A stretch of DNA of 64,000 nucleotides, from positions 52,105-116,104 of the IMG/VR virus record IMGVR_UViG_3300026522_000024; one strand, written 5' to 3'. The translations under genes were made by a program, and so were the position numbers. The notes beneath the pieces were generated by a model, which was not told the DNA's origin, did no database searches, and saw nothing but the letters and a program-made list of their open reading frames with translations. Positions 1-64,000 of this stretch are shown one piece after another; positions within the stretch are counted from its first letter, which is position 1, and each line of letters starts with the position of its first letter. The DNA is from a virus (Duplodnaviria; Caudoviricetes).

Positions 1-16
1 AAAGATAACATAAGTG
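1..16 (+). mobile_element. 3' end of a probable group I intron interrupting the DNA polymerase gene
   Basis: An in-frame TAA (11-13) lies directly before ...G|AAC GCA CAA CAA TTC (NAQQF). SPO1-family pol introns insert at EP^NAQQF, and group I introns end in G. Only 16 nt are visible. Confidence 0.7.
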
Positions 17-1078
17 AACGCACAACAATTCCCAAGAAAATCAGAGAATCCGTTATCTTTTCAATACCACAATGAACCTAAAGCACTATTTGGTTCTAGG
101 TTTGGGAGTAATGGGTGTGTAATGAATGCTGACTATTCTGCTCTGGAAATGAGAATTGCTTGTATTATAAGTGGTGATGAAGCACTTACTAAAGCGTTGT
201 TATCTGGTAAAGACCTTCATAAATCAACTGCTTCATTAGTATGGGGAGTACCAGTTGATGAAGTACCCAAGGATATGAGAACACGTGCAAAGTCTGTGAA
301 TTTTGGCATCATCTATGGAAAATCTGGCGTAACATTCGCTAAAGACCTTTATTATGACCCTTCAGGTGAAAATCCTAAGAAAACTGATGATTGGGATAAA
401 GCCAAGGAGGAAGGACTAAAGCTGGTAAATGACTACCTGAATACCTTTAGTGGACTGAAGCGTTGGTTGGAAAGAACCAAAAAATTTGCTTATAAGTATG
501 GGTACGTTGAGACTATGTTTGGTAGACGCAGAAGGCTTCCAGATTTACATTCTAAAGTGCCTACACTGAAGAGCAATGCTGAGAGACAAGCAATCAATGC
601 TCCTATACAGGGTACAGGTTCAGATTTGACAATGCTTTCTATAATCAATATCAATCGTTGGCTAAAGGAAAACAACAAAAAGTCAATGATTATAGCTACA
701 GTACACGATAGTATTGTATTTGATGTGTATATACCAGAACTTCCTGAGCTGTCTAAGAAGGTTAAGGAAATAATGGAGAGCGTTCATGAGCCTTATATTG
801 ATACTGTCGTACCCATTATTTCAGATTTAGAGTTGGGAGTTAACTATGGAGCCACTTTTGAAGTTACTTTGGATGAGTGTATGAATATACATAATTCTCA
901 AGAGTTTAAGGAGTGGAACCATGAAAAGTGCTTATCTAAATACAGGAAGGAAATCAAGGAATTACATGGAAAGGGATGGGAATACAAAGAAGTGATTGAT
1001 TTCCTGTCTAAGCACAACAGACCCATCAAGGAATTGTTTAATGATATTGTGGAGGAATACTCTCAAGAATCAAGTTAG
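17..1078 (+). CDS. polA: Family A DNA polymerase, 3' exon (polymerase domain)
   Basis: Motif A DYSALEMR, motif B RTRAKSVNFGIIYG, AERQAINAPIQGTGSD, motif C VHDSIVFD. Confidence 0.95.
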   Translation, partial: NAQQFPRKSENPLSFQYHNEPKALFGSRFGSNGCVMNADYSALEMRIACIISGDEALTKALLSGKDLHKSTASLVWGVPVDEVPKDMRTRAKSVNFGIIYGKSGVTFAKDLYYDPSGENPKKTDDWDKAKEEGLKLVNDYLNTFSGLKRWLERTKKFAYKYGYVETMFGRRRRLPDLHSKVPTLKSNAERQAINAPIQGTGSDLTMLSIININRWLKENNKKSMIIATVHDSIVFDVYIPELPELSKKVKEIMESVHEPYIDTVVPIISDLELGVNYGATFEVTLDECMNIHNSQEFKEWNHEKCLSKYRKEIKELHGKGWEYKEVIDFLSKHNRPIKELFNDIVEEYSQESS

Positions 1079-1088
1079 GAGGAATTGG

Positions 1089-1232
1089 ATGCATGAAAAG
1101 TATAAGATGTACAACCATACCACTGGTGCTGTTATTTATACAACAGAGCAGTTCATACAGCAGTGGGTAAATTTGGGATTTGAGGTTATACCTAATAACC
1201 TAGTGATTTTTCCTATTAGGAAGATAGCATAA
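1089..1232 (+). CDS. small hypothetical protein
   Basis: AGGAGG SD upstream of ATG 1089; packed between neighbours. Confidence 0.55.
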   Translation: MHEKYKMYNHTTGAVIYTTEQFIQQWVNLGFEVIPNNLVIFPIRKIA

Positions 1233-1244
1233 GGAGGAACAAGT

Positions 1245-1832
1245 ATGAAAACTACAGATAAGTTAACTATGGATGAACGATTCTCAGTGCTTAACATTGA
1301 AGTCAAGACTCAATCTTCTACTCATCAGGTAAATTTGGGGGATGACCTATTGATTGAGCCAGAGCATCTAAATGATGCTTTTATTGAGCAGCCAGCTAAA
1401 TTTGCATACTGGGCAACGGTAGCACTTCAGGCTAAGTCTTTGGTAGATAAGAAAAAGCTGGAAGTAGACAAACAGGAGGACTACCTGAAGAAAAACCTTA
1501 TTGGTGAATTAGACAGAGAAGTCAGGAAGGAAATGGAACTCAATGGTGAGAAAATCACTGAAGCTAAAGTTACCAATGGTATATATACTCATGAAAGGTA
1601 TCAAGAGGAACAGGCTAAATACTACCAATTAAAGGAAGAACTACTGGAACTCCAAAATAAATTTGCTGTTCTGGATATGGCTAAAGAGTCTATGAATCAG
1701 CGTAAAGATATGTTGATATCACTGGGTGCTCAGCTTAGAATGGAAGGAAACAACGCAGACCTTACAATTAAGGCAGAGGCAGCAAAGAAGGTGATTGGTG
1801 CTAACAAGAGAACAGCAATTAAAAGCAAGTAA
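1245..1832 (+). CDS. UvsY-like recombination mediator (coiled-coil)
   Basis: Helical protein with EQPAKFAYWA; lies between pol and SSB/RecA as in SPO1-like phages. Confidence 0.5.
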   Translation: MKTTDKLTMDERFSVLNIEVKTQSSTHQVNLGDDLLIEPEHLNDAFIEQPAKFAYWATVALQAKSLVDKKKLEVDKQEDYLKKNLIGELDREVRKEMELNGEKITEAKVTNGIYTHERYQEEQAKYYQLKEELLELQNKFAVLDMAKESMNQRKDMLISLGAQLRMEGNNADLTIKAEAAKKVIGANKRTAIKSK

Positions 1833-1905
1833 TCATGAGATTTCTAGGGTAAACCTTTATTCATTGTAGGTTGTTTATTTTTGATAAAAATAGGAGGAAC
1901 ACAAT

Positions 1906-2844
1906 ATGGGAAAACTTAACATGAAAGCTATGAATGCAGCTCAGGCTAGAGAGGCAGAACGTGGTAGAGGTAATGCGCAATATGATAAGCTGGTTCAAGG
2001 TAAGAATGTACGCAGACTGCTGTGGCCAAAGGGTGATAAGGAGTCATTCTACAGTGAGGGGTATGTACATTTTGGCTTAGGTGAAGATGGTAAGACAATG
2101 GTCACCTGCCCTAAGACATTTGATAGCCATAATCGTTGCCCTGTGTGCGAATATGTAGAGCAGCTTCAGAAGTCTAAGGACAAAGATGACAAGAAGATGG
2201 CTAACGACATCAAGGCAAGACGTAGAATTTATGTTAATGTGATTAACAGAGATTCTGATGATGAGGAAGATACACCTAAAGTGCTTCCTATTGGTGTTAC
2301 AATCCTGAAAGGGCTGTTGGACATCATTTGTGACCCAGACTATGGTGACATCACTGATTACAACGAAGGCAGAGACATTACTATCAAGCGTACAGGTCAA
2401 GGACTCAAGACTGAGTACTCTGTAATTGCTAAGCCTAATGCTAGTGTTGCTTCTGAGTCAATGTCTGAGGAAGAACTGGAAGAAAAGATGCCTGATTTGG
2501 ATTCTATGTTCCATGAAAAGACCTATGAGGAACTTGAAGACATTCTTAATGGCGGTGATGGTTCTACTGAAGAGGATGACGATGAGGAAGAATCCGATGA
2601 GGATGAAGAACTGGAATATGATGACATGGAACTGTCTGAGTTGAAGGCACTCTGTAAAGAACGTGGTATTTCACTGCCTGCTAAGGTGTCTAAAATCAAG
2701 CTCATTACTCTTCTCACGAAGTATGATGAAGAAGCTGAAAGTGAGGCTGAATCTGAAGAGGATGACGATGAGGAAGAATCCGATGATGCCGATGAAGTAA
2801 AGGATGCCATTGCTAAGGCTATTGCTAAAAGACGTAAGAAGTAA
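1906..2844 (+). CDS. single-stranded DNA-binding protein (gp32-like) with a SAP/HeH-like module in an acidic tail
   Basis: H..CPKT..CPVC Zn site, DITDYNEGRDITIKRTGQG, very acidic C-terminus, next to recA. Confidence 0.8.
   Translation: MGKLNMKAMNAAQAREAERGRGNAQYDKLVQGKNVRRLLWPKGDKESFYSEGYVHFGLGEDGKTMVTCPKTFDSHNRCPVCEYVEQLQKSKDKDDKKMANDIKARRRIYVNVINRDSDDEEDTPKVLPIGVTILKGLLDIICDPDYGDITDYNEGRDITIKRTGQGLKTEYSVIAKPNASVASESMSEEELEEKMPDLDSMFHEKTYEELEDILNGGDGSTEEDDDEEESDEDEELEYDDMELSELKALCKERGISLPAKVSKIKLITLLTKYDEEAESEAESEEDDDEEESDDADEVKDAIAKAIAKRRKK
2567..2786 (+). repeat. 34-bp perfect direct repeat, two copies (2567-2600 and 2753-2786)
   Basis: CTGAAGAGGATGACGATGAGGAAGAATCCGATGA occurs twice, 186 bp apart. 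Confidence 0.9.
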
Positions 2845-2870
2845 GCCTAGTATAGATTACACATAAATTA

Positions 2871-2900
2871 TAGGGTGAGGTGTATTCCTCACCCTAATTT
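2871..2900 (+). terminator. intergenic hairpin / possible terminator
   Basis: AGGGTGAGG-tgtatt-CCTCACCCT followed by AATTT. Confidence 0.5.
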
Positions 2901-2918
2901 GTAGGAGGGATAGCAAAT

Positions 2919-4016
2919 ATGGCTAAAAATGTGAAGCGTAAGCCAGTAATAACTCCAGAGGAAACAGATGAAGATGTGCAGTTTCTTCAGGAATTAGCTG
3001 ATAAAGTCAATAAAACCTTAGAGCGTGATACCATTATGGTAGGTGACAACGTAGGTGACTCTAATGTACCATATTGGATATTGACTGGTATTCCAGCATT
3101 GGATTTTGCTATTGGTGGCAAGTGTCATCCAGGCATTCCAGGTGCTAGAATTACAGAGATATTTGGTCCAGAGGCAGTTGGTAAATCTACGCTCACACTG
3201 TGGATAATGAAGCAAGCTATAGAGCAGCAGAAGGCTATTGCTTATCATCAGGACGCAGAGAGGGTGCTTACTCCAGAAATCATTAAGGGTACTGGTATTA
3301 ACATGAATAGAGTTATGCGTGACCAACCAGATACCTTAGAGGAAGCATTTGACGCACAGGAAGCAATGCTAGAGGAATTGCAAGGCAGAAAGAGTGCTGT
3401 AGTAACCATACTGGATTCAATTGCTGCTTGCTCTACAATGGCTGAGATTGAAGGGGACATGGGAGACCAACAGGTTGGTAGCCATGCTAGGGTAATGAGT
3501 AAGGGGTTGCGTAAGATTAAGTCAGCAATTCTTGAGTCTTATGTCCTTTCACTTTGGGTTAACCAGACTAGAGAGAAGATTGGTGGAACTTCTTGGGGAG
3601 ATAATACTACTACATTTGGTGGTAAGGCAATGTCCTTCTATGCTTCTGTACGTATAAAGCTGTCTAAGATTAAGACGCTGAAAAAGAACAAGGACAGTGA
3701 TGCCTATGGTTGTACTATTGAGGCTACTGTTGTAAAAGATAAGGTAGCACCACCACTGCGTAAGGCTCACTATGATATTCTCTTTATTCAAGATAAAGAT
3801 GGAAGCTATCCAAAGTTGGATATTGAGGGTGCTTTGCTTGATTGGTGTAGAGATAATGATTTAATTGGTGGTAATAAGTCATCTGGTAGATACGAACTCA
3901 ATGGCAAGAATTTGTATAGAGACCAAGCCAGGCGGATGCTTATGGATGACCCAGAATTGTTTAGAGAAATTTGGGACTTGGCGTATTCATTGGCTACTCC
4001 ATTGGAATCTGAATAA
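2919..4016 (+). CDS. recA: RecA/UvsX-like recombinase
   Basis: Walker A GPEAVGKST, ILDSIAA, ARVMSKGLRK, NQTREKIG, GGKAMSFYASVRI, KVAPP. Confidence 0.95.
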   Translation: MAKNVKRKPVITPEETDEDVQFLQELADKVNKTLERDTIMVGDNVGDSNVPYWILTGIPALDFAIGGKCHPGIPGARITEIFGPEAVGKSTLTLWIMKQAIEQQKAIAYHQDAERVLTPEIIKGTGINMNRVMRDQPDTLEEAFDAQEAMLEELQGRKSAVVTILDSIAACSTMAEIEGDMGDQQVGSHARVMSKGLRKIKSAILESYVLSLWVNQTREKIGGTSWGDNTTTFGGKAMSFYASVRIKLSKIKTLKKNKDSDAYGCTIEATVVKDKVAPPLRKAHYDILFIQDKDGSYPKLDIEGALLDWCRDNDLIGGNKSSGRYELNGKNLYRDQARRMLMDDPELFREIWDLAYSLATPLESE

Positions 4017-4096
4017 TACAGATAAGCAATAAACTAGAGCAGCCTATACCACATGGGCTGCTCTATTGATAATAGTACTATTTATAGGAGGATAAC

Positions 4097-5056
4097 ATGA
4101 GAGGGCTACACTTAATTTTTGATGGTAATAATACCAGTTATAGAGCCAATGCCGTTACTGAATTGTACACTAAGCAGGGTGAACGTACTTCAGCTATCAT
4201 AGGCACTTTGAATATAACTCATGCAACAATGGAAAACCTCACTAAAGAACTCAAGATGCCTATTAAGGAAGTCATTTATGCTTGGGATATGGGGCATTCT
4301 CCACGTAGAACTTCTGTATTTCCAGAGTATAAAGGAAACAGGAAAAAGACCTTCACTCCAGAGGACTCAGAATGGATGGAGGAATTTATACATCAGGCTA
4401 ATGTATTACATGAAAACCTTCCTATGCTGGGAATTAAATCCTATCGAAAAAAGGGCTGGGAGGGTGACGATATAGTGCTAGGCATAGTGGAAGAAATTGA
4501 CCGAAAATCCCCAGAAGACATCTCAGTGATTATTTCTACTGATGAGGACTTTCACCAGCTTATTTCGCCATCTACGCACGTTTATTCACCAATTAAGAAA
4601 ATACTGTTTACTTTAGACAATTATAAGGAACTTACTGGCATAGACCATGAGAACTTTTTGACGTATAAAATACTTAAAGGTGACTCCTCTGATGGTATTC
4701 CAGGTATCCCAGGCATTGGAGAAAAGACAGCTAAAACACTTGTTAACACATATGGTTCTCTTGATACCTTGCTAGAAGCAGGAGAAGAACTGAGAAAATC
4801 CAAAAGAACAGCAAAGATTTTTACACACGAAGGGCTGTCTATTTTGGATAGAAACAATAAGCTGATAAACCTAAGAGATTATGTTGATTTGTCAGAGATA
4901 CAAGATGATATATCAGAACTCTTGGAAGATGAGCCTGTGGTTGATGAAAAAGCCACTAAAGCCTTTCTCATGAGATACCAGCTTACATCTATTTTGGTGA
5001 AATTCAAAAGTTGGATAGAAGTTTTCTCTGAGGCTGTTGATAATTTTTACGAATAG
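4097..5056 (+). CDS. 5'-3' exonuclease / flap endonuclease (RNase H-like)
   Basis: FDGNN, YKGNR, EGDDI, STDEDFHQL, H3TH motif GDSSDGIPGIPGIGEKTA. Confidence 0.93.
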   Translation: MRGLHLIFDGNNTSYRANAVTELYTKQGERTSAIIGTLNITHATMENLTKELKMPIKEVIYAWDMGHSPRRTSVFPEYKGNRKKTFTPEDSEWMEEFIHQANVLHENLPMLGIKSYRKKGWEGDDIVLGIVEEIDRKSPEDISVIISTDEDFHQLISPSTHVYSPIKKILFTLDNYKELTGIDHENFLTYKILKGDSSDGIPGIPGIGEKTAKTLVNTYGSLDTLLEAGEELRKSKRTAKIFTHEGLSILDRNNKLINLRDYVDLSEIQDDISELLEDEPVVDEKATKAFLMRYQLTSILVKFKSWIEVFSEAVDNFYE

Positions 5057-5084
5057 AATATTATGTAAATACAGGAGATTATTC

Positions 5085-5558
5085 ATGGAAAACATAGACA
5101 AATGGCTAAATAAATTAGCCAACAATAAAGTGAGGGCAGATAACTCAGTAGATAAAGACGGTGTAATCATGGTTTGTAATTTTAGGGAAGTACCAGATAC
5201 TAACACCATGATTTTTATGATAACTATGGTGAAAAATCATACAAAAACAAATACTGCTTTACCTCCACAGTTGTTCAGGAATATGATGAACATAGTGGAT
5301 AATTCCATAGGCTCAGAGGCATATAACTGCCCTGAAAGTATCAAGGAATCTGGACACTTTGAATCTTGTAACACAATACCTAAAGCTAATGACTGGCAGA
5401 AAAAGCTGAACTGCCATAGATTCTTTTTTATACCATACTTACATGTACTGTATATGGAAAATGCTTTATTTAGTGAAAACCACAAAAAACTCTTAAAAAG
5501 CTATGGGATTTCTGGTATACAGATAAAATCCTCATATAGCTTTTGTATTTCTTTGTAG
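5085..5558 (+). CDS. hypothetical protein
   Basis: ORF with AGGAG SD. Confidence 0.55.
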   Translation: MENIDKWLNKLANNKVRADNSVDKDGVIMVCNFREVPDTNTMIFMITMVKNHTKTNTALPPQLFRNMMNIVDNSIGSEAYNCPESIKESGHFESCNTIPKANDWQKKLNCHRFFFIPYLHVLYMENALFSENHKKLLKSYGISGIQIKSSYSFCISL

Positions 5559-5586
5559 GCTTTTGTTTAGTTATGAGGTGATTCAG

Positions 5587-6912
5587 ATGATAGTAGTAAA
5601 ACGTGATGGAAACAAGGCAGAGTTTAATGGACAGAAGATTGTGGACGCAATTTCTAAGGCAGGATTTGTAGATGATGCAGTCAAGCGTCAAATTGCTGAA
5701 GAGATAGCAATGGAAGCAAGTGAATTCGGAGATAGCATTACTGTAGAGCAGATTCAGGATTCAGTAGAGAGGAAATTGATGGCTTCCAACTATAAGAGTG
5801 TAGCAAGAGAGTATATTCGCTACAGATATAAGAGAGAAATCATCAGGAAGAATAACCAGCTTCAGCGTAATATACTGGAGATTGTTTCCGCTAAGAATGA
5901 GTACGTAAATGGTGAGAACTCTAACAAGAACCCACAGATACTTTCTACTCAGCGTGATTACATGGCTGGTGAAGTATCTAAGGATTTGACTATGAAGATG
6001 CTTCTTCCTGACGATATAGTAGAAGCACACAAGAAGGGCATTATTCATTTTCATGATTCAGATTACTTTGCTCAAACCATGCACAACTGCTGCTTGGTTA
6101 ATCTGGAGGATATGCTTCAGAATGGTACGGTTATCAGCAAGACACTCATTGAGAAGCCACACTCATTCGCTACAGCCTGTAACGTAGCAACCCAGATTAT
6201 GGCTCAGGTAGCATCTAACCAGTATGGTGGTCAGAGTGTTACTTTGTCTCATTTAGCACCATTCGTAGACGTATCTAGGCAGAAGATTCGTGCTGAGGTC
6301 AAGGCAGAGTATGAGAGAATGGTTGCTGATGGTGATATTCCTGCTATGCCCAGTGAGGAAAGCATATTCAAGATTGCTGAAGGCAGACTGAAGACTGAGG
6401 TTAAGAGAGGTGTTCAGACCATACAGTATCAGGTTAATACTCTTATGACCACTAATGGGCAAACTCCATTTGTTACGGTATTCATGTATATCAATGAAGT
6501 GCCTGATGGAACTATTCGTGATGACTTGGCAATGATTATCGAGGAAGTATTGAAACAGCGTTATCAAGGCACTAAGAACGAAAAAGGTGTGTGGGTAACA
6601 CCTGCCTTCCCTAAGCTGGTATATGTTACTACAGAAAACAACATCAAGGAAGGCACTAAATATTGGTATCTGACTGAGTTGGCTGCTAAGTGTACTGCTA
6701 GAAGGCTTGTACCTGACTATGTTTCTGAAAAGATGCTTATAAGATACAAGTATCCAGATGAAAATTTACAAACTATTAAATACCGTAGAGACCATTGGGG
6801 TGATGAGTATATGTATGGTAAAAACCCATTTAAGGAGTTGACTGACGATGAGTGTGAAATCCTTGAAAAGTATGCCAAAGAGTTACGTAAAGAACAGAAT
6901 TTTATGGTATAG
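5587..6912 (+). CDS. nrdD: anaerobic (class III) ribonucleotide reductase, N-terminal half with ATP cone
   Basis: VVKRDG ATP cone, ENSNKN, IHFHD, HNCCL, SNQYGGQS, GQTPFVT, FPKLVY, VPDYVSEK; stops before the MGCR finger loop. Confidence 0.92.
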   Translation: MIVVKRDGNKAEFNGQKIVDAISKAGFVDDAVKRQIAEEIAMEASEFGDSITVEQIQDSVERKLMASNYKSVAREYIRYRYKREIIRKNNQLQRNILEIVSAKNEYVNGENSNKNPQILSTQRDYMAGEVSKDLTMKMLLPDDIVEAHKKGIIHFHDSDYFAQTMHNCCLVNLEDMLQNGTVISKTLIEKPHSFATACNVATQIMAQVASNQYGGQSVTLSHLAPFVDVSRQKIRAEVKAEYERMVADGDIPAMPSEESIFKIAEGRLKTEVKRGVQTIQYQVNTLMTTNGQTPFVTVFMYINEVPDGTIRDDLAMIIEEVLKQRYQGTKNEKGVWVTPAFPKLVYVTTENNIKEGTKYWYLTELAAKCTARRLVPDYVSEKMLIRYKYPDENLQTIKYRRDHWGDEYMYGKNPFKELTDDECEILEKYAKELRKEQNFMV

Positions 6913-7090
6913 TCCGAGGTATCTGGAATTTTGTTTTTTAATAATGGCTCTGGTAATGGTACTCACCAAAAATAGCTTTTTACTGACACTTACTCTTTTA
7001 GTAGATACTGAATTTTGGTTTGACAATAAATGCATTAAAGATGTGTATAAGGTAACAAAAATAAGCTAATTGCAGACAGGAGGTCTAAAG

Positions 7091-7852
7091 ATGAACAAGA
7101 AAATTATCAATAAACGTCATAGTTTGTGGTATAATAAGCGCCGTCCCTATAACCTTTTTGTTGACCTCTCAAATTACATTAAAGTTGCCCTTCGTTCTTA
7201 CATCTTATGGATTGAAAAATATATTAAGGAAGATGAGTTACAAGAAGTATTGAAGAACTTTAATAAAGCTATGGGAAGTCAAGATAAAAATAAACAAGAC
7301 TTGCTTGATGTTCTAAAAAAGATATACTTTTCTTTTGAAGAAGCATCTCTTAATTTTCCTAATTCCCCTTGGTACATTTGGTGGAAGAACGAGAATTATA
7401 ATGATTGCTTAATTCCATATAATGCAAAAGAAGCCGAAAAGAACTATAGGTATGATATTAATAGTGGGATTAGACTATATGCTAATCTTATAGAATTTAT
7501 TTCTAGTACATGGGTGAGCTATAGTTATGTTATAACTGATAAAGCACGTATTTGTCAACTAGAAAGAATTGACAAAAATCTAAATAGAGTATATGCTTTT
7601 GATGATGACCAAGTATGGTATATTTATGAAGGTCTCATTGCTTTTAAGAACGCAAAAAGATATAGCGTTCCTTGCGATACGTCAGAAGATGGTTGGGAGA
7701 AACATCTTGATGATATGATTTTCACATTTCACGAGATTACTCATTGCCATGAATTTTCTGATAAATATGATGCTAAAGAGTACGAAAAGAAATACAATCG
7801 TGGAAAAGAGCTTTTTGGAAAGTGTTTTCTTGATTTGTGGGATTGTAAATAA
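7091..7852 (+). CDS. hypothetical protein inserted between the two nrdD halves
   Basis: AGGAGG SD, AT-rich; the C-terminus WEKHLDDMIFTF...GKELFGKCFLDLWD resembles a common phage hypothetical; no HNH, GIY-YIG or LAGLIDADG motif seen. Confidence 0.8.
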   Translation: MNKKIINKRHSLWYNKRRPYNLFVDLSNYIKVALRSYILWIEKYIKEDELQEVLKNFNKAMGSQDKNKQDLLDVLKKIYFSFEEASLNFPNSPWYIWWKNENYNDCLIPYNAKEAEKNYRYDINSGIRLYANLIEFISSTWVSYSYVITDKARICQLERIDKNLNRVYAFDDDQVWYIYEGLIAFKNAKRYSVPCDTSEDGWEKHLDDMIFTFHEITHCHEFSDKYDAKEYEKKYNRGKELFGKCFLDLWDCK

Positions 7853-7865
7853 TGAGGTGATTATC

Positions 7866-8969
7866 TTGAATACTTTGAAAAATGCTGCTCAAGAAATAAT
7901 GGAAAAACATGGAATATCAGAGAATCAAATTTGTCCCAAGGCTTATCCTCCTATGGGCTGTAGAAGTTTTTTGACTCCTGACTATGTACACTATAAGACA
8001 TATGGAAGAATGAATCAGGGTGTTGTAACAATCAACCTTCCTGATGTAGCACTCACAGCAGTCCGTGAGGCTAAGTCTAAGAATACTGATGTATATGATG
8101 AATTCTGGAGCATCTTTGAAGAAAGATTGGAATTGTGTCACAGAGGACTTCAGCAGCGTCATCAACGTCTTAAAGGTACTATTTCCGATGTGAGCCCAAT
8201 TCACTGGCAATATGGTGCTTTGGCTAGATTGAAAAAGGGCGAAAAGATTGATAAGCTGCTGTATGGTGGGTATTCAACTATTTCTCTGGGATATGCTGGT
8301 CTTTATGAGTGCGTAAAAGCTATCACTGGTAAATCTCATACGGATGATTCAGCTAAACCATTTGCTATGGCTATTATGCGTAAGTTAAATGATAAGTGTG
8401 CTGAATGGAGAAAGGCTGAGAATATAGCATACAGTCTGTATGGTACTCCTATTGAGAGCACTACAGGGAAGTTTGCTAGGTGTTTACAGAAGAGGTTTGG
8501 TATCATTAAGGACATCACAGACCACGATTACATCACCAATAGCTACCATGTAAATGTTAGAGAAGAAATTGACCCATTTAAGAAGCTCAATTTTGAGGCT
8601 GAATTCCAGCAGCTCAGTCCAGGCGGTGCTATTAGCTACATTGAGACTGGTCACCTTGAAGATAACATTCCAGCAGTATTGGAAGTTATAAAGTACATGT
8701 ATGACCACATTTTGTATGCTGAGTTGAATACTAAATCTGACTACTGCCATGAGTGTGGATATACTGGGGATATTGCTATTTATACTGATGAACATGGTAA
8801 GTTAGGTTGGAAGTGCCCCCAGTGTGGAAATACCAATCAGAACAAGATGAATGTAGCAAGACGTACATGCGGTTATATAGGAGCAAATTTCTGGTCTCAA
8901 GGAAGAACTGCAGAAATCAAGGATAGATTCGTTCACTTAGGAGGAAATGGCATAACAACTAAGGAGTGA
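7866..8969 (+). CDS. nrdD: anaerobic ribonucleotide reductase, C-terminal half (finger-loop Cys, Zn site, glycyl radical)
   Basis: Own SD GAGGTGA plus TTG start; MGCRSFL, GRMNQGVVTINL, YGTPIES, YITNSYHV, CHECG..CPQCG, RRTCGYIG. Confidence 0.92.
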   Translation: MNTLKNAAQEIMEKHGISENQICPKAYPPMGCRSFLTPDYVHYKTYGRMNQGVVTINLPDVALTAVREAKSKNTDVYDEFWSIFEERLELCHRGLQQRHQRLKGTISDVSPIHWQYGALARLKKGEKIDKLLYGGYSTISLGYAGLYECVKAITGKSHTDDSAKPFAMAIMRKLNDKCAEWRKAENIAYSLYGTPIESTTGKFARCLQKRFGIIKDITDHDYITNSYHVNVREEIDPFKKLNFEAEFQQLSPGGAISYIETGHLEDNIPAVLEVIKYMYDHILYAELNTKSDYCHECGYTGDIAIYTDEHGKLGWKCPQCGNTNQNKMNVARRTCGYIGANFWSQGRTAEIKDRFVHLGGNGITTKE

Positions 8970-9466
8970 AACTTATGAATATACATGGAATAACTCAGTT
9001 TGACACAGCTAATGGGTTAGGAATTGGTACAGTACTTTGGGTAAGCGGTTGCGAGCACCATTGTTTGAATTGTCATAATCCTCAGACTTGGGATAGAAAA
9101 TCTGGTAGGTACTTTGACCATACTGGTAAGGATTTGGATTTTCTGTTGAAAACTTTAGAGCCAGACTATATATCTCGACTGACCATATCTGGTGGTGACC
9201 CACTTCACCCATTCAACAGGTGGACAGTAGGATTTATACTGAATGCTGTAAAGCAGGTTCATCCAGAAGTAAAGACTTGGTTGTATACTGGATATGAGTG
9301 GGAGCAAGCCAAGGACATCATAAAGCCTTTTGCGTATGCTTTGGATTATCTGGTAGATGGGAGATTCATTGAATCCTTGAAAGATTTGAACCTTCCATAT
9401 AGAGGAAGCAGTAACCAACATATAATAGATGTGAAAACTGGAAATATTGTTGATTTTTCCAAGTAA
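8966..9466 (+). CDS. nrdG: anaerobic RNR activating radical-SAM protein
   Basis: CEHHCLNCHN, SGGDPL, YTGY, LVDGRF, RGSSNQ. Confidence 0.95.
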   Translation: MKLMNIHGITQFDTANGLGIGTVLWVSGCEHHCLNCHNPQTWDRKSGRYFDHTGKDLDFLLKTLEPDYISRLTISGGDPLHPFNRWTVGFILNAVKQVHPEVKTWLYTGYEWEQAKDIIKPFAYALDYLVDGRFIESLKDLNLPYRGSSNQHIIDVKTGNIVDFSK

Positions 9467-9469
9467 GAG

Positions 9470-9504
9470 AAAAGCACTATCCTATAAAATGGGTAGTGCT
9501 TTTC
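9470..9504 (+). terminator. rho-independent terminator
   Basis: AAAAGCACTATCC-loop-GGGTAGTGCTTTT. Confidence 0.7.
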
Positions 9505-9571
9505 ATATTTAGCTGAGATTTACTATGTGGTTTCTTTACTTATATAAATGTGTTTTATAGGGGGTATCACA

Positions 9572-10930
9572 ATGGTAGATGAAATTAAGGCAGCATTTAA
9601 TGCATTGGATTCAATCGAGGAAGTATCTTCATTGAATTCAAAGCAGGAAATTTTACAGGAAAATGCAGATAATAAGGTGCTAAAGAACCTACTGTATTTA
9701 GCATACAATCCTTATCTTCAGTTTTATATCAAGAAAATCCCTGTTTCTATTGACTCTTGCACTAATAATGAAGTGCTTCCTGTAAGATACCAAGAATTTT
9801 TGGATATGCTAGTAGACTTTAGCAAGCGTAGAGTAACTGGTAATGAAGCTATCAATGAATTGTCTGTATTCCTGTCTGGATGTAATCCTGAAGAATACAA
9901 GTGGTATACCAGAGTTATCGGTAAGGACTTGTGTATAGGTTTGGCTGATAAGGGTATCAATAAGGCATTCAAAGGACTCATTCCTACGTATGAAGTACTA
10001 TTAGCTGACAAGATAGCACCTGAAGACCTGGGACTTAATACACCTAAAGCATTGAAGCAGCTGCCAGACAATATAGTCACTCAGTACAAAATAGATGGAT
10101 ATAGACTTAACATACACCACTTGGAGTCTGGTGAGGTTATTATCCGTACTAGGAATGGTAAGTATGTTAAGGGGTACAAAGACCTTGAAAAATCTGCTAC
10201 TAAGCTACCTAGAGGATTTGTGTATGATGGAGAAATAGTAGCACCTGAGTTGTTTGATTGGATTCAGAGTAATGTGAAGTCTCACTCTAATGAGGTTATA
10301 GCCAATAGAGATTTGTTCTCTGAGGTAATGAGTCATGCCTTCTCTAAGGAGGACAACAAGAAGGGAATTTTCAATGTCTTTGATATGATTCCTATTGACG
10401 AGTGGGTTGTTAGGAAGTCTACCCAGACCTATGAAGAAAGACTGAATAACCTCAATAAAATGGTAAAGCCATTAGAACTGAAAGACATAATGGTAGTGCC
10501 TACTTCCAGAGTGTATCATAAGTCTAATCCAGATGACCTGAAGGAAATAGTAGAACAATTCCATCAGTTTGTAAACATTGGCTGGGAAGGACTTATGGTA
10601 AAAGATGCTGACTCCTACTATGAGTGGAAGCGTAGCAAAAGCCTGTTAAAGATGAAACTCATGGACACTATAGATTTAGTAGTTACTGATGTCTATGAGG
10701 GTACGGGAAAGTATGAAGGAATGATGGGTGGTGTATACTGCGATTATAAAGGCTATCAGCTGGGTGTTGGCAGTGGTTGGAATGACTCAGACAGAAAGAC
10801 TTACTGGGACAATAAGAATAACATTGTAGGTAAGACTATAGAGGTAGCATACCAGGCTGAGACTAAGAATAAAAATGGTGGCTTATCACTGAGTTTTCCA
10901 GTATTTAAGTCTATCCGTATAGACAAATGA
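9572..10930 (+). CDS. lig: ATP-dependent DNA ligase
   Basis: KIDGYR, YDGEI, FNVFD, EGLMVK, LLKMK, VGSG, LSFPVF..IRIDK. Confidence 0.95.
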   Translation: MVDEIKAAFNALDSIEEVSSLNSKQEILQENADNKVLKNLLYLAYNPYLQFYIKKIPVSIDSCTNNEVLPVRYQEFLDMLVDFSKRRVTGNEAINELSVFLSGCNPEEYKWYTRVIGKDLCIGLADKGINKAFKGLIPTYEVLLADKIAPEDLGLNTPKALKQLPDNIVTQYKIDGYRLNIHHLESGEVIIRTRNGKYVKGYKDLEKSATKLPRGFVYDGEIVAPELFDWIQSNVKSHSNEVIANRDLFSEVMSHAFSKEDNKKGIFNVFDMIPIDEWVVRKSTQTYEERLNNLNKMVKPLELKDIMVVPTSRVYHKSNPDDLKEIVEQFHQFVNIGWEGLMVKDADSYYEWKRSKSLLKMKLMDTIDLVVTDVYEGTGKYEGMMGGVYCDYKGYQLGVGSGWNDSDRKTYWDNKNNIVGKTIEVAYQAETKNKNGGLSLSFPVFKSIRIDK

Positions 10931-10943
10931 TGAGGATAGAACA

Positions 10944-11237
10944 ATGGAAAATGTAGTGAAAAAACGCAAGAGAAGTGTAAAACTAACTAAGGAAAAATCT
11001 TTAGAGTTACAGAACAACATAAAAAGTCAAATAACTGAACACATGGGAAAATACGCTATTCTCTTAGAAAAGACTAGCAGAAATGTATTTTCCCATTTCG
11101 TACTGATAACACACAGTGGAGGTAAGGAAGCATTTTATGACGAGAATGGCAATTTTAGATGCTATCTTACCAGACCTATTGACCCTATTAGAATAATGAC
11201 AGGTGAACAGTCTATTGTTTACCTAGACCAGATATAA
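10944..11237 (+). CDS. hypothetical protein
   Basis: ORF with SD, operon packing. Confidence 0.55.
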   Translation: MENVVKKRKRSVKLTKEKSLELQNNIKSQITEHMGKYAILLEKTSRNVFSHFVLITHSGGKEAFYDENGNFRCYLTRPIDPIRIMTGEQSIVYLDQI

Positions 11238-11241
11238 AGGG

Positions 11242-11922
11242 GTGAATCCTTTGAGAAAATCCATAACTAAGATTAAGAGACACCCTATAACCACCAAAGT
11301 CATCCGAAAACCCATACTAGCATTCAATAGACGCAATGCTGAGATGAATCCTAAATTTCTTGATAAGGAAGTACTGTTAGAGAGATTTTCCCCATTAATA
11401 CAATCTATGTACAGATACTTCTGTTCCTATGATGGAATGTTTAATCAGCAAATGGATTCTCAGGACTTGTATAGTCAGATTCAGTCAGAATTCATAGAAC
11501 TTACACATAAGTATGACCCACGTAGGGGTGTAGATTTTACAGGGTATATCAAGTTTCACCTAAGACAAAGAGTATACCACTGGGTGATGAAAACCCAAAA
11601 AGTACAAAATACTGAACAAGTGCTTGTTCAATACGATAGTGATGATACTATGGATATGGATGACCTAGTATCATATGAGGACAAGAAAGATACCTATACG
11701 GAACACGAATTAGTTAGGGCTGAAGGAATAGCCAGTATACCATGGGATAAAATCCAGGATAAAGAACACATAGAACTCATAAATGAAATTCTTATAAAAC
11801 GTCATTCTATAGAGGATATAGCAAAGAGCAGGAAAACATCTGTAAGGGCAGTTACTACTCAGTTTGAGGAATTATGTCAGTTGATATATAACATACAGGT
11901 TAATGGTGATAAAGTTGATTAA
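11242..11922 (+). CDS. phage RNA polymerase sigma factor (sigma70 family)
   Basis: Region 2-like QDLYSQ..FIELTHKYDPRRGVDFTGYI; C-terminal HTH SIEDIAKSRKTS. Confidence 0.8.
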   Translation: MNPLRKSITKIKRHPITTKVIRKPILAFNRRNAEMNPKFLDKEVLLERFSPLIQSMYRYFCSYDGMFNQQMDSQDLYSQIQSEFIELTHKYDPRRGVDFTGYIKFHLRQRVYHWVMKTQKVQNTEQVLVQYDSDDTMDMDDLVSYEDKKDTYTEHELVRAEGIASIPWDKIQDKEHIELINEILIKRHSIEDIAKSRKTSVRAVTTQFEELCQLIYNIQVNGDKVD

Positions 11923-12136
11923 GGATTTGGAAGAAGCAAATAATTTGATAGAGAAATACTGTACGGTATGCGATTCCACTAATGTTTCAGTTAGATTTGC
12001 TAAGTATAAATGGTATTATGTAGGCTGCTTAGACTGCTGGAACAAGATGGAGTGCGATGAGGCTAATTTGGAGTACGCCATAGAATTATGGAATGAGATG
12101 GTTATAAAATGCAAAAAGCTGAAAAATATGATGTAG
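11903..12136 (+). CDS. Lar-like (restriction alleviation family) zinc-ribbon protein
   Basis: CTVC...YYVGCLDC...AIELWN pattern. Confidence 0.55.
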   Translation: MVIKLIKDLEEANNLIEKYCTVCDSTNVSVRFAKYKWYYVGCLDCWNKMECDEANLEYAIELWNEMVIKCKKLKNMM

Positions 12137-12284
12137 TTACTACGTTGGCTGCTAAATATCACTTTTCCAAGGAAGATTATCAGATGCTGAATGATGCTAT
12201 TGATAACGAAATCAAGGAAGCACTCACCAATCAGCGTAAAGAAATCATAAGTATTCTTGAGGACTTGGCTAAGAAGGAGAAAAA

Positions 12285-12662
12285 GTGATGAATGCCCCCA
12301 TAGTATTTAAGTGGGATAAACACAAGAAACTATGGAACCATATGAAGAAAAATTATGACCTAACAAGGAGGGTTGGTCTTGTTCAAGCTAAAGAGATTAT
12401 TCGCAGTAAGTATCTTGGTGATAATAGGACTATACCTAATAGCTGTTACGCTTGTGAGTACGCATTTCTTTATTCTGAGCACCATTCTGATGCTCACAAG
12501 TGTTTCTACTGTCCAGTAAAGGTTGATAAATGTAGTAGAATGGATAGTTGGATGGCTCAACTAACATATGCAATTCAGGAGGATAATAAGCAGGAATATG
12601 TAAGGCTGTGTGAGTACATGGAAAACATAGAGGTGAAGGAGGGTGTTCCTTGTGGAGAGTAG
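12285..12662 (+). CDS. Cys-rich hypothetical protein
   Basis: CYACEY..CFYCP..C; AGGAG SD. Confidence 0.6.
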   Translation: MMNAPIVFKWDKHKKLWNHMKKNYDLTRRVGLVQAKEIIRSKYLGDNRTIPNSCYACEYAFLYSEHHSDAHKCFYCPVKVDKCSRMDSWMAQLTYAIQEDNKQEYVRLCEYMENIEVKEGVPCGE

Positions 12663-12758
12663 ATTGAATAGGTGGATGAGAAATAACAGGGAAATAATGA
12701 CTTGGATAAAAGTCATATTCGTAATAGCGATTTCAATATTGATGTGTGGGTGATATAA

Positions 12759-13001
12759 ATGGAAAGAGAGCAAAAAGACCTACTGATTAAGGTAGATAAT
12801 GCCATAACATTTTTAGACAGTTTAGTATTTCTACATAAGTCTAAAGAACAGGATGACTTGTCTGAAATGACTAAGATGATAGATGGAGCAGCAGAGGTAG
12901 TGAAAGAGTTAAGGCAGTCTTGGCTTATATCTATAGGAGAGCCACAAGAGATAAGTAAAGAAACCATGGAAAAGATAATGACTGCTGTAGCTGGAGAGTA
13001 A
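12759..13001 (+). CDS. hypothetical protein
   Basis: ORF in a + strand run of small genes. Confidence 0.55.
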   Translation: MEREQKDLLIKVDNAITFLDSLVFLHKSKEQDDLSEMTKMIDGAAEVVKELRQSWLISIGEPQEISKETMEKIMTAVAGE

Positions 13002-13043
13002 TACATCAGCAAATTGATAACAACAATTTATAGGAGGTAAAAC

Positions 13044-13232
13044 ATGGATATAGTGAAAACTGCTATAGCTAAGCTGAGTGAGGGTGATGTCAGAATTGCT
13101 CATCATCATGATGTACTGTTGGAGAACTGTGAAAAATTAGTAGAGCATCAGGCAGAGATTATCAGTGTCTACAATCAGAAGGTTGGACGCACCACTTATG
13201 ATAGAGTACATGGCAAACCAGATAGAGATTAA
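13044..13232 (+). CDS. hypothetical protein
   Basis: AGGAGGT SD. Confidence 0.6.
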   Translation: MDIVKTAIAKLSEGDVRIAHHHDVLLENCEKLVEHQAEIISVYNQKVGRTTYDRVHGKPDRD

Positions 13233-13293
13233 CAAGAGCCTACTTATAATGCTCAAGAATTACCGTAATAGGGACATGAATGGAGTGAGGTAA

Positions 13294-13494
13294 ATGCAGC
13301 TATTCAAGGTAGACCATGTAGCCTGTTACATCTGTGGTAAGACAGGTCAGGACTCAGACGTAAAGATGCTGGACTGGCAACCCAAAAATAATGGTGATAG
13401 ATTTGGTCCATACAGAACTCCACTTTTACAGGTTGCCTTATGTAAGGATTGCAGAAAAGAGTTATCTCAGACTATTTCAGAGGGGCGAGCATAA
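13294..13494 (+). CDS. small zinc-finger hypothetical protein
   Basis: CYIC...CKDC; GAGGT SD. Confidence 0.55.
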   Translation: MQLFKVDHVACYICGKTGQDSDVKMLDWQPKNNGDRFGPYRTPLLQVALCKDCRKELSQTISEGRA

Positions 13495-13749
13495 ATGTGT
13501 TACGGTATGAACTGCCTATTTGAAGCAACCTCTGGATGTAACATAGGAACTTGTACAGCAGACTTTGACTTAGTAGACAAGTTTATTAAGGATAAAAACC
13601 TAACTAATATCACTAAGTGCTTCATAGGTGGTGGAGAGTTAGTCACTTATGAGGCTACTGATGACGACTGTAAGAAGTCCATGAGCTTGTGGAACCAGCT
13701 AAAGGAATACGGAAAACACCATTATGGAGGAACAATATCAAAGATATAG
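13495..13749 (+). CDS. hypothetical protein
   Basis: abuts the previous stop codon. Confidence 0.5.
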   Translation: MCYGMNCLFEATSGCNIGTCTADFDLVDKFIKDKNLTNITKCFIGGGELVTYEATDDDCKKSMSLWNQLKEYGKHHYGGTISKI

Positions 13750-13930
13750 CCAACAGGAGGTCTGAGTAATGGCAAAATGCATAGAATGTGAAAACGCATT
13801 AATTGGTAGAAGCCATATTGTAAAGCCGATTAGCTCAACGCAGAGAATGGTTTCAGATTGGACTATTGATGCAGGTGTAATCGAAAGACCAGTATTTACA
13901 GTGAAATAGATTGCTCAGATTATAGGAGGA

Positions 13931-14209
13931 TTGACGATGAAACTGGAAGAAGCAATTAAGCATTGCGAAGAAGTCGCAGATTCAAAATGTGACGCTTGCG
14001 GAGCAGAACATAGACAACTTGCAGAATGGCTAAAAGAACTGAAAGAGCGCAGAAATGGTGGCTCGTACAATTCTAACGCGAGAAAAGATTTCATGGGCAT
14101 TGTTTATGACGAATTAAGTGATGATGCAGATAATCACAGAGCGAACAGAATCATAGACGCAGCAGATGCGTATGCATACAGTTTCAAGGACACTATGGAG
14201 GAACAGTAA
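13931..14209 (+). CDS. hypothetical phage protein
   Basis: LEEAIKHCEE..C.AEHRQLAEWLKELK, a recurrent phage motif; AGGAGG SD. Confidence 0.6.
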   Translation: MTMKLEEAIKHCEEVADSKCDACGAEHRQLAEWLKELKERRNGGSYNSNARKDFMGIVYDELSDDADNHRANRIIDAADAYAYSFKDTMEEQ

Positions 14210-14515
14210 ATGGATAGACATCCAATTATAACAGAGAATCTAAATGTAGTAATGGTACAGAATGCTACAACATTTACTGACCTTATTCCAGACTACCAGT
14301 TTCAATTTCAGAACGTACCTCCATCAGAGGAAGCAGAGAGCATGTTCTCTTCACTGGTAGATTTTATACAGACAAATGAGGAAATGGCAGTAATGAACAT
14401 AGAAACTAAGGACGAATATGTAAAGGGATTCAAGCGTGCCTTAGCACTAACTAGACTGTGGATGAACAGTTTATACTTGGAAGGAGATAAAACTAATGAT
14501 AATCTTGGCTCATGA
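14210..14515 (+). CDS. hypothetical protein
   Basis: GGAGG SD, abutting the previous gene. Confidence 0.55.
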   Translation: MDRHPIITENLNVVMVQNATTFTDLIPDYQFQFQNVPPSEEAESMFSSLVDFIQTNEEMAVMNIETKDEYVKGFKRALALTRLWMNSLYLEGDKTNDNLGS

Positions 14516-14732
14516 TACTATTGTTAACTTTGATGATATATCTACTATTTATGTTTCCTACAAGAAAACTCACTACATGATTATAGCTAGGCTGAAAGAC
14601 GGAACAGAGTGGACGCTGCTAGACTCAGACTGGATAAGCACAATTGTAGAACCAAATAAGCTGCTGAACGATATAGCCAGTGCTTACAGTAAGAAAATGG
14701 AAGTATATAACCTGTCAGCCAGAGAAATATAA
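14496..14732 (+). CDS. hypothetical protein
   Basis: AAGGAG SD. Confidence 0.55.
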   Translation: MIILAHDTIVNFDDISTIYVSYKKTHYMIIARLKDGTEWTLLDSDWISTIVEPNKLLNDIASAYSKKMEVYNLSAREI

Positions 14733-14996
14733 TCCTGTCTCCTTCTGTTTAATCCCTAAAACTGACGACAATTTGTTCCAGTTTAGATATTACATAAGTA
14801 ACGTGGGTACAATGGAAGTGGAAGATAATAAAAATAAATTTATCTTCTACTAGTTTATTTACAGTTAAAATAGGGGTATTTGCTTCCAAATTTTCCTTGG
14901 TAAAACCTGATTGTAAATTTCCCATTGAACACTTGAATATAAAAATCCCACTGAGGTAATAAGTAAACTGGTATAAAAGTATAGGCAGGGATAAGC

Positions 14997-15722
14997 ATGG
15001 CAGAAATAGAAAGAACACCAATACGTAAAAATAACAAGGTGGTACTTCCTAGAGTATCACCCAAACTTATTGAACTATGTAAATGGAAAAAGATAGACCA
15101 AGTAAACCAGATGTTGGACGAAGGAGAATCACCAGGTCAGGTACACAAGTGGATAGTAAAACATGGCTTCAAGATAAGCCATCCGCTGATATATGAATAC
15201 GCTAAAATGCGTAGGAAGTGCCTTGTGGACGGCATATCAATTGACCACATGGTAGGAATAGCAGGAAAACCTCTATTCAATAAGAATGATGTCCTGACTC
15301 AGTCTTCACACGATAAACTTAAATCAGAAATTGATGCCCTAGATTTACTGATTCAGGGAGGATATAAAACCCTACAGGAGTGGGCAGACCGACCAATCAC
15401 ACCAGCCGTAATGATGGCTGCTATAAAGCTAAAGAATGACCTGACAGATGGAAATCATGGATTCCTCACTAACTTTGGTATGGAACACCTCAGAGACATT
15501 GAGAACACTAAATACAGTCTTATAATTGACCACCTGATTTCTTATATTCCAGAAGATAAACGCAAGGAAGCAGTGTCTAAGATAGCTCAGATTGAGGATT
15601 CTTACTACCAGACCACTGAGTACTATGAAGAGTATCTAAGGGCTTCAGGTGAGTACTCAGAGGAAGAAATACAGAAGAAAGTGGAAAAGTGGTTGAAGGA
15701 ACGCCACACTACAGCTGTGTAA
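14997..15722 (+). CDS. hypothetical protein (possible N-terminal HTH-like region)
   Basis: 241-aa ORF; QVNQMLDEGESPGQVHKWI. Confidence 0.65.
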   Translation: MAEIERTPIRKNNKVVLPRVSPKLIELCKWKKIDQVNQMLDEGESPGQVHKWIVKHGFKISHPLIYEYAKMRRKCLVDGISIDHMVGIAGKPLFNKNDVLTQSSHDKLKSEIDALDLLIQGGYKTLQEWADRPITPAVMMAAIKLKNDLTDGNHGFLTNFGMEHLRDIENTKYSLIIDHLISYIPEDKRKEAVSKIAQIEDSYYQTTEYYEEYLRASGEYSEEEIQKKVEKWLKERHTTAV

Positions 15723-15744
15723 TTCTAGGGAGGGCAAAAATAAA

Positions 15745-16068
15745 ATGGAGAACAACAATATGATAGACGATAGAGTACTGGACAATGGAAGGCTCAGAGT
15801 GGGAGATATAGTACAACACTTCAAGCGTGAATTCCTCTCACCAGATGAACATGGAACACCCAAGTACTTGTATGTAATTGTAGCTATAGCGTACCACAGT
15901 GAAAGTGGTGAGCCTTTGGTAGTTTATAAAGCCTTGTACGGAAACCATAAAATCTGTGCTAGACCTTTGGAAATGTTCATATCAGAGGTAGACCACGACA
16001 AGTATCCAGGAGTTAAGCAGCTTCACCGCTTTGAACGGTTGTCTGTAAACTATGGTAAGGAGATATAA
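15745..16068 (+). CDS. DUF1653 family protein
   Basis: GDIVQHFK..Y..VAIAYHSESGEPLVVYKALYG..ARPLEMFISEVD..KYP..Q..RFE. Confidence 0.85.
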   Translation: MENNNMIDDRVLDNGRLRVGDIVQHFKREFLSPDEHGTPKYLYVIVAIAYHSESGEPLVVYKALYGNHKICARPLEMFISEVDHDKYPGVKQLHRFERLSVNYGKEI

Positions 16069-16457
16069 GATGAACAAAGTACAAATAACTCTGCCTGGTG
16101 TAATAAACCATATGGAGAACAACCTAAAACAGCCTAACGTGATTCCTGCCAATGTAAGAGAACAGTACATTCAGATAAAGGAATGGCTGAAAGAACTTCA
16201 CCAGCGTAGAGAGGTAGACCGTGCTAACGCACAACTGGCTAAGATACAGGGAAGGGATATGTAATATGAAACACCCTAAAAGACAACCACCAGCACACCG
16301 TAAAAGACCGATAGGTAAAAATGAAGGGCAATCAATTTCCCACACTCCTAAAGGAGAAAAGGAATATCAGTCTTACCTAGATGAACTAATAGAAAAACCT
16401 ACAAAGGAACATAAAGGAAGCAAATAATCACCCTACCATACAGGAGGGTAATCAATT

Positions 16458-16832
16458 ATGAGCACAGAATCAGTAATTCAAGAAATCTTACAGGAAAGAC
16501 AAAATCAGATTGAACGTGGGTATGATACTCAGTTCAATAGCCAGTGGAACATGGAGCAGCTAACTATGGCAGCTGCCTACTACTCTATTCCTTCTAAGAT
16601 GAGAGGTAACTACGAAGGACTGTGGCCATGGAATAAGGAAAAGTTTACCCCAGAGATAGGTTGCTCAGGCAGGAGACATGAATTAGTAAAGGCTGCTGCT
16701 CTGTTGATAGCTGAACTGGAACGTACAGATAAGAAAATAGCATATGAAATAACAGAAATGCATCCAGACAATAAGGAGGAACGTACAGATGAGAGTATTG
16801 GTAAAGACCGTGAATGCGTTGACTGTTTCTGA
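16458..16832 (+). CDS. conserved phage hypothetical protein
   Basis: ERQNQI..G..AAAYY..WPW..LVKAAALLIAELER pattern. Confidence 0.65.
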   Translation: MSTESVIQEILQERQNQIERGYDTQFNSQWNMEQLTMAAAYYSIPSKMRGNYEGLWPWNKEKFTPEIGCSGRRHELVKAAALLIAELERTDKKIAYEITEMHPDNKEERTDESIGKDRECVDCF

Positions 16833-17221
16833 GTTGAAAAAGGTTAGAGACATAATGAGGAACTCTAAGTCACCTAACCAAGAACTCAAAGCTGTATTCC
16901 CAAACAGATACGTAGGAATGGAAAAGACCAATAAGAAGCAAGAGACAGTATGGATGGATAACAGAGTAGGCATCCAGCACTCCTATACTGTAGAAGCATA
17001 AGGAGAAAACCATGGATAAAAATACCTATGATAACATACAGAACGAAATAAGTACCCTGCAACATAGGCTGCTGTTTTCTCGATAGTACAGACCTTTATA
17101 ACTGATGATAAAGACACAGTTATAGCAGGTAAGATTGCTGGCAGTATCATCTGCTGCTTGGAGCAGTATAAGGAAGAACTGAAAAAGCAGTACAATCAGA
17201 TATAACACCAGCCGCATATAT

Positions 17222-17268
17222 AACCTACATAGGATTGCTGTAAAAAATCCTATGTAGGTTATTTTATT
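17222..17268 (+). terminator. rho-independent terminator
   Basis: AACCTACATAGGATT-loop-AATCCTATGTAGGTT followed by ATTTT. Confidence 0.75.
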
Positions 17269-17310
17269 ATGTAAGCTGAATTAGTATGACACCCAGGAGG
17301 TGATGTAGCA

Positions 17311-17367
17311 TTGAGCTGTATGAGCCATATGAGCCGTATGAGCCGTATGAGCCGTATGAGCCGTATG
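17311..17367 (+). repeat. 9-bp tandem repeat, ATGAGCCGT x4 plus 2 degenerate copies
   Basis: ttgagctgt atgagccat atgagccgt x4 atg. Confidence 0.9.
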
Positions 17368-17499
17368 GGTGGTGAAGTAGACATAAGGAAGGTAAGAGAG
17401 CACTATGAGGTTTACATAGGTGGAAATTTTATTTTCTCAGCAGACACCTATTTAGAAGCTCAACATGAGCTAAAGGAATACACAAAGGAGGAGTCCTAA
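17311..17499 (+). CDS. small hypothetical protein with an N-terminal (MSR)n repeat
   Basis: AGGAGGTG SD, TTG start. Confidence 0.55.
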   Translation: MSCMSHMSRMSRMSRMSRMGGEVDIRKVREHYEVYIGGNFIFSADTYLEAQHELKEYTKEES

Positions 17500-17583
17500 A
17501 TGATTTGGGTAGCAAGAAAATTCATCGAAGTGTAAAAGCACGGGCAAGGCAAAACAAAATGCCTTGCCTTTGCTATTACTATA

Positions 17584-18399
17584 TTGATGAAAGGAGATTC
17601 CAAAATGAAGTATGAAAACATCACTTGTGAAGTAATGATGAGTGCAGTAGAAATGACTAAGCACATGGCTTTTATTATGAAAGGAGCAAATGACGTGAAT
17701 AAGTATAGCGAGCATCAGCGCATAATTGTATTGGATGGCGAACACAAAGGTAAGTTGGGTAACGTAGTAACCTGCCTCCATTTGGGACTGCCTACCATCT
17801 ACATCGTAAGAGTAGATGGAGTTGGTAGCATCCAGTTTAGTGATAAGCAGATTCGTCCTGTTAAGGCTAAAGACTTCCAGGTAGGTGATAAGGTAGTAGC
17901 TGAACGCCTTGGACATGTAGTTGTAAAAGAAATTTATGAGGATTTTGTAAGAGTACAAGAATCTGACGGCAGGTTCTTTGATGTTCTTCCTACGGCATTG
18001 TGCTTTGATGCAGGATACAAGAGGCAGAATACAGAACATAAGGACAAAAATAGTGGATTCCAGCCTAGGATTGTTGTAAGTACTAATAGCGATGGCAAAA
18101 TGATAGTCTGCCGTCTGGACACTAATCCAGATGATTTTGTACTGGTAGACTACACTGAGGAAACTTTTAAGGAGGACATCATCAAGGCAGTAGACCAGCT
18201 GCTTAGCGTATGGCCAACTAATGGTGATACTTTCTACTTTGTAAAGCTGCACGATGGTGATGTGAAAGTAGTAAAGGGAGTTTTCAACCCAGAAGGAAAG
18301 ATGTCTCAGTCCTGCGTTGCTATGGGTAACATCTATCGTACTGAGGAAGAAGCCAAGGCAGCAGCAATCAGAGTACAAGCAGCAATCTGCGGTGAGTAA
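17584..18399 (+). CDS. hypothetical protein (SH3/KOW-like segments)
   Basis: LDGEHKGKLGNV and FQVGDKVV..G.V..I motifs. Confidence 0.65.
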   Translation: MMKGDSKMKYENITCEVMMSAVEMTKHMAFIMKGANDVNKYSEHQRIIVLDGEHKGKLGNVVTCLHLGLPTIYIVRVDGVGSIQFSDKQIRPVKAKDFQVGDKVVAERLGHVVVKEIYEDFVRVQESDGRFFDVLPTALCFDAGYKRQNTEHKDKNSGFQPRIVVSTNSDGKMIVCRLDTNPDDFVLVDYTEETFKEDIIKAVDQLLSVWPTNGDTFYFVKLHDGDVKVVKGVFNPEGKMSQSCVAMGNIYRTEEEAKAAAIRVQAAICGE

Positions 18400-18462
18400 C
18401 AGTTAAGGAAGCAAGGGCAGGTGACGTACTACCTGCCCTTGTATTATATAGGAAGGTAGCAT

Positions 18463-18816
18463 ATGGAACTTGAAGGAAAGCTAATGACTGATAACTTAGC
18501 TCATTTAGAATCAGGTCATTATACAGCTAGAAATGAAGATGGAAAGCTCATAAGGATAGAGCGTACAAAAGGTAAAGGCTGGATAGTTAAAACACCTACT
18601 CATCATGGCTGGTGGGAAGTAGTGTTCTATACTGAAGAAGGAGACCAAGAAGGAGTAACATATGAGAAAGAAACCAAGATAACAGAAAAGGAAGTAGAGG
18701 CAGCAGTACATACTATAAAAAGATTCTGCACTCAGCAGACCCAGTGTAAAGGGTGCTATTTTACTAAAAATCTACTTAAAAATTGTTCAGCAAAAGAACT
18801 TATGTACAATGAGTAG
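18463..18816 (+). CDS. hypothetical protein
   Basis: ORF with SD after a hairpin. Confidence 0.55.
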   Translation: MELEGKLMTDNLAHLESGHYTARNEDGKLIRIERTKGKGWIVKTPTHHGWWEVVFYTEEGDQEGVTYEKETKITEKEVEAAVHTIKRFCTQQTQCKGCYFTKNLLKNCSAKELMYNE

Positions 18817-19282
18817 GAGGTTAAATATGACTGCACTAGCTAAAACAATAAAAACTCACTTAAATCTATCTATCTTACAGGAATTCAGAATTAGTGGTTT
18901 ACAAGAGCACTTTAGATTCTCTGAAGAAGGACTACAGGTATACTATAAGAACAATGGAATCTATGACTGGTGGTTAGTATCTAAGGAAACATCAGTAGGC
19001 AACTTGGGTATTGCGAAAGACTACCAGCTAATAAGCCTAGAAGCACTTTTGATACACCCAGAATGGGTGCTGCCTATAACCTATAAGCCTTCCAATGACC
19101 AGATTTACTACTGTTGGGGAGATAACCACCAGCTGTACGAATATCCTTGGAGTGGAAGCATGGAAGATTTAGAGCACTATGCTACTGGTAATTGCTTTTC
19201 TTCTAGGGAAGAAGCAGAGGAACAGCTGACTAGCTTAGAGAGCAGGTTGACCAGTATCTATTACACAGAAAAGTACAAGTAG
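18809..19282 (+). CDS. hypothetical protein
   Basis: C-terminal GNCFSSREEAE is similar to GNIYRTEEEAK in the 17584 ORF. Confidence 0.6.
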   Translation: MSRRLNMTALAKTIKTHLNLSILQEFRISGLQEHFRFSEEGLQVYYKNNGIYDWWLVSKETSVGNLGIAKDYQLISLEALLIHPEWVLPITYKPSNDQIYYCWGDNHQLYEYPWSGSMEDLEHYATGNCFSSREEAEEQLTSLESRLTSIYYTEKYK

Positions 19283-19745
19283 TACTGTACTTATATTATA
19301 TAGTATAACGACAACTTAAGAGGTTATGCTATATGATAGTAAGAGAATTTATAGAGGAAGATGATTTCATCCAGTATCCTTGGTGGGTGAATCTTATTCC
19401 TATAAGGTGACTGAGAGATAAGGCTAAAGACTGGTGCTGGATTTATAGGAGGTGAATAAGGTGTTGCCTATAGGTTCAGTTAGTAGTTATAACATAGAAC
19501 CAGTAGATGCTATTACTAAGACTTCTGATAGGAAACCACACCAGCAGTACTCCCATAGGAAGCAGGATGAGACTGAATCCTTTCAGCAGATGCTCAATGA
19601 AGCCATGAAGGAAAATAGCCTGAAGACAAATAGATACTATACCAAGTTTCTCAAGGATTTTACAAATAAATAGTGAGTAAAATACATCAGCCCTTCTTTT
19701 ATGTTAGAAGGGTTGATTTGTTATTTATAAGGAGGTAAAACCTAT

Positions 19746-20258
19746 ATGGATGCGTTACAACAGAGTTTAGCTGGCATAATTCCCAGTTATTATAACAAGA
19801 ATACCAATACTTATTCGTATTCCACGAATTATGGTACTATTGAGATTGATGGTACTACTAAGCAGGTGAAAAGCTGCTGCATTGGGTTCAGTGATTACTC
19901 TGTACAGCATGCCAATAAGCGTGTTGTTATCCGTATACTGGGAGACGAATTCTCCATACGTACTGGTACTATTTTTAAGGAAAACACTGAAATGGCATCT
20001 AAAGGCTATCCATATAAGCTGTCACATTCTGATACTCCTAAAGTAACAGAGGTATTCGATGTACTGTCTAACATCAAGGAAATGACTCAGGGTATAATGG
20101 CTGTTTTTATTAAGTTGATTCACCTTATGGAAGTCAACGGAAAAGTGACTGAGAACAGCTACGCAATAAAGGAACTGAGACGTAACATGATGCTGTATTC
20201 TAGGCACATTCTCAGGCATCCAGTAGTTACTCGTAAGCCTATTGTTACTAAATCATAG
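19746..20258 (+). CDS. hypothetical protein
   Basis: AAGGAGGT SD. Confidence 0.6.
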   Translation: MDALQQSLAGIIPSYYNKNTNTYSYSTNYGTIEIDGTTKQVKSCCIGFSDYSVQHANKRVVIRILGDEFSIRTGTIFKENTEMASKGYPYKLSHSDTPKVTEVFDVLSNIKEMTQGIMAVFIKLIHLMEVNGKVTENSYAIKELRRNMMLYSRHILRHPVVTRKPIVTKS

Positions 20259-20677
20259 GGAGGGGGCATATAGGTTAGACATCTGTATTACATGAAAGGA
20301 GAATAACCATGAAATTTGATGTAAAGTTAGACGTAACCATGAGTGGTACGATTGAGGTTGAGGCTAATAGCCCGCAGGAGGCAATGGTAATAGCCTACAG
20401 CAAGCAGTTTGTACCTAGTGATTTGAGAAATTTCTACTGGGTAGGCAATGATGTAGAGGAAGCAGTACCAACTGAAGAATAAGGAGGAAATCATGGAAAA
20501 GGTAGTAGACATTAATGATAGCCGTAGAAAGAATGTTGCTCTGTTCCTGACTGCTTCGGACATTGTAGAGAGCAGGACTCAGAAGGAACATCAAGAAGAC
20601 AAAGAGAAGAAGTATGGACTGCCAGACGGATTCAAATTGATTGGATTCGATGTTGTGAACTAAAGGAAGGTGTAGAC

Positions 20678-21001
20678 ATGAGTACAGGAATAAATAGACT
20701 GGATTTTGCTTCACTACTAGAGCAGCTGAATAAAGACGGAATACTGACTGCTTACATCAGCACTTACAATGAGAAGGTATATGCTAGGGGTGTATCGTTT
20801 AATAGCGAGAATAACACTATTGAAATTGAGTTTTCTAGCAGTAAAGAAGAAGCCACCACTGTACAGAGAATTATGGACACCTGTAATGTCATTAACGGCA
20901 ACATCCAGGTCAGGCTTCAGGGATTTGATATGGACTGGGATATAGACCAGCTGGAAGATAAGGTGTATTCTTTTTACAGAAGAGGTAAATTCCATCTATA
21001 A
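20678..21001 (+). CDS. hypothetical protein
   Basis: ORF with SD. Confidence 0.55.
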   Translation: MSTGINRLDFASLLEQLNKDGILTAYISTYNEKVYARGVSFNSENNTIEIEFSSSKEEATTVQRIMDTCNVINGNIQVRLQGFDMDWDIDQLEDKVYSFYRRGKFHL

Positions 21002-21029
21002 TATGAGGTAGACAGAGTAGGAGACATAT

Positions 21030-21323
21030 ATGATATACACCAGCTATTTTGCAAAAATGCGAAAATTCACTAAGGAGCAGCTTGACGCTTGCATTTGTAT
21101 CGCTAGATACCAGCCACGTGGCGTTAATTTGCTTAATTACATGGACGTAGCACCTAAAGACCAGATTCTATGGAAGTACAAGCGTGATAAAGACCAAGAA
21201 GCATATACAAAAGCATATAAGAACCAGCTTTTACGCTTGGATGTGCAGATGAAAATTCTCCCATACACAAAGATGGAATATAAAAAAGTGTTGACTAAAT
21301 TATTTATCTATGGTAATATATAA
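21030..21323 (+). pseudogene. DUF488-like protein, probably C-terminally truncated by an insertion
   Basis: MIYTSYFA..IARYQP..DVAP..AY..QL..LD; the 3' end runs through the downstream promoter and lacks the C..E..CHR tail. Confidence 0.5.
21291..21319 (+). promoter_or_regulatory. host sigmaA-type promoter
   Basis: TTGACT-17 bp-TAATAT with an extended TG and an upstream A-tract. Confidence 0.7.
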
Positions 21324-21366
21324 GCAGAGATAAGGAAATGAATTAAACCAAATGGAGGTAATTATC

Positions 21367-21873
21367 ATGGAAAGCGAAATGAAAGAAATGTACAACAAGA
21401 GCATGGAAGAACTTTGCAAACTTGCAGATGATTATCGTGTAAAACTTGATACGGTGTCGGACGTGTTTGAAGAACTTTCCGATGATGACAAAATCGAAAT
21501 TATCTTCGATTATCTTGATGAACAGGGAGAAAAACGTCCGTTCTCAATGGACAAATTTGATGATGAAATGAGAGGATTTACGCCTAGTGCTATTGCGATG
21601 CGTATCACAGAAGATTTTAATATTCAGGATGAATATTTTTGGTTCAATGGTTATGGGGATGTTGAAAGCGGCGATGCGTATGATGTTATCGACAAATTCG
21701 CAGATGATGTTTCAATTGATTGGCTGAAAGAGAATTTCAATCGTTATACCGCTTTCAATGATTTTGCAGATGAACTTGATGATATACACGATGTTTATGA
21801 TGATATTGTAATCGATATGGAAGAAGAAGGTATTGACGTTTCAGACATCCCTTCCATTGAAGAAGAAGAGTAA
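21367..21873 (+). CDS. highly acidic protein (candidate DNA mimic / anti-defence)
   Basis: Roughly one third D+E; DFNIQDEYFWFNGYGDVES; own promoter; GGAGGT SD. Confidence 0.75.
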   Translation: MESEMKEMYNKSMEELCKLADDYRVKLDTVSDVFEELSDDDKIEIIFDYLDEQGEKRPFSMDKFDDEMRGFTPSAIAMRITEDFNIQDEYFWFNGYGDVESGDAYDVIDKFADDVSIDWLKENFNRYTAFNDFADELDDIHDVYDDIVIDMEEEGIDVSDIPSIEEEE

Positions 21874-21888
21874 AATAGAAAGGAAGAT

Positions 21889-22158
21889 ATGAAAGTATTT
21901 TCCTTTACTTTGGTGCATTGGTTCATCGTGATGGATTCGTCTGGAAAATGGTACGTACCAGAGTGGGCAGTCATTGCATTACATAAGGAGCAGCTGAAGT
22001 ATAAGGACGCAGGAGAGTTGTACTGCTATCTTCCAGACGGCAGAAGTGTTCATGTACAGACTGGAGATTACATTGCTAGAAACCGTAAAGGCACAATCTT
22101 CCCTATTCCTAAGTATGTAGCAGATAACATGTATATACCACAGATGAAGGAGGAATAG
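21889..22158 (+). CDS. hypothetical phage protein
   Basis: GDYIA...G.IFP motif. Confidence 0.55.
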   Translation: MKVFSFTLVHWFIVMDSSGKWYVPEWAVIALHKEQLKYKDAGELYCYLPDGRSVHVQTGDYIARNRKGTIFPIPKYVADNMYIPQMKEE

Positions 22159-22160
22159 AC

Positions 22161-22526
22161 ATGACAGAGCGAGAACTGAATGAAAAGGTAATAGACATTG
22201 TAAGCTGTAGTGTATTCGACCCAAATAAGATGAGTCAGAAACTCAGGGAACTGTATCAGGAGGTAGCAGCTGAACTGTCCATGCGTGCCCTGAAGGAGTT
22301 TTCAGAGCACTTGGAAAATGACGGCAACAAGGTCATTGATGAGGCAATCCGTACTCTAAAGCATGGATACAAAGAGGAAAACAAAACAAATGGATTTATA
22401 GATAGACTCAGGAACTCCATCATTATGTATGTACTGAGCGATAAGACATTTATAGAGCCATTGAAGGCTACCATACTGATTAAATTACACGGAGAACTAG
22501 AGAAACTCATAAAGGAGAAGTTGTAA
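22161..22526 (+). CDS. hypothetical protein
   Basis: AAGGAGG SD. Confidence 0.55.
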   Translation: MTERELNEKVIDIVSCSVFDPNKMSQKLRELYQEVAAELSMRALKEFSEHLENDGNKVIDEAIRTLKHGYKEENKTNGFIDRLRNSIIMYVLSDKTFIEPLKATILIKLHGELEKLIKEKL

Positions 22527-22999
22527 TGGATTATAAAGAAGTAAAGATGAACCTGTTCAGTATCAATAAGACTGCTGATACTCCATACTGCCTGGCTCAC
22601 TGTATATCTGCTGACTTTGCTATGGCTGGTGGGATAGCAGTAGACTTTGTTAACAGGTGGAATATGAGGAATAGACTGAGAGCCCAATATGGAAATCAAG
22701 TAGACGGATTTGAGAGGTGTCGTGGGAAGGTGCTTCCAGTAGAGGTTAAGGACTACGGAAAAGACATTGTAGTGTACAACCTACTCACTAAAAAGTATGT
22801 ATACCAGAAGCCTGAATATGCCAATATTTCAGCAGTCCTAAAGCTCATGCGTGAAGACATGATAAGCAGAGGAATTACCAGAGTAGCAATGCCTAAGATT
22901 GGTTGTGGTATAGACTGCCTGTTATGGCGCAATGTAAGTGAGATAGTGAAGTATGTATTCAGCCAGACGGACATTGAGGTACGAGTGTGTTACCTGTAA
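22526..22999 (+). CDS. macrodomain protein, TARG1/Poa1p/DarG-like ADP-ribose hydrolase
   Basis: LAHCISADFAMAGGIAVDF, VYNLLTK, AMPKIGCGID.L.W. Confidence 0.88.
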   Translation: MDYKEVKMNLFSINKTADTPYCLAHCISADFAMAGGIAVDFVNRWNMRNRLRAQYGNQVDGFERCRGKVLPVEVKDYGKDIVVYNLLTKKYVYQKPEYANISAVLKLMREDMISRGITRVAMPKIGCGIDCLLWRNVSEIVKYVFSQTDIEVRVCYL

Positions 23000-23109
23000 T
23001 AACTGAAGTAAATACAGAAATAGATTATGGGAGCAGCCAATTTGCTCCCATATTTCAATATTATAAGTTATTGAGTCATATAACTATACCATTACAGGAG
23101 GCATAAAAC

Positions 23110-23796
23110 ATGAATACCTTTGAGAAAGTCAATACCAATATTAGTGTACTTGGTAAAGAACTTGTAGAGTGGATAAAGGCTCCAAAAGACACCAAAACTG
23201 AACAGGAGTTTGAAATCACCAATAAGCTGTATCATAAGTACATGATAGACCATGATGGTAAACCCAAGAACAAAATCTATCCTGATGTGTGGTACTTCAT
23301 CAATTACAACAACCAGTTTAATCCTAATGTGTATTTGGCTTATATTGTTCGGGATAAGCTGAAGTCACCTAGGAAGATACCAGAGCATCTTGCTGGTATG
23401 ACGATTGTTGGGACTAATGAATCATACAAGGGTAGTCTTATATGTGAGTGGGCTTACTACCAGAACGGCAGCAGTGAGAATCCATACTACATTGAGGGTT
23501 GCGACATCGCCACTAAGTATCTGGAGAGCAAGTACCCACTGAAGAAGGATGTATTCTACTATGTAGTCAATACTTCCAAAGGAATACGCATTTTCCGTGA
23601 TGAAAACAAGTCACCAAGGCGTCAATACACCCCAGAGGAAGTAACAGAGCAACCATCTGAGACAACACCTACTCAGCCAGCTGAAGCAGAGAAGGTTGAG
23701 CAGGAGAATGCTGTAGATAAGGCTCAGGAACAACCTACAGAAGATACTGCTAACCAGACAGTTGAACAGCCAGAGCAGGAAACTGCTTCAGAATAA
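23110..23796 (+). CDS. hypothetical protein with an acidic, Q/E/P-rich tail
   Basis: AGGAGG SD; 228 aa. Confidence 0.65.
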   Translation: MNTFEKVNTNISVLGKELVEWIKAPKDTKTEQEFEITNKLYHKYMIDHDGKPKNKIYPDVWYFINYNNQFNPNVYLAYIVRDKLKSPRKIPEHLAGMTIVGTNESYKGSLICEWAYYQNGSSENPYYIEGCDIATKYLESKYPLKKDVFYYVVNTSKGIRIFRDENKSPRRQYTPEEVTEQPSETTPTQPAEAEKVEQENAVDKAQEQPTEDTANQTVEQPEQETASE

Positions 23797-24013
23797 TAAC
23801 ACCACAGAAGGGAATGAAATTATACTTGTAAATTGAGGGGTGCTATACACTTAGCACTCCTTGTTTATTGTAAGGAGGTAACTGCTATGGTAGAAGTAGA
23901 AAAGACACAGGAACAAGTACAGCAGCAGCCTAAAGAGGAAACCTTGAAGAAAGTGTTAGAGGTAGAGCAATTGGACGATGTCATGAAAGATTGGGCAAAG
24001 GAAGGTGAGTAAC

Positions 24014-24403
24014 ATGCCTTCTCCATTGGTATCTTCAGTATCTTCCCAAATGAAGAAGTATACAAGCTCAACACAAGTAGTAACTCCAGAGGAAATCAAG
24101 AAGAATAAGCGTGGTATGCTAGATGTAGTAAATAGTGCTTTAGAACAGTTTAAGTCTAATCTGGAAAGTGGTAAGATAGACTTGGATTCATCTTTAGACT
24201 TAGACAGGTTAGTAAAACTCAATCTGCTGCTGTCTGGTGAAGCTAATTCTATAAGTGGTAGCCCAGCCAGTCAGGTTGAGCAGGTAGAGACCACTGAGCT
24301 GTCTAACACTTCTAGCATACTAGACGAGAATGACCCAACTGTTAAGGAACTCTGGAAAAAGTTGTATGATGGGTACAACCAGAAGAATGATATTCAAGAA
24401 TAA
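24014..24403 (+). CDS. putative terminase small subunit
   Basis: QFKSNLESGKIDLDSSLDLDRLVKL..LSGE resembles the small helical protein preceding TerL in Twort/SPO1-like phages (from memory). Confidence 0.4.
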   Translation: MPSPLVSSVSSQMKKYTSSTQVVTPEEIKKNKRGMLDVVNSALEQFKSNLESGKIDLDSSLDLDRLVKLNLLLSGEANSISGSPASQVEQVETTELSNTSSILDENDPTVKELWKKLYDGYNQKNDIQE

Positions 24404-24419
24404 GTAAGGAGGAATTACA

Positions 24420-25022
24420 GTGAAAGGTGTAGACGTAAGCGTATGGAATGATGACGTGGACTGGCAACTGTTGAAAGAGCACGGAATTGAGTTTGCTATT
24501 GTTCGCTGTTCCTACGGACTGAACTATGCAGATGAGAATTTTCTCCAGAATGTAAATGGTGCTCATGAAGTGGGCATGCGAGTAGGGGCATATCACTACA
24601 GTACTGCTCTTACACCAAGCCAAGCAGCACAAGAAGCAGTAATGGTGAAGAAACTCATTGAGAACGCAGGAGTACTGCTTGAAATGCCAGTGTTTTTTGA
24701 TATGGAAGATGCTGACGGATACAAAGCAAAGCACTCTTTTGACTTCAGTCGTAGAAACATCACTAACATATGCCGTGCTTGGTTAGACTATATAAAACCA
24801 TTGAACTCTGGTATATACGCCAGCTACTCTTGGTTGGAAGATTACATTGACTGGAGAGCACTTGGATGTCCTGTATGGAATGCACAGTGGAGTAAGTATG
24901 ATGACCTCCAGGGGTATCTGTGGCAGTTCACAGATTCACTGGTAATAGGTGGAAAGACTTTTGATGGAAACATCATGTACGATGATAAGCACAAGGCTGG
25001 ACTGAACCCTTGGGAAGCATAA
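24420..25022 (+). CDS. GH25 muramidase (endolysin), catalytic domain only
   Basis: GVDVSVWN..VDW, FAIVR.SYG, VGAYHYS, FFDMED, WQFTD. Confidence 0.92.
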   Translation: MKGVDVSVWNDDVDWQLLKEHGIEFAIVRCSYGLNYADENFLQNVNGAHEVGMRVGAYHYSTALTPSQAAQEAVMVKKLIENAGVLLEMPVFFDMEDADGYKAKHSFDFSRRNITNICRAWLDYIKPLNSGIYASYSWLEDYIDWRALGCPVWNAQWSKYDDLQGYLWQFTDSLVIGGKTFDGNIMYDDKHKAGLNPWEA

Positions 25023-25133
25023 TAACCTGTTCGGAGGATTACAACATGAACTGGAATACCACAACTTCTAGCCAAAGAAAATACACTAAAGAGGGCATAC
25101 TGCTGCCCTCTTTTGTTATGTAAGGAGTAAAAC

Positions 25134-25598
25134 ATGAATAAGATACCATTTAATCAACTCACTACGTGTCTGCTGCCAGATAGTATGATTACATTTACAG
25201 AGTTTACCTTAGATAGACACGAGAAAAAGCGGATGACCCTGCAGATAAAAGATGCCATAGTACATGAAATAATACCGAGTAATCAGAAACTTAGCAGAGA
25301 AGAACTGGAACTATACTATGGAGAAGGATTGGAAGATATTGATTACCTTCAGCTATCCTCTATGAACTGCCTGAGAATTGTTTTGAGAGTAGGCATAAAC
25401 GAATTGGAGCAACCTGTATTTAAGGTTATTTCAATTAGTAGGGATTTTTATGATGAAGGGCTTCAGGAGTTAGAGATTATGGGTGCTGAGATTAAGACTG
25501 AGCCAAATTACTTCCTTAGTATGGCTCAATTTGCCACGGAGCCAGTCACCGTAACCCAGCTTGAACAACCTATCAGAGTACCGATTATCACTCACTAA
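25134..25598 (+). CDS. hypothetical protein
   Basis: AAGGAG SD. Confidence 0.6.
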   Translation: MNKIPFNQLTTCLLPDSMITFTEFTLDRHEKKRMTLQIKDAIVHEIIPSNQKLSREELELYYGEGLEDIDYLQLSSMNCLRIVLRVGINELEQPVFKVISISRDFYDEGLQELEIMGAEIKTEPNYFLSMAQFATEPVTVTQLEQPIRVPIITH

Positions 25599-25612
25599 GA
25601 AGGGAGAAAAAC

Positions 25613-26656
25613 ATGGAAAAGCGAGTATACATCTTTCATCACACAGACCTAGACGGCATTGGAGTAAAAATTTTGGGTATTCTCTATGCTCAACAGCAGG
25701 GATTGCCTTATAAGAGCATTAGCTGTGGGTACAGCACAGTTAACGGTAACGTGATGAATATGATAAATGAAGCTAAAGACGTGGCTGAGGTTATCATTGG
25801 GGACATATCAGTAGATGAAGAAACTGCTGCTAAGCTGAATAAGTGGATGCGTAAGACAGGAGTACCTGTTAGACTGAGAGACCATCATGAGACTGCTCAT
25901 GCTCTTAACAGGTATGCTTGGGCAATCGTACACGAGTGCGATGAATACAAGGTTGATAGGTGTGGTACTTGGATGCTTTCTCAGGATGAGGACTTCCAAG
26001 AGATTACTGCTAGGAATAAGGTACTGATTGAGGCAATTGATGCTTGGGATACTTGGAAGTGGAAACGTGCAAATAATTTACATGCTAAGAATCTCAATGC
26101 TCTGCTGTCTATTATAGGAGAGGCAGATTTCACGGAATACTGCATTAGCCTAGACGGAAAACTGAAAGAACCATCAGACCTGTTCGATACAGAGAAGTCT
26201 GCTATGATTAAGGCTTTTAGGCTGTTCATAAAGAAGCAGCTGGACAGCTATGACAAGTATATGTACACCATGAACTTGTGGGTACTGAATAGGAGTCATA
26301 GCAAGAAGCAGATAAAACTAAAGACTGGTGTAATTTTCTGTAATGCTAATCTGTCTGAGATTGGTGATGGCATGTTAGATAGGCATCCAGAGTTAGACCT
26401 GCTCATGATGATTTCCTTCCCAGGCAGCATCAGCTGGAGAACACAAAAGCAGTTAGACATTCCTCTAGGGAAAATTGCTAAGATGGCTACTGGTAATGGC
26501 GGAGGTCACCCCATGGCAGCAGGCAGTACTGTGAGTTTTAATCAGTTTAAGGACAGCCTAATCAGGTTTATGGATAAGAACTTTGCTGCTAAAATGGATT
26601 ATTCTGACCTGTTAAGTCCATACGAAATCAAAAAACTGAAGGAATCTAAAGAGTAA
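25613..26656 (+). CDS. DHH-family phosphoesterase (NrnB-like)
   Basis: HTDLDG, IGDIS, RDHH, DAWDTWKW, GGGHPMAAG. Confidence 0.9.
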   Translation: MEKRVYIFHHTDLDGIGVKILGILYAQQQGLPYKSISCGYSTVNGNVMNMINEAKDVAEVIIGDISVDEETAAKLNKWMRKTGVPVRLRDHHETAHALNRYAWAIVHECDEYKVDRCGTWMLSQDEDFQEITARNKVLIEAIDAWDTWKWKRANNLHAKNLNALLSIIGEADFTEYCISLDGKLKEPSDLFDTEKSAMIKAFRLFIKKQLDSYDKYMYTMNLWVLNRSHSKKQIKLKTGVIFCNANLSEIGDGMLDRHPELDLLMMISFPGSISWRTQKQLDIPLGKIAKMATGNGGGHPMAAGSTVSFNQFKDSLIRFMDKNFAAKMDYSDLLSPYEIKKLKESKE

Positions 26657-26890
26657 TTTGTATGAATCCATGACAAAATACAATGAGGTGAGCTCAATTG
26701 AAGCTGAAAAGCAATCAAAAGAACATGAGCTATACCAAAAACTGTTGTAAAACATGTAGGCATATCATTCTACGTAAGGGTAAGGTGTCTTTCTGCATGG
26801 AGAGAGGCATCTATCTCAACCCAAAGAGTACTTGTGGGGAATACAATAACGTAAATGATGTGCCTACTGTTACATAAAGGAGAAAGAACC

Positions 26891-27427
26891 ATGATTATAA
26901 CAATTACTGGACCAAGCGGTAGTGGTAAAACAACACTAGTTAGGCAGTTGAAGATGAGAATGAACACTTCACCAGGATTCAGGATTGACGATATAGTCAG
27001 TACTACTACTAGACCTAAAAGAAGACAGGAAATTGATGGAATGGACTACTACTTTAGGGATGAAAAATACGTAGAAACCCATGATTTCATAGAGTTAGTG
27101 AAGTTTAATGGGTATTATTACGGCATAGAAAAGAAGGAAGTACTCAGTAAAATGTCTAAGAATGACAGAGTACTGGCTGTAGTAGACCAGCACGGCATGA
27201 AGGCACTCAAAGCAGCAGGATTAAGAACAGTATCAAGCGTATATTTATCTGTACCTCCAGAGACAGCTTTAATAAGGCTTATACGTAGGGATGGAGCAGA
27301 CAGTGCTGTGGCTAGATATATGTATGATAAGTCTCATGGGTTGTATAATTCAGAGGGATATGACCACATTGTTGCTAATAACCATATGGAGAGGGCATTA
27401 GCAGAAATGGCACGTATAATACTATGA
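26891..27427 (+). CDS. guanylate-kinase-like nucleoside monophosphate kinase
   Basis: GPSGSGKTT, STTTRPKR..EIDG.DYYF, FNGYYYG. Confidence 0.9.
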   Translation: MIITITGPSGSGKTTLVRQLKMRMNTSPGFRIDDIVSTTTRPKRRQEIDGMDYYFRDEKYVETHDFIELVKFNGYYYGIEKKEVLSKMSKNDRVLAVVDQHGMKALKAAGLRTVSSVYLSVPPETALIRLIRRDGADSAVARYMYDKSHGLYNSEGYDHIVANNHMERALAEMARIIL

Positions 27428-27488
27428 TGAAAAATACTACAATAAACATGAATTCCTCTTTATTTATTGGGATAAGGAGGGATTAACT

Positions 27489-28148
27489 ATGTGTGGAATC
27501 ATTGGATTTATTAGTGATAAAGTAACAGAAAATCAGATGCACTGCCTAAAAACTGTAATGATTGAGAGCCGTATTCGTGGTATGCATGCCTCTGGAGTTG
27601 TGTATTACATAAACAATAAAAAGAAAAGCATGGTGATTCCAGAGCCCATAGATGTATTAGTGAAAAAGCTAGACTGGACATCCATGATAGGTTGTAAAGT
27701 GTCACTGATAGCTCATGCTAGATATAGCACCAGCGACATTAAGTACAATCAACCTATTATAGACAAAGATACTGGCATTGCCATAGTACATAACGGAGTG
27801 GTGTCTCAGTCACCACCAGAGCAGTGGGAGCAGCAATTTGGGTATAAGACTCAGACTAAGAATGACAGTGAACTGTTGTTGAGGTGTATAATAGATGGCA
27901 AAGACCCATTAAAGGTATTTCCTGAATCTAGCATTGCTGCCTTGGTGCTGAATAAAGACCATTCCATAAGAGTTATCCGAAATGGATTGAGACCTCTGTG
28001 GACTGGAGAGGTAGAAGGTGCTAGAGTGTACGCCAGTACATTCGACATTCTCAGTAGAGCGAATATAGAGCCTCACAAGGTAGATTGCTCAGGAGTAGAG
28101 AAGCAGGTGTATTCTAACCACAATATAAGGACTCCAATTTTGATTTGA
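27489..28148 (+). CDS. class II (Ntn) glutamine amidotransferase, stand-alone
   Basis: N-terminal MCGIIG, RG.HASG, HARYST, NQP, VHNGV, NDSE, RPLW. Confidence 0.88.
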   Translation: MCGIIGFISDKVTENQMHCLKTVMIESRIRGMHASGVVYYINNKKKSMVIPEPIDVLVKKLDWTSMIGCKVSLIAHARYSTSDIKYNQPIIDKDTGIAIVHNGVVSQSPPEQWEQQFGYKTQTKNDSELLLRCIIDGKDPLKVFPESSIAALVLNKDHSIRVIRNGLRPLWTGEVEGARVYASTFDILSRANIEPHKVDCSGVEKQVYSNHNIRTPILI

Positions 28149-28159
28149 GGTGAAAACAC

Positions 28160-29125
28160 ATGGAAACAACAAGGGACAGGGTTTCACTGTTCATTGATTT
28201 TTGTAGAAATAGCATCTATGCTCACGATGTAGACCCAGCAATCAACTACATGAACTATATAATCAGACGAATGGAATTGAATGAAGAGCAGGTCATATGG
28301 TTGTGCTTTCTATATGGTATAACGTATCAGCTGCCTACTGCTTGGGTTATTTGGAACGAAATGCCAGACCTAGAACTGGTAAATAAGGAAAGACTAACGA
28401 AGTGGTTAACACCTGAAGTGCTCCATAGACTTCCATTCCAACAGGACAAAATAAAGTGTAGACCTAAGATGGCTGAGACGATACTCTCATATCAGTCCAT
28501 AGTGGGTAAGTCTCAGGCAGAATACTTTGATAATCTGTTAGACAGTGATGACCCTCATGAGAATTTCTGGAGAATGTGGTCACCATTGAAGTCTATATAC
28601 TGCTTTGGTAGGTTTTCCACATGGAATTTTTGTCAGGCTTTGAAGCATGTAGCAGGATATAATGTAGAGCCTACCATACTTATGATTGGTGAACCAGATA
28701 GTGTTTCCTTTACTGATGGGTTGGCTTATGCTTTCAATCAGGATGACAAGCTAACTAAGAAGGAAACCATAGGCAAGAAGAAGGTAAAGGTGTACTACAA
28801 GTGGAGTGACCAAGAGAAAGATGACATGGAGCGTTCAGCACTCATACTGAAGAAGTCACTGAACCTAGATAACTTCCAGTTGGAGACATTGGCGTGTGCT
28901 TTCAAGAAGATATGGAGAACAGCAGACAGCAGGTACGTAGGATACTATAATGATAGAGCAGCAGACGACATCAAGAAAACTGCTTCTATGGGATGGAACG
29001 GAATAGACTGGAAACTGCTCTGGGATGCTAGACAAGCTACAATTCCACAGGAGTATATTCATGATAACAAGGGAGTCAATACCATGAACTTCAAGCTGGA
29101 ACCATATCAGAAGGTATACACATAA
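28160..29125 (+). CDS. alpha-glutamyl/putrescinyl-thymine pyrophosphorylase clade 2-like (amino acid:DNA transferase, HhH-glycosylase fold)
   Basis: DVDP, WLCFLYGITY, FGRFSTWNF.QAL, ETLACAFKK..RYVGYY.DR. Confidence 0.72.
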   Translation: METTRDRVSLFIDFCRNSIYAHDVDPAINYMNYIIRRMELNEEQVIWLCFLYGITYQLPTAWVIWNEMPDLELVNKERLTKWLTPEVLHRLPFQQDKIKCRPKMAETILSYQSIVGKSQAEYFDNLLDSDDPHENFWRMWSPLKSIYCFGRFSTWNFCQALKHVAGYNVEPTILMIGEPDSVSFTDGLAYAFNQDDKLTKKETIGKKKVKVYYKWSDQEKDDMERSALILKKSLNLDNFQLETLACAFKKIWRTADSRYVGYYNDRAADDIKKTASMGWNGIDWKLLWDARQATIPQEYIHDNKGVNTMNFKLEPYQKVYT

Positions 29126-29137
29126 GAGGTGTTATAA

Positions 29138-30805
29138 ATGAGCATTGAGCGTGTGCCCATAATCACTAGAATTAACACATCTGAAATAGAGGAACAGATG
29201 TGTAATAAATTCGCTGACCTATGGGCATTAAAATACAAGACAATTAAGGGCAAGCCTACTACATTTATTAGTAGTAATCCATTCAAGCATAGACCGTGGC
29301 AGTCAGCTATACTTAGGGATACTCACCCAAATAAAGTCATAGAGAAGTCAAGGCAGCTTGGTATGTCTGAAGTAGGACTATCAGAGGTTTTACACTTCCT
29401 TACTACTAAGGAAAATGTAAAGGCTATGTACATATTTCCTAGGAATCAACAGATGGTAGACTTTTCCAAGTCCAGAATAAAGCCAGTGTTACAAACTCCA
29501 TACTTTTTGGACAAAGTAGATAAAACTATGGACAGTGTCACTACCAAAAAGATATTGGATAATTGGTTATTCATGCGTTCTGGCTGGGAAGGTGCTACTG
29601 GTGAGGGTGTTGATACTGATTTCTTAGCTATAGATGAGTATGACCGCATGAAGGATGGAGTGGAATTATCCTTCCAAGAAGGATTATCAGCCAGCAAGTA
29701 CGGATACATGCGTAGGTGGAGTACTCCTTCCATTCCAGGTAGAGGTGTAAACGGTGCTATAAGTAAGTCTGACCAGATGAAGTATATTTGGACTTGTGAA
29801 CACTGTGGTACTAAACAATTCCTTACGTTTGATGATAATCTCATTCAGGTCAATCCTAATGGTGTAAACTCTGCTACTCAGGAGATAGCTGATGGCACTT
29901 TCATTATAGGATGTAAGAAGTGTAAAAAACCTATCAATAGAATGGGAATAGGAGAATGGGTGCCAATGTACCCATCTATTCATGAGGTTAGAGGGTATCA
30001 TATCAGCCAGCTTGATGCTGCTTGGATAAGTGCTGATAACATCATGAGACGTAGATTCAGCTACTCATCGAAGCAGTTGTTCTACAATTACGTTATAGGA
30101 GAGCCATTTGCTTCAGAAGGAATCAAGATAACAGAAGCTGATATCAAGGCATCCATCCGCTTGGGACGTGAGCAAGTGGCTAGGACTTCAGCATATGCTG
30201 CCATAGTAGCAGGTATAGACTGGGGTGACGTCAGCTACATGTGTATCCTAGGAGTAAAGAGCAACGGCGTAGTAGACTTGCTCAATCTTCATAGCGTACA
30301 TGATGACAGTAAAGTACCTCTGAAAGCAGTTGCATACTTCTGTGCCATTCTTAGGTCATACCAACCTAACATAGTGGTAGCAGATGCTGGGTACGGTGCT
30401 GATAAAAATAGCTATGGGTATACACAATTCCCTGCTGCTTGGTATTCCTGCTACTGGACTACAAATAAAGACGCACACAGCAAAACCAGATTCATTGACC
30501 AATGGAATGAATCTTCCAGAGAGGTAACTGTAGATAAGACCTTATCTATACAGAGAGTGCTTCACTCTATAAAGGGGCATCTTATAGGGCTGTTCCCGTG
30601 GTGTGAGAAGATTGCTATGTTTACTCAGCACCTCAAAAATACGGTTATCATGGATGAAGAAAGTGATGGACTAGTATATAGCAGGGCAACTAGAGTTGGT
30701 CCAGACCACTACTGCTGTGCTTTAGCATATGGACTTATAGGTGTAAACAAGCTGACTAATTACAATATTAATGTCAATAACTCCACATCTGTAGAGTTTA
30801 TCTAA
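29138..30805 (+). CDS. terL: terminase large subunit
   Basis: HRPWQ, KSRQLGMSE, DFLAIDEYD, RRWSTPS, C..C, GYHISQL, GIDWG, DAGYG, GPDHY. Confidence 0.93.
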   Translation: MSIERVPIITRINTSEIEEQMCNKFADLWALKYKTIKGKPTTFISSNPFKHRPWQSAILRDTHPNKVIEKSRQLGMSEVGLSEVLHFLTTKENVKAMYIFPRNQQMVDFSKSRIKPVLQTPYFLDKVDKTMDSVTTKKILDNWLFMRSGWEGATGEGVDTDFLAIDEYDRMKDGVELSFQEGLSASKYGYMRRWSTPSIPGRGVNGAISKSDQMKYIWTCEHCGTKQFLTFDDNLIQVNPNGVNSATQEIADGTFIIGCKKCKKPINRMGIGEWVPMYPSIHEVRGYHISQLDAAWISADNIMRRRFSYSSKQLFYNYVIGEPFASEGIKITEADIKASIRLGREQVARTSAYAAIVAGIDWGDVSYMCILGVKSNGVVDLLNLHSVHDDSKVPLKAVAYFCAILRSYQPNIVVADAGYGADKNSYGYTQFPAAWYSCYWTTNKDAHSKTRFIDQWNESSREVTVDKTLSIQRVLHSIKGHLIGLFPWCEKIAMFTQHLKNTVIMDEESDGLVYSRATRVGPDHYCCALAYGLIGVNKLTNYNINVNNSTSVEFI

Positions 30806-30820
30806 CGTAGGAGAGATAAA

Positions 30821-31054
30821 ATGCTGTATGGAGACCAGATTTATTTTTCTTTATTCACAATAGACTTGTTCATTCTCATTGTTTCCCTGTGGATAATCAA
30901 TAGGATTGAATCCAAAATATGGACTAACGACATACAGCTGCAGCACCTGCTAGAGTTAGTAGGAATTCTGAAGCTCATAATGTACAGTTCACTGATAGTT
31001 ACTATACTCATTATCCTTGTGAAATGTTTTCTAAAAATTTTTTACAAAATATGA
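30821..31054 (+). CDS. small membrane protein with two TM segments
   Basis: two hydrophobic stretches and a basic C-terminus. Confidence 0.55.
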   Translation: MLYGDQIYFSLFTIDLFILIVSLWIINRIESKIWTNDIQLQHLLELVGILKLIMYSSLIVTILIILVKCFLKIFYKI

Positions 31055-31063
31055 TTTGCCCAC

Positions 31064-31092
31064 TTTATTTTTGTTATGAAATAAGTTATAAT
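31064..31092 (+). promoter_or_regulatory. host sigmaA-type (early) promoter
   Basis: TTTATT-17 bp-TATAAT, followed by a GAGG-GGAAA-CCTC hairpin. Confidence 0.65.
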
Positions 31093-31149
31093 TAGGTTGA
31101 GGGGAAACCTCACACAAAAATCCTCATAGTTGAAAAAGGAGAGAGGACA

Positions 31150-33285
31150 ATGGCAATCTTAACAAAACATCAAATCAGCGAACTTAATGACAGAATGTTG
31201 GGTCTTGGTGCTCCTGTACAGTTTGACGGCATCGGCTACAACAAGGTTGACTTCTCCAAGATGGAGAATCTTGGTGGGAATTACCACCTCACTGACCGCC
31301 AAGCATGGTTCGTCTGCTTGACTCTGCGTAAGTACAAGAAAACTCAGCTGACCCAGTGGGCAGACGATATTGAGGAAAGCATTACTGCTTACGAAGGTGC
31401 TAAGACTGTTAAGGTCAACCCAGTAGAGGTAGTAGGTGTAAGTGATACTCAGGTTAGCTTGACTTGGGCATTTGACCGTAAGGTGAGTGACCAGCTGAAA
31501 GGTAAGCTGGACAACACTCAGTACAAATGGACTAAGCCTAATGGGACTTGGGTACTGAACGTGAACTGGGGATATGCTGAGACCATCAATCAGTCTTTTG
31601 TATCCTTGGGGCTGGATACCACTGCTCTGGTAAAGGCTATCCAGCAGTACAACAGCCAGCCTCACCCTGTTAAGGTACAGAGCAAGCCCCATACTGCTCA
31701 CCAGATTGTTTTGGAAGTTAGCAGACTTCCTAAATCAGTGGACACCATTCAGATTAAGAGTGATTACGACAAAGCATTGGTATCTGCTTTCAAGTCTATT
31801 CCTAACATGTTCTGGGATAACAAGAAGAAGGTGTGGAACTGCTACATTGAAAATGCTGCTAAGTTGTATGATGCACTGCCTGATGGAGTAGTTGCTGACC
31901 AGTTGAAGCCTTGGGCAGACCTCACTAGGAACTGGAACAAGAAATACAACCTCTTAGACCTCAGCAAGCTCAACCTGAAATTCCAGCCATACTCCTTCCA
32001 GCCTGAAGATGCTCAGAGACTGATGAACCTCCAGACTGGTCTGAACGGAAATGAAGTAGGTTGCGGAAAGACTTTTGAGCAGGTTATCATTGGTGAATCC
32101 ATTCCTATGAAGAAACTGGTTATCTGCCCACCCACTCTTAGAGTAAACTGGGAAAGAGAAATCCACATGGTGAACGCAGATGCTGAAGTACATATTCAGT
32201 ATTCCAATAAGCCTTACAAGTCCGTTGATGGCTGGAATATCATTGGTTATCATAGCCTTGATAAATTTCAGAAGCAACTGGAGAAAGAGCAGTATCAGGT
32301 TATCATGATTGATGAGGCTCACTTCATCCAGGCAGTTAACAATTATGGTAATCCTGACAGCAAGAGAGCACTCGCAGTCCTGCGGTTGGCTGCTACTAGC
32401 CAGTATGTATTTCCTATTACTGGTACTCCTAAGACCAACAGAAACATCAATCTGTACAATATTCTCCGTGTTATCCGTCATCCACTTACCCGTGGGAACT
32501 GGGCATTTCAGAATTATGGTAAACACTTCTGCGATGGACAGAAAACTCAGTGGGGTTGGGACTACACTGGTAACAGCAATGACTCCGAACTCAATGAGCA
32601 GCTGAAGCCTGTTATGGTTAGACATCTGAAGAAGGATGTATTGCCTCACCTGAAGAAACAGCGTCAGGCTATCCCTGTAAGCGTAAACCTGTCTGAATAC
32701 CACTATCTCATCAGTGAGTATCTCAGGACTAGGAAGAACAAGAACAGTGAGTCCTTGGTACAGCTCAACAGAGCAAAGCAGGTTGTAGCTATTCAGAAGG
32801 CTCAGGAGTCCATAGCATTCGCTCAGGACATCATTTCTCAGGGTAAGAAGGTTGTTATTGTAACAGCATTCACTGAGGTAGTTGCTCAGGTTGAGAAGGC
32901 AATCAAGGGTTGCCTGAAGATTGTTGGAGGTATGAGCGATAAGGCTAAAAATGCAGCCATCGATGAATTCCAACATGGTACGGCTCAGGCTATTGTAATC
33001 AATATTGTAGCTGGTGGTACTGGTGTAACTTTGACTGCTGCTAGCACAATGATTGTAAACGATATACCCTGGACAACGGGAGAGTTAGAACAAGCAGAAG
33101 GACGCATCTGGCGTGGTGGTCAGAAGGAAACTGCTATGATTTACTACATTATGGCAGCTGGCTGTGAAATGGATGAAAAGTTGATTGACACTATTGTTTA
33201 CAAGTCTCAGACTATTAATGCAGCTGTGGACGGTGGTGTTGGTGAAGAGTTAGACCTCAGAGCAATTCTGGAGGCAGAACTATGA
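31150..33285 (+). CDS. SNF2-family helicase/translocase (SMARCAL1/HARP-like)
   Basis: EVGCGKT, VICP, DEAH, TGTP, GGTGVTLT, QAEGRIWRGGQ; HARP-like FKSIPNMFWDNKKKVW upstream. Confidence 0.92.
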   Translation: MAILTKHQISELNDRMLGLGAPVQFDGIGYNKVDFSKMENLGGNYHLTDRQAWFVCLTLRKYKKTQLTQWADDIEESITAYEGAKTVKVNPVEVVGVSDTQVSLTWAFDRKVSDQLKGKLDNTQYKWTKPNGTWVLNVNWGYAETINQSFVSLGLDTTALVKAIQQYNSQPHPVKVQSKPHTAHQIVLEVSRLPKSVDTIQIKSDYDKALVSAFKSIPNMFWDNKKKVWNCYIENAAKLYDALPDGVVADQLKPWADLTRNWNKKYNLLDLSKLNLKFQPYSFQPEDAQRLMNLQTGLNGNEVGCGKTFEQVIIGESIPMKKLVICPPTLRVNWEREIHMVNADAEVHIQYSNKPYKSVDGWNIIGYHSLDKFQKQLEKEQYQVIMIDEAHFIQAVNNYGNPDSKRALAVLRLAATSQYVFPITGTPKTNRNINLYNILRVIRHPLTRGNWAFQNYGKHFCDGQKTQWGWDYTGNSNDSELNEQLKPVMVRHLKKDVLPHLKKQRQAIPVSVNLSEYHYLISEYLRTRKNKNSESLVQLNRAKQVVAIQKAQESIAFAQDIISQGKKVVIVTAFTEVVAQVEKAIKGCLKIVGGMSDKAKNAAIDEFQHGTAQAIVINIVAGGTGVTLTAASTMIVNDIPWTTGELEQAEGRIWRGGQKETAMIYYIMAAGCEMDEKLIDTIVYKSQTINAAVDGGVGEELDLRAILEAEL

Positions 33286-33291
33286 TAAACT

Positions 33292-33326
33292 AAGGACTGA
33301 GCAATGAGCCTCAGTCCTTTTCTTTT
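33292..33326 (+). terminator. rho-independent terminator
   Basis: AAGGACTGAG-loop-CTCAGTCCTT then TTCTTTT. Confidence 0.8.
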
Positions 33327-33463
33327 GGAAAACAGAGTAAGTTTACACATAAACTGATATGTACTTTTGTTAATTTAAGGAGGTAGGTAAGCAATACCAT
33401 ACTAAGCATATATTATTACAGAGACATGTATCCAAATTCATTCATAATAGGAGGGTAATAATT

Positions 33464-34420
33464 ATGATAACACAGTTTGTAAACAAGGGTACAGACTTAG
33501 AGGTGCTGAATAAGTCCTATGAATCTATGCCTCTGGAACAAGAAGAACTTGCTAAGGCACTAAAGAAAGATGGTCTTGTACTGGTTGATGTACAGGTAAA
33601 TGGTAAGCATGGTACGTACACTCGTAAGCAGTGGAAGAAAGCTAGTGATGTAAAGAAGAATGAAGGAAAATCCTCTAAGGGTGCTCCAGATGCTGATAAG
33701 CAGAAGGCTATTCCACAGGTTATTAAGGGTAAGCACATGAGTGACCTGAAGGATAATCTGAGGGAACATGGTCTTGTTTTGGACGGTGCATATGGCAGAA
33801 AGATACGTGATGACGAAGAAGTTATTATGTATGATAAAGATAAGAATACTTACACTGCTAAAGCTAATGTATACTCAGATGGTGGTGTAGAACTGCGTAA
33901 AATTACCAAAGAAAAGAAGGAAAAAACAGCAACTGATAATGGTAATGGCAAGCAACAGGATAGCGGCAGCCCATATCCAGACTACGTGAACAAGACTAAT
34001 GTTGGAGTACCTAAAGCACATAGTTCCTCCTATTTCTCTGAGAAGAAGGCAATTGAGTTTGCTAAGCAATTGCATGATAATGGTGCTACTAATATTGAGA
34101 TTAGTAGTGCTGAAGATGCATTCAATCAGACTCAGTACCGTGTTGCTTGGGATAAGGAAGAAAAGAAACAGAGTGACACAAAGGCAGGTAATAAGCCTAC
34201 CAAGAAAGCAGCTGCTACTTCAAAAGTTAAACAGGATTCTTCATCTAATGTAAGTGTTCCTAAGACCAAAGCAGACATTCAAAGCATGCTTGCTTCTGGT
34301 AAATCCAGAAATGATATTATTGAGCTGGCTAAGAAGTCAGGCATCAGCTGGAAGGAAAATGGCCACGAAGGCATCAACTGGATGAGGTGCTGCATGGCTT
34401 TGACTAAGGCATCTAAATAA
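33464..34420 (+). CDS. Lys-rich protein with the shared N-terminal leader; putative internal virion protein
   Basis: QFVNKGTD..LNKS..LAKA..GLVLVDVQVNGKHGTYTRKQW; C-terminal GISW..H.GINWMR module. Confidence 0.75.
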   Translation: MITQFVNKGTDLEVLNKSYESMPLEQEELAKALKKDGLVLVDVQVNGKHGTYTRKQWKKASDVKKNEGKSSKGAPDADKQKAIPQVIKGKHMSDLKDNLREHGLVLDGAYGRKIRDDEEVIMYDKDKNTYTAKANVYSDGGVELRKITKEKKEKTATDNGNGKQQDSGSPYPDYVNKTNVGVPKAHSSSYFSEKKAIEFAKQLHDNGATNIEISSAEDAFNQTQYRVAWDKEEKKQSDTKAGNKPTKKAAATSKVKQDSSSNVSVPKTKADIQSMLASGKSRNDIIELAKKSGISWKENGHEGINWMRCCMALTKASK

Positions 34421-34439
34421 AGAGAAGGAGTGAGTAATA

Positions 34440-34943
34440 ATGGAACTGCATCCATTCACCAGAGCAGCAGCCTTGGCTGTTCTTATAGGAAACGATTTTT
34501 GGTACATGCATCTGTATGCTAAGGATGAAGACTTTGATAAATCACATCAGCTTACTGGTAATTACTATGACAGGTTAGGCTGGGAAAGTGATGAACTTAT
34601 GGAACTGTCCATAGAGGTCGGTGCTGAAGTATTCAATCCCTCTGAGGTAGGTAAGTGGTTGCCTGAGTACACTCCAGAGAGTGATAAGGCTTACAGCTAT
34701 GGAACAATTGTAACCAAAGCACAGGAAAAGCTCAGATTGTACCTTACAGCACTCAAAGCAATGAGAGATTCTACCAGCCGTACAGATATACAGTCTAGGC
34801 TGGATGAGTGCCTGCGTTACTGGGAGAAGGAACTCAACTACAAGTTGGCAGCCAGAGCAGGTCAGGCTGGTGTACCTTCTATGCTAGTTGGCTTTGTTAA
34901 CTCAGGTTTGGATAACGAACTTGCGTACAAATTTGCTGAATAA
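34440..34943 (+). CDS. Dps/ferritin-like four-helix-bundle protein
   Basis: YMHLYAKDEDFDKSHQLT..YYD....DELME resembles the Dps HW.v.G..F...H...e..y...D.laE pattern. Confidence 0.65.
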   Translation: MELHPFTRAAALAVLIGNDFWYMHLYAKDEDFDKSHQLTGNYYDRLGWESDELMELSIEVGAEVFNPSEVGKWLPEYTPESDKAYSYGTIVTKAQEKLRLYLTALKAMRDSTSRTDIQSRLDECLRYWEKELNYKLAARAGQAGVPSMLVGFVNSGLDNELAYKFAE

Positions 34944-35001
34944 CCAGATATTATCATACAGAAGTACACCAGACTCAATCATATAATTGGAGGTAAGAGA
35001 A

Positions 35002-35214
35002 ATGTTTAAGATAAAGCGTTGGAATAACAAGTACGGAAACGCAGCTAAGTTTGTTGTTTTCGATGAGAAAGCTGACAAGTATGCTGAGTTTTCACCATCC
35101 AATCCCAAGGATATTGCTTGGGTGTCCAGTGATATCACTAAGAATCCAGAGTACAAGTCCTGGGATGACTGGAAGGACGAACCAGTAGATAATCTTGGTG
35201 ATATCATCATGTAA
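35002..35214 (+). CDS. small hypothetical protein
   Basis: GGAGGT SD. Confidence 0.6.
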   Translation: MFKIKRWNNKYGNAAKFVVFDEKADKYAEFSPSNPKDIAWVSSDITKNPEYKSWDDWKDEPVDNLGDIIM

Positions 35215-35228
35215 AGGACTGATAGGTA

Positions 35229-36317
35229 ATGCATTTTATAAACAACCAATCAGACATCAATACTATCAATTTCCTGTCTAAGTCTATACCAATGGAAACC
35301 ATGGAAAAGGCACTAGATAGAACTGGTCTTGTACAGAAAGAGGTACAGTACAAGACCAGTACAGGAAAGATAGCTACTAGGAAGCAGTGGGTAAGAGAAG
35401 GAGAGGAACAGACTGCTGTTAAACCTCCTAAAAAGCAACCTAGACCGCAAGTTGAGGCTACTGACCACAACATAACGGAAAAGACTGCTCACCTGAAACC
35501 TCTTCAGGAAGGAGAAAAGCTGCCTGATTACTTTACTGGAGAGCATGCAGTACCTCCTAACTGGAGGAAGGTTATGTACAGTCCAGACCCAAATGCTAAT
35601 CTGTTAGCTATAGGTAAGGATGGACAGAACAGAACTGTATACTTGTACCATAAGGACTTTGTAGCTAGCAAGTCCAACGAGAAGTTTAGCAGAGTCAGAA
35701 ACTTGATGAAAAACCGTGACAATATCCTTAATTCAATTAAGGAGTTGAAAGAATCCAACCCAGAGGTGTCTGACTGCCTTAATCTTATATTCCATATGGG
35801 TACTAGACCTGGCAGCACAGCAGACACCAAGTCAGTGAAGGAAGCACGTGGGGCTACAACACTGAAGGGTGAGAACGTGGTTGTGGAAGGTGACAATGTA
35901 TACCTAGATTTCACAGGAAAGAAGGGTGTAGCACAGCGTCACAAGGTTACTGATTCCTACCTGAAGACTATGCTAGTACAGCGTAAAAAGAAGGCAGGAG
36001 ACAATGGTGACCTGTTCAATACCACGGATGACCAGCTTAGAAAAGCACTGAAACCTCTTGGACTTCACCCAAAAGATTTACGTACTATGTTAGCCACTCA
36101 TATGGCTAAGCAGATGCTCAAAGACCTTCCTGTAGCGAATAACGCAAAGGAAATGACTAAACTGCGTAACCAAGTAGGTGACAAAGTCTGCTCTGTACTA
36201 GGTAATCAGCGTACAATGGCTTTGAATAGCTACATAGACCCAGAAGTATTCATAGCTCATAGCCCAGACGGCATGAGTGACTGGAAGTCAAATCAATCCA
36301 AGAAGAAGGTGAAATAA
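35229..36317 (+). CDS. type IB DNA topoisomerase (bacterial/poxvirus-like) with the shared leader
   Basis: VPPNW, G.DGQNR..Y.Y, KFSR, TRPGS, GATTL, FTGKKG, KDLRT, LGN, catalytic SYIDP. Confidence 0.9.
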   Translation: MHFINNQSDINTINFLSKSIPMETMEKALDRTGLVQKEVQYKTSTGKIATRKQWVREGEEQTAVKPPKKQPRPQVEATDHNITEKTAHLKPLQEGEKLPDYFTGEHAVPPNWRKVMYSPDPNANLLAIGKDGQNRTVYLYHKDFVASKSNEKFSRVRNLMKNRDNILNSIKELKESNPEVSDCLNLIFHMGTRPGSTADTKSVKEARGATTLKGENVVVEGDNVYLDFTGKKGVAQRHKVTDSYLKTMLVQRKKKAGDNGDLFNTTDDQLRKALKPLGLHPKDLRTMLATHMAKQMLKDLPVANNAKEMTKLRNQVGDKVCSVLGNQRTMALNSYIDPEVFIAHSPDGMSDWKSNQSKKKVK

Positions 36318-36318
36318 C

Positions 36319-36462
36319 ATGAACTTAGACAACCTTACACCTGAGCAAATGACTCAAATGATGAAAGATTCTCTAAAACAACCTACAAAACCTATGACAC
36401 AGGAAGAGAAAGAGCAGGATGACGCAGAGCATGGTTATTTCCAAGAACCAGAACAGGAGTAA
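36319..36462 (+). CDS. 47-aa acidic protein directly after TopIB (not in the ORF track)
   Basis: AAGGTGA SD; MNLDNLTPEQ...DDAEHGYFQEPEQE*. Confidence 0.6.
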   Translation: MNLDNLTPEQMTQMMKDSLKQPTKPMTQEEKEQDDAEHGYFQEPEQE

Positions 36463-36916
36463 CGTAACATTGCGACATGTGAATCCTTGAAAACTTTACA
36501 TAAGTCAAAAATTGAAGGCATAGCTTTACATACAGCTGTGCCCTCTACTTTTATCTACTGGAACTGTAGATATGTGGTAAAATCACATCATGAAATACTT
36601 GACCGAAAATTTTTTTCGGTTGCCTTTTTTAACGTAAAAGAGTAAAAAAGTAAATAACCTTAATTTAATAAAAATACTAAGTTTCTTGTAAAATAAAAAG
36701 AATTAACCTTCTTTTTTACTAACGTAAAAAAGAACAGCACTTGCTGTTTTTACATGTGAATACTTGAATCTTTTTCATAAGCCAGAAAACTGATATGTAA
36801 ACCTCAAAAAATTCTATGAATAGATGATACACATTATGCAGGGTTCTGATTCACTATCCTTTGTAAAATGTACAGTTTTTACTTGAAAAATTTTATATGA
36901 ACTTTATTTTTTCTAC
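36463..36916. other. AT-rich non-coding region with imperfect direct repeats (possible origin or regulatory region)
   Basis: ACATGTGAAT[C/A]CTTGAA...CATAAG at 36475 and 36752; AACGTAAAA twice; A/T tracts; no ORF. Confidence 0.5.
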
Positions 36917-36945
36917 TTTACTCTTGGGATGAAAAGAGATATAAT
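36917..36945 (+). promoter_or_regulatory. host sigmaA-type (early) promoter
   Basis: TTTACT-17 bp-TATAAT. Confidence 0.7.
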
Positions 36946-37003
36946 GTTTTTAGGAACACCTTATGTAAACCACAAAGCAGTTGAGTGAAAAGGAGAGATT
37001 GCT

Positions 37004-37732
37004 ATGAAGAGTACAGAATTGAAAGAAAAGCTAGACAAAGCTATTGAAAGAGTCCACAAGATTGAGGGTACTATTGAGAGGCATAAGAAGCAGGCAGACA
37101 AAAAGCTCACGGAACTGAAGAAACATAACTGGTCTGATAATCCTATGGACCACTCAGGTACTGGAAACCACGAAGCATACTGGTTAGCTTGTGAATATCA
37201 GGATAAGCTGAGTGACATGAAGAATTCACAGAAAAATCTGATTAAGGCTCAAGAAATAGCTAAAAACTGGGAGGACAAGTACAACAAGCAGCTGGAACTA
37301 GAAAGACATTATCAGTTTGAGATACCTGAAGCCTTTAAGACATTGAAGGATATACTTGTAGAGAACTGGACTAAATTCGACTTAGAAGAACAGAAACACT
37401 ACTATAAGAAATACAAAGAGTTAGGGTACAAAACCTTCATCCAGCGTTATAGCAGGAGCAGATGGGACTACCTCAGAAGCCATAATGAACAAGATTTCAG
37501 AGAAGAAAATGAGAAAGCTGCAGAAAACTGGATTTTAGACCTGTATAATAGAATCAAGAGAGAAACAGGAGAGATTGTTACTTGGGATAACATCACAGCA
37601 ACTCCTAAAGGATTGAACGGATACATAAAAGGAAAGTTGGGAGCAGTCAACGTAGAGACCATTATGGCTGGTGGATATAACATCCAGAGACTTCATTACA
37701 GAGTAATTCTTCATAAGGTAAAGGAGGCATAA
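37004..37732 (+). CDS. conserved phage hypothetical protein (coiled-coil N-terminus)
   Basis: LNGYI.G..G...VETIMAGGYNIQRLHYR C-terminal motif; AAAAGGAG SD. Confidence 0.75.
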   Translation: MKSTELKEKLDKAIERVHKIEGTIERHKKQADKKLTELKKHNWSDNPMDHSGTGNHEAYWLACEYQDKLSDMKNSQKNLIKAQEIAKNWEDKYNKQLELERHYQFEIPEAFKTLKDILVENWTKFDLEEQKHYYKKYKELGYKTFIQRYSRSRWDYLRSHNEQDFREENEKAAENWILDLYNRIKRETGEIVTWDNITATPKGLNGYIKGKLGAVNVETIMAGGYNIQRLHYRVILHKVKEA

Positions 37733-37737
37733 CTCAG

Positions 37738-37920
37738 ATGAAAAATAACTGGAGAGTAGTTATCTATGATGACTCTATGAACACAGGTTGTACAGCAACT
37801 AAGGTATTCATGGATAACCTTAACAAAACCACCGCTAAGAAGATTGAGCGTTACATGAATCACAAGATGGAAGAGACAGAAATGTTTGATATCAGCTATG
37901 TAGCTGAAGAAGTGGCGTAA
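37738..37920 (+). CDS. small hypothetical protein
   Basis: AAGGAGG SD. Confidence 0.55.
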   Translation: MKNNWRVVIYDDSMNTGCTATKVFMDNLNKTTAKKIERYMNHKMEETEMFDISYVAEEVA

Positions 37921-38075
37921 TAACCTGCTGAGGTGAACCTTCAGACGGTTGATACTGGAAGGCAGCTGGGTGGTTTAGACATGTGGGCTGACCCACCCAG
38001 TTGATGATAACCAGATTGATACTGAATGTTTGGAACCATATAGCAGAGATTCCTCACACTAAGGGGGTAACAACA

Positions 38076-39932
38076 ATGAAAGACTATAAAAATCAGATAG
38101 CTGAATTGAAAGCAGACGTACACACCATCTGGAAACTGCAATGTCAGAACCTTTACAACAGCAAAAACCTTGGAGCATTGGCTGTACGTGAGTGCCTTCA
38201 GAATAGCATTGACGCTATAAGGACTGCTGAGAAGAACGGTGACATCGCTCAGGGTGAAGGATACATCAATATCAGCTGGGAGGGCAGCAACCTTATTATT
38301 GAGGATAATGGAGTAGGGATGAACCTTCAGACCTTACATGACAAGTTTCTAACCCTTGGTGGGACTACTAAGGGTGATGAGAGTAATGTAGGCGGATTTG
38401 GATTAGCTAAATCAGTTATCCTTGGATGCGGCAGTGGATTTAAGGTAGAAACCCAGGATAATGTGTTTACCAATGAAGACCTTGGTGTTAATCCTATACA
38501 GAAACAGGATTACAGACAAGGCACACGCATTACCTTGAAGAACGTACAAGTTGGTAAGGGTAAGAGCATAGAAGATGATTCCGATAGATTTAAATACGCT
38601 GTATACGATTATGTATTCACCAGCCAGATTCCTGAAGACATTAAGGTTACTGTAAATCATAAGGACTATGACTCCTATAAGAGATTTGTTCAGACTTCTT
38701 CTACTAGACGTGCACCTGCTGTATTTAACATTGGTAAAGACATCATACCAAAGAACACTAAAATCAGAGTAAATGTGTATAAGACCGCCAAGAATGATTT
38801 CTCTGGATACCTGTATGTTAGACTGAGAGGACTGACCCAATTCAAGCAATACCTTAGCTGGAATGCTACTTTTCATGTAGTGCTTGATATAGACACTAAG
38901 TTAGACCCACGTGACGTAGACTATCCATTCAGCACTAATAGAGAAGGACTGAAAGCACAGTATCAGGGTATTCTCTCAGCTATATCAGATAAGGTTAGTC
39001 AGTCACCAATTGCTATCTCAGACCACTCTAACTACAAGGAAACCTTCTATGATAACAAGACCAGCAATGCTGAGCGTAATAGAGTAATTGTTTCTCAGTT
39101 GATTTCTAAGGACTTGATGAAGGCTGCTAATACCGTATCTAAGGCAGTAGCTGGTATGATACCACAAGGAGGTTACACTGTTCCTTCTGTAGCTGAGAAA
39201 ATTCAGCAACTAAATGAAGTAGTAGAGAAGGTAGCACACGAATGTGGTAGGACTAAAGATGAAGTGGTCAATGGTTTGAGCACCGAAAATCTTCAGTCTT
39301 TGAACAATCCGTTGGATTACTCTTGGATTGTATGGCAGGATAAGGATACTCATGTTAAGAGGATAAACAGCAGCACTCAGGTCAGCTTTATATTGGCTTG
39401 GGACAGCATCCTGAGATTGATGGCTAGCCATTCTCCTGAGTTGAATGGAAAAACCTTCTACCCTGGTATCATCGTTAGGAAAGATTACATGGGATTGTGC
39501 TTAGAAAAGAACATAGCTTCTTGTGGCACTAGACACTACATTATGATGAATCCATATTTGATTCCTAATGACGATGACCTGTCTATAGCCTTATATTTGA
39601 TGAACTTGGCATCACACGAACTTGCTCATTTAGCTTGCGGAACATATGAGGCTCACGGTGAGACATTCTCCTATACTAGAGAATCCATCATGAATCACAA
39701 TTTGGTTAACGTGAATGCTGTAATGAAGATGCTGCGTAGCATGGGATTTAAGAAACTTCTCAATAAAGTAGAGCAGAAGAAGCAGTCTGAGGATTATTCT
39801 TATTTTACTTTGGACGACATTGTTGATATGGCAGAGAATAAGGGAATTGATGTACAGCAACTACAGGATAAGTATAGCAATCAACAGATTCTTAGGATGA
39901 GACTCATAATGGCTATCAAAAAAGCAGGTTAA
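38076..39932 (+). CDS. GHKL (HSP90/MORC-like) ATPase fused to a HExxH zincin-like domain
   Basis: RECLQNSIDA, IEDNGVGM, GGFGLAK, GTRI; C-terminal HELAH...H. Confidence 0.85.
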   Translation: MKDYKNQIAELKADVHTIWKLQCQNLYNSKNLGALAVRECLQNSIDAIRTAEKNGDIAQGEGYINISWEGSNLIIEDNGVGMNLQTLHDKFLTLGGTTKGDESNVGGFGLAKSVILGCGSGFKVETQDNVFTNEDLGVNPIQKQDYRQGTRITLKNVQVGKGKSIEDDSDRFKYAVYDYVFTSQIPEDIKVTVNHKDYDSYKRFVQTSSTRRAPAVFNIGKDIIPKNTKIRVNVYKTAKNDFSGYLYVRLRGLTQFKQYLSWNATFHVVLDIDTKLDPRDVDYPFSTNREGLKAQYQGILSAISDKVSQSPIAISDHSNYKETFYDNKTSNAERNRVIVSQLISKDLMKAANTVSKAVAGMIPQGGYTVPSVAEKIQQLNEVVEKVAHECGRTKDEVVNGLSTENLQSLNNPLDYSWIVWQDKDTHVKRINSSTQVSFILAWDSILRLMASHSPELNGKTFYPGIIVRKDYMGLCLEKNIASCGTRHYIMMNPYLIPNDDDLSIALYLMNLASHELAHLACGTYEAHGETFSYTRESIMNHNLVNVNAVMKMLRSMGFKKLLNKVEQKKQSEDYSYFTLDDIVDMAENKGIDVQQLQDKYSNQQILRMRLIMAIKKAG

Positions 39933-39941
39933 CACGGATTT

Positions 39942-39970
39942 GGCGGCAGTACATACTGCCGCCTTTATTT
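39942..39970 (+). terminator. rho-independent terminator
   Basis: GGCGGCAGT-acat-ACTGCCGCC followed by TTTATTT. Confidence 0.75.
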
Positions 39971-40008
39971 ATATTATTTACTATATGTGTTTGAAAGGTG
40001 TGTGGAAT

Positions 40009-40224
40009 ATGCCTAAGATTATAATTGAATCCTCTGATAAGAGAGATACACAAGTAGATATAGAGGAAAAGCTAGAAAAGGCAGTGTCTGCCATTAGAGA
40101 ACAACGTGAAGGAAAGCAATTTACAGACAATTTTCTTAGGGAAACTAAGGAAAAAGCTGATGTAGTAGTCAATAAGTTGTTTTCTAACATGGTCAAGGAA
40201 ATCAATGAAGTATTAGCGAAATGA
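40009..40224 (+). CDS. small helical hypothetical protein
   Basis: AAAGGTG SD; contains LEKA. Confidence 0.6.
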   Translation: MPKIIIESSDKRDTQVDIEEKLEKAVSAIREQREGKQFTDNFLRETKEKADVVVNKLFSNMVKEINEVLAK

Positions 40225-40233
40225 GGGAAAACC

Positions 40234-41358
40234 ATGGGAATCAACTTTGTAGATAAAGGCTCAGACTCAGCTCTAGTCAATCTTCTTCATGAAGACTACT
40301 TGAAAAAGTCATTTCATCGTGAAGGATTGACTCCAGTTAGAGTGTCTGTTAATGGAAAACATGGTAATTACACTACTACTGTGTATAAGAATCTAAATGA
40401 ACACGGAAAGCAGGTCAGTAAAAACAAGCCTAGATTCAATCCTGATAAGGGTAAGAACACAGCTAGTAAGCTACAGAATAAGGACTTTATGTACATGAAT
40501 ACAGCTACTGGTGATATATTATCACTGGATGAGGTAAAACGTGAGTACAATCAACTTCCTGAAAAGGAAAAGAAATCACATAAAACTCTTGATAGTTACC
40601 TAAAATCCACTTATTTTATTTCAAATGGAACTAACAAGACTTGTGATATGTACAGGATTGCTCCTGGCAAGTACACTAAGGAAAGAACACAGGCAGTCCA
40701 TGAACCCATAGTACAAGATTATCTATCTAAAGCACAGGATGCTCCAGAAGATACCCCACCAATACTTTTCTTGTATGGCGGTGGAAGCGGCGTAGGCAAG
40801 TCCACAATAGTCAACTCTATAGTGAAGCCTATGTCTGATGAGTTAGGAGTAAACCTACTCAAAGTAGACTGTGATGACATTAAGGAGTTGCTTCCAGAGC
40901 ATGAAATGTTTATGGCTCAAGATGAGCGTACTGCTGCTGGTAGGTTACACAGAGAATCTTCAGATATTACCAATAAGGTAATAGATGAGCTCACTAAGGC
41001 TAAAAAGTGCTTTGCATATGATGGTTGCATGGGAGACACTTCTAAGTACCAGAAAATTATCAATAAAGCTAGAGATAATGGATATTACGTACATATCATA
41101 GCAGCAGATATTCCAGTAGATATGGCTATTGCTCGTGCTAAATCAAGGAGCAGAAAGATTGATGACGCTATATTCCATAAGACTCATACTGCTTTTGGAA
41201 ATAATTTTTTGGATATAGCAGGGATGGCTGATTCGTTTGCGCTGTATGACAATTCTCAGGATAGTAATTTGCCACCTACATTAATTGTAGATGATACTGG
41301 AATACGCAATGAAGAACTTTATGAGCGTTTTCTTATGAAAACAGATGGGGAGGCATAA
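40234..41358 (+). CDS. zeta-toxin (PezT)-like P-loop kinase with the shared leader
   Basis: GGGSGVGKST, VDCDDIKELLP, HRES, AYDG, AIARAKSR, LYDNS. Confidence 0.85.
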   Translation: MGINFVDKGSDSALVNLLHEDYLKKSFHREGLTPVRVSVNGKHGNYTTTVYKNLNEHGKQVSKNKPRFNPDKGKNTASKLQNKDFMYMNTATGDILSLDEVKREYNQLPEKEKKSHKTLDSYLKSTYFISNGTNKTCDMYRIAPGKYTKERTQAVHEPIVQDYLSKAQDAPEDTPPILFLYGGGSGVGKSTIVNSIVKPMSDELGVNLLKVDCDDIKELLPEHEMFMAQDERTAAGRLHRESSDITNKVIDELTKAKKCFAYDGCMGDTSKYQKIINKARDNGYYVHIIAADIPVDMAIARAKSRSRKIDDAIFHKTHTAFGNNFLDIAGMADSFALYDNSQDSNLPPTLIVDDTGIRNEELYERFLMKTDGEA

Positions 41359-41360
41359 AT

Positions 41361-41525
41361 ATGAGCACTAAGACCTTTAATAAAGAAAACATTGTAGCCT
41401 TGCGTAAGAAATATGAGAAAAACCCTGTTCAGCAAGATTTTGCTAACGACAAGTCAGTGTTTGAGTTTCCAGATGACATAACTGATGAGGAACTGGATAA
41501 ACACATTGAGAGAATGAAATCATAA
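41361..41525 (+). CDS. 54-aa protein directly after the zeta-like kinase (candidate antitoxin; not in the ORF track)
   Basis: GGGGAGG SD; MSTKTFNK...DDITDEELDKHIERMKS*. Confidence 0.65.
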   Translation: MSTKTFNKENIVALRKKYEKNPVQQDFANDKSVFEFPDDITDEELDKHIERMKS

Positions 41526-41544
41526 TAATTGGAGGAGATAAATC

Positions 41545-44500
41545 ATGATAAGGACTACAGATATTGCTTCCTATCTTGTAGACAAGGCTAAGTTAGACCT
41601 AATGGGTGGTAGCTCCAATCTGGAAAAAGCACAGAGAGATTATTCTAAGCTGGTAAAGGTGCGTAGACCAGTAACACGTAAGGGTAAGACCTTTATGCAA
41701 GACATATGGGTGCTGCCAGGTCAGGTTAAGTCATCAGATGTGGTTCTTCAGAACAAGCATAATGTCATTCCTTCTCTTAGTAGCCTCACTAAGCCATCTG
41801 CTGGTATTTTGGATATGAAGTATTTTGCTGCTTTGGAGAACACTGATAGAACTAAAGCAATGGATTACTTGAAAGACCTTGGATTTACATGGAAGGTAAA
41901 TAGCAATCCTAGTATAAACTGGATGTGGGCTAAGAGTGCTCTTAATAAATTCCTGAATGCTAATCCTTCTTTTAAGACCACCGCAGGTTCAATTTCTGGG
42001 TTGGTAGGTGGTCAGACTCAGGTTACTTCTCAGGCAACCAACGTAACAACGCAAATTGCTCAGAATAAGACACCTTCTACGGTGAATACGGCAACCATGA
42101 TGTCTTCTTTTACGCCTCAGCAGCAAGCAGAGATTAATGCTTGTGCTAATGGTAAAGAAAAATTCTCTAAGATTCGTGAAATTCTTGGTAAAGATGGAGT
42201 GATATCTTGGGCGAAGGCTAATGGTATTACTTGGAATGAGCATGCTCATAATGCTATTAATCTTATGAGACTTGGTATGGCTGTTAGGGAATGCTTTGAT
42301 GCTATAAATGGGACAGTGTCTCCTGGTCCAATATCTAAGACTCCTACTAAGAAACAGCCTGCACCTGCTGCTCCTAAAATAGACCCAGATGAACTGCCTG
42401 TGCCTGCTAATGCTACAGAGCGTACTAAGAATTTGATTAAACACATAAATAACATGACAAGTGTAGCTGAGATTACTGATTGTACTAAGATGGGTATGGT
42501 TCCAGAAGATGATGTAGCTAAGTCGTTTATTCTTGAGAAATTCCTTCCTTCATTTAAGTTATGGGTAGGTGGTGGTGCTCCTAAATCTGTTAAGGATAAA
42601 TGGGCAAAAGATACTGGTTCTAGTGCTTCTTCTATAAATACTTATGCTAAGACTCCATGTGATTGGGGTGAGAGAGCAGTAGATACTATGAAGTTGGCTG
42701 GGTATAAAAAAGATATGGCTTCACATAATATTAGTATCTCTTTTTCTGGATTTACTATGGGTAAAATGCTTTCTCCTAGACAATACATGGTATTTAAAGA
42801 CCACAATAAAATGCTGCATTTTGGTAAATCATCAGAAAAGCCATTTGATATTATCAACAGCTTGAATGATACTTATTCTGACTATACAACCGATGATTAC
42901 AAAACTACTGACTCTTGGGGTACTACCATTAACCTCTACCCAACTAATCTTGGATATACTGGTTTAGACCCAGCTGAATACAGGAAAAAGTACAATATAG
43001 AAAAAGAAGGTTTTGTTAGATACCTCAGAAGAGTGCAAAAATCTAATCCAGGTTTGAGTTCTACAGTTCAGGAAATGATAACTACGTATGATGAGACTAT
43101 GAAATTGGCTGGATATAATCCTAATTTGCTTTCATATGTTCAGAAAAATGATTGGGATGATACAGCTCAACCTACATACTGGTCTTCAAGATTTGATAGT
43201 AGTTTAAGGTTAAATAATTTTTCTCCAGCTGATGCAAAAAAAGCTGTAGAAATCATAGAATTACAGTATAACACAGTTATTTCTGAATTAGAAAAAGCTG
43301 GTTATTCACAACAGGTTATTGCTGATACCTTGGGTTACAAATGGGGTTCAGGCTATCTTGATAACTTTAAGGTAGTTGATAGAAGTTCAGGTTCTACCTC
43401 CACTCTTGCTACTCTAAATATAGCTAATTTGTTACCAGATGAAGCTAAAAGATGGAATTACGCAGCAGCTTCATATGCTTATTGCAGATACTGCAAGGAA
43501 AACGGTATAGAAAATAAATCTGGTAATGGGACAAAAGAGTATGCTTGGTTGGAGCAGGTAAAGCAATTATCTCAGATGGATAAAGTTACATATGAAAAGA
43601 TTAACTCTAATTTAGAGAAACTGTATGGCTTTAGCAATAATAATGGCGTAATACAACCTACAGATAACAAGGACTATGACTCAATTTGGAGTAACCTTAT
43701 TTTAACAAGTAATATGGTTGATATGCACCACAAAATGGCAGTTTCAGCTAGAAGTAATACTGCTAGTCCCTTGAATAAAAGGGGAACAGAATATCAAGGT
43801 AATTATGATTATTATAGTGGTATGGCTATGAAAGATGATGCTAAAATGCGTATAAAGCAGTATGGTAACTATACTGGGAGTACTGCTTCTACGTATTCCA
43901 TAAAGGAACTTTCTGATAAAATTCAGAGCCAGCTTGATGAGGCACCAGTTGTTACAACCAAGTATCTTGATGACTTACGTAACTACTATACTAACAAGTA
44001 TCTTGATGACTTACGTAACTACTATACTAATCAGACACAAAGTCAGAATATTCCAGTTGATTCTTCTGCTGTTGCTAACCAAGCAGATAAGGATACCATG
44101 TGGAAGGCTGACTACGATAAGGAGAGTAATGAAACTCCATCTAAGGATATAGCTCAAATGATTTATCTTCAGGTAGCAAAGCATATTCCTAAGATGGCTG
44201 AATCCTCTAATCTTGAACAAAAACTTAACAAAAACTTTGATTATGTTCCGTTTGATTTCTCTACTAATGTACAACCAAGGTTTAACAAGCCTAAGAAAAC
44301 TGCTACTAGCAACACAACTAAGTCTGACCTTAGAAAAGCCAGAGAGGAATTGCTGAGTAAAGCTAAGTGTAGTATAGGCACAGAAGATGATGCTACATCT
44401 TTGGATATGAGAAAAGACTTCCTGAAGCGTTGGGATTATAAGGCAGGAGAGAAGACACCTGGTGGAACAGTAATGAGTGGCAGAGTGCACTCTGGTCCAA

Positions 44501-45144
44501 ACGCACCTCATGGTGACCAGAGGGCTTTGTTCAACTCCAGATTTTTCGCTGTAAGGAATAGTGTCTTTGAAGATAGGTTCAATAAAGAGCAGGAAAGACT
44601 GAAAGGTGCTTCTACTGACTCTAAGACCTATACTCCACTGGAAGTATTCCATGGCACTTCATATGGGTGTGCTCCTAACATCATAGGGCGTGAAGGAGAA
44701 TTCTTTATGGGAGGCAGCTACACTAAGGCTGGTAAGATGCTTGGAAATGGTGTCTATGTAGCTAATAAGGGTGGCAAGTCCTCAGTTTATATTGGTAATT
44801 CTTCATATGCTAATCGTCAGATTCACACAAGTCCTGGTGACGCAGACGGAATTATGATGTGTCTTACAGTTATGAGAGGTGATAACTATAAGTCAAGAGG
44901 TAATGGATTCTATGGTAATAGCTCAGACCCATCAATTACTTCTCTGGAGCAGGATGCTGGTTCATTGAATGACTGGGAAATGGCTGTAAAGCGTAATGAG
45001 CTGGTATTCCCACATCACTTTGTAGATATTTCTAGTAGGGTAATTGGTAAGAATGTTACCAGAGACTCAATTACTGGAGAATACAAAGATAACGTCAGTG
45101 GAAACACTTATGATAAATATGGAACTCTTAAAGGGATGAAATAG
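41545..45144 (+). CDS. 1199-aa multidomain protein: shared leader, two small repeat modules, C-terminal PARP-like (H-Y-E) ADP-ribosyltransferase
   Basis: VFHGTS, GKMLGNGVYVA...KS..Y, GIMMCLTVMRG, DWEMAV..LVFPHHFV. Confidence 0.8.
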   Translation: MIRTTDIASYLVDKAKLDLMGGSSNLEKAQRDYSKLVKVRRPVTRKGKTFMQDIWVLPGQVKSSDVVLQNKHNVIPSLSSLTKPSAGILDMKYFAALENTDRTKAMDYLKDLGFTWKVNSNPSINWMWAKSALNKFLNANPSFKTTAGSISGLVGGQTQVTSQATNVTTQIAQNKTPSTVNTATMMSSFTPQQQAEINACANGKEKFSKIREILGKDGVISWAKANGITWNEHAHNAINLMRLGMAVRECFDAINGTVSPGPISKTPTKKQPAPAAPKIDPDELPVPANATERTKNLIKHINNMTSVAEITDCTKMGMVPEDDVAKSFILEKFLPSFKLWVGGGAPKSVKDKWAKDTGSSASSINTYAKTPCDWGERAVDTMKLAGYKKDMASHNISISFSGFTMGKMLSPRQYMVFKDHNKMLHFGKSSEKPFDIINSLNDTYSDYTTDDYKTTDSWGTTINLYPTNLGYTGLDPAEYRKKYNIEKEGFVRYLRRVQKSNPGLSSTVQEMITTYDETMKLAGYNPNLLSYVQKNDWDDTAQPTYWSSRFDSSLRLNNFSPADAKKAVEIIELQYNTVISELEKAGYSQQVIADTLGYKWGSGYLDNFKVVDRSSGSTSTLATLNIANLLPDEAKRWNYAAASYAYCRYCKENGIENKSGNGTKEYAWLEQVKQLSQMDKVTYEKINSNLEKLYGFSNNNGVIQPTDNKDYDSIWSNLILTSNMVDMHHKMAVSARSNTASPLNKRGTEYQGNYDYYSGMAMKDDAKMRIKQYGNYTGSTASTYSIKELSDKIQSQLDEAPVVTTKYLDDLRNYYTNKYLDDLRNYYTNQTQSQNIPVDSSAVANQADKDTMWKADYDKESNETPSKDIAQMIYLQVAKHIPKMAESSNLEQKLNKNFDYVPFDFSTNVQPRFNKPKKTATSNTTKSDLRKAREELLSKAKCSIGTEDDATSLDMRKDFLKRWDYKAGEKTPGGTVMSGRVHSGPNAPHGDQRALFNSRFFAVRNSVFEDRFNKEQERLKGASTDSKTYTPLEVFHGTSYGCAPNIIGREGEFFMGGSYTKAGKMLGNGVYVANKGGKSSVYIGNSSYANRQIHTSPGDADGIMMCLTVMRGDNYKSRGNGFYGNSSDPSITSLEQDAGSLNDWEMAVKRNELVFPHHFVDISSRVIGKNVTRDSITGEYKDNVSGNTYDKYGTLKGMK
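43959..44030 (+). repeat. perfect 36-bp in-frame tandem duplication (KYLDDLRNYYTN x2)
   Basis: CAAGTATCTTGATGACTTACGTAACTACTATACTAA twice. Confidence 0.95.
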
Positions 45145-45157
45145 GAGGTAGTTAACA

Positions 45158-45469
45158 ATGATGAAGAAACTTATCAGGCACATTAACTTTATTGGGCACG
45201 AAATCAATCAGTCCATAGAGGACTATCCTGAGTCTGACAGAGAGGTTTTCTGTAAGAAACTTCATACTATAAAAGAGCCAGATGAGGCAGACTGTATGAA
45301 TTGTCCTTACTTTGGTGGTATGGGTCAGGGAACTGCTCATGAGTGCGTATGGGAAGAACCAGTAGATATAAGCTCAGAACTGGTCATGTACATTGAGCAT
45401 AAAGATAGACAGAAGGAAATGATGCGAGTATCCGAAATGATTGATGCTGGTGTCATCCAGAAGGGATAA
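45158..45469 (+). CDS. small Cys-containing protein after the ART gene (candidate immunity protein)
   Basis: AGGAGGT SD; C..CMNCP..C. Confidence 0.65.
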   Translation: MMKKLIRHINFIGHEINQSIEDYPESDREVFCKKLHTIKEPDEADCMNCPYFGGMGQGTAHECVWEEPVDISSELVMYIEHKDRQKEMMRVSEMIDAGVIQKG

Positions 45470-45475
45470 TAGAAT

Positions 45476-46321
45476 ATGGCAACAAGACTTACAGCAGCAC
45501 AGATACGTCAGATAAAAGACATAATCAGTAATCACATGGAAGTCTTGGGGCAGATTATGGTAGGGGAAGGTAAGCCTTCCCCTGCTTTAATTAGAAAGTT
45601 AGGACTGCCCAAGGAACTGACGTCTTTAGTGACAACTGCATACAAATATGGAAAACTGAGCATATTACAGGGTAAAGACCTGTCTACTATGAGTGCTTCA
45701 GAAGTACAAAATCTCATGAGAAAGATTCAGCTTACACCAGCACAGCAGCAATCTGTAGAGCAGATAAAGCTCAAAGCACAGACTAACATAGACTCAATTG
45801 GTCAACGTATTACATCTACAGTAATGAATGCTGCCTTACAGTCTGATTTACAGATGTGGCAAGCTATTAAGGAAGTAATACCTGCTGCTATAGAGAATGA
45901 CACTCCAAGGTATAAAGTCATTCAAATGCTTAGGGAAAAGACTGGTGATATGGCTAGGGATTGGCACAGAGTAGCACATACAGAGTTATTTGACGCTAAA
46001 TTACAAGGTGAAGCTGAAGCTATTTTGGATAATAAAAGTCCTTTGTCTTCACAAGGGGCTGAAACTCTTGTATATAAAAAGCCCGCCCCCACAGCCTGCC
46101 CAAAGTGTAAGCAGCTGTATTTAGAAAGTGACGGTGTGACTCCTAGGGTATTCAAAATCTCAGAACTCATGGCTAATGGTAACAACTATGGCAAGAAACA
46201 GGCAGACTGGAAGCCTACTCTTGGCACACTTCATCCAAATTGTATGTGCACTCTGAATGTAAAACCACCTGATACAGAGTTTGACTCACATGGAAACCTT
46301 ATTTATAAACCACGCAAGTAA
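45476..46321 (+). CDS. MuF-like head morphogenesis / minor head protein
   Basis: RDWHRVAHTE, ACPKC, LHPNCMC; adjacent to the portal. Confidence 0.8.
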   Translation: MATRLTAAQIRQIKDIISNHMEVLGQIMVGEGKPSPALIRKLGLPKELTSLVTTAYKYGKLSILQGKDLSTMSASEVQNLMRKIQLTPAQQQSVEQIKLKAQTNIDSIGQRITSTVMNAALQSDLQMWQAIKEVIPAAIENDTPRYKVIQMLREKTGDMARDWHRVAHTELFDAKLQGEAEAILDNKSPLSSQGAETLVYKKPAPTACPKCKQLYLESDGVTPRVFKISELMANGNNYGKKQADWKPTLGTLHPNCMCTLNVKPPDTEFDSHGNLIYKPRK

Positions 46322-46356
46322 CAATATTACATATGTAAAGGAAAGGAGGGTGGATA

Positions 46357-47988
46357 ATGGCTGTAAAAGTAAAGTTAGTTGGAGCACCCGTATCTAATTC
46401 TGCTCCCAATACCAAGATTATAAAATCTAACAGTTATTCTTCCACTAATACTATAGATTTGGTGAAAGGTATACCAGCTGAAGATTTGAAGGCATATTAC
46501 GAAAATCCAATAAGACTGGCGTCAGCTATGAATTATAAGGATAAGCCATCAAGTCTTTCTTACAACATATTGTATCAGATGAGCGTAAAGAACAGTGTTA
46601 TTGCAGCAGTCATCAATACACGTGTTAATCAGGTATCAACTTTTACCAAGCCTAAGAGGTTTTCTACTGATGGTATAGGCTTTGAGGTGCGTCTCAGAGA
46701 CCCACAGGCAGTACCTACTAAAGAGCAGCAAGAAGTCATTAAGTCATTAGAAATGTTCCTAGAGAACTGTGGTTATAAGAACGACAATGATACTGATGAC
46801 TTTGATACATTCATACGTAAGATTGTTCGAGACAGCCTTACTTATGACCAGGCATGCTTTGAGGTAGTACCAGATAGGAAGGGTAAGCCAGCTCAAATAC
46901 TGGCTGTGGATGCTTCTACTATAAGGGCTGCTAGTGAGGACTATCAGGACAATACCATATGGTCCAAAAATCCTCCTAAGAAGAATGAGAAGGTGTCTTG
47001 GGTACAGGTTATAGATGGTACTGTAGTAAGCTGGTTTACCGCTAATGAAATGGCATTTGGGGTACGTAACCCACGTTCCAATATAAACCTTCAGCCATAT
47101 GGCTTCAGTGAATTGGAACAGCTTATACAGCAAATCACATCACACCTGTATGCTGAAGAATACAACAGTAAATTCTTCTCTCAGGGTGGCACTACGAAGG
47201 GTATTATCAATATAAAGTCTGACCCTAACGGTATAGGGAATAAGGAGCAACTTGACTCATTTAAGAGACAGTGGAGAGCACAAGTAAATGGTATGGCTGG
47301 CGCTTGGAAAACTCCAGTACTTCAGGTACCACAGGGTATAGAGTACATAAATGTGTCTCAATCTAATAGAGACATGGAATTTAATCAGTGGATGAATTAC
47401 CTGATTAACATTGTGTGTGCTGTATACGCTATAGACCCAGCTGAAATTAACTTTGCTAATAATGGCGGTGCTGCTGGACAGAGCAGTGTATTTGAATCCT
47501 CTCAGGAACAAAAGCTGAAGAATTCTAAGGATAAAGGCTTGAAACCTCTGTTAAGATTTGTAGAAACCATCATTAACAAGTTTGTTATTTCCAGATTTTC
47601 TGCTGAATACGTATTCTCATTTACAGGATTGGATGAGAAGTCTGAAGAGGAAAAAGCTGAGTTAGAGACAAAGCAGTCTAAAGTTTGGAAAACTGTAAAT
47701 GAGATACGTAAGGAACACGGAGAAAAGCCCATAGATGACGGTGACGTAATTCTGGATGCTAGCTGGATTAACTATCACCAGCAGACCCAGATGGCTGCTC
47801 AACAGCAGGAAATGATGGCTGGTGAAGGTGACGAAGGTGATGAATACTCTGATGAAGAAGATACTGAGGGGTATTCTGAGCCTGAAGAGTACAGTGAAGA
47901 GCAACCCTCAGAAGAAGGTTATGAAGAGGATTCTGAGGAAAATACCGAAAAATCAATGTCTAAACTTATAATAACCATAGATGATTAA
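46357..47988 (+). CDS. portal protein
   Basis: AVINTRVNQV, VRDSLTYDQ, AVDASTI, YGFSELE, FFSQGGTTKGI, DMEF.QW, SKDKGLKPLL. Confidence 0.95.
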   Translation: MAVKVKLVGAPVSNSAPNTKIIKSNSYSSTNTIDLVKGIPAEDLKAYYENPIRLASAMNYKDKPSSLSYNILYQMSVKNSVIAAVINTRVNQVSTFTKPKRFSTDGIGFEVRLRDPQAVPTKEQQEVIKSLEMFLENCGYKNDNDTDDFDTFIRKIVRDSLTYDQACFEVVPDRKGKPAQILAVDASTIRAASEDYQDNTIWSKNPPKKNEKVSWVQVIDGTVVSWFTANEMAFGVRNPRSNINLQPYGFSELEQLIQQITSHLYAEEYNSKFFSQGGTTKGIINIKSDPNGIGNKEQLDSFKRQWRAQVNGMAGAWKTPVLQVPQGIEYINVSQSNRDMEFNQWMNYLINIVCAVYAIDPAEINFANNGGAAGQSSVFESSQEQKLKNSKDKGLKPLLRFVETIINKFVISRFSAEYVFSFTGLDEKSEEEKAELETKQSKVWKTVNEIRKEHGEKPIDDGDVILDASWINYHQQTQMAAQQQEMMAGEGDEGDEYSDEEDTEGYSEPEEYSEEQPSEEGYEEDSEENTEKSMSKLIITIDD

Positions 47989-48035
47989 GATTTGTACAGT
48001 CACCTATATTATTCTATTAGTACAAGCAAAAGGGG

Positions 48036-48806
48036 GTGAAGAAATTGAAAGACTCTGATGTGTTTAGTTTTTGCTTGCCCTTTGATGTGCTTAAATCCAC
48101 TGATGCTAATTCTGATGAGTGGCGTATAGGAGGATATGCTAGTACATCTTCTGAAGACCGTCAAGGTGACGAAATAGTCCAAAAAGGTTTGGATTATGAC
48201 GATTTTGTGAACTATGGCTGGTTCAATTTTGACCACCACAATGACCAAATTCTTGGTTATCCAGATAAGAATAAGTGTAAGATTGATTCTCATGGATTCT
48301 ATGTTGAGGGTACACTCCTTAAAGGAGTAGAAATTGCTAAGAATATGTGGGAAACAGCACTTGCACTACAGAAGTCTGGGGCTAATCGGAAACTTGGATT
48401 CTCTGTGGAAGGCAAAGTATTACAACGAAATGCCCTTGGTAAGATTGTAAAAGCCAAAATATACAATGTGGCTATAACCCCAAACCCTGTTAATACATCG
48501 TGTACTTGGGATGCATTAGTTAAGTCATTTACCACCGATAAGGATGACATAGAGAAGGCTTTGGAAGCAGGTCACAGTGATGCAAGTGGTTCAGCTATCG
48601 TACCAGAATCACTGGAATCTGCATTTAAGACTTTGTCATATGCTATTGGTGATGATGAAGAAGCAAAAAACTATATGTCTGAACTTAGGAAAAAACTTCT
48701 AAACAAACAAGATATTACAAAAAGCGAATTCATACTGTATCTACAGCTCACCAAGGGGTTGTCATATGAGGCTTCTAGGGAGTTAGCAGAAACATTATCC
48801 AAGTAA
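48036..48806 (+). CDS. prohead protease
   Basis: GYAST..DRQGD, FNFDH, LGFSVEG, VAITPNPVN. Confidence 0.92.
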   Translation: MKKLKDSDVFSFCLPFDVLKSTDANSDEWRIGGYASTSSEDRQGDEIVQKGLDYDDFVNYGWFNFDHHNDQILGYPDKNKCKIDSHGFYVEGTLLKGVEIAKNMWETALALQKSGANRKLGFSVEGKVLQRNALGKIVKAKIYNVAITPNPVNTSCTWDALVKSFTTDKDDIEKALEAGHSDASGSAIVPESLESAFKTLSYAIGDDEEAKNYMSELRKKLLNKQDITKSEFILYLQLTKGLSYEASRELAETLSK

Positions 48807-48821
48807 AAGGAGGAAGGTAAC

Positions 48822-49748
48822 ATGCTTAATGACAAACTTTCAAAGAGTTTGGCAGACCTGGATGCCGCCGCAGATGAGCTGTTGAAAAAGTCTGCTGATG
48901 CTGAGGCGGATGAGGAAAAAGACAAGGACAATGAGCCTGCACCAGAAGATATTGCTGATGCTGCTCCAGCCAAGGATGATGAGAAAGATAAGGACTCAGA
49001 AGACACTGACATTGAAAAGTGTGGGGATAACCCTACCAAACTGACTAAGTCAGAGGAATCTGAGGAAGCAGAGGATGAACCCATTGAGGAAAAGACCGAA
49101 GAAAATAAAGAAGATGAAGAGAACTCTGAAGGCAATGACAATGCTGAAGAGGGAGAAGATGAGGAAGACACTACAAAAGAAGATGTTGAAAAGTCCGTTA
49201 AGGATGACTTCACAGCCAATGAAAATATCAATAAGGCACTTCAGAGCAGTGAATTCCAAGCAGCCATGGTGGATATATTGGTTAAATCTCTTAGTGAGAT
49301 TGAATACAGCATGCATTCTTCTAGCAAAGACCAAGAAAAGGCAGCGTCAGTGATGGCTAAGTCCATGCAGGCTGTCCTCCTGAGCAATAAGTCACTTTCA
49401 GCTGAGAATGAGGCTTTGAAGCGTAGGGTGAATAAGCTGGAGAAGTCCATTAGCATGGGCTTTGATAAGGTCTTGGATGCTATTGATACTATTTCCACTG
49501 AGCCAGCTCATCAGCGTAAGTCTATGGCTAGCATTAATGTACATGATAAGGATTTCAATAAGTCGCTCAATGGCTCTGGTGCTGTTGGTGGATTTGAAAG
49601 CCTTTCCAAGTCTCAGGTACTTAGTGTACTGAATAATGAGCTGTACAGCGGCAATCAGTTAGTCACAGCTCAAGATATTATCTCCTATGAGTCAGGTGCT
49701 CCTTTGAGAGTAGAATTGCAGCCACTTGTTATGAGCAAGTGTAAGTAA
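48822..49748 (+). CDS. capsid scaffolding protein
   Basis: acidic and coiled-coil, between protease and capsid, with many [LVMF]xK[SA] sites. Confidence 0.75.
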   Translation: MLNDKLSKSLADLDAAADELLKKSADAEADEEKDKDNEPAPEDIADAAPAKDDEKDKDSEDTDIEKCGDNPTKLTKSEESEEAEDEPIEEKTEENKEDEENSEGNDNAEEGEDEEDTTKEDVEKSVKDDFTANENINKALQSSEFQAAMVDILVKSLSEIEYSMHSSSKDQEKAASVMAKSMQAVLLSNKSLSAENEALKRRVNKLEKSISMGFDKVLDAIDTISTEPAHQRKSMASINVHDKDFNKSLNGSGAVGGFESLSKSQVLSVLNNELYSGNQLVTAQDIISYESGAPLRVELQPLVMSKCK

Positions 49749-49820
49749 GCCCACCAATAACCCTAGTACATAGGAACAAAAACATGTTTATTTCAGAAAT
49801 TGTATAAGGAGGAATAGAAA

Positions 49821-51263
49821 ATGTCTGTTTCAATGAATGATTATGTGGATTTTGGTCAGGGCTTCGGTACTGCTAATGCAAGTGATGTTGCTGAACTGAA
49901 TAAGGCTCTGAACACAGGGGCATATGCCCAAGCGAATGGTGTGGCTGGCCAGGTGAATGGTGCAGCACTCCAAGTTGAGTCTCTGGAGAATAGCTTGAAG
50001 GTGCTTACTTTCAGTGACCAACATGTAAAATTCTGGAAGAAGATTGCTAAGACTCCAGCTTACAGCACAGTTGAGGAATACAACCAGCTGCTCAGCTATG
50101 GCAATCAGTTCAGTGGTTTCCTGCCTGAAGGCGTGCTGCCTGAGACTGATGATAGCGAGTACAAGCGTCAGGCTTCTTTCGTGAAATTCCTTGGTACCAC
50201 CAGGGAAGTCACTCATCCGATGACTCTGGTGCGTTCTGCTCATGGTGACGTTATCGCCCGTGAGAATCAGAATGGTATCCTGTGGATTATGAAGCAACTG
50301 GAGCATGCTCTGTTCTGGGGTGATAGCACTCTTGCTCAGCCTGGCAAGGAGGGTGTTCAGTTTGATGGTCTGAACAAGCTCATCGATGGCGAAAATGTGT
50401 ATGACTGTAAGGGTGAAGACCTGAAGGACACCGACATCAACTATGGTGCTCAGATTATTCTGGAGAATTTTGGTACTCCTTCTGACCTGTATCTGCCATA
50501 TGAGGTACTTGCTACATTTAGCAATACCTTCTTCCCGAAAGAGCGTGTTATCATGCCTACTCAGGGTGCTGGCTATCAGGCTGGTCTGGTTATCAATAAA
50601 TTCCAGACTCACGGTGGTGCAGTTGAATTCCAGCCAGACCTCTTCCTGCAGAAGACAAAGCCACTTAGCAACACTGGTTCTGGTGGTACCAAGGCTCCAA
50701 CTGCTCCTGCTTCTCTTACTGTTACAATTAACACTGAGGAAGTGGATGCTAACTTTAAGGCAGGCACATACGTGTACAGCGTAACAGCTTGCAATCGTTT
50801 TGGTGAGTCTGTACCTGTTGCTGGTGATGCTTCCGCAGTTGTTACTGCTAGCGATGTTAAGAAGGGCGTGAAGCTGGTTATTACTAACTCTGCTTCCATG
50901 GTTGTGGCTCCAGATTACTTCTGCATCTATCGTTCTGAGAAGGACGGCACGAAGAAGTTCTGCGTAGCTAAGATTCCTGCTACTTCTATCAACGCCAGCG
51001 GCACAACTCAGTTTGTTGATAAGTGTGAGATTCTCGCGAATACTTACACTGCTTTCATGGGTGAGTTCACTCCAGAGGTTATTGCCTTCAAGCAGCTTGC
51101 TCCTATCATGAAGATGGATTTGGCTCTGCTTGGTCCAGCATACCGTTGGATGATTCTCCTGTATGGTGTGCCTCAGCTGTATGCTCCTAAGAAGTGGATG
51201 AAGTTTATCAATATCAAGGCTTCTAGTGACCGTACATCTAGCACTGCTCTTTACAACAACTAA
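49821..51263 (+). CDS. major capsid protein precursor
   Basis: LNKALNTG, GAALQVESLE, STVEEY, LEHALFWGD, QFDGL.KLI, LAPIMK..LA, APKKW. Confidence 0.95.
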   Translation: MSVSMNDYVDFGQGFGTANASDVAELNKALNTGAYAQANGVAGQVNGAALQVESLENSLKVLTFSDQHVKFWKKIAKTPAYSTVEEYNQLLSYGNQFSGFLPEGVLPETDDSEYKRQASFVKFLGTTREVTHPMTLVRSAHGDVIARENQNGILWIMKQLEHALFWGDSTLAQPGKEGVQFDGLNKLIDGENVYDCKGEDLKDTDINYGAQIILENFGTPSDLYLPYEVLATFSNTFFPKERVIMPTQGAGYQAGLVINKFQTHGGAVEFQPDLFLQKTKPLSNTGSGGTKAPTAPASLTVTINTEEVDANFKAGTYVYSVTACNRFGESVPVAGDASAVVTASDVKKGVKLVITNSASMVVAPDYFCIYRSEKDGTKKFCVAKIPATSINASGTTQFVDKCEILANTYTAFMGEFTPEVIAFKQLAPIMKMDLALLGPAYRWMILLYGVPQLYAPKKWMKFINIKASSDRTSSTALYNN

Positions 51264-51300
51264 GGTTTAACACCTACAAACCTATACTCACAAACCAAAA

Positions 51301-51343
51301 CAAGGGTACAGGGATGCCATATCCTTGTACCCTTGTTTATTTT
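51301..51343 (+). terminator. rho-independent terminator after the capsid gene
   Basis: CAAGGGTACAGGG-loop-CCTTGTACCCTTG then TTTATTTT. Confidence 0.75.
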
Positions 51344-51362
51344 GATGAAGGAGGATAAAATC

Positions 51363-51758
51363 ATGGCAACAGTACTTGGTACAACAATTAAGAATGGAAA
51401 GATAGCTACTTCTTTTGGAGTTTTTAACTTTGTAGAAGGCAAGGCTGATATACCTGATGATGCTGCTGAAAAGCTGGTGTCACTGCCTGGATTCCAGTAC
51501 GAAGGTGCTCAGAATGCTCCTAAACCAGAGGAAAAGCCTACACCTGAAGAGGAAGTCAAGCAGGAGGATTCTAACACTCAGGAGAGCGAAATAGAGCAGC
51601 CAGCACCACAGCAAGAGGAAAAGGTTGAGGCTAAATTTGATGAGAAAGAACTCAATACCAAAAATGTAGCTCAACTCCGCAAGATTGCCAAGGACAACGG
51701 AATTGACATTGGTGGCGCCAGCAAAAAGGACGAAATCATAGCTATTCTGATGGCATAA
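51363..51758 (+). CDS. virion-associated protein with a C-terminal Rho-N/HeH module
   Basis: IATSFGVFNF; NVAQLRKIAKDNGIDI..KKDEII. Confidence 0.7.
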   Translation: MATVLGTTIKNGKIATSFGVFNFVEGKADIPDDAAEKLVSLPGFQYEGAQNAPKPEEKPTPEEEVKQEDSNTQESEIEQPAPQQEEKVEAKFDEKELNTKNVAQLRKIAKDNGIDIGGASKKDEIIAILMA

Positions 51759-51834
51759 CAATCTGAATAATGTATGATAACCTCCCATATTATCTTAGTA
51801 TGGGAGGTTATTTTGTAAAAGGAGGTAGAGTAAT

Positions 51835-53470
51835 ATGAAGCCTTTAGGCACAACAGTAACACCTATTACTCCAGAGGAAGAACCATTCCTGCTTAAACCT
51901 GTTCCTGCTAATCTTCATGATGTAGCAGGAGAAGTTCATGGAGACATCTTATACTCTATGTATACTCTGTCTAGTACAGTAGTTGACAGGGATATAAATG
52001 TTTCTCTGATTACTACAGACCTTATTCAGCACACTGCTGGTAATGGGGTTAAAGGTTTTTGGATAGGAATTGGCATTGACTCTAGGCTTATAGACAATTC
52101 TAAGGTGTATATATCTTGGGGTGACTTGACAGATGAACAAACCTTGTCTATGGAAGCCACTGAACCAGATAGCGAACAAGAGGTAGACGGTGTAACATAT
52201 AAGACCTTCTACTTTAATGCTGGTAACGCATCTAACCATGAGAACAAGGCAACTATAATCGTAGACTATGAAGGAGTTCACTACCACTATAAACTGGATT
52301 TTGCTGCTGTAGGAATGAAGGTAGGCAATAATCTGGACGACATCATCTGGGATTCTGTTAGTGTACAAGCAATCAAGGATAAATACTTGTTCGGTATAGA
52401 CTTGTCTGACTCTAATGGCAATCCACTTCCAGAGAGTTTGTTTATACATTATCTCAACGCCTCAGTGGATTACTTACAGAATCTTCTGGACATAGTTATA
52501 TCTGAGACTGAGTTTACAGAGAAACATGATTACATCAGAAATGACTATCAGAATTGGGGCTTTATCCAGCTTGACCATAATCCTGTTAAGGAGGTTAAGA
52601 GGTTGAACCTTACTTATGGCAATAGACCTTCTATTGACATACCTTTGGACTGGATACAGTTGGACAAGCTGACAGGTCAGATTACACTGTTTCCGTCTGC
52701 TGGTTCTGCTAACAGCCTTATCATAGGACAGACTGGGCTGCTTTTCGGATTCCAGAGTCAATGGGATTATGCACCAATGCTCTGGGAAGTAGAGTATGTG
52801 GCTGGTATTGATGATAAAGACAAGAACATGCCATTTAATCTTATACAGGAAGCAGTGTTCAAGAGAGCATCAATGGGTATTTTAAACGTGTGGGGCGACC
52901 TCATTATTGGTGCAGGAATTGCATCACAAAGTGTAAGTATTGATGGATTGTCACAAAGCATCGGTAAAAAGTGCTGCTATAACCGTTATGTAGCCTAGGA
53001 ATAGCAGAGTGCCGACTACAGTGAACCTGACAAGTAGACTGTAGTAATAAAGTGAGGGAATAAGCTGGAAGGGTTTGGCTATCCTAATCAGAGAGTGAAG
53101 GCTGAAGGTAAAATCTCAGTCAACCGCAACGCATAGGTAGTGAAACTGTAGTTGAGATACTACAGAATATAATCTACCCAAGAGACCTCACTATTGGTCA
53201 GGACAGTATGCAGAATACTGTAATAAAAAGGTATGCTCATCTAAGTTGGAATTGACCAACTGTATCATGTTTTTGCAGAGAAACATGTATGGGGGAAACC
53301 TCTAGTATTGAGATAAAAAACTCAATTTACACAAGAAGTACATGACGACACAATCTGCGATGTTTGGAGGTGCCAGTGCTCGTGTACAGGAATACGCTAA
53401 AGACCTTGACGAACGCATACTTCCTGTATTACGGCAAAAATTCGGTGGGATAAGGATGGTGGTTGTGTAA
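51835..53470 (+). CDS. head completion/adaptor protein, spliced: exon 1 51835-52965, exon 2 53345-53470 (418 aa)
   Basis: Joining gives IIGAGIASQSVSIDGLSQSIG|TTQSAMFGGASAR, the conserved SPO1/Twort-like sequence; both exon lengths are multiples of 3. Confidence 0.88.
52966..53344 (+). mobile_element. group I self-splicing intron, 379 nt, no internal ORF
   Basis: Exon ends in U and intron ends in G; P1 TCGGT/GCCGA(53011) with a U.G pair; P3 GTGAGG/CCTCAC; P7 GCATA(53131)/TATGC(53232). Confidence 0.9.
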
Positions 53471-53544
53471 TAGTTTTTAGTATTTACCAATCAATTACTC
53501 TTGAACCCTTATTTTAGAGTATTAAACTCTAAGGAGGGGTATAC

Positions 53545-54645
53545 ATGAAGAGAACACCAATATTTATTGAAGAATCTTGGGAGGAATTTAAAGGCAATTA
53601 TGGATACATCTATTTAACTACTGATGTTAAACATCATAGGATGTACGTAGGCAAAAAGGAATTACCATTTTTTGATAAACACTATTTTGGTAGTGGTACT
53701 TTATTGACTAGAGCATATCGAAAAAGACCTAATGACTTTGAGTGTAAACCTATTAGTTGGGCTAAAACCAAAGAGGAACTAAATGAGCAAGAAAGACATT
53801 GGATTGAATTTTTAGAGTGTCTATCTGACGTAGACAAGCCATTATCACAGAGGGCTTATTACAACATTTTGCCAGGTGGTGATGGTGGTAGATTGACTGG
53901 AGAAAGCCTTCAGAAAATGAAGGTATCTCGTAAAGGTAAGTGCTTAGGAAAAGATAACCCAAATTTTGGAGGTAAATCACACACAGAGGAATCCAGAGAA
54001 AAATTAAGACAAGCCATGTTAGGTAAACATTTATCAGAAGAAACTAGACATAAAATTAGTTTAGGTAACACTGGTAAAAAGATGTCTGAAGAATTTAAGC
54101 AAAAACTAAGAGAAATGCATCTTGGTACAACTTTATCAGAAGAAACCAGACAAAGAATTTCTAAGAATAGAAAAGGTAAAATGACTGGCAGCAGCCATCC
54201 TCTTTTTGGTACTCATTTAACACAAGAACAAAAAGATAACTTGAGAGAAAAGAACCTGTATGGAAAATCCCCTAGAGCCAAAAAAGTGTACAAATTTGAT
54301 TTACAGATGAACCTATTGTTTGTGTATGAATCAAGAAGTCAAGTATCTATAGATGGATTTACTCCTCCTAAAATTTCTGGTGTATGCAATAAGAATGACA
54401 GGTCAAATGATACTACTTACACTTATCATGGATATATTTTTTCTAGTTACCCTGATTACCATATGAAATCCAATATCAAAGAAGTGTTAGATGTATCAAT
54501 GCCAGATTACCAAGAAAAACGCAGTAAGCAACTATCAGAAATAAACATGGGCAATTCTCATCCCCATACAGAAGAATCTAAAGAAAAACTAAGGCAAGCT
54601 ATGTATAAGAGGTTATATGGCATTACAGATGAAGAAGGTGATTAA
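53545..54645 (+). CDS. free-standing GIY-YIG homing endonuclease with NUMOD3 repeats
   Basis: GYIYLT..MYVGK..YFGSG..E..WI..YNI..GG; repeated H.SEETR.KIS; NUMOD1-like segment. Confidence 0.92.
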   Translation: MKRTPIFIEESWEEFKGNYGYIYLTTDVKHHRMYVGKKELPFFDKHYFGSGTLLTRAYRKRPNDFECKPISWAKTKEELNEQERHWIEFLECLSDVDKPLSQRAYYNILPGGDGGRLTGESLQKMKVSRKGKCLGKDNPNFGGKSHTEESREKLRQAMLGKHLSEETRHKISLGNTGKKMSEEFKQKLREMHLGTTLSEETRQRISKNRKGKMTGSSHPLFGTHLTQEQKDNLREKNLYGKSPRAKKVYKFDLQMNLLFVYESRSQVSIDGFTPPKISGVCNKNDRSNDTTYTYHGYIFSSYPDYHMKSNIKEVLDVSMPDYQEKRSKQLSEINMGNSHPHTEESKEKLRQAMYKRLYGITDEEGD

Positions 54646-54648
54646 CCC

Positions 54649-55449
54649 ATGGCACGTGTGAACCTATATGAAGAGTTATATGAGAAACTCATAAATGATA
54701 GAGGAATAGATGCCATCTGGGAACGTGCTTGCGTATGTAAGTGTGTTTCCAGAGACAGTGGTCAACCAGATTTCACCTGCCCAATATGTGGCGGCAGCGG
54801 ATACAGATACATGGATGGAAAACCCATTCGTGTGGCAGTCACCAGCATTATGTCAGATTACAGGTTGGACACATTAATGCTGAGAGAACCAGGCACAGCA
54901 TACATCACACCCAAGGCAGATATCATTATGGGTTTTCATGATAGGTTGATATTCCCAGACTTTAAGTGTACATTTTCTGAGGTAATTCACTGGAATTATG
55001 ATGAAGATGGATTAGGAGTCAGCCCAAAGACTTATCGTGATATAAAGTCAGTTATATTCATGGCTGATGGAGAAAATGAGTATGAGGAACACATTGACTT
55101 TGAGGTAACAGAAGATAAATTCCACTTGAAATGGAAGGATGTAGAATTAGCTAAGAAGTACGATGGAACCAATATGAGTTTGTTATACTACACTACTCCA
55201 AGCTATTTAGTGGATGACCTTCTGCACGAAATAAGGGCAACCATATCAGATAGGAATTCTCCAAAGGAAACATTTAGGGAGTTACCTAAGCAATACAAAA
55301 TAGTTAGGGAGGATTTTATGTACAAAGTAAAGACTCCAGAGCCATTCCCTGATGAACCTAGAGAAGAAATTGTTGATAATGTAGAGCCTAATACAGAAAC
55401 GACTGAACAGAATGAACCTATAAGTGACGGAGAAGGTACTGTAATCTAA
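54649..55449 (+). CDS. head-closure/neck protein
   Basis: WERACVCKC...CPICGG.G; synteny with SPO1/Twort-like neck genes. Confidence 0.7.
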   Translation: MARVNLYEELYEKLINDRGIDAIWERACVCKCVSRDSGQPDFTCPICGGSGYRYMDGKPIRVAVTSIMSDYRLDTLMLREPGTAYITPKADIIMGFHDRLIFPDFKCTFSEVIHWNYDEDGLGVSPKTYRDIKSVIFMADGENEYEEHIDFEVTEDKFHLKWKDVELAKKYDGTNMSLLYYTTPSYLVDDLLHEIRATISDRNSPKETFRELPKQYKIVREDFMYKVKTPEPFPDEPREEIVDNVEPNTETTEQNEPISDGEGTVI

Positions 55450-55461
55450 GGTGGTGATAAT

Positions 55462-56178
55462 ATGAGCTTTTCTATTACTGTAGATGTTAGTGACTTAAAG
55501 GTCAATGACCAGTTATCACCACAGATTACGGCAGCCATTCAATCATCTATACAAACGAGTCTTGCTATAATCAGGGATAGATGGCAAACGGACATCCAGA
55601 GAAAGCTGATGAGCTCAAGACCTTTATACTTACAAGGACTTGGATTTGATTCTGTAGTTTATCCTTTAGGCTCAGATGGATTTGCTGGTGCTGTACAACT
55701 GAAGGGAAAATTCCCTAATATGTTAGAAACAGGATTTGGTCCATTTGACATAAAGGTAGGCTTGGGAAAATCTAGTAGAGTTAAGCAAAAGAAAAATGGT
55801 GGCTGGTATATTACTGTACCATTTAGGCACTCTACACCAGGCAGCTTTATGTATGGTGCTCCAATGCCTAAGAATGTATACGCTGCTGCTAAAAAACTCC
55901 AAAATAATGGAAGATTATCATACCCAGGTGCAGGAGATAAGAGCTGGACTGGATACCAGAGGAAGAATAAAACCTATGATGGTCTCACCAGAATAGTCAA
56001 AAGTTATCAGAAAGCTACACAGAGCCAGTATATGACCTTCAGAAGAGTGAGCGACAGAAGTGACCCAATGAGCTGGTGGCACCCAGGCTACCAAGGTGTA
56101 AAAGAAGCAGAAAAACTTATGCCATTCGCAGAAAGAACTTTTGTAGACATACTAACCAATAACCTTAACGGAATATAG
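55462..56178 (+). CDS. neck/tail-completion protein
   Basis: GGWYITVPF, YMTFRRVS..S...SW.HPG. Confidence 0.7.
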   Translation: MSFSITVDVSDLKVNDQLSPQITAAIQSSIQTSLAIIRDRWQTDIQRKLMSSRPLYLQGLGFDSVVYPLGSDGFAGAVQLKGKFPNMLETGFGPFDIKVGLGKSSRVKQKKNGGWYITVPFRHSTPGSFMYGAPMPKNVYAAAKKLQNNGRLSYPGAGDKSWTGYQRKNKTYDGLTRIVKSYQKATQSQYMTFRRVSDRSDPMSWWHPGYQGVKEAEKLMPFAERTFVDILTNNLNGI

Positions 56179-56189
56179 GAGGGTGAAAA

Positions 56190-57194
56190 ATGATTCCTTT
56201 AATAGATGATTTTTTACAGAAATTCATGGTAACTAAGTTAAGATACCTAAAAGCTAATCCTAGTATGATTGGTATGATATTCCAGACTGGTCAGAGGGAA
56301 TCATTGTCTAAGTTAACACAGTTTATTACCACACAGAAGATACGTGTAGTAATAGGCTATCCTAGAGACCAGTCATCACTTCCAGCTTATGTAATAACCC
56401 TAGCACCAGAGCAAGAGCAGCCAAGTGGGTTAGGAGACAACGTACTTACATATGGACCAACTTTAGGCATGGGAGAAGAACCAGAAGACATTGCTCAAGA
56501 ATACTTAGATGATTTTGTGGCTTCTACAATGATGAATGCCAACTACCGTATAGAGTGCTGGAGTGACAATGGTGACCTAACTGCTTATATGTATGTGATA
56601 CTAAAATGGTGTCTCTGGAGCAGTAGAAAGGAAATGTTGGCTTTAGGCTGGAATAACATCAGGCTAGATGGAACTGACTTAGAGCCAGTACCAGATTATA
56701 TGCCTATCTTTGTGTATCGTAGGTCAGTATCCTTGGCTTTAACATATGATGCTTTGTATCATGAAGATGTTAACAGTATAGCTAGATTCCTAGATGTAGT
56801 TGCTCATCCAGATTTGTATGATAGGTCTGAAGATGGTAGCGTTATACAGAAAGAAACAGGAAGTGTTATCATACCTGCTAAGTACACATGGATTATCAAC
56901 CAATTCGTTGAAACCATAGGTACTGGAGAGGTATCAATAGCACAAAGCACTTATACTTTTACTGGTAGAGCAGGAGTGAAAGGATACCCTGTTATCTCAA
57001 TGTTACCAGAGCAGGGTGTTCCAGATATTCTCTATTTAGTACATGAATACCTCAAAGGAGATTATGATTACTATAAACCATGTGTATGGGATGACAATCT
57101 TGGTCAGTATATCCCATTAGCAAGCATGAAACACAATGAAAACTCATACAAAGATATTATTATAGTGAACCCTGTATCCAGTAAGGAGGAATAG
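56190..57194 (+). CDS. putative tail terminator/completion protein
   Basis: MIPLID start; position before the sheath gene. Confidence 0.6.
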   Translation: MIPLIDDFLQKFMVTKLRYLKANPSMIGMIFQTGQRESLSKLTQFITTQKIRVVIGYPRDQSSLPAYVITLAPEQEQPSGLGDNVLTYGPTLGMGEEPEDIAQEYLDDFVASTMMNANYRIECWSDNGDLTAYMYVILKWCLWSSRKEMLALGWNNIRLDGTDLEPVPDYMPIFVYRRSVSLALTYDALYHEDVNSIARFLDVVAHPDLYDRSEDGSVIQKETGSVIIPAKYTWIINQFVETIGTGEVSIAQSTYTFTGRAGVKGYPVISMLPEQGVPDILYLVHEYLKGDYDYYKPCVWDDNLGQYIPLASMKHNENSYKDIIIVNPVSSKEE

Positions 57195-57196
57195 TG

Positions 57197-57430
57197 ATGG
57201 CTAAAAAAGCAGAATCAAATACCGATGCTGTTAATGCATCGTCTACAATTAAAACTGAACCTTTTGTAAAGTCCAGAAAACGTACTTCCCTTGATGAGTT
57301 TGCCATTACCCACAGACTCAGACCTGAAATGAAAGCTGGATTTAAGGTATGGCTGAAGGGTGAACTCCATCATTTTGATGATGAATGGGAAACACTATTT
57401 AAGAATTACACAAATAGACAGTTAAAGTAA
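57197..57430 (+). CDS. small conserved protein before the tail sheath
   Basis: LDEF..AGFKVW motif; synteny. Confidence 0.65.
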   Translation: MAKKAESNTDAVNASSTIKTEPFVKSRKRTSLDEFAITHRLRPEMKAGFKVWLKGELHHFDDEWETLFKNYTNRQLK

Positions 57431-57442
57431 GGAGGAATAAAG

Positions 57443-59236
57443 ATGGCAAACACAGTCTATTTTAACGGTGATGTGCTTACCATACCTGGTGCTTACTCAG
57501 CAATTGACGTCAGCAACCTGCAGGTAAAGAGTGATGGTGATGGTGCTAAGACTATTGCTATTATTGGTGAGTGCACAGGTGGTGAGCCACAGGTAGTTCA
57601 ATTCTTTAGTGAACCTACTGTAGCTAGAAAGATTTTGAAGTCTGGTGAACTTCTGAAGGCTTGTGAAAAAGCATGGAATCCTGTTTCTGGTAGTAAAGAG
57701 GGCGTGCCTATTGGTGGTGCTAACATTATTGCGGTTATCCGTTCTAATGCTGCTACCAAGTCTTTCCTTGAGATTGACCCAGAAGGTGTAGTTGCCCCTA
57801 CTGAGAAGCAGATTGTATTCCAGTCTAAGGACTGGGGCAAGGATACAGCTCACCAGGTTAAAATTTCCAATGGCACCATAGAGGGTACAAAGAACCTCAC
57901 CATCTATGACCAGACCAATGATGTATATGAACACTGGGACAATGTTGGTCGCATGTTCTCTATTGGCTACACAGGTGATAAGGCTTATGCTGAGGTCAAT
58001 GTGTATAAAGATAGCAACGGTGCGATGTACCTCCAGACCAAGATTGGTGACGATGAGGCTTCTGCTGTAGAAGACATCCATATTGCCCTTGACCCAATTA
58101 AGTACAAGAACTTGCGTGTTCTTATTTCTGACCTTCAGTCCTATGAGAACTACAAAGTAATTGCTGCTACACGCTACAATATGCGTTTGAAGGTAAATGA
58201 GCTGGATATCATCACTAAAAAGAACATCAAGTCAACTCAGCTTGTTCCTACAGCCACCATTACGGCTACATTCGCAGATACTGCTAGTACTCTGGCTCTC
58301 AATTCTCGTTTGATTGAGGTTAAGTCTTACAACAAGGAAATTGGTAATAAGACTATTCCTAATACGAATGGTGCTTACCTGTTCCTTACTGGTGGCAGTG
58401 AAGGTTCTAGCCCAGCAAGTTGGATTAAATTTTTTGATATGTTGAGCAACTACGACATTCAGTACATTGTTCCGCTTATCGGAGATATTTCCATACATGC
58501 TGAGCTCATGGAACATGTTATGGCTATGTCTGGTACCATGGGCAAGGAAAGACGTGGTGTTGTTGGCGGTAACGTCAATGAAACTATCAATGAATCAATA
58601 CAGCGTGCACGTGACCTCAATCATGCTCGCATGCAGGTTGTACACGGTGGTTTCTATGACGTAAATAGCAACAATGAGTTGGAATTGTATCCTCCTTACA
58701 TCTTGGCTGCTCAGCATGCTGGTCGTGCTGCATTCCTTCCTGATGGTGAGCCAGCTACTCATGATATATATCGTATGAGTGCTCCAGAGTATCAGCTTGA
58801 AGCTAATGAAATCACAGCACTTCTTCAGTCTGGTGTTCTGGCATTCGAGTTTGTGATTGGTCAGGCTGGTGTATCTCAGTCCCATGCACGTCTTGTACAA
58901 GACCTCACTACAGACCTTGTCAATCAGGATGTGGTACACGTTGAGAGAGCAACTGGTCAGCTGGCTGACTCTATCAATAAGGAAATCAGACGTGGTCTGG
59001 ATAGCTTGCTGACTGGTAAGCGTACTTCCTTGACTGACCTTACTTCTGCCAAGAACCGTGTTATTTCCATCCTTCAGGAACGTCAGCGTAATGGTTACAT
59101 TATTGCTTACAAGGATGTATATGTATCCAAAACTGGCACAATCACTACAGTGGATTATGGAGTAGCTGCTGCTGAGCCTAACAACTTTACGCTTATTACA
59201 GCACACTACTATTCTGAAACACTGACAGCAGAGTAA
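57443..59236 (+). CDS. tail sheath protein
   Basis: IIGECTGGEP, LKSGELL.A.E.AWNP, SKDWG, LTGG.EG..P.SW, YIVPL, LVQDLTT. Confidence 0.93.
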   Translation: MANTVYFNGDVLTIPGAYSAIDVSNLQVKSDGDGAKTIAIIGECTGGEPQVVQFFSEPTVARKILKSGELLKACEKAWNPVSGSKEGVPIGGANIIAVIRSNAATKSFLEIDPEGVVAPTEKQIVFQSKDWGKDTAHQVKISNGTIEGTKNLTIYDQTNDVYEHWDNVGRMFSIGYTGDKAYAEVNVYKDSNGAMYLQTKIGDDEASAVEDIHIALDPIKYKNLRVLISDLQSYENYKVIAATRYNMRLKVNELDIITKKNIKSTQLVPTATITATFADTASTLALNSRLIEVKSYNKEIGNKTIPNTNGAYLFLTGGSEGSSPASWIKFFDMLSNYDIQYIVPLIGDISIHAELMEHVMAMSGTMGKERRGVVGGNVNETINESIQRARDLNHARMQVVHGGFYDVNSNNELELYPPYILAAQHAGRAAFLPDGEPATHDIYRMSAPEYQLEANEITALLQSGVLAFEFVIGQAGVSQSHARLVQDLTTDLVNQDVVHVERATGQLADSINKEIRRGLDSLLTGKRTSLTDLTSAKNRVISILQERQRNGYIIAYKDVYVSKTGTITTVDYGVAAAEPNNFTLITAHYYSETLTAE

Positions 59237-59249
59237 AGGAGTGAGATAA

Positions 59250-59753
59250 ATGGCTACACAAGCAAATCAGACAGTACACAGCGGCAATACAGTGTTGCTT
59301 AAAGTTAAAGGTCAGGTTGTAGGACGTGCCCAAAGCCTGGATGGTCGTAGGTCATTTGGTACTGAGGGTGTGTATGAGATTGGCTCTATCATGCCACAGG
59401 AGCATATCAACAATAGATATGAGGGTACTGTGTCCTTGGAACGATTCTTGATTAAGAAGGCTGACCTTGCTAAAGTTGGTATGGCAGCTTTGGGTGAGGA
59501 AATTCTTAACACTGATATCATTGACATCGAAGTCATTGACAAGAACAATGGTCAGACAGTCCGTGTATATCGTGGCTGTACCTGCGTTGACTACTCTGAG
59601 AACTTCCGTGTTGGTGCTATCTCAGGTGAGAATGCTTCCTTCCAGTATTTGTCTTGTGACAGAGGTGACGCTACTACTTCTGTGGCTAATGCTCAGGCAG
59701 GAACTACTGTTCAGCAGATTACCAACACTGTGAGTCAGGTAAACAGCCTGTAA
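59250..59753 (+). CDS. tail tube protein
   Basis: MATQANQTVHSGNTV, VGRAQS, FGTEGVYEIGSIMPQEH. Confidence 0.93.
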   Translation: MATQANQTVHSGNTVLLKVKGQVVGRAQSLDGRRSFGTEGVYEIGSIMPQEHINNRYEGTVSLERFLIKKADLAKVGMAALGEEILNTDIIDIEVIDKNNGQTVRVYRGCTCVDYSENFRVGAISGENASFQYLSCDRGDATTSVANAQAGTTVQQITNTVSQVNSL

Positions 59754-59771
59754 AATTTACATAGTCTATAA

Positions 59772-59812
59772 TAAGCCCTTAGTGGATTAACCATTAAGGG
59801 CTTATATTATTG
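59772..59812 (+). terminator. hairpin / terminator after the tube gene
   Basis: TAAGCCCTTAGTGG-attaa-CCATTAAGGGCTTA. Confidence 0.65.
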
Positions 59813-59858
59813 TTTATAGGATAAACCCATTAACTAACATCTATAAGGAGAGATTAAA

Positions 59859-60296
59859 ATGGCTAAAAAACTGACGGAAAACCAAATGGAAGTACTTGCT
59901 GGTATCGTAGACAGTGAGAGCAAGACCTACACCTTTGAGAAGGAAGTAAGTGTTGAAGGTGAAAAGAAAAAAGGAACTTTTACTGTTAAGTACATGGGGG
60001 TAGCAGCACGTTTACGCTTGGGTACTATTCGTGCTAGACTTCTGGAAGGTGCACCTTCTCAGTCTGTTGACCCACTTACAGATGATATTGCTTATATGAT
60101 AGCGTATCTCACAGTATCATTAGTTAAAGCACCTAACTGGTGGGACTATGATAAAATTGATGACGTGAGTGATTTGCGTGAGGTGTACATGGAGGCATAC
60201 AAGTTCATGCGTTCTTTTCGAGGACAAAATGAACAGAGTGCCAATGCTGGAGATAGTTCAACTTCCGATAGCAAGAAGGCTATGGAAAGTAAGTAA
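59859..60296 (+). CDS. tail assembly chaperone (gpG-like)
   Basis: between tube and tape measure; KGTFTVK, AYL.V..APNWW. Confidence 0.8.
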   Translation: MAKKLTENQMEVLAGIVDSESKTYTFEKEVSVEGEKKKGTFTVKYMGVAARLRLGTIRARLLEGAPSQSVDPLTDDIAYMIAYLTVSLVKAPNWWDYDKIDDVSDLREVYMEAYKFMRSFRGQNEQSANAGDSSTSDSKKAMESK

Positions 60297-60642
60297 GCTA
60301 CTTCACCTACCAGTGAGCCACCCTGCTATGCAGAGTTTGGATACCTATGACCTAGATTTCTATGAACTTTCAGATATTGCTGATGACCCGAAGAAATTGG
60401 AGCAACTGCAGAATCACTTCTTTGACCCAGACTTTGATGAGTGGTTGGAAGAATTTGATAAGGAACAATCTGAGAAGCAGGTTAAAGAGAAAGAGTCAAC
60501 TGAACCAGAACCACCTGACCTTGACACCATAAAATACAGTCAAAATAACTCATATAACAATCAAGTTACTGAGTTAGAAACTGAAGAATACGAAATGGGT
60601 ACTGCTGCAGCCGATGAAGAATTTGAGAGGGATGATGAATAA
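60217..60642 (+). CDS. tail chaperone extension (gpT-like), probably reached by +1 frameshift
   Basis: +1-frame ORF overlapping the chaperone; ARRLWK..LPVSHP..FFDPDFDEW. Confidence 0.7.
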   Translation, partial: FEDKMNRVPMLEIVQLPIARRLWKVSKLLHLPVSHPAMQSLDTYDLDFYELSDIADDPKKLEQLQNHFFDPDFDEWLEEFDKEQSEKQVKEKESTEPEPPDLDTIKYSQNNSYNNQVTELETEEYEMGTAAADEEFERDDE

Positions 60643-63600
60643 TGGCTGACACCAATGTACGCATCAAGTTGTCAGCTGATGGCAAACAGGTGCGAGACAC
60701 GCTAAAGCTAATAGACCAAGATATACAGCAGCTTGGAAGTGGCAATGCTGTAAATACAAGTGATACCTCTAATACTGGTAACAACAATACCCAACAGGGA
60801 CAATCTTCTTCAGACAGAGTAAAGCAGTCTAATAGAGACAGGAATACAACACTCCTTTTAAGGGAACTGATTCTGGTTAGACGTGAATTACAACAGATGA
60901 ACAGGAACACCAGTAGTACTGGTGCTCCTAGCTCATCTAATGCTCCTACACCAGTTGGGGGTTCTGGAAGTAATACTCCAACTCCACCAACTCCATCAGG
61001 AGGTGGCAGTCAGAACAACCCACCAACTCCACCTGGTGGCAATCCTCCACCACAAGGATTAGGGCAATTACAAAGTGTTTTAGGCAAACTGGCAGCTGGA
61101 GTTGCTGCCTTGTCTGCCTTTAATGGTATGGCTAATTCTAGCCAGAACAGACTTTCATTAGCCTATAAAACCTATGGTAGTACTCTGGCTTATGACGACT
61201 ACAACAGAGCAGGTAAGGATGCAGTAAAGCTAGGAGAAAGATATGGTTATGATTATGAAGTAACCATGGGTGCTTCTTCAGCTAACATGCGTAGTGGTGC
61301 TGGCTTTAAGGATATTGCATCTTATAAGGCTGACATGAATGCTATACTGAAGTCATCTAAGGCTTGGGGGCTTGACCCTAATGCTGTAGCTAGTGCTTCT
61401 GGTAATATGGTAGGCATGGGTGCTTTCAAGCAGGGTGAGCAACAGAAATTTGCTAACCTCTTAGCTCAGTCTATTGTAGAAAATGGCATGCAGGGCATGG
61501 AGGATAAGCAGCTGGATGTCTTAGAGGACATAGCTGGGAATCTTTCCGCAACCAATGCTACAGTTAGTCAGCAGTCCATAGAGAGTGGTTTGAACCTTTA
61601 TAATGCTATTGTTGGTGTCAACGATAGTATGAAAGGACAACGTGGTGGCAATCTCACAAACAAGATGATGGGATTAGCTAGTGGCCAGGATAACGCTCTG
61701 AATTTGTTCGCTGGATTAGGTACAGAATACACTGGCATTGAAGGCTATAATGAGTTCATGAAGAAGGCAGCTGAGGACTCTACATTTGTTCCTAGACGTG
61801 CTTGGGACAGAATGAAAGAAGTCTATGGTGAAGAAAAAGCTGCTGAATACATGAAATATCACCTCCAGAAGAGTGGAGGATATAGCATTGGTGAGGCTGA
61901 AACTGTAGTAGAGTCACTGAAGGCTGGAACTAAGTTTGATACTAAAGGTACTAAGACTGGAGAGCAAGCAGAACAACAACGCATTGAGAACTATGAGCAA
62001 GATAAGGTATCAGACCTTGAAAAATCTGATATTGCCATTCGTGAAGCCAAAGATGACGTTGGTGATTTAATCAATGAAATCAAAGCACCTATACTCAGTG
62101 TATTTAATGATATGTCTGATGGTGCTAAGATGGCTACTATTGGTGCTACAACAATTGGTGGCTCTGTTGTATTTGGTAAGGCAGCACAAGCTGTTTGGAA
62201 CAGATTAGGAGGTGCGGCTGCTGGAGCAGCAGAAGGTGCTGGTGGTGCCGCAGGAGGTGCGGCTGGAGCATCAGAAGCATTAGCAGGTGCTGCTAGGACT
62301 GGTTCCAAATTAGTGAAAAAAGGTGCTCCAATCGTTGCTGGAGTTGTAGGTGCTTATGATACTTATGAAGCAATACAACGGGATGATTATAGAGGGGCAG
62401 CTGAGGCTGCTGGAGGCACTTTAGGAGGTATTGGTGGAGCAGTAGCAGGTGCTGAAGCTGGTGCTGCCATTGGTGCTCTGTTCGGAGGTGTAGGTGCCAT
62501 ACCTGGTGCTGCTATTGGAGGTATATTAGGTGGCATAGGTGGTGGATTCCTTGGTGATTCTCTAGGAGAATGGGGTGGTGGAAGCCTGTATGACCTTATA
62601 GCTGGAGATTCAGAAGAACATGGAGAAAGTGGCGTAGCTGCTGAGGAAAAGAACAAAAACCTTAAAGAAAACACTGAAGCACTAAGAGAGAACACCAAAA
62701 GGTTAAGTGGTAAGGGAAATAATGCTAATGCTAGACCAGATGATTTTGGCCCATTAGAGGAACAACGTAAAAAGAATAAAGAACGCGAAGAAGAACAAAA
62801 ATCAACAAGTTTTTTACAGTGGTTATTTGGTAGTAATGGCGAAAAGGGCAAAAAACATGCTGTAGGTAATGACTATATTCCATATGATAACTACCCAGCT
62901 TTGCTTCATAAAGGTGAAAAGGTATTAACTAAGAAGGAATCAGAGGAATACGATGATATGGTAATTAGTGCTAAATCGTCTATGCCTCTGTACTATGAAT
63001 ACAAAGTAAATACAGCTAAAGCAAACAAAGCAGAACAGCTTGCCGTGGGTAAAGACTATGTACCATATGATAACTATCCAGCTTTACTACATAAAGGTGA
63101 AAAGGTATTAACTCAACCTGAAGCCGATGAGCTAGGCAACCTTAAAGGTATTGACATACCAGATGAACACAAAATAACTGAAAATGATTCAGAGGAAACT
63201 AAAAATGCTAAATTACAGGAACAGCAGAAACTACTAGAGCAGTTGAATACCAGCAATACTGAACTTAACAAAGAACAAGAATTACAAGCAGATAAAACTG
63301 CTTCACCATACAAGAAGAAAGGGCTAGACTTGCTATCCATATTGAACTTTGGTATAGGCATGCTAGGTGGTTCTCAGATTAAGAACAATGGACTTTTTAA
63401 CATAGGTTTACAACACATTGGATTACCAGGATTCAGTGGAGAACACATGGAAGGAATGGATGAACTCTATTCTAAGATGACTGGAATACCAATTGTTGGT
63501 AATAACAATCCATTAGAAGCAATTTTCAGCGAAAAAGATAATCCATTAGGAGATATATTTGGCGGTAAGGATAATCCTTTAAGTGGTATTTTTGGCGGTA

Positions 63601-64000
63601 AAGACAATCATTTAAGTGGTATTTTTGGCGGTAAAGACAATCCATTAGGAGATATATTCATTGGCAACGATAATCCATTGAGCATACTATTAGGAGGTGG
63701 AGATAACTCAGGAGGAATACTTGGTAAAAACCAAGATTTTTCCAAAATCTTCAAGATAGGTCAAGGCGGTGGAGGGTGTTTTGGACAAGATAAAGATAAC
63801 CCATTAAGTATACTGTTTGGTGGATTAAATAAGAACAACCAAGATTTTTCTAAAATCTTCAAGATAGGTCAAGGCGGTGGAGGGTGTTTTGGACAAGATA
63901 AAGATAACCCATTAAGTATACTGTTTGGTGGATTAAATAAGAACAACCAAGATTTTTCTAAAATCTTCAAGATAGGTCAAGGCGGTGGAGGGTGTTTTGG
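60642..64000 (+). CDS. tape measure protein (open to the window end)
   Basis: TAATG overlap; MADTNVRIKLSADG; Gly/Ala-rich segment; two HAVG.DY.PYDNYPALLHKGEKVLT-type motifs; absent from the ORF track, consistent with no stop before the end. Confidence 0.85.
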   Translation, partial: MADTNVRIKLSADGKQVRDTLKLIDQDIQQLGSGNAVNTSDTSNTGNNNTQQGQSSSDRVKQSNRDRNTTLLLRELILVRRELQQMNRNTSSTGAPSSSNAPTPVGGSGSNTPTPPTPSGGGSQNNPPTPPGGNPPPQGLGQLQSVLGKLAAGVAALSAFNGMANSSQNRLSLAYKTYGSTLAYDDYNRAGKDAVKLGERYGYDYEVTMGASSANMRSGAGFKDIASYKADMNAILKSSKAWGLDPNAVASASGNMVGMGAFKQGEQQKFANLLAQSIVENGMQGMEDKQLDVLEDIAGNLSATNATVSQQSIESGLNLYNAIVGVNDSMKGQRGGNLTNKMMGLASGQDNALNLFAGLGTEYTGIEGYNEFMKKAAEDSTFVPRRAWDRMKEVYGEEKAAEYMKYHLQKSGGYSIGEAETVVESLKAGTKFDTKGTKTGEQAEQQRIENYEQDKVSDLEKSDIAIREAKDDVGDLINEIKAPILSVFNDMSDGAKMATIGATTIGGSVVFGKAAQAVWNRLGGAAAGAAEGAGGAAGGAAGASEALAGAARTGSKLVKKGAPIVAGVVGAYDTYEAIQRDDYRGAAEAAGGTLGGIGGAVAGAEAGAAIGALFGGVGAIPGAAIGGILGGIGGGFLGDSLGEWGGGSLYDLIAGDSEEHGESGVAAEEKNKNLKENTEALRENTKRLSGKGNNANARPDDFGPLEEQRKKNKEREEEQKSTSFLQWLFGSNGEKGKKHAVGNDYIPYDNYPALLHKGEKVLTKKESEEYDDMVISAKSSMPLYYEYKVNTAKANKAEQLAVGKDYVPYDNYPALLHKGEKVLTQPEADELGNLKGIDIPDEHKITENDSEETKNAKLQEQQKLLEQLNTSNTELNKEQELQADKTASPYKKKGLDLLSILNFGIGMLGGSQIKNNGLFNIGLQHIGLPGFSGEHMEGMDELYSKMTGIPIVGNNNPLEAIFSEKDNPLGDIFGGKDNPLSGIFGGKDNHLSGIFGGKDNPLGDIFIGNDNPLSILLGGGDNSGGILGKNQDFSKIFKIGQGGGGCFGQDKDNPLSILFGGLNKNNQDFSKIFKIGQGGGGCFGQDKDNPLSILFGGLNKNNQDFSKIFKIGQGGGGCF
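63535..64000 (+). repeat. in-frame tandem repeats: about five 33-bp units (KDNPLxxIFGG), then at least 2.5 108-bp units
   Basis: 108-bp copies start at 63729, 63837 and 63945 (NQDFSKIFKIGQGGGGCFGQDKDNPLSILFGGLNKN). Confidence 0.92.

What the first reader, a model, noticed from the sequence alone, without database searches (positions are those of the whole stretch)
5587..8969. Class III ribonucleotide reductase (nrdD) fractured into two genes by an unrelated ORF
SEEN: the N-half ends shortly after VPDYVSEK with a non-canonical tail of about 55 aa. The C-half has its own SD (GAGGTGA) and TTG at 7866, in a different frame, with about 25 extra aa before AYPPMGCRSFL. A 253-aa ORF (7091-7852) lies between them. 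All catalytic motifs look intact (HNCC in one half; MGCR, the Zn site and RTCGY in the other) and nrdG follows. I found no intein termini (C...HN) and no complete group I core. KNOWN: Aeromonas phage Aeh1 nrdA (class I) is split by mobE and assembles a composite active site. INFERENCE: this is a two-chain glycyl-radical RNR. The added tails (ECEILEKYAKEL / LNTLKNAAQEI, similar amphipathic helices) could aid association. Unusually, the insert is not a recognisable homing endonuclease.
Basis: partly seen in the sequence, partly recalled or inferred. Interest (0 to 1): 0.8.

Follow-up and report, generated by a model that had tools for sequence, protein, structure and literature searches.

The report
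Phage nrdD split, endonuclease later replaced
A gut phage carries its only ribonucleotide reductase gene (anaerobic nrdD) as two separately translated genes; relatives show that a selfish HNH endonuclease gene originally sat at the break and was later swapped here for an unrelated gene, and both halves stay under strong selection, so the two-piece enzyme very probably works.

Summary
The N-half is 5587-6912, a 253-aa ORF is 7091-7852, the C-half is 7866-8969 (TTG start behind GAGGTGA), and nrdG follows.

- **Not an intron, intein or pseudogene.** There is no Rfam group I hit and no Hint domain or intein termini. dN/dS against the near-identical split relative L114 is 0.03 for the N-core and 0.04 for the C-core.
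- **Same split in relatives.** Six other phage lineages (L114, L113, L121/L122, L123, L124, L125) have the same split at the same residue. Each carries a 178-198-aa HNH + NUMOD3 + zinc-ribbon homing endonuclease gene between the halves.
- **The endonuclease is gone here.** Only its first ~35 codons (6862-6968, frameshifted) and last 12 nt (7841-7852) remain. The rest was replaced by a foreign block, 96% identical to free-standing copies elsewhere: the 3' stump of a 102-aa gene plus ORF253.
- **The tail and leader are not junk.** They are the two halves of an ~85-aa insertion module that occurs unsplit in other NrdDs (P0057-P0060, L126).
- **Polymorphism.** A 96%-identical relative (L019) has an uninterrupted, short-linker nrdD.

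The closest precedent is phage Aeh1 nrdA/mobE. This scan has already reported endonuclease-split nrdD on other DNA, but those reports share no sequence with this element. I class it as a new variant of a known kind.

The parts
5587..6912 (+). nrdD N-half: ATP-cone, NRDD profile 1-250 with HNCC, and a 59-aa C-terminal tail
   Evidence: Pfam. PDB match to T4 NrdD residues 5-273. Omega 0.028 against L114.
6733..6909 (+). Tail: first half of the ~85-aa insertion module. Conserved pattern KYP..L..IK.RRD.WG.E.IYG.NPF..LT..EC.IL..Y.
   Evidence: Conserved in seven split lineages and in five unsplit NrdDs. Omega about 0.17 against L113. AF2 predicts a C-terminal helix at residues 420-440, pLDDT about 75.
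6862..6968 (+). 5' remnant of the HNH-NUMOD3 homing endonuclease gene: about 35 codons with a 1-nt deletion near 6938, cut off at the first His of the HNH motif
   Evidence: The window is 96.7% identical to L114 up to 6968. Junction alignment. A search of the phage's own genome finds only HEG residues 1-25.
6969..7069 (+). 3' stump (33 codons plus stop) of an unrelated 102-aa phage gene, brought in with ORF253
   Evidence: 96% identical to L013 and 90% to L004-L006 from 6969 onward. Translations. Single copy in the phage's own genome.
7091..7852 (+). ORF253: foreign gene of unknown function. Its last two codons and stop come from the endonuclease gene's 3' end.
   Evidence: 15 homologues, all free-standing outside nrdD in the contexts read. 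They end in ...LWD, against ...LWDCK here. No Pfam family. AF2 model is all-helical with pLDDT 57, and there is no PDB fold match. Omega 0.25-0.35.
7841..7865 (+). 3' end of the endonuclease gene (7841-7852, entered through 'gatt' microhomology) and the conserved intergenic stretch with SD GAGGTGA (7854-7860)
   Evidence: Three-way alignment. SD and start are conserved in all seven lineages.
7866..8969 (+). nrdD C-half: leader (7866-7940, second half of the insertion module), MGCRS Cys loop, zinc ribbon, glycyl-radical motif RRTCGY
   Evidence: Pfam NRDD 256-562 plus Gly_radical. PDB match to T4 NrdD residues 286-603. Omega 0.041 against L114.
8966..9466 (+). nrdG activase (radical SAM)
   Evidence: Pfam Fer4_12/Radical_SAM. 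Omega 0.064 against L114.

Best explanation
This is a 'genes-in-pieces' class III ribonucleotide reductase.

**How the split arose (inferred from comparison).** In an ancestor of this phage clade, a free-standing HNH-NUMOD3-zinc-ribbon homing endonuclease gene (HEG) came to lie inside nrdD. It sits in the variable loop of a lineage-specific ~85-aa insertion module, just upstream of the thiyl-radical Cys loop (MGCRS; between T4 NrdD residues 273 and 286).

**What the arrangement looks like (shown).**
- The N-half ends with the first part of the module.
- The HEG overlaps the N-half's stop.
- The C-half starts 0-13 nt after the HEG stop in five of the six relatives (it overlaps the HEG end in L125), behind its own SD, and begins with the second part of the module.

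**How it works (inferred).** The two polypeptides are made separately and assemble non-covalently, probably helped by the two module halves. Together they form the barrel with a composite active site: HNCC on one chain; the Cys loop, zinc site and glycyl radical on the other. NrdG activates the complex.

**What is special in this phage (shown by comparison with L114 and L013).** The HEG was then lost. Illegitimate recombination at 1-5-nt microhomologies replaced it, from the first His of HNH to its last four codons, with a piece of another phage. That piece is the 3' stump of a 102-aa gene plus the 253-aa ORF. The swap left the split, the N-half stop, and the C-half SD and start untouched.
For: 1. 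**Same split with an HEG in six relatives.** L114 is 96.7% and 94.7% nt identical on the two flanks; L113, L121/L122, L123, L124 and L125 also carry it.
2. **The middle ORF is an HNH homing endonuclease.** It has the motif GTHHxV..GG..N..H..H. It matches PHROG homing/HNH endonuclease families at E 1e-5 to 1e-7, weakly matches Pfam NUMOD3, and aligns to the HNH motif of PDB chains. Its omega is 0.07-0.16.
3. **HEG remnants and exact junctions in the window**.
4. **The replacing block is foreign.** It is 90-96% identical to free-standing loci and is single copy in this phage's genome.
5. **Purifying selection.** N-core omega 0.028 (41 synonymous, 5 nonsynonymous changes); C-core 0.041; tail about 0.17; nrdG 0.064.
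6. **Translation signals.** Stop, SD and start are conserved in all seven lineages. No terminator-like site lies between the halves on the + strand.
7. **No other RNR.** No class I/II large subunit is found in the complete 116-kb genome with direct terminal repeats.
8. **No intron.** No group I model hit in the window or in the L114 element.
9. **HEG-minus allele.** L019 is 96% identical and uninterrupted. Homology breaks at 6734 and recovers only after about 8005-8065, as expected for a co-conversion or recombination tract.
10. **Unsplit NrdDs with the module.** P0060 (798 aa, full length), P0057-P0059 and L126 carry tail and leader as one in-frame module.
11. **One clade.** All seven split alleles fall in one clade of the NrdD tree. 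Support is moderate (89/85 for the N-core), and two intact alleles, L019 and L038, sit inside it.
Against: - There is no transcript, protein or activity data. Assembly of the two chains is inferred from conservation only.
- The HEG-to-ORF253 replacement is seen in this one record. A 30-mer across the left junction has no exact match in the viral or JGI metagenome collections. Assembly chimerism is therefore not formally excluded, though two crossovers at 1-5-nt microhomology would be odd for an assembler.
- The C-half uses TTG here and in L114, against ATG in the other five lineages.
- The direction of events is unresolved: the module may have existed before the HEG, or the unsplit forms may derive from HEG loss.
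- Rfam's group I model also missed the ORF-less inserts at MG^CRS in relatives, so a negative Rfam result alone is weak evidence.
Confidence: 0.8

Rival explanations
1. [quoted passage not shown] The mRNA is spliced and one full-length NrdD is made.
For: nrdD is a known intron target: T4 has an I-TevII intron. Relatives carry ORF-less inserts with stops in all frames at MG^CRS, 19 codons downstream. The one in L126 has a U before it and a G at its end. The 5' part of the insert folds somewhat better than shuffles, z = -2.7.
Against: - No Intron_gpI hit, even at E<=10, in the window or in L114.
- The 5' 130-180 nt is protein-coding under purifying selection and conserved as peptide in 7 split and 5 unsplit NrdDs.
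- The homology-defined boundaries (6732-6734 / 7895-7897) give no terminal G.
- The C-half has a conserved SD and start in every lineage.
- Part of the insert is a stump of an unrelated gene.
Confidence: 0.04
2. nrdD is a decaying pseudogene, broken by insertion of foreign DNA. The open frames are leftovers.
For: The middle region is a patchwork: a frameshifted HEG stump, a gene stump and a foreign ORF. The C-half starts with TTG. The host may supply dNTPs.
Against: - Omega is 0.03-0.04 in both halves since divergence from L114, with about 100 synonymous against about 16 nonsynonymous changes. dS is saturated and pN only 0.16-0.18 against L113.
- All catalytic motifs are intact.
- Seven lineages keep both halves, and six of them have nrdG next to them. 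L125 has a NUMOD3 ORF after the C-half and no nrdG within the DNA read.
- It is the only RNR in the genome.
Confidence: 0.05
3. The halves are rejoined by protein trans-splicing (a 'fractured gene' with a split intein), or the tail is a dead intein remnant acting as a clasp.
For: Fractured RNR genes with split inteins and a HEG between the halves are known (Dassa 2009, PMC2677866, seen). Earlier notes of this scan report such nrdD cases on other DNA.
Against: - No Hint/intein Pfam hit.
- The tail starts with K/M after SEK, not C/S/A. The leader has no ...HN followed by C/S/T.
- Tail plus leader total only about 85 aa. They persist as an in-frame, unspliced-looking module in the full-length NrdD P0060 and others.
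Confidence: 0.03
4. The ORF253 block is an assembly chimera. The real phage still has the intact HEG, as in L114.
For: The junction is unique to this record. ORF253-bearing phages occur in similar gut samples.
Against: - It would need two switch points only 870 nt apart, at 1-nt and 4-5-nt microhomologies. That is far below assembler k-mer sizes.
- The extra 1-nt deletion in the HEG stump is also specific to this record.
- The contig is a complete genome with terminal repeats.

Even if this rival were true, the split-nrdD conclusion stands.
Confidence: 0.06

Closest known systems
Aeromonas phage Aeh1 NrdA-a / mobE / NrdA-b 'genes-in-pieces' class Ia RNR (Friedrich et al. 2007, as cited in PMC10448857; Crona et al. 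2011, PMC3045599)
   Same: - An RNR catalytic subunit is cut into two separately translated genes by a free-standing HNH-type homing endonuclease gene.
- No intron or intein is involved.
- Active-site cysteines are divided between the chains.
- Extra peptides at the break are candidates for assembly.
- The cut lies in the 10-stranded barrel next to the finger loop.
   Different: - The enzyme is class III (glycyl-radical, oxygen-sensitive), not class Ia.
- The cut is before the Cys loop rather than after it.
- The peptides at the break are the two halves of a module that also exists unsplit in relatives. In Aeh1 they are described as unique sequences that arose at insertion.
- The arrangement is conserved in at least 7 diverged lineages.
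- In this phage the endonuclease gene has been replaced by an unrelated gene.
- Nothing has been tested biochemically here.
Fractured genes with split inteins and a HEG between the halves (Dassa et al. 2009, PMC2677866)
   Same: The gene order is N-part, endonuclease gene, C-part. RNR genes are frequent targets.
   Different: There are no intein termini or Hint domain. The halves are expected to stay as two chains.
T4 nrdD (sunY) group I intron with I-TevII, and mobC between nrdD and nrdG
   Same: The same gene is hit by mobile endonuclease elements. The nrdD-nrdG neighbourhood is a hot spot.
   Different: T4's interruption is a self-splicing intron at another site (near ...QAYE|...VNTLFSSNGQTPF). 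Here no intron core is found and the halves are translated separately.
PFL / GrcA (YfiD) 'spare part' glycyl-radical protein (from my own knowledge, not checked here)
   Same: A glycyl-radical enzyme working as two non-covalently associated chains.
   Different: GrcA replaces an oxygen-cleaved C-terminal fragment of PFL. Here the cut is genetic, lies mid-barrel, and is permanent.

Membership tests
HEG-fractured 'genes-in-pieces' RNR (Aeh1 nrdA/mobE type) | A gene that is single in relatives is present as two ORFs, each with its own stop or start signals | tested here: met
   N-half stop at 6910-6912; SD plus TTG at 7854-7866. The uninterrupted allele is in L019. Signals are conserved in 7 lineages.
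HEG-fractured 'genes-in-pieces' RNR (Aeh1 nrdA/mobE type) | A free-standing homing endonuclease gene lies between the halves | tested here: not met
   In the window only a 107-nt 5' stump and a 12-nt 3' end remain. The feature is met in six relatives: L113, L114, L121/L122, L123, L124, L125.
HEG-fractured 'genes-in-pieces' RNR (Aeh1 nrdA/mobE type) | No RNA or protein splicing element restores continuity | tested here: met
   No Rfam group I hit. No Hint domain or intein termini. Splicing itself was not assayed.
HEG-fractured 'genes-in-pieces' RNR (Aeh1 nrdA/mobE type) | The two chains assemble into an active enzyme, and the tails are needed | not testable with these tools
   Indirect only: omega 0.03-0.04 for the halves and about 0.17 for the tail; sole RNR in the genome.
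Class III RNR NrdD with NrdG | ATP-cone/NRDD fold, HNCC, Cys loop MGCRS, C-terminal zinc ribbon, glycyl-radical motif RRTCGY, adjacent radical-SAM activase | tested here: met
   Pfam; PDB matches to T4 NrdD and others; motifs read.
Group I intron | Conserved catalytic core (P3-P9); U before the 5' splice site and G at the 3' end | tested here: not met
   No RF00028 hit at E<=10. The homology-defined ends give no terminal G. The 5' part is a conserved coding sequence.
Split intein (fractured gene sensu Dassa 2009) | N-intein starting with C/S/A directly after the N-extein; C-intein ending in (H)N followed by C/S/T; Hint fold | tested here: not met
   Alignments. No Hint/intein Pfam hit. No profile-profile test against inteins was run.
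HNH homing endonuclease (the relatives' middle ORF) | HNH beta-beta-alpha metal motif plus a DNA-binding module (NUMOD3), with presence/absence polymorphism at one site | tested here: met
   - The motif aligns to PDB HNH domains.
- PHROG 655/12434 at E 1e-5 to 1e-7.
- NUMOD3 scores 17-18 bits, below Pfam's 20.4 cut-off.
- The HEG-minus allele L019 is 96% identical.
- Cleavage was not assayed.

The most novel reading that the evidence does not exclude
The ~85-aa module may have begun as the pair of peptides created by the endonuclease insertion. It may later have been welded into one in-frame internal domain wherever the endonuclease gene was deleted (L126, P0057-P0060). On this reading, mobile-element 'scar' peptides became a permanent new domain of NrdD. 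In this phage, loss of the nuclease would then have frozen the enzyme as an obligate two-chain glycyl-radical reductase.
Probability: 0.25. Interest if true: 0.65.

Novelty: new variant of a known kind. Interest (0 to 1): 0.55.

Why it matters
- **Precedent.** Only one endonuclease-split RNR, Aeh1 class Ia NrdA, has been characterised. A 2023 paper still cites it as the single instance (PMC10448857).
- **Enzyme class.** If the two halves work, the principle extends to an oxygen-sensitive glycyl-radical enzyme. Its radical-bearing chain and part of its active site would then sit on different polypeptides.
- **Test set.** There is a natural panel for testing what holds the pieces together: split with nuclease (L114), split without nuclease (this phage), fused with the module (P0060), and short-linker (L019).
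- **Evolution.** A gene can stay in pieces after the selfish element that occupies the break in relatives has gone.
- **Limits.** The kind is known, this scan has already met endonuclease-split nrdD on other DNA, and nothing here has been tested at the bench.

Tried and rejected
- **Rfam.** Searches of the window (6300-8300 and 6700-7120), of L114's element, of six relatives and of L126 gave no group I hit in any nrdD insert. The one hit was in another gene of L023.
- **Close relatives in the phage collection.** Megablast found none.
- **Origin of the tail.** tblastn against phages, a scan of viral contigs and a search of the phage's own genome found nothing beyond the phage itself.
- **ORF253.** Pfam, PHROGs, an AF2 model (pLDDT 57, all-helical), Foldseek against PDB and the ESM Atlas gave no function and no nuclease fold.
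- **HEG homologues in IMG/VR.** None were found. They turned up only in the large protein database.
- **Independent copy of the HEG/ORF253 junction.** Exact 30-mer scans of metagenome and viral contigs were empty.
- **AF2 of the N-half alone.** The core is moderate and the tail partly helical. This is not decisive for assembly.
- **An alternative splice pair** (U at 6726, G at 7901) was considered and rejected. It needs an undetected core, and it leaves 8 nt of L019-identical 'intron' unexplained.
- **Early BLAST extensions over the tail** (Vibrio phages, L001) were chance extensions into intact NrdDs.
Full report
**1. What is in the window**

The window is part of a complete 116,104-bp IMG/VR phage record with direct terminal repeats.
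- An ORF at 5587-6912 carries an ATP-cone and NRDD profile positions 1-250. It ends with VPDYVSEK plus 59 further residues.
- A 253-aa ORF lies at 7091-7852 and has no Pfam family.
- An ORF in another frame has a good Shine-Dalgarno site (GAGGTGA, 7854-7860) and a TTG at 7866. It carries NRDD positions 256-562 and the Gly_radical domain.
- nrdG lies at 8966-9466.
- HNCC is on the first chain. MGCRS, the zinc ribbon and RRTCGY are on the second.
- Against solved structures, the halves match T4 NrdD residues 5-273 and 286-603. The cut therefore lies just before the loop that carries Cys290. The identification of that loop as the thiyl-radical finger loop is from my own knowledge of T4 NrdD.

**2. 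Not an intron, intein or pseudogene**

- Rfam finds no group I intron in the window, even at E<=10, nor in the equivalent element of the relative L114.
- No Hint/intein domain is present.
- The T4 nrdD intron lies at a different site.
- The 116-kb genome has no class I/II RNR large subunit. NrdD/NrdG is its only RNR.

**3. An uninterrupted allele in a near-identical phage**

L019 (IMG/VR contig, 96% nt identity over window 4081-6734) has a continuous nrdD.
- Homology breaks after 6734 (…SEK plus 'at') and resumes at 7943.
- Identity downstream is only about 50% to about 8005, 83% to about 8065, and then 90-95%. Upstream it is 98% right up to the break.
- A swapped patch of this kind, extending into the downstream flank, is what a co-conversion or recombination tract beside a mobile endonuclease gene looks like.

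**4. The 253-aa ORF is a secondary passenger**

- Its 15 homologues (42-93% identity) lie, in every context I could read, among small hypothetical phage genes and never in nrdD.
- At DNA level, window 6969-7845 is 96% identical to L013 and 90% to L004-L006.
- That block begins in the middle of an unrelated 102-aa gene, so the window holds only the last 33 codons of that gene.
- The block ends at the ORF's last codons. Natural copies end ...LWD, while the window's copy ends ...LWDCK.
- The terminator-like hairpin that follows the ORF in L004 and L013 was not brought in.
- The block is single copy in this genome.
- The ORF's function stays unknown. It has no Pfam or informative PHROG hit. AF2 gives an all-helical model with pLDDT 57. 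There is no PDB fold match and no Atlas lead.
- Its omega of 0.25-0.35 suggests a live gene.

**5. What occupies the break in relatives**

A search with the 62 residues at the N-half's end found two other NrdD N-halves with the same tail. Their contigs are syntenic with the window: gp32, RecA, 5'-3' exonuclease, nrdD, nrdG and ligase.
- L114 is 96.7% identical to the window up to 6968 and 94.7% identical from 7841 onward.
- In L114, 463 nt of a 193-aa ORF take the place of the window's 872 nt in between.
- L113 (about 72% nt identity) has the same layout with a 198-aa ORF.

That ORF is a homing endonuclease.
- It has an HNH motif (GTHHxVL.KDGG…N.VHLS…HK.AH) that aligns to HNH domains in the PDB.
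- It matches PHROG 'homing endonuclease' and 'HNH endonuclease' families at E 1e-5 to 1e-7.
- It has a weak NUMOD3 hit and a C-terminal CxxC…CxxC.
- Its omega is 0.07-0.16.

Four further homologues (50-66% identity) all sit between an NrdD N-half (408-439 aa) and a C-half (360-369 aa), in phages with partly different neighbourhoods.

The junctions in the window are exact.
- L114-type sequence runs to …ggtactcacca, which is the first His of HNH. There is one extra 1-nt deletion near 6938.
- L013-type sequence then starts at 6969.
- L013-type ends and L114-type resumes within 'gatt' at 7841-7845.
- The phage's own genome retains only residues 1-25 of the endonuclease.

So the endonuclease gene was deleted and replaced by illegitimate recombination. 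Its last four codons, its stop, and the SD and start of the C-half were left in place.

**6. Evidence that the two-piece enzyme is in use**

I computed dN/dS by the Nei-Gojobori method.
- Window against L114, both split: N-core omega 0.028 (41 synonymous, 5 nonsynonymous changes); C-core 0.041 (59 against 11).
- Against L113, synonymous sites are saturated while pN is 0.16-0.18.
- The tail, outside the overlap with the endonuclease ORF, gives omega of about 0.17.
- nrdG gives 0.064.

In all seven lineages the N-half has its own stop. In five of the six relatives the C-half starts 0-13 nt after the endonuclease stop; in L125 it overlaps the endonuclease's end. All sit behind AGGAGG-like sites, with ATG in five lineages and TTG in the window and L114. 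No terminator-like site lies between the halves on the + strand.

In the NrdD trees the seven split alleles fall in one clade. Support is moderate (89/85 for the N-core), and the clade also holds two intact alleles, L019 and L038. Endonuclease identity falls in the same order as NrdD identity. This fits long co-residence with occasional loss.

**7. The tail and the leader**

The tail is conserved across the split lineages. Its pattern is KYP..L..IK.RRD.WG.E.I(Y/W)G.NPF..(L/M)T..EC.(I/V)L..Y.

A profile search of 1.84 billion representatives found seven proteins at E<=0.001. The weakest (P0061) is an HNH/NUMOD3-type repeat protein, not an NrdD. Four others carry tail and leader in one chain.
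- P0060 is a full-length 798-aa NrdD with ATP-cone, NRDD in two stretches and Gly_radical.
- P0057, P0058 and P0059 are the others.
- A metagenome contig, L126, shows the same fusion at DNA level.

In the alignment the break of the split forms falls in the variable, often acidic connector. That connector lies between the conserved 'EC.IL..Y' helix and the conserved 'A..I(M/I).K(Y/H)' segment.

Short-linker alleles (L019, L038, L001) lack the whole ~85-aa module. They also differ in the loop just after the Cys loop: TP(Y/F)IDKE…KYYGRF against TPD.(I/V)HYK.YGRM.

So the 'non-canonical' peptides are the two halves of a module that can exist unsplit. AF2 of the N-half alone predicts a helix for tail residues 420-440 with pLDDT of about 75, which is not decisive.

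I could not settle which came first. The options are a module into whose loop the endonuclease gene inserted, or fused forms that arose by in-frame loss of the endonuclease. I lean towards the first, because the fused forms are diverse and P0060 is distant.

**8. Comparison with the literature**

- The closest case is Aeh1 nrdA split by mobE. There the tails are essential for activity (PMC3045599).
- A 2013 survey lists six split nrdD genes in phages. Those I read about in it are put down to introns, inteins or unknown causes (PMC3653736).
- A 2023 paper still speaks of 'at least one instance' of an endonuclease-split reductase (PMC10448857).
- Earlier notes of this scan report endonuclease-split nrdD on other DNA. 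Word look-ups with this tail and this endonuclease found none of them to be the same element.

**9. Verdict**

The gene is a genes-in-pieces class III RNR of the Aeh1 kind, with two twists.
- The break lies inside a module that is continuous in relatives.
- The endonuclease gene has been replaced here by an unrelated gene, so the split now persists without its nuclease.

Function of the two-chain enzyme is inferred, not shown.

Noticed in passing
window 6848-7069: A 73-aa chimeric ORF. The endonuclease's first ~25 residues are joined, through the 1-nt deletion near 6938, in frame to the last 33 residues of the foreign 102-aa gene. It overlaps the N-half's end and stops 21 nt before ORF253. It is probably junk, but it keeps ribosomes moving up to ORF253.
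   Followed up: partly
window 6893-6945: A long AU-rich hairpin followed by a U-run, lying over the N-half stop and the endonuclease's RILWY-SPR-YLEFC codons. It is also present in L114. The 6727-7090 region folds with z = -2.7. It could damp expression of the middle gene, as is known for T4 endonuclease genes. Conservation was not tested.
   Followed up: no
window 53545-54645: A 366-aa free-standing SegE-like GIY-YIG plus NUMOD3 homing endonuclease gene elsewhere in the same phage.
   Followed up: partly
L022:6116-7164, L027:6116-7152: Inteins (C…HN|C) inserted at MG^CRS of nrdD, 19 codons downstream of the split site.
   Followed up: partly
L003:4037-4875 (also L034, L035, L037 and others): An intein inserted at HNC^C of nrdD in many ~69%-identical gut phages.
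   Followed up: no
L021:6190-6500, L023:6190-6400, L025:5720-6180, L126:3285-3655: ORF-less inserts of about 230-430 nt with stops in all frames at M^G / MG^C of nrdD. L126's has U before it and G at its end, as a group I intron would. Rfam does not recognise any of them.
   Followed up: partly
L003:6488-6767, L021:7412-7731, L126 after 4578: Further inserts of about 280-320 nt at the RRTCG^ glycyl-radical motif of nrdD. L126 also has one at TTNG^Q.
   Followed up: no
L125:3650-4510: In this split-nrdD relative, a second NUMOD3 endonuclease-like ORF follows the C-half where nrdG normally lies.
   Followed up: no
L001 (MT835498.1): This 'Bacteriophage sp.' record has nrdD with a frameshift after HNCCLVNL. 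It is flanked by a pullulanase-like gene and a MATE-like transporter gene, so it looks bacterial rather than phage.
   Followed up: no

Follow-up and report, generated by a model that had tools for sequence, protein, structure and literature searches.

The window, i.e., the whole stretch of 64,000 nucleotides that was analysed (positions 52,105 to 116,104 of the IMG/VR virus record IMGVR_UViG_3300026522_000024), carries the head genes of a rumen SPO1-like phage and, in front of them, four genes whose products are the subject of this study. They are named A (the 33464 protein), B (the 35229 TopIB), C (the 40234 zeta-like kinase) and D (the 41545 protein). Coordinates and reading frames given in an earlier, sequence-only reading were found to be correct. 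The features of the region are as follows:

33464..34420, plus strand: protein A, 318 aa; leader residues 1-65 (33464-33658)
34440..34943, plus strand: p167, possible Dps/ferritin-like protein, leaderless here; phrog_3636 'DNA binding protein', E 2e-4
35229..36317, plus strand: protein B, type IB topoisomerase; leader residues 1-63 (35229-35417)
36319..36462, plus strand: acidic ORF of 47 aa, starting directly after the TopIB stop codon
37004..39932, plus strand: leaderless insert of p242, a 60-aa ORF and a GHKL/HATPase protein (643 aa)
40234..41358, plus strand: protein C, zeta-toxin-like P-loop kinase; leader residues 1-60 (40234-40413)
41361..41525, plus strand: 54-aa ORF directly after the zeta-like gene
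41545..45144, plus strand: protein D, 1199 aa; divergent leader, residues ~1-68 (41545-41748)
45158..45469, plus strand: p103, Cys/His-containing; also found after the D-type genes of the related loci L010, L011, L012, L013 and L015
45476..46321, plus strand: 281-aa protein, conserved directly upstream of the portal gene
46357..47988, plus strand: portal protein; Pfam Phage_portal E 2e-29, phrog_12 E 3e-70
48036..48806, plus strand: prohead protease; phrog_1028 head maturation protease, E 2e-81
48822..49748, plus strand: scaffolding protein; phrog_15087, E 5e-14
49821..51263, plus strand: major capsid protein; phrog_752, E 2e-129; LNKA codons at 49896-49907

The sequence-only reading had described A to D as unrelated enzymes. 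Protein B matches Pfam Topoisom_I above its cut-off (E 3e-15, 56.6 bits against 23.7) as well as Top1B_N_bact (E 3e-6), and has the features of a type IB topoisomerase including a motif NSYIDPEV (S-Y-I-D-P) at residue 333, whose Tyr is, judging by the motif, the putative catalytic one. Protein C exceeds the gathering score of Zeta_toxin (E 8e-22, 78 bits against 22.3), carries a Walker A motif GGGSGVGKST at residue 182, as found in the Zeta toxin / AAA_33 group, and shows a weak similarity to polynucleotide kinases (phrog_505, E 9e-5). Protein A has no recognisable enzyme body; its body is lysine-rich and ends in an HeH-like module, GI[ST]W..INxMR (residues ~276-315), and an orthologue has a weak precomputed match to PF26856 (Phage_SPO1_gp51).

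In protein D, HeH-like modules are found at residues 102-135 and 216-247, 12 aa are exactly duplicated in tandem at residue 806, and the C-terminal part (residues ~1035-1150) is a PARP-like H-Y-E region. Its label as an ADP-ribosyltransferase (ART) is tentative: the Atlas score to PARP clusters is 0.95, and the elements HG[TS]SY, GxGxY and E-x-x-V are kept in seven of eight homologues, while the direct PARP match stays below the cut-off (E 0.014) and the AlphaFold2 model of the region is of low confidence (pLDDT 36). The 281-aa protein, formerly labelled MuF, finds no family match in Pfam, PHROG or NCBIfam, which leaves this label without support. Among the small neighbours, the ORF at 36319-36462 has a 46-aa counterpart at the equivalent position in L005.

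A, B and C have a common N-terminal module of ~65 aa according to BLASTP, with E 2e-9 and 35% identity over 83 aa for the leaders of A and C, and E 1e-7 for those of A and B. In case of D, BLASTP finds no match between its leader and A, and an HMM built from A, B and C does not detect it. An HMM of the 155-sequence family does find D, at residues 24-66 with E 0.027; in the genome, only A, B and C score better. Residues 36-68 of D match the leader of the D-type relative L010:4010 with E 4e-12, and this leader in turn matches A with E 1e-6 over 65 aa. Leaders are also found on the D-body homologues of L010, L011, L006, L017, L021 and L022 (E 4e-17 to 9e-5), with one further weak copy (E 2e-3). 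On these sequence links, D is a divergent member of the leader family, connected via an intermediate and via D-type relatives with clear leaders. The observation that four proteins begin alike thus stands, directly for A, B and C and by transitive links for D. The genome holds only these four copies, all within the 12 kb directly upstream of the portal block.

The family consensus follows the order that had been described: the F[VI][ND]xGxD box comes first, LxK[AS] second, and a hairpin with W at its end third. In more precise terms, the leader consists of a short N-peptide (F-[VI]-N-x-G-x-D-x-x-x-L-K-S), a variable linker, a helix with [DE]-L-x-K-[AS]-[LM], and a long basic beta-hairpin ending in R-K-Q-W-V, which is the most conserved part in the family alignment. 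An AlphaFold2 model with pLDDT ~90 predicts helices at 10-21 and 25-34 and the beta-hairpin at 38-47/50-59, with L-x-K-A lying within the helix that packs before the hairpin. None of the Pfam, NCBIfam or annotated PHROG families covers the module. Two candidate assignments were rejected: HicA toxin, at E 0.079 and with an unconserved His (of the 156 sequences, 105 have N and 38 have H in this column), and PT-HINT, at E 0.005-0.03 only, with low complexity after the hairpin and no Hint core.

A profile search of 1.84 billion representatives, which is the HMM check that the sequence-only reading had proposed, returned 220 protein clusters at E<=1e-3, of which 79 reach E<=1e-10, and diverse bodies near head genes were found as predicted. 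The 156 family proteins examined are 50-1043 aa long, with the exception of one spurious match. The module starts at most 12 residues from the N-terminus in 145 of them, i.e., in the manner of a T4-type leader, at the extreme N-terminus of otherwise unrelated proteins. It is thus a real and widespread module that is almost always N-terminal and sits on different bodies. With the HeH module masked, the bodies fall into 34 BLAST groups, 28 of them singletons, some of which are possibly fragments at contig edges. The majority are A-type and HeH-like, and others are zeta, TopIB or glutamine-deamidase (Gln_amidase) toxin. Although the bodies do differ, the notion of interchangeable enzymes is overstated, since about two thirds of the members have one and the same A-type, HeH-bearing body, which is not an enzyme. 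A few members deviate from the common layout: the module is internal in a ParB-like protein and in P0105, it is duplicated in L019, and in one zeta-type relative (L021) the hairpin already starts at residue 4, with no motif before it.

The cultured phages CP-51, JL, Shanette, S4-1 and vB_EalM-132 carry three to four copies of the core module each, while it is not detectable in SPO1, K and A511. The module had also been called independent of MuF fusion, which holds in part only. No MuF domain was found in A, B, C or D with Pfam or PHROG; in the cultured relative vB_EalM-132, however, the module of EalM132_00060 precedes a C-terminal part that matches phrog_4611 'minor head protein' (E 3e-8). 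None of A to D combines an N-terminal Phage_Mu_F with a C-terminal toxin, which would define a MuF-fused polymorphic toxin. Nor do they hold the two or more effector domains of a polyvalent protein, as a single enzymatic domain is found in B and in C, and one recognisable candidate in D. The ParB-like protein of CP-51-type phages, with its internal module, may qualify as polyvalent.

The placement of the leader genes within the head-gene block, as noted before, holds at every locus with identifiable neighbours. In the 12 related loci where neighbours are recognisable, they lie between terminase/SNF2 and portal. In L005, L006, L009-L013, L015, L021 and L022, leader genes with identifiable neighbours are all found between TerL/SNF2 and portal; one leader gene of L012 is located between the 281-aa gene and portal. 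The records of CP-51 and vB_EalM-132 show three core copies directly upstream of portal. In the window, the insert of p242 and HATPase has its own predicted sigma-70-like promoter (36917-36945) and a predicted strong terminator (39942-39963). RNA-library contigs of three studies end at 39934-39938 and those of two studies restart at 40001-40002, a break that coincides with the predicted terminator, while a DNA contig runs straight through. From 39963 to the end of the scan at 47900 no terminator-like site was seen on the plus strand, and thus C, D, p103, the 281-aa gene and the start of the portal gene appear to form one transcription unit over the scanned stretch.

The motif hydrophobic-x-K-[A/S] links the leaders to the head proteins. 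It had been noted in the capsid N-terminus, the scaffold and the protease, and there it is indeed present, in the latter two far above chance. The scaffold holds 10 [LIMVF]xK[AS] sites against 1.5 expected (z 7.2, rank 1 of 132 ORFs), the protease 6 against 1.05 (z 4.7, rank 2 of 132). Scaffolds of relatives keep 8-14 sites at only 26-44% identity. The capsid, 58% identical to those of SPO1/CP-51, has a single N-terminal LNKA (residues 26-29), and L-x-K-A occurs at capsid residue ~27 in 120 out of 120 relatives. Within the leader motif, K is found in 154 and A/S in 153 of 156 proteins, and of 11 divergent leaders (CP-51-type and D-type), in which only 9-16 residues stand before the motif, 10 retain it. 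Individual leader proteins carry several sites, e.g., LNKS at 15, LAKA at 29 and WKKA at 57 in A, and five against 1.3 expected in C. The protease of the window has no Pfam match itself; its phrog_1028 match identifies it as HK97-type (S78), and a homologue shows a weak match to Peptidase_S78. Enrichment, the conserved single copy in the capsid and the near-invariance in the leader together suggest that K-[A/S] likely behaves as a head-protease site. By these motif statistics, the leader copy is a putative prohead-protease cleavage site.

A common module on unrelated, head-adjacent proteins together with a likely protease motif is a good candidate, though an unproven one, for a tag by which enzymes could be loaded into the capsid and injected. 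We favour, at a probability of about 0.5, the reading that a clade of SPO1-like myoviruses uses the module as an N-terminal address domain for its internal head (ejection) proteins. The loading tag of the sequence-only reading is partly supported by homology, N-terminal position, body diversity, gene position and motif statistics, minus its claim of interchangeable enzymes. In such a scheme, leader and head proteins would be synthesised at the same time, and the module would let the former co-assemble into the prohead. Cleavage by the HK97-type protease would then follow after the lysine of hydrophobic-x-K-[A/S]; the protease would likewise cut this motif at many sites in the scaffold, within its own sequence and in the propeptide of the capsid protein. 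The cargo would stay in the head and leave with the DNA at the next infection. In this phage it would comprise an HeH DNA-binding protein, a TopIB, a zeta-like kinase and the giant PARP-like protein, and other phages would add a glutamine-deamidase toxin and a ParB nuclease. Packaging, cleavage and injection are in this sense steps that we infer. As the sole site that all leader subtypes have in common directly precedes the hairpin, the latter would probably stay on the mature cargo. The homologues of p167 in L010 and L011 carry the short N-peptide only (F-I-N-x-G-x-D-x-A-L-V-[KN]), as would be expected of a separable tag; their ferritin matches in Pfam (E 0.0025 and 0.056) are below the cut-off. 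The types of cargo (zeta toxin, PARP-like, Gln_amidase toxin, ParB nuclease, TopIB) match a proposed repertoire of head-delivered polyvalent effectors (PMC5512222).

Several observations count against a loading tag. L-x-K-A lies within a helix in the AlphaFold2 model, and its invariance may thus be structural or due to DNA contact; the zeta-type relative of L021 goes without the upstream motif; internal and duplicated copies exist; the module is undetectable in SPO1, K and A511; and most bodies act on or bind DNA, which a simple DNA-targeting domain would fit equally well.

The main alternative takes up this last point. Two helices and a hairpin 'wing' could form a small, winged-helix-like DNA-binding domain that tethers proteins to phage or host DNA in the infected cell, uncleaved and without a role in packaging. 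The mostly DNA-related bodies (TopIB, ParB nuclease, HeH, phrog_505-like kinase, PARP-like domain), the basic and most conserved hairpin, and the internal or duplicated copies are in agreement with it, and the invariance of an L-x-K-A within the helix before the hairpin could be structural or DNA-contacting. Structure neighbours in the Atlas include HTH and winged-helix clusters at a TM of ~0.5, which has little meaning at such length, yet there is no significant match in fold or sequence to known DNA-binding domains. DNA binding would also leave unexplained why the position is N-terminal in nearly all cases, why every copy is confined to the block between terminase and portal, why a ferritin-like protein has the separable N-peptide, and why the invariant L-x-K-[AS] is the very motif enriched in scaffold, protease and capsid propeptide. 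We regard it as unlikely, but worth serious consideration.

More improbable still is a docking domain for a partner outside the shell, by which a set of host-takeover enzymes would be coordinated. The partner could be a chaperone or an immunity protein from a phage gene beside that of each enzyme, or a target in the host, e.g., RNA polymerase. Small ORFs do follow TopIB, zeta and D (36319-36462, 41361-41525, 45158-45469), p103 is always found after D-type genes, and the Pfam family of the HeH-like module in A and D takes its name from gp51, a host-takeover protein of SPO1. However, the small ORFs are mutually unrelated while the leader is the same, and the leader genes lie in the head block, unlike the SPO1-type host-takeover genes, which are early genes in the terminal-repeat region; the motif statistics would have no explanation either. 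Finally, that the likeness arose by chance or as a compositional artefact of lysine-rich N-termini is rejected with near certainty, since against the missing significant similarity of D alone to A, B or C stand the E-values of the pairwise, database and transitive searches (2e-9 and 1e-7; 79 clusters at E<=1e-10; 4e-12 and 1e-6).

Should the module prove to be a capsid-loading tag, the SPO1-like (Herelleviridae-type) myoviruses of Gram-positive bacteria would have their first defined head-targeting signal. The presence of toxin-like enzymes (zeta kinase, PARP-like transferase, glutamine deamidase, ParB nuclease, TopIB) within a structural operon would be accounted for, a simple sequence rule would predict injected proteins in hundreds of uncultured rumen and gut phages, and a portable tag to package chosen proteins would become available. 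The motif yields a concrete, testable prediction of prohead-protease specificity for the lineage, hydrophobic-x-K|A/S, and cultured phages with the core module (CP-51, JL, Shanette, S4-1, vB_EalM-132) make the test practical. A more far-reaching version, which we put forward tentatively and would not yet call probable, is that in a large Firmicutes SPO1-like clade one protease-processed N-terminal tag, built of a separable 15-aa peptide and a hairpin domain, loads changing toxins and DNA enzymes, some cargo being ferritin-like, for injection with the genome. This would constitute an exchangeable 'effector cassette', distinct from MuF fusions and from the T4 capsid-targeting sequence (CTS), and directly usable for packaging foreign proteins.

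In T4, unrelated internal proteins (IPI-III and Alt, among them an ADP-ribosyltransferase) likewise begin with a short leader, the CTS, that ends in a prohead-protease motif present in many copies in the scaffold and once in the capsid propeptide, much as is proposed here; T4 cargo is injected with the DNA, which is what we would expect of the present proteins (PMC3012670, PMC9026906). The two are not related in sequence, the motif is L/I-x-E| in T4 and, putatively, hydrophobic-x-K|[A/S] here, and a gp21-type protease contrasts with an HK97-type (S78-like) one. Unlike the CTS, the leader is ~65 aa long with a conserved hairpin that is predicted to fold and would probably stay on the cargo.

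In the Dar system of P1 (DarA, DarB, Hdf, Ulx), enzymes and anti-defence proteins are incorporated as the head is formed; some of them have packaging determinants at the N-terminus and are processed by protease, and their genes are linked to head morphogenesis (PMC5512222, PMC9024508, PMC12810830). There is no homology to the proteins described here and no leader common to all P1 cargo, and the host is Gram-negative with another lineage of capsid and protease. MuF-fused toxins and polyvalent proteins share their repertoire of effector domains with the present set (zeta, ART, ParB nuclease, papain-fold toxin), are encoded near portal/MuF and have been proposed to be head-delivered (PMC5576092, PMC5512222), but unlike these fusions and long multi-domain chains, the effectors here are mostly separate genes, each with a small leader.

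In phiKZ and SPN3US, the prohead protease cuts many head-internal proteins at a simple motif that scaffold-like proteins also have (PMC5694885, PMC10052503). There the motif reads [S/A/G]-x-E, the propeptides do not form a single conserved module, and the hosts of these jumbo phages are Gram-negative. Encapsulins use a short separable peptide that directs ferritin-like and other cargo inside an HK97-fold shell. Whereas encapsulin tags are usually C-terminal, uncleaved and of unrelated sequence, the N-peptide that stands alone on a ferritin-like protein (a weak assignment) in two relatives here resembles such a system.

Four proteins encoded upstream of the portal gene share one leader. The sequence-only reading had already stated that they begin alike, and alignment bears this out: A (33464), B (a TopIB, 35229), C (a zeta-like kinase, 40234) and D (a protein of 1199 aa, 41545) are members of one leader family, with D as its degenerate member. 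The window that carries their genes makes up the right half (positions 52105-116104) of an IMG/VR virus that is complete at 116,104 bp and has direct terminal repeats; the DNA of the window is present also in bovine gut metagenomes and metatranscriptomes. Since its capsid is ~58% identical to capsids of SPO1, CP-51 and other Spounavirinae, the virus is classified here as an uncultured SPO1-like myovirus. At 27489-29125, a GATase_6 glutamine amidotransferase is encoded directly 5' of a PF18724 (ADDT) protein and TerL; the adjoining GATase_6 and ADDT genes suggest that the phage DNA carries a hypermodified base.

Gene order from TerL to the capsid gene
29138-30805, +, TerL
31150-33285, +, SNF2 helicase
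from 33464, +, leader protein A
34440-34943, +, p167
from 35229, +, leader protein B (TopIB)
between B and C, +, leaderless insert (p242, GHKL ATPase)
from 40234, +, leader protein C
from 41545, +, leader protein D
45158-45469, +, p103
45476-46321, +, conserved 281-aa protein
3' of the 281-aa protein gene, +, portal
48036-48806, +, protease
48822-49748, +, scaffold
49821-51263, +, capsid

BLASTP aligns A with C (E 2e-9) and A with B (E 1e-7), both alignments being confined to the first 65-83 residues. For D, no leader similarity was detected with A, B and C alone (BLASTP with A; HMM of A/B/C), and what D and A share at the BLAST level is another element, an HeH-like GI[ST]W..INxMR module. The assignment of D to the family follows from three observations. 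With a 155-sequence family HMM searched against the genome, D ranks next behind A, B and C (E 0.027), with the match at the expected place, residues 24-66. Residues 36-68 of D share 61% identity with the leader of a D-type relative from L010, a related locus (E 4e-12), and this relative's leader in turn matches that of A over its full length (E 1e-6). Finally, D-body homologues from six other loci carry the module N-terminally with E values between 4e-17 and 9e-5; one further copy is weak (E 2e-3). Further module copies beyond A-D were not found in the genome.

Among 1.84 billion representative proteins, the A/B/C profile finds 220 matches at E<=1e-3, of which 79 reach E<=1e-10, and the module starts no more than 12 residues from the protein start in 145 of the 156 proteins examined. 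As read from the alignments, it is built of separable parts:

Parts of the leader module
Part 1 (consensus), F-[VI]-N-x-G-x-D-x-x-x-L-K-S
Part 2, variable linker
Part 3 (consensus), [DE]-[DE]-L-x-K-A-[ML]-[ND]-[KR]-x-G
Part 4 (consensus), L-V-Q-K-E-V-Q-V-x-G-K-N-G-x-x-T-R-K-Q-W-V-[KR]-A-[SG]-[DE]

In CP-51-type and D-type proteins the hairpin is preceded only by an N-terminal peptide of 9-16 residues with D-[LI]-x-K-[AS] at its end, and the ferritin-like p167 homologues of two related loci, L010 and L011, have only part 1 (F-I-N-x-G-x-D-x-A-L-V-[KN]). AlphaFold2, run on 50 aligned leaders, predicts helices at 10-21 and 25-34 and a beta-hairpin at 38-59 with ten residues per strand (pLDDT ~90). 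This model found no match in the PDB at E<=0.001 (Foldseek) and no usable match in an Atlas feature search; its Atlas structure neighbours at TM ~0.5, including HTH and ribosomal L25 clusters, serve as leads only. Likewise, neither the A leader (tblastn) nor the leader block (megablast) matched GenBank phages, and the leader matched nothing in Pfam and NCBIfam. In PHROG, no function-annotated family covers the module; the only matches are families of unknown function and one 'virion structural protein' family (E 4e-4). Two candidate identities were rejected: HicA (E 0.079), whose His is not conserved (N in 105/156, H in 38/156), and PT-HINT (E 0.005-0.03), a low-complexity match after the hairpin with no Hint core.

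The further claim of unrelated bodies behind one leader is true in that the bodies differ, yet one non-enzymatic body predominates among the family members: when HeH is masked, 100 of 145 bodies fall into a single A-type group. The remainder comprises six zeta bodies, four TopIB bodies, one body with a glutamine-deamidase toxin domain of the papain fold (E 7e-16) and about 30 bodies in small or single groups; an HeH module is carried by 96 of the 145. In the window, the body of A is a lysine-rich HeH-type protein, B is a TopIB (Pfam E 3e-15) and C a zeta-toxin-like kinase (Pfam E 8e-22). D probably contains a PARP-like H-Y-E domain, the match being sub-threshold; an AlphaFold2 model of its C-terminal region from eight homologues is of low confidence (pLDDT 36), and the region has no match among PDB sequences (phmmer). 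In the cultured CP-51-like phages and vB_EalM-132, the module core occurs on three proteins encoded immediately 5' of the portal gene and also inside a 1023-aa ParB-nuclease protein.

Several features of these bodies were seen in passing. The helical module G-I-[ST]-W..I-N-x-M-R..M-A occurs in A (34291-34408) and twice in D (41848-41949, 42190-42285), with a weaker copy at the C-terminus of the GHKL ATPase (39750-39929), and corresponds to PF26856 (Phage_SPO1_gp51) and PHROG 'transcriptional regulator' families. D carries an exact 36-bp tandem duplication at 43958-43995 (12 aa, KYLDDLRNYYTN); assemblies break there and one of the two copies is missing from an RNA-library contig, which suggests that strains differ in copy number. 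In the ~1000-aa protein annotated as a ParB-like partition nuclease in vB_EalM-132 (gene 00044; L007 925-3996) and its JL and Shanette homologues the leader core is internal; in the gene 00044 protein it is preceded by V-E-K-S and L-V-K-S, and proteins of this type may be polyproteins cut into pieces. p167 is conserved beside the A-type gene (34440-34943; L010:2433-2987; L011:2542-3039), its ferritin/Dps-like matches being weak.

Scans of IMG/VR and JGI returned only three and nine loci. Neighbouring genes are recognisable in 12 related loci, each with 2-6 leader genes, and in every one of them these genes are found after TerL/SNF2 and before the portal; in L012, one leader gene is flanked by the 281-aa gene and the portal. 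In the window, the block consists of three units delimited by terminator-like hairpins (33292, 36517/36600, 39942). Unit 1 holds A, p167 and TopIB; unit 2, the p242-HATPase insert, is leaderless and has a sigma-70-like promoter of its own (36917-36945); and unit 3, beginning at ~40000, takes in at least C, D, p103, the 281-aa gene and the first part of the portal gene, the terminator scan reaching to 47900. We assume that unit 3 runs on past this point through portal, protease, scaffold and capsid. Metatranscriptome contigs from three studies end at 39934-39938, and in two studies contigs begin again at 40001-40002, where a DNA contig runs through, a weak hint that the terminator at 39942 works and a transcript starts at ~40001. 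The RNA-library contigs cover the block and possibly include DNA carry-over. Such contigs also end or start after the capsid gene (51285-51295), where DNA contigs are continuous. The promoter motif AACTGATATGTA occurs only twice, which is chance level, and sigma-70-like sites are not enriched. The AT-rich, mostly non-coding spacer of 686 bp at 36318-37003 contains two terminator-like hairpins 5' of the promoter at 36917-36945, and an element of about 40 nt (ACATGTGAAT.CTTGAA...CATAAG) occurs in it twice. Small ORFs follow TopIB (36319-36462), the zeta-like gene (41361-41525) and D (45158-45469), and may encode chaperones or immunity proteins; among the relatives, p103 is always 3' of D-type genes, and a 46-aa gene is 3' of TopIB in L005.

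The hydrophobic-x-K-[S/A] motif had been proposed for the capsid N-terminus, scaffold and protease as well, and counting confirms it. For [LIMVF]-x-K-[AS], the scaffold (10 sites, 1.5 expected from shuffles) and the protease (6, 1.05 expected) rank first and second of 132 ORFs, C ranking fourth. Scaffolds of relatives, only 26-44% identical, keep 8-14 sites. When a hydrophobic residue is required after A/S, 60 sites remain proteome-wide; the scaffold holds 7 of them, and two fall within the first 33 residues of A and two within those of B. The capsid N-terminal region has exactly one site, L-N-K-A at residues 26-29, with L-x-K-A there in 120/120 relatives. In the leaders, K is found in 154/156 and A/S in 153/156 sequences, and 10 of the 11 most divergent keep the motif; a second candidate site after the N-peptide is less conserved (K in 57/156), and a third, W-V-K-A after the hairpin, is lost in D-type and CP-51-type leaders. 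Homology of the leader N-part to the capsid propeptide found no support: whole-leader HMMs did not find the capsid among genome ORFs to E 10, and the two have only the E-L-x-K-A-L motif in common. HK97 gp5 and A511 Cps are matured at K|S. A literature search found no experimental cleavage site for Herelleviridae capsids. The same pattern, with many scaffold sites, protease self-sites and one site in the capsid propeptide, is described in T4 for L-x-E and in phiKZ-like phages for x-x-E (PMC3012670, PMC10052503). From this likeness we infer that the HK97-type protease of the lineage cuts after the K of the motif.

Beyond the existence and location of the module, we infer every step of its mechanism. 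Proteins made together with those of the head would be directed by the module to the prohead as it assembles; the protease would clip the module at the site that precedes the hairpin; and the cargo, its basic hairpin still attached, would stay with the DNA and be ejected at the next infection. We give packaging of the leader proteins into the head a probability of about 0.5 and regard cleavage before the hairpin as a tentative, rather doubtful step. Counted against capsid loading are the position of the leader motif in a predicted helix, a zeta relative (L021) without the motif, and the occasionally internal or duplicated module. As most bodies are DNA-related, the reading as a simple DNA-binding domain competes seriously with capsid loading; we consider it unlikely, and it leaves unexplained the N-terminal rule, the restriction of the module genes to the head block, the N-peptide as a separable part and the identity of the invariant leader motif with that of the scaffold.

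Set beside known systems, the proposed capsid loading by the module is not of the MuF-fusion kind, as no MuF domain was found in the leader proteins, and only marginal cases of the family qualify as polyvalent proteins, whose survey (PMC5512222) does not mention CP-51 or SPO1. The p167 homologues with the N-peptide only, seen in two relatives, recall the ferritin-like cargo of encapsulins. P1 Dar and the ejection proteins of phiKZ/SPN3US are looser functional likenesses; the closest is the CTS/internal-protein system of T4, the module resembling each of these three in its proposed function and belonging to none of them by sequence.

Follow-up and report, generated by a model that had tools for sequence, protein, structure and literature searches.

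Injected phage proteins act before phage gene expression and include counter-defence and host-takeover enzymes, and to our knowledge the protection of a phage from its own cargo during assembly has hardly been studied. Among the closest described systems are the phage MuF toxins, in which an enzymatic toxin domain encoded in the head module is presumed to be delivered along with the DNA (PMC5576092). Of the phage MuF-toxin genes, 89.4% have a small ORF downstream, and the toxins are reported almost exclusively from temperate phages (PMC5576092). The internal proteins of phage T4, together with its ADP-ribosyltransferase Alt, are a diverse cargo with only an N-terminal targeting sequence (∼10 aa) in common, and are loaded into the scaffold core and ejected into the host (PMC3012670). 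Polyvalent proteins carry zeta-like kinase and ART domains in one giant polypeptide and are virion-delivered early effectors encoded near portal and terminase genes; type IB topoisomerase (TopIB) is not discussed there as an effector domain (PMC5512222). Zeta-family P-loop kinases tightly linked to small helical proteins are also found in the epsilon/zeta and PezA/PezT systems. In epsilon/zeta systems the antitoxin gene comes first, upstream of the toxin. In the P1 Dar system, large head-packaged enzymes (DarB) depend on small neighbouring phage-specific accessory proteins, and in DarT/DarG the partner is a macrodomain/ADP-ribosylhydrolase.

The window analysed here, a stretch of 64,000 nucleotides from a 116-kb phage genome, encodes a TopIB, a zeta-toxin-family P-loop kinase and a 1199-aa ART-like protein, each followed closely by a small ORF, designated s47, s54 and s103, respectively. 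A first-pass annotation had read these pairs as effector-immunity loci. As far as can be judged from the genes, they fit an inhibitor (“immunity”) role or a helper role, and we give a probability of about 0.4 to the reading that enzyme-specific partners bind and inhibit leader-loaded cargo and are excluded from the capsid.

Leader-bearing enzymes and the small genes behind them

The first ∼60–80 aa are common to three otherwise unrelated proteins, namely a 318-aa protein with no recognised enzyme domain (33464..34420, +), TopIB (35229..36317, +; Pfam PF01028, 3e-15, and PF21338), in which the leader spans ∼80 aa, and the kinase (40234..41358, +; Pfam PF06414, 8e-22). This leader was recognised by blastp, and a search with it of the whole 116-kb genome matched only these three proteins. 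The 1199-aa protein (41545..45144, +) has a divergent leader, linked to the others through leader proteins of a relative (L007) that its N-terminus resembles; it also contains a HeH-like module and, at the C-terminus, an ART-like domain of PARP-like H-Y-E type. The enzymes lie between the terminase gene and the portal, protease and scaffold genes, the context including a head maturation protease (48036..48806, +; PHROG 1028, 1.8e-81), to which cleavage of the leaders would fall, with the scaffold protein (48822-49748) and then the major head protein (49821-51263) downstream of it. Given the shared leader and the position in the head region, TopIB, the kinase and the ART-like protein are predicted, as probable cargo, to be loaded into the capsid and ejected.

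All three enzymes have kept their catalytic motifs. The catalytic residues R193, K231, R285, N326 and Y335 of TopIB do not vary among 29 homologues, in the kinase the Walker A motif GGGSGVGKST (residue 182) and HRESSD (residue 239) are conserved in four lineages, and in the 1199-aa protein the H-Y-E motifs FHGTS (residue 1035), GNGVYV (residue 1067) and DWEMAV (residue 1143) are invariant in five lineages. The last assignment, which is based on this motif set and a weak PARP12/tankyrase profile match (E 0.019), is worded as ART-like; an AF2 model of the C-terminal 480 aa (pLDDT 43) was unusable. The genome has terminal repeats, a tyrosine integrase is absent from it, and the phage is probably virulent. 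Lacking such an integrase, the phage probably dooms the producing cell, so that protection from the enzymes would serve phage replication, not the cell.

The three small ORFs were confirmed at 36319-36462, 41361-41525 and 45158-45469 (all +; 47, 54 and 103 aa), at the distances originally given for them: 1 nt behind TopIB (stop at 36317, ATG at 36319), 2 nt behind the kinase (41358 to 41361) and 13 nt behind the 1199-aa protein (45144 to 45158). Each has its own Shine-Dalgarno (SD)-like sequence, GAAGGTGA for s47, GGGGAGG for s54 and AGGAGG for s103, and none of the three matches the leader sequence. A toxin gene with a small gene behind it is also the layout of polymorphic-toxin and MuF-toxin loci. 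The first-pass annotation had gone further and assigned such a partner to each leader-bearing enzyme, which is right for TopIB, the kinase and the ART-like protein and overstated as a blanket rule: the leader-bearing 318-aa protein is followed by a 167-aa gene of PHROG 3636 (DNA-binding/Dps-like), and it has no small partner, nor do the 559-aa and 551-aa proteins of L007, which likewise carry the leader and no known enzyme domain. The observations support a partner that tracks the catalytic domain, not the mere presence of a leader. Because the partners are unrelated and the leader is common, each partner is argued to recognise its own catalytic domain and not the loading signal. The 167-aa protein was also considered as a macrodomain antidote to the ART-like enzyme (ThsA_Macro, E 0.024) and set aside, its PHROG assignment and sequence being Dps/ferritin-like.

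Six of the 23 genes of at least 300 aa in the window have an ORF of at most 110 aa within 20 nt downstream, and three of these six are the pairs studied, which puts the background for this layout at ∼15%. The layout alone is only suggestive and it is conservation that carries weight. GenBank phages include no close relative, and IMG/VR yielded only near-identical relatives of the kinase and s103; wider contexts were taken from ENA, Logan and NCBI contigs. The small ORFs are kept in relatives with enzymes of only 30–56% identity. The s47, s54 and s103 families are mutually unrelated, and each occurs only beside its own enzyme in the contexts examined. Hence the three small ORFs are genuine, conserved, enzyme-specific and co-inherited partner genes, and to this extent, together with their lack of a leader, the effector-immunity reading is supported in part. 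What it does not gain is a family resemblance, since searches of Pfam and PHROGs at E values up to 5 returned nothing for s47, s54, s103 or the 71-aa protein encoded upstream of the kinase, and hence no immunity or antitoxin family for any of the three partners; nor does any of these belong to a known fold.

Partners of the kinase and the ART-like protein

Compared with its close relatives in L001 and L002, s54 (41361..41525, +) shows 11 synonymous changes and one non-synonymous change. Its family is small, with eight representatives among 1.84 billion proteins that share the motif I-T-D-E-E-L-x-x-H-I-K-R, and a zeta kinase is directly upstream in all six contexts examined. No such partner accompanies the zeta-like domains of phages PSS2 and DAC16. 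The kinase of the window has a second small neighbour, up71 (40009..40224, +), a conserved 71-aa helical protein encoded directly upstream, for which the ATG at 40009 was preferred over a TTG start at 39940 (“orf94”) that sits inside a terminator hairpin (39942-39963). In each of the five lineages with upstream sequence (L007, L014 and L021 among them) the gene immediately before the kinase encodes 68–72 aa, and up71 is 59% identical to the 72-aa gene of L007, as against 35% identity between the kinases of the lineages so compared.

This fidelity makes up71 a rival antitoxin candidate in the canonical upstream position, that is, the real antitoxin of the kinase could be the upstream gene, as in epsilon/zeta and PezA/PezT, with s54 having another role. 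Against it, up71 has no Pfam match to epsilon or to any other family, and s54 is equally faithful to the kinase from the downstream side, so that both proteins could bind. We consider this explanation unlikely for the kinase, and continue with s54 as its putative inhibitor.

The behaviour of the genes in rearranged genomes is informative. In L014 the kinase lies between a 70-aa and a 51-aa gene, and this trio is ∼9 kb away from the pair formed by the big protein (the counterpart of the 1199-aa protein) and its 103-aa partner; in L009, L010 and L014 the pair of big protein and 106-aa gene is found between a 165-aa and a 70-aa gene, which adjoin in the window; and in L020 s54 stays beside the kinase though the downstream genes differ. 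Kinase with s54 and big protein with s103 are thus exchanged together, in the manner of toxin and immunity genes, and their inheritance as units is supported, whereas the TopIB-s47 contexts are only collinear. Small genes are common in this DNA (31 of 84 crude gene calls are of at most 110 aa) and the close contexts of s47 all share the same neighbours, from which it could be argued that the partners are ordinary small phage genes whose adjacency reflects only the general gene order of the phage group. The survival of two of the three pairs through rearrangement makes this a most improbable account, as does the recurrence of TopIB with an acidic module in very different phages, described below.

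The third partner, s103 (45158..45469, +), was initially described as a Cys protein. It is better described as a conserved Cys/His protein, with slower sequence change than in its enzyme. Its 16 homologues (101–163 aa) have C32, H36, C46, C49, H61 and C63 invariant, which makes it a probable zinc binder, and it has a net charge of −8, yet is a Cys/His protein and not a short acidic tail. Every lineage seen, rearranged genomes included, has a member of the family immediately behind the big protein. Across lineages s103 is 55% identical, compared to 30–35% for the enzyme and 62% for the 281-aa protein. Such slow evolution relative to the enzyme is unlike that of a classical immunity protein and is more suggestive of constraint by structure or by a cofactor. 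For the AF2 model of s103 (pLDDT 77.6) Foldseek returned nothing at E 0.001 or better and the highest VIA-align Z was 2.3; a profile search of PDB sequences yielded one match, of chance level only (E 0.13), and an Atlas search returned hypothetical-protein clusters only. A macrodomain or ADP-ribosylhydrolase was not matched by s103 in Pfam, PHROGs or PDB sequences, with the reservation that a missing fold match does not exclude the fold.

The partners might also be positive cofactors or specificity subunits that switch on or guide the enzymes, as a zinc protein would by presenting a target to the ART, and enzyme activity may depend on them. The six invariant Cys/His residues of s103 and its slower evolution than the ART-like domain are in keeping with such a role, and so are the in-frame fusions of an acidic module to TopIB considered below. 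However, leaderless partners would not travel with an enzyme unless carried by binding, and neither sequence nor fold searches found a similarity to known cofactors. We regard a cofactor role as quite improbable, and retain inhibition as the preferred reading for s103.

An acidic module behind type IB topoisomerases

The TopIB partner s47 (36319..36462, +) is the last gene of its operon, and two terminator-like hairpins (36517..36622, +) close the transcription unit, which consists of the genes for the 318-, 167- and 75-aa proteins, TopIB and s47. An ORF at 36487-36645 was rejected as a gene, since L001 differs there by a 1-nt indel and the ORF overlaps these hairpins. The charges of the two proteins are complementary, the core of TopIB having a pI of 9.6 and s47 one of 4.3. 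Ten aligned sequences of the s47 family have an invariant C-terminal D-A-x-x-G-Y-F motif, the invariant residues being M26, E29, E30, D35, A36, G39, Y40 and F41. A small ORF follows TopIB in L001, L018, L019, L025 and one further record without DNA, and in the four with DNA it is an s47 homologue; in L018 the stop of TopIB overlaps the start of the partner as ATGA. The family lies behind TopIB in every context seen, and the close contexts are all collinear and have the same neighbours, so that within this lineage the linkage is known from one gene order only.

The pairing extends far beyond this lineage in a more general form. Among 87 non-redundant phage TopIB loci in IMG/VR, 66 have a short, strongly acidic module directly downstream of TopIB, the junction often being a 4-nt overlap, and in a scan that started from the motif of the module, 45 of the 48 loci that could be assessed had TopIB upstream. 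Of the TopIB genes 46% have a strongly acidic ORF downstream, compared with 3% of the control ORFs of these loci. This is 15 times the frequency seen for control genes, and the association recurs in very different phages. Cellular TopIB homologues have no such acidic partner. The s47 family and the widespread acidic family (LGFDP) are treated here as analogous, not homologous (hhalign probability 0.3%). The generalisation of TopIB with an acidic module across IMG/VR is new here, and the literature searched contained no description of the pairing.

In three loci the acidic module is fused in frame to TopIB, which is evidence for functional coupling of the two. Five such fusions had been reported by the script, of which L124 was dropped on account of a stop after the TopIB core and L125 because it has the same coordinates. 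In some other phages the module is joined in one polypeptide with the head protein that comes next (DUF2213, MuF or polyvalent ART proteins), at the N-terminus in the DUF2213 and MuF cases, or with portal-TopIB fusions. A module fused to TopIB or to a head protein would be placed inside the procapsid, and this bears on the proposal in the first-pass annotation that the partners are left behind at packaging: fused acidic modules fit that proposal only if they are cleaved off.

The fusions to DUF2213 or MuF N-termini and to portal-TopIB also make the module part of the assembling head, as would be expected if the partners were loading or assembly helpers with a positive role, i.e., dedicated chaperones or adaptors that keep the cargo soluble and deliver it to the prohead scaffold or portal core. 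The accessory proteins of the phage P1 Dar system and the chaperones of type III secretion act as such helpers. The small genes are in the head-assembly region near protease, scaffold and portal genes, s103 is conserved at the level of the head genes (55% versus the 62% of the 281-aa protein), and the P1 Dar proteins DarA and Hdf are tied to head morphogenesis (PMC12810830). Against a helper role, the loading signal is common to the cargo, yet the partners are of three unrelated families; leader proteins without an enzyme domain have no partner; and a peptide of 47 aa is very small for a chaperone. On balance a loading role is somewhat unlikely, and the cognate inhibitor is still the reading that we prefer.

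Proposed mode of action and comparison with known systems

If the partners are inhibitors, each would be made with its enzyme from the same message and would bind the catalytic domain, keeping the enzyme inactive or off its substrate during replication and assembly. TopIB would act on DNA, the kinase on a sugar-nucleotide or similar compound, and the ART on NAD together with a target. Having no leader, the partner would not be loaded, which would leave the enzyme unrestrained in the next host. A broader and tentative form of this proposal, which we think somewhat unlikely as it stands, is a “capsid-gated” control in which each dangerous cargo enzyme is paired with its own short masking protein that is shed before the next host, either by exclusion from the prohead or, where it is fused, through cleavage by the prohead protease, so that the enzyme would fire only in the next host. 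Were this correct, TopIB with an acidic peptide, stand-alone or fused, would be its most widespread example, and s47, s54 and s103 would be three new and unrelated mask families in one genome. If the partners are cognate inhibitors, each would define a new family of small inhibitors, one directed at a type IB topoisomerase, one at a zeta-family kinase and one at a PARP-like transferase, and in a probably virulent phage the logic of MuF toxin and immunity would extend to cargo loaded by a leader. The repeated occurrence of TopIB with an acidic module across many uncultured phages provides a directly testable lead.

The epsilon/zeta and PezA/PezT systems resemble the kinase locus in the tight linkage of a zeta-family kinase to small helical proteins. 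Their canonical antitoxin is upstream and of the epsilon/PezA family, whereas neither gene flanking the present kinase matches those families, and the kinase has a leader of the capsid-loading type and two flanking partners. With P1 Dar the locus has in common large, probably head-packaged enzymes next to small phage-specific proteins; the Dar accessory proteins associate with the head themselves and function in loading, and no sequence similarity to them was detected here. In place of the macrodomain/ADP-ribosylhydrolase of DarT/DarG, the partner of the ART-like protein is a protein with six invariant Cys/His residues. The polyvalent proteins (PMC5512222) share with this locus the zeta-like kinase and ART domains and the position near portal and terminase genes, and differ in that their domains reside in one polypeptide, while here each is on a protein of its own, with the leader in common and a partner for each.

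The T4 internal proteins and Alt (PMC3012670) are alike in being diverse cargo with a shared N-terminal targeting sequence, which in T4 is much shorter than the leader of ∼60–80 aa found here. The present locus also has its partner genes as a distinguishing feature. We know of no dedicated partner genes described for T4 cargo. The MuF toxins (PMC5576092) are similar in their head-module enzymatic domains, thought to be delivered with the DNA, and in the small downstream ORF of an unknown family. Here, a shared N-terminal leader on separate proteins replaces the MuF domain (PF04233), which was not matched in TopIB, the kinase, the 1199-aa or the 281-aa protein, or by Pfam anywhere in the region. 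Three different enzyme-partner pairs are moreover present in one genome, and in contrast to the temperate phages that carry MuF toxins, this genome is 116 kb in size, with terminal repeats and no tyrosine integrase.

Gene order and the leader-bearing enzymes

The virus record is complete (116,104 bp with direct terminal repeats) and the window is its final 64 kb, in which every gene lies on the + strand; no tyrosine integrase was found in the whole genome. The stretch in question has the large terminase gene (29138-30805, PF05876) at its 5′ side and the portal gene (46357-47988) as its 3′ boundary, beyond which follow head maturation protease, scaffold and major head protein, in that order. 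Within it, an SNF2 helicase is followed by a 318-aa protein bearing the leader (the N-terminal stretch that would load proteins into the capsid), a 167-aa Dps-like protein, a 75-aa protein, TopIB (35229-36317) and the 47-aa s47 (36319-36462). After terminator-like hairpins and a gap of ~540 nt with a promoter-like site come a 242-aa protein, a 60-aa protein, a GHKL ATPase and another terminator-like hairpin, and then a 71-aa protein, the zeta-like kinase (40234-41358), the 54-aa s54 (41361-41525), a 1199-aa ART-like protein (41545-45144), the 103-aa s103 (45158-45469) and a 281-aa protein, up to the portal.

Several features of this region are recorded in their own right. The gap (36463-37003) is non-coding and contains the two terminator-like hairpins and the promoter-like TTTACT-17-TATAAT (36917-36945), and a gap of like length is kept at this site in the related loci L018 and L019 and a third record. 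A close relative, L001/L003, has no 242-aa gene (37004-37732): its alignment to the window skips from 37030 to 37715, and this difference is a recent insertion or deletion; another close relative, L002, has ~900 bp (7376-8273) inserted between the 281-aa and portal genes that the window lacks. The 167-aa Dps/ferritin-like protein (PHROG 3636) is conserved together with the 75-aa protein (phrog_19917) as a pair (34440-35214). Three window proteins have a short HeH-like module in common (PHROGs 12391 and 13880, "transcriptional regulator"), which lies at the C-termini of the 318-aa protein (34300-34410) and the GHKL ATPase (39700-39930) and at residues 207-251 of the 1199-aa protein (42190-42290). 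Directly 5′ of the terminase, L014 (114-2377) encodes lysine aminomutase and a B12-binding subunit while L009 (1-3557) encodes HAD hydrolase, Fe-ADH and ADDT, and because these DNA-modification genes differ, hypermodification chemistry is suggested to vary within this phage group.

TopIB (Pfam PF01028, 3e-15) and the zeta-family kinase (PF06414, 8e-22) were confirmed, and their catalytic motifs are invariant among their homologues. The ART assignment of the 1199-aa protein is less secure: FHGT, GxGxY and D-W-E-x-x-V do not vary across five lineages, a PARP12/tankyrase profile match is weak (E 0.019), Pfam gave no match and the AF2 model is poor. The 318-aa protein, TopIB and the kinase have the leader in common, and the 1199-aa protein begins with a divergent copy of it, connected through leader proteins of the relative L007. 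The 1199-aa gene also contains a 36-nt tandem duplication (43960-44031; the 12 aa K-Y-L-D-D-L-R-N-Y-Y-T-N twice, with one silent difference) that is absent from L001 and the other relatives. In JGI metagenomes, three TopIB homologues (P0075-P0077, 541-560 aa) also contain an ADP-ribosyltransferase exoenzyme domain (PF03496) on the one polypeptide, so TopIB and ART are fused in other elements.

The small genes and their linkage to the enzymes

The small ORFs lie where the first-pass annotation placed them, at 1, 2 and 13 nt from their enzymes and with SD-like sequences, and s47, s54 and s103 all lack the leader. They are also conserved, all three being open in L001 and L002 (87-94% DNA identity); compared with these relatives, s54 shows 11 synonymous changes and one non-synonymous, s47 four and two, and s103 an in-frame 3-nt indel. 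Further homologues comprise 16 for s103, with six invariant Cys/His residues, nine additional clusters of 46-51 aa for s47, with the invariant pattern M-T-x-E-E ... D-A-x-x-G-Y-F, and, among 1.84 billion proteins, eight representatives for s54 with the common helix I-T-D-E-E-L-x-x-H-I-K-R. All three are genuine genes. Sequence-family and fold searches matched them to no known family or fold.

The real evidence for linkage of enzyme and partner is synteny, the pairs staying together across related phages in the lineages seen. The kinase is flanked by a ~70-aa gene (5′) and a 51-55-aa s54-family gene (3′) in every lineage seen (the window, L007, L014, L021 and one further record), and the arrangement is kept in L020, although the 3′ genes there are quite different; in L007, the 54-aa ORF matches the s54 family in the T-D-E-E-I motif only. 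In L014, this trio is ~9 kb away from the big-protein/s103 pair, which in L009, L010 and L014 sits between homologues of the 167-aa and 75-aa genes that in the window adjoin each other and precede TopIB-s47. Kept together in rearranged neighbourhoods, the kinase-s54 and big-protein-s103 pairs thus behave as cassettes. The TopIB-s47 pair is intact in four wider contexts (L018, where the TopIB stop overlaps the s47-homologue start as ATGA, L019, L025 and one further record), but these are collinear with the window and hence no independent test.

The first-pass account did not include the 71-aa helical gene (40009-40224), which lies directly 5′ of the kinase in every lineage seen and shows 59% identity where the kinase shows 35%. 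This position is that of the epsilon/PezA antitoxin genes, and the kinase has in the 71-aa protein a second, better conserved partner at the canonical antitoxin position.

An acidic module downstream of phage TopIB

An alignment-based scan of IMG/VR yielded 289 phage TopIB relatives, of which 87 non-redundant loci were analysed. Directly 3′ of the TopIB core, 66 of the 87 carry a short, very acidic module (consensus P-D-V-H-F-G ... D-W-R ... D-P-D-D-E-E-L-x-E-T-P-x-D-V-x-x-M-L-G-F-D-P). It is a stand-alone ORF of 43-80 aa in ~43 loci, often with a 4-nt overlap with the TopIB stop, and in 19 the protein encoded next begins with it, that protein being DUF2213, MuF or a polyvalent protein whose domains include PARP/Tpt1-like or ATLF-like ones; in three (L056, L075 and L099) the module is fused in frame to TopIB, and L110 encodes a portal protein with a remnant TopIB N-domain and the module. 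When the acidic motif alone was the query, TopIB lay upstream in 45 of 48 assessable loci, and a strongly acidic ORF follows 46% of TopIB genes vs 3% of other ORFs of at least 200 aa in the same loci. Such an ORF is absent after two TopIB homologues that lack the leader and lie in cellular-looking contexts. No description of the association was found in the searchable literature; of all the results of the analysis, this one lends itself most readily to testing. TopIB itself is widespread in uncultured phages, where it often forms the C-terminal domain of head-module proteins 800-1200 aa long, some of them portal fusions.

Homology between the s47 family and this module was not detectable; what the two share is limited to where they lie, their size and charge, and a G-Y/F-D/F core, and s47 is treated here as analogous.

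Possible roles of the small proteins

The pairing of enzymes with small ORFs is confirmed and strengthened. It holds for TopIB, the kinase and the 1199-aa protein; leader proteins in which no enzyme domain is recognised lack a small partner. This distribution points to partners that bind individual enzymes rather than to general loading factors, as do the mutual unrelatedness of s47, s54 and s103 beside a leader shared by the enzymes, and the contrast between a very basic TopIB core and a very acidic s47, which is as expected if s47 were to occupy the DNA-binding surface of TopIB.

The proposal that they are immunity partners of capsid-delivered effectors, left behind at packaging, is plausible and unproven, with a probability of roughly 40%, and fits the MuF-toxin precedent. 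Confidence is lowered because the partners match no known family or fold, because s103 is conserved at 55% vs 30-35% for its enzyme, near head-gene level, because the kinase has a second partner, better conserved and at the canonical antitoxin position, and because no such partner accompanies the zeta-like domains of PSS2 and DAC16. It is lowered also because fused acidic modules sit inside the assembling head; these forms suggest either a mask that is removed at maturation, instead of one that simply stays outside, or a role in assembly. A role as loading helpers ranks next, less probable than immunity, and the other readings share the remaining probability. The system is likened to two known kinds, the capsid-targeted cargo of T4 (PMC3012670) and the MuF toxins with their pairs of toxin and small ORF (PMC5576092).
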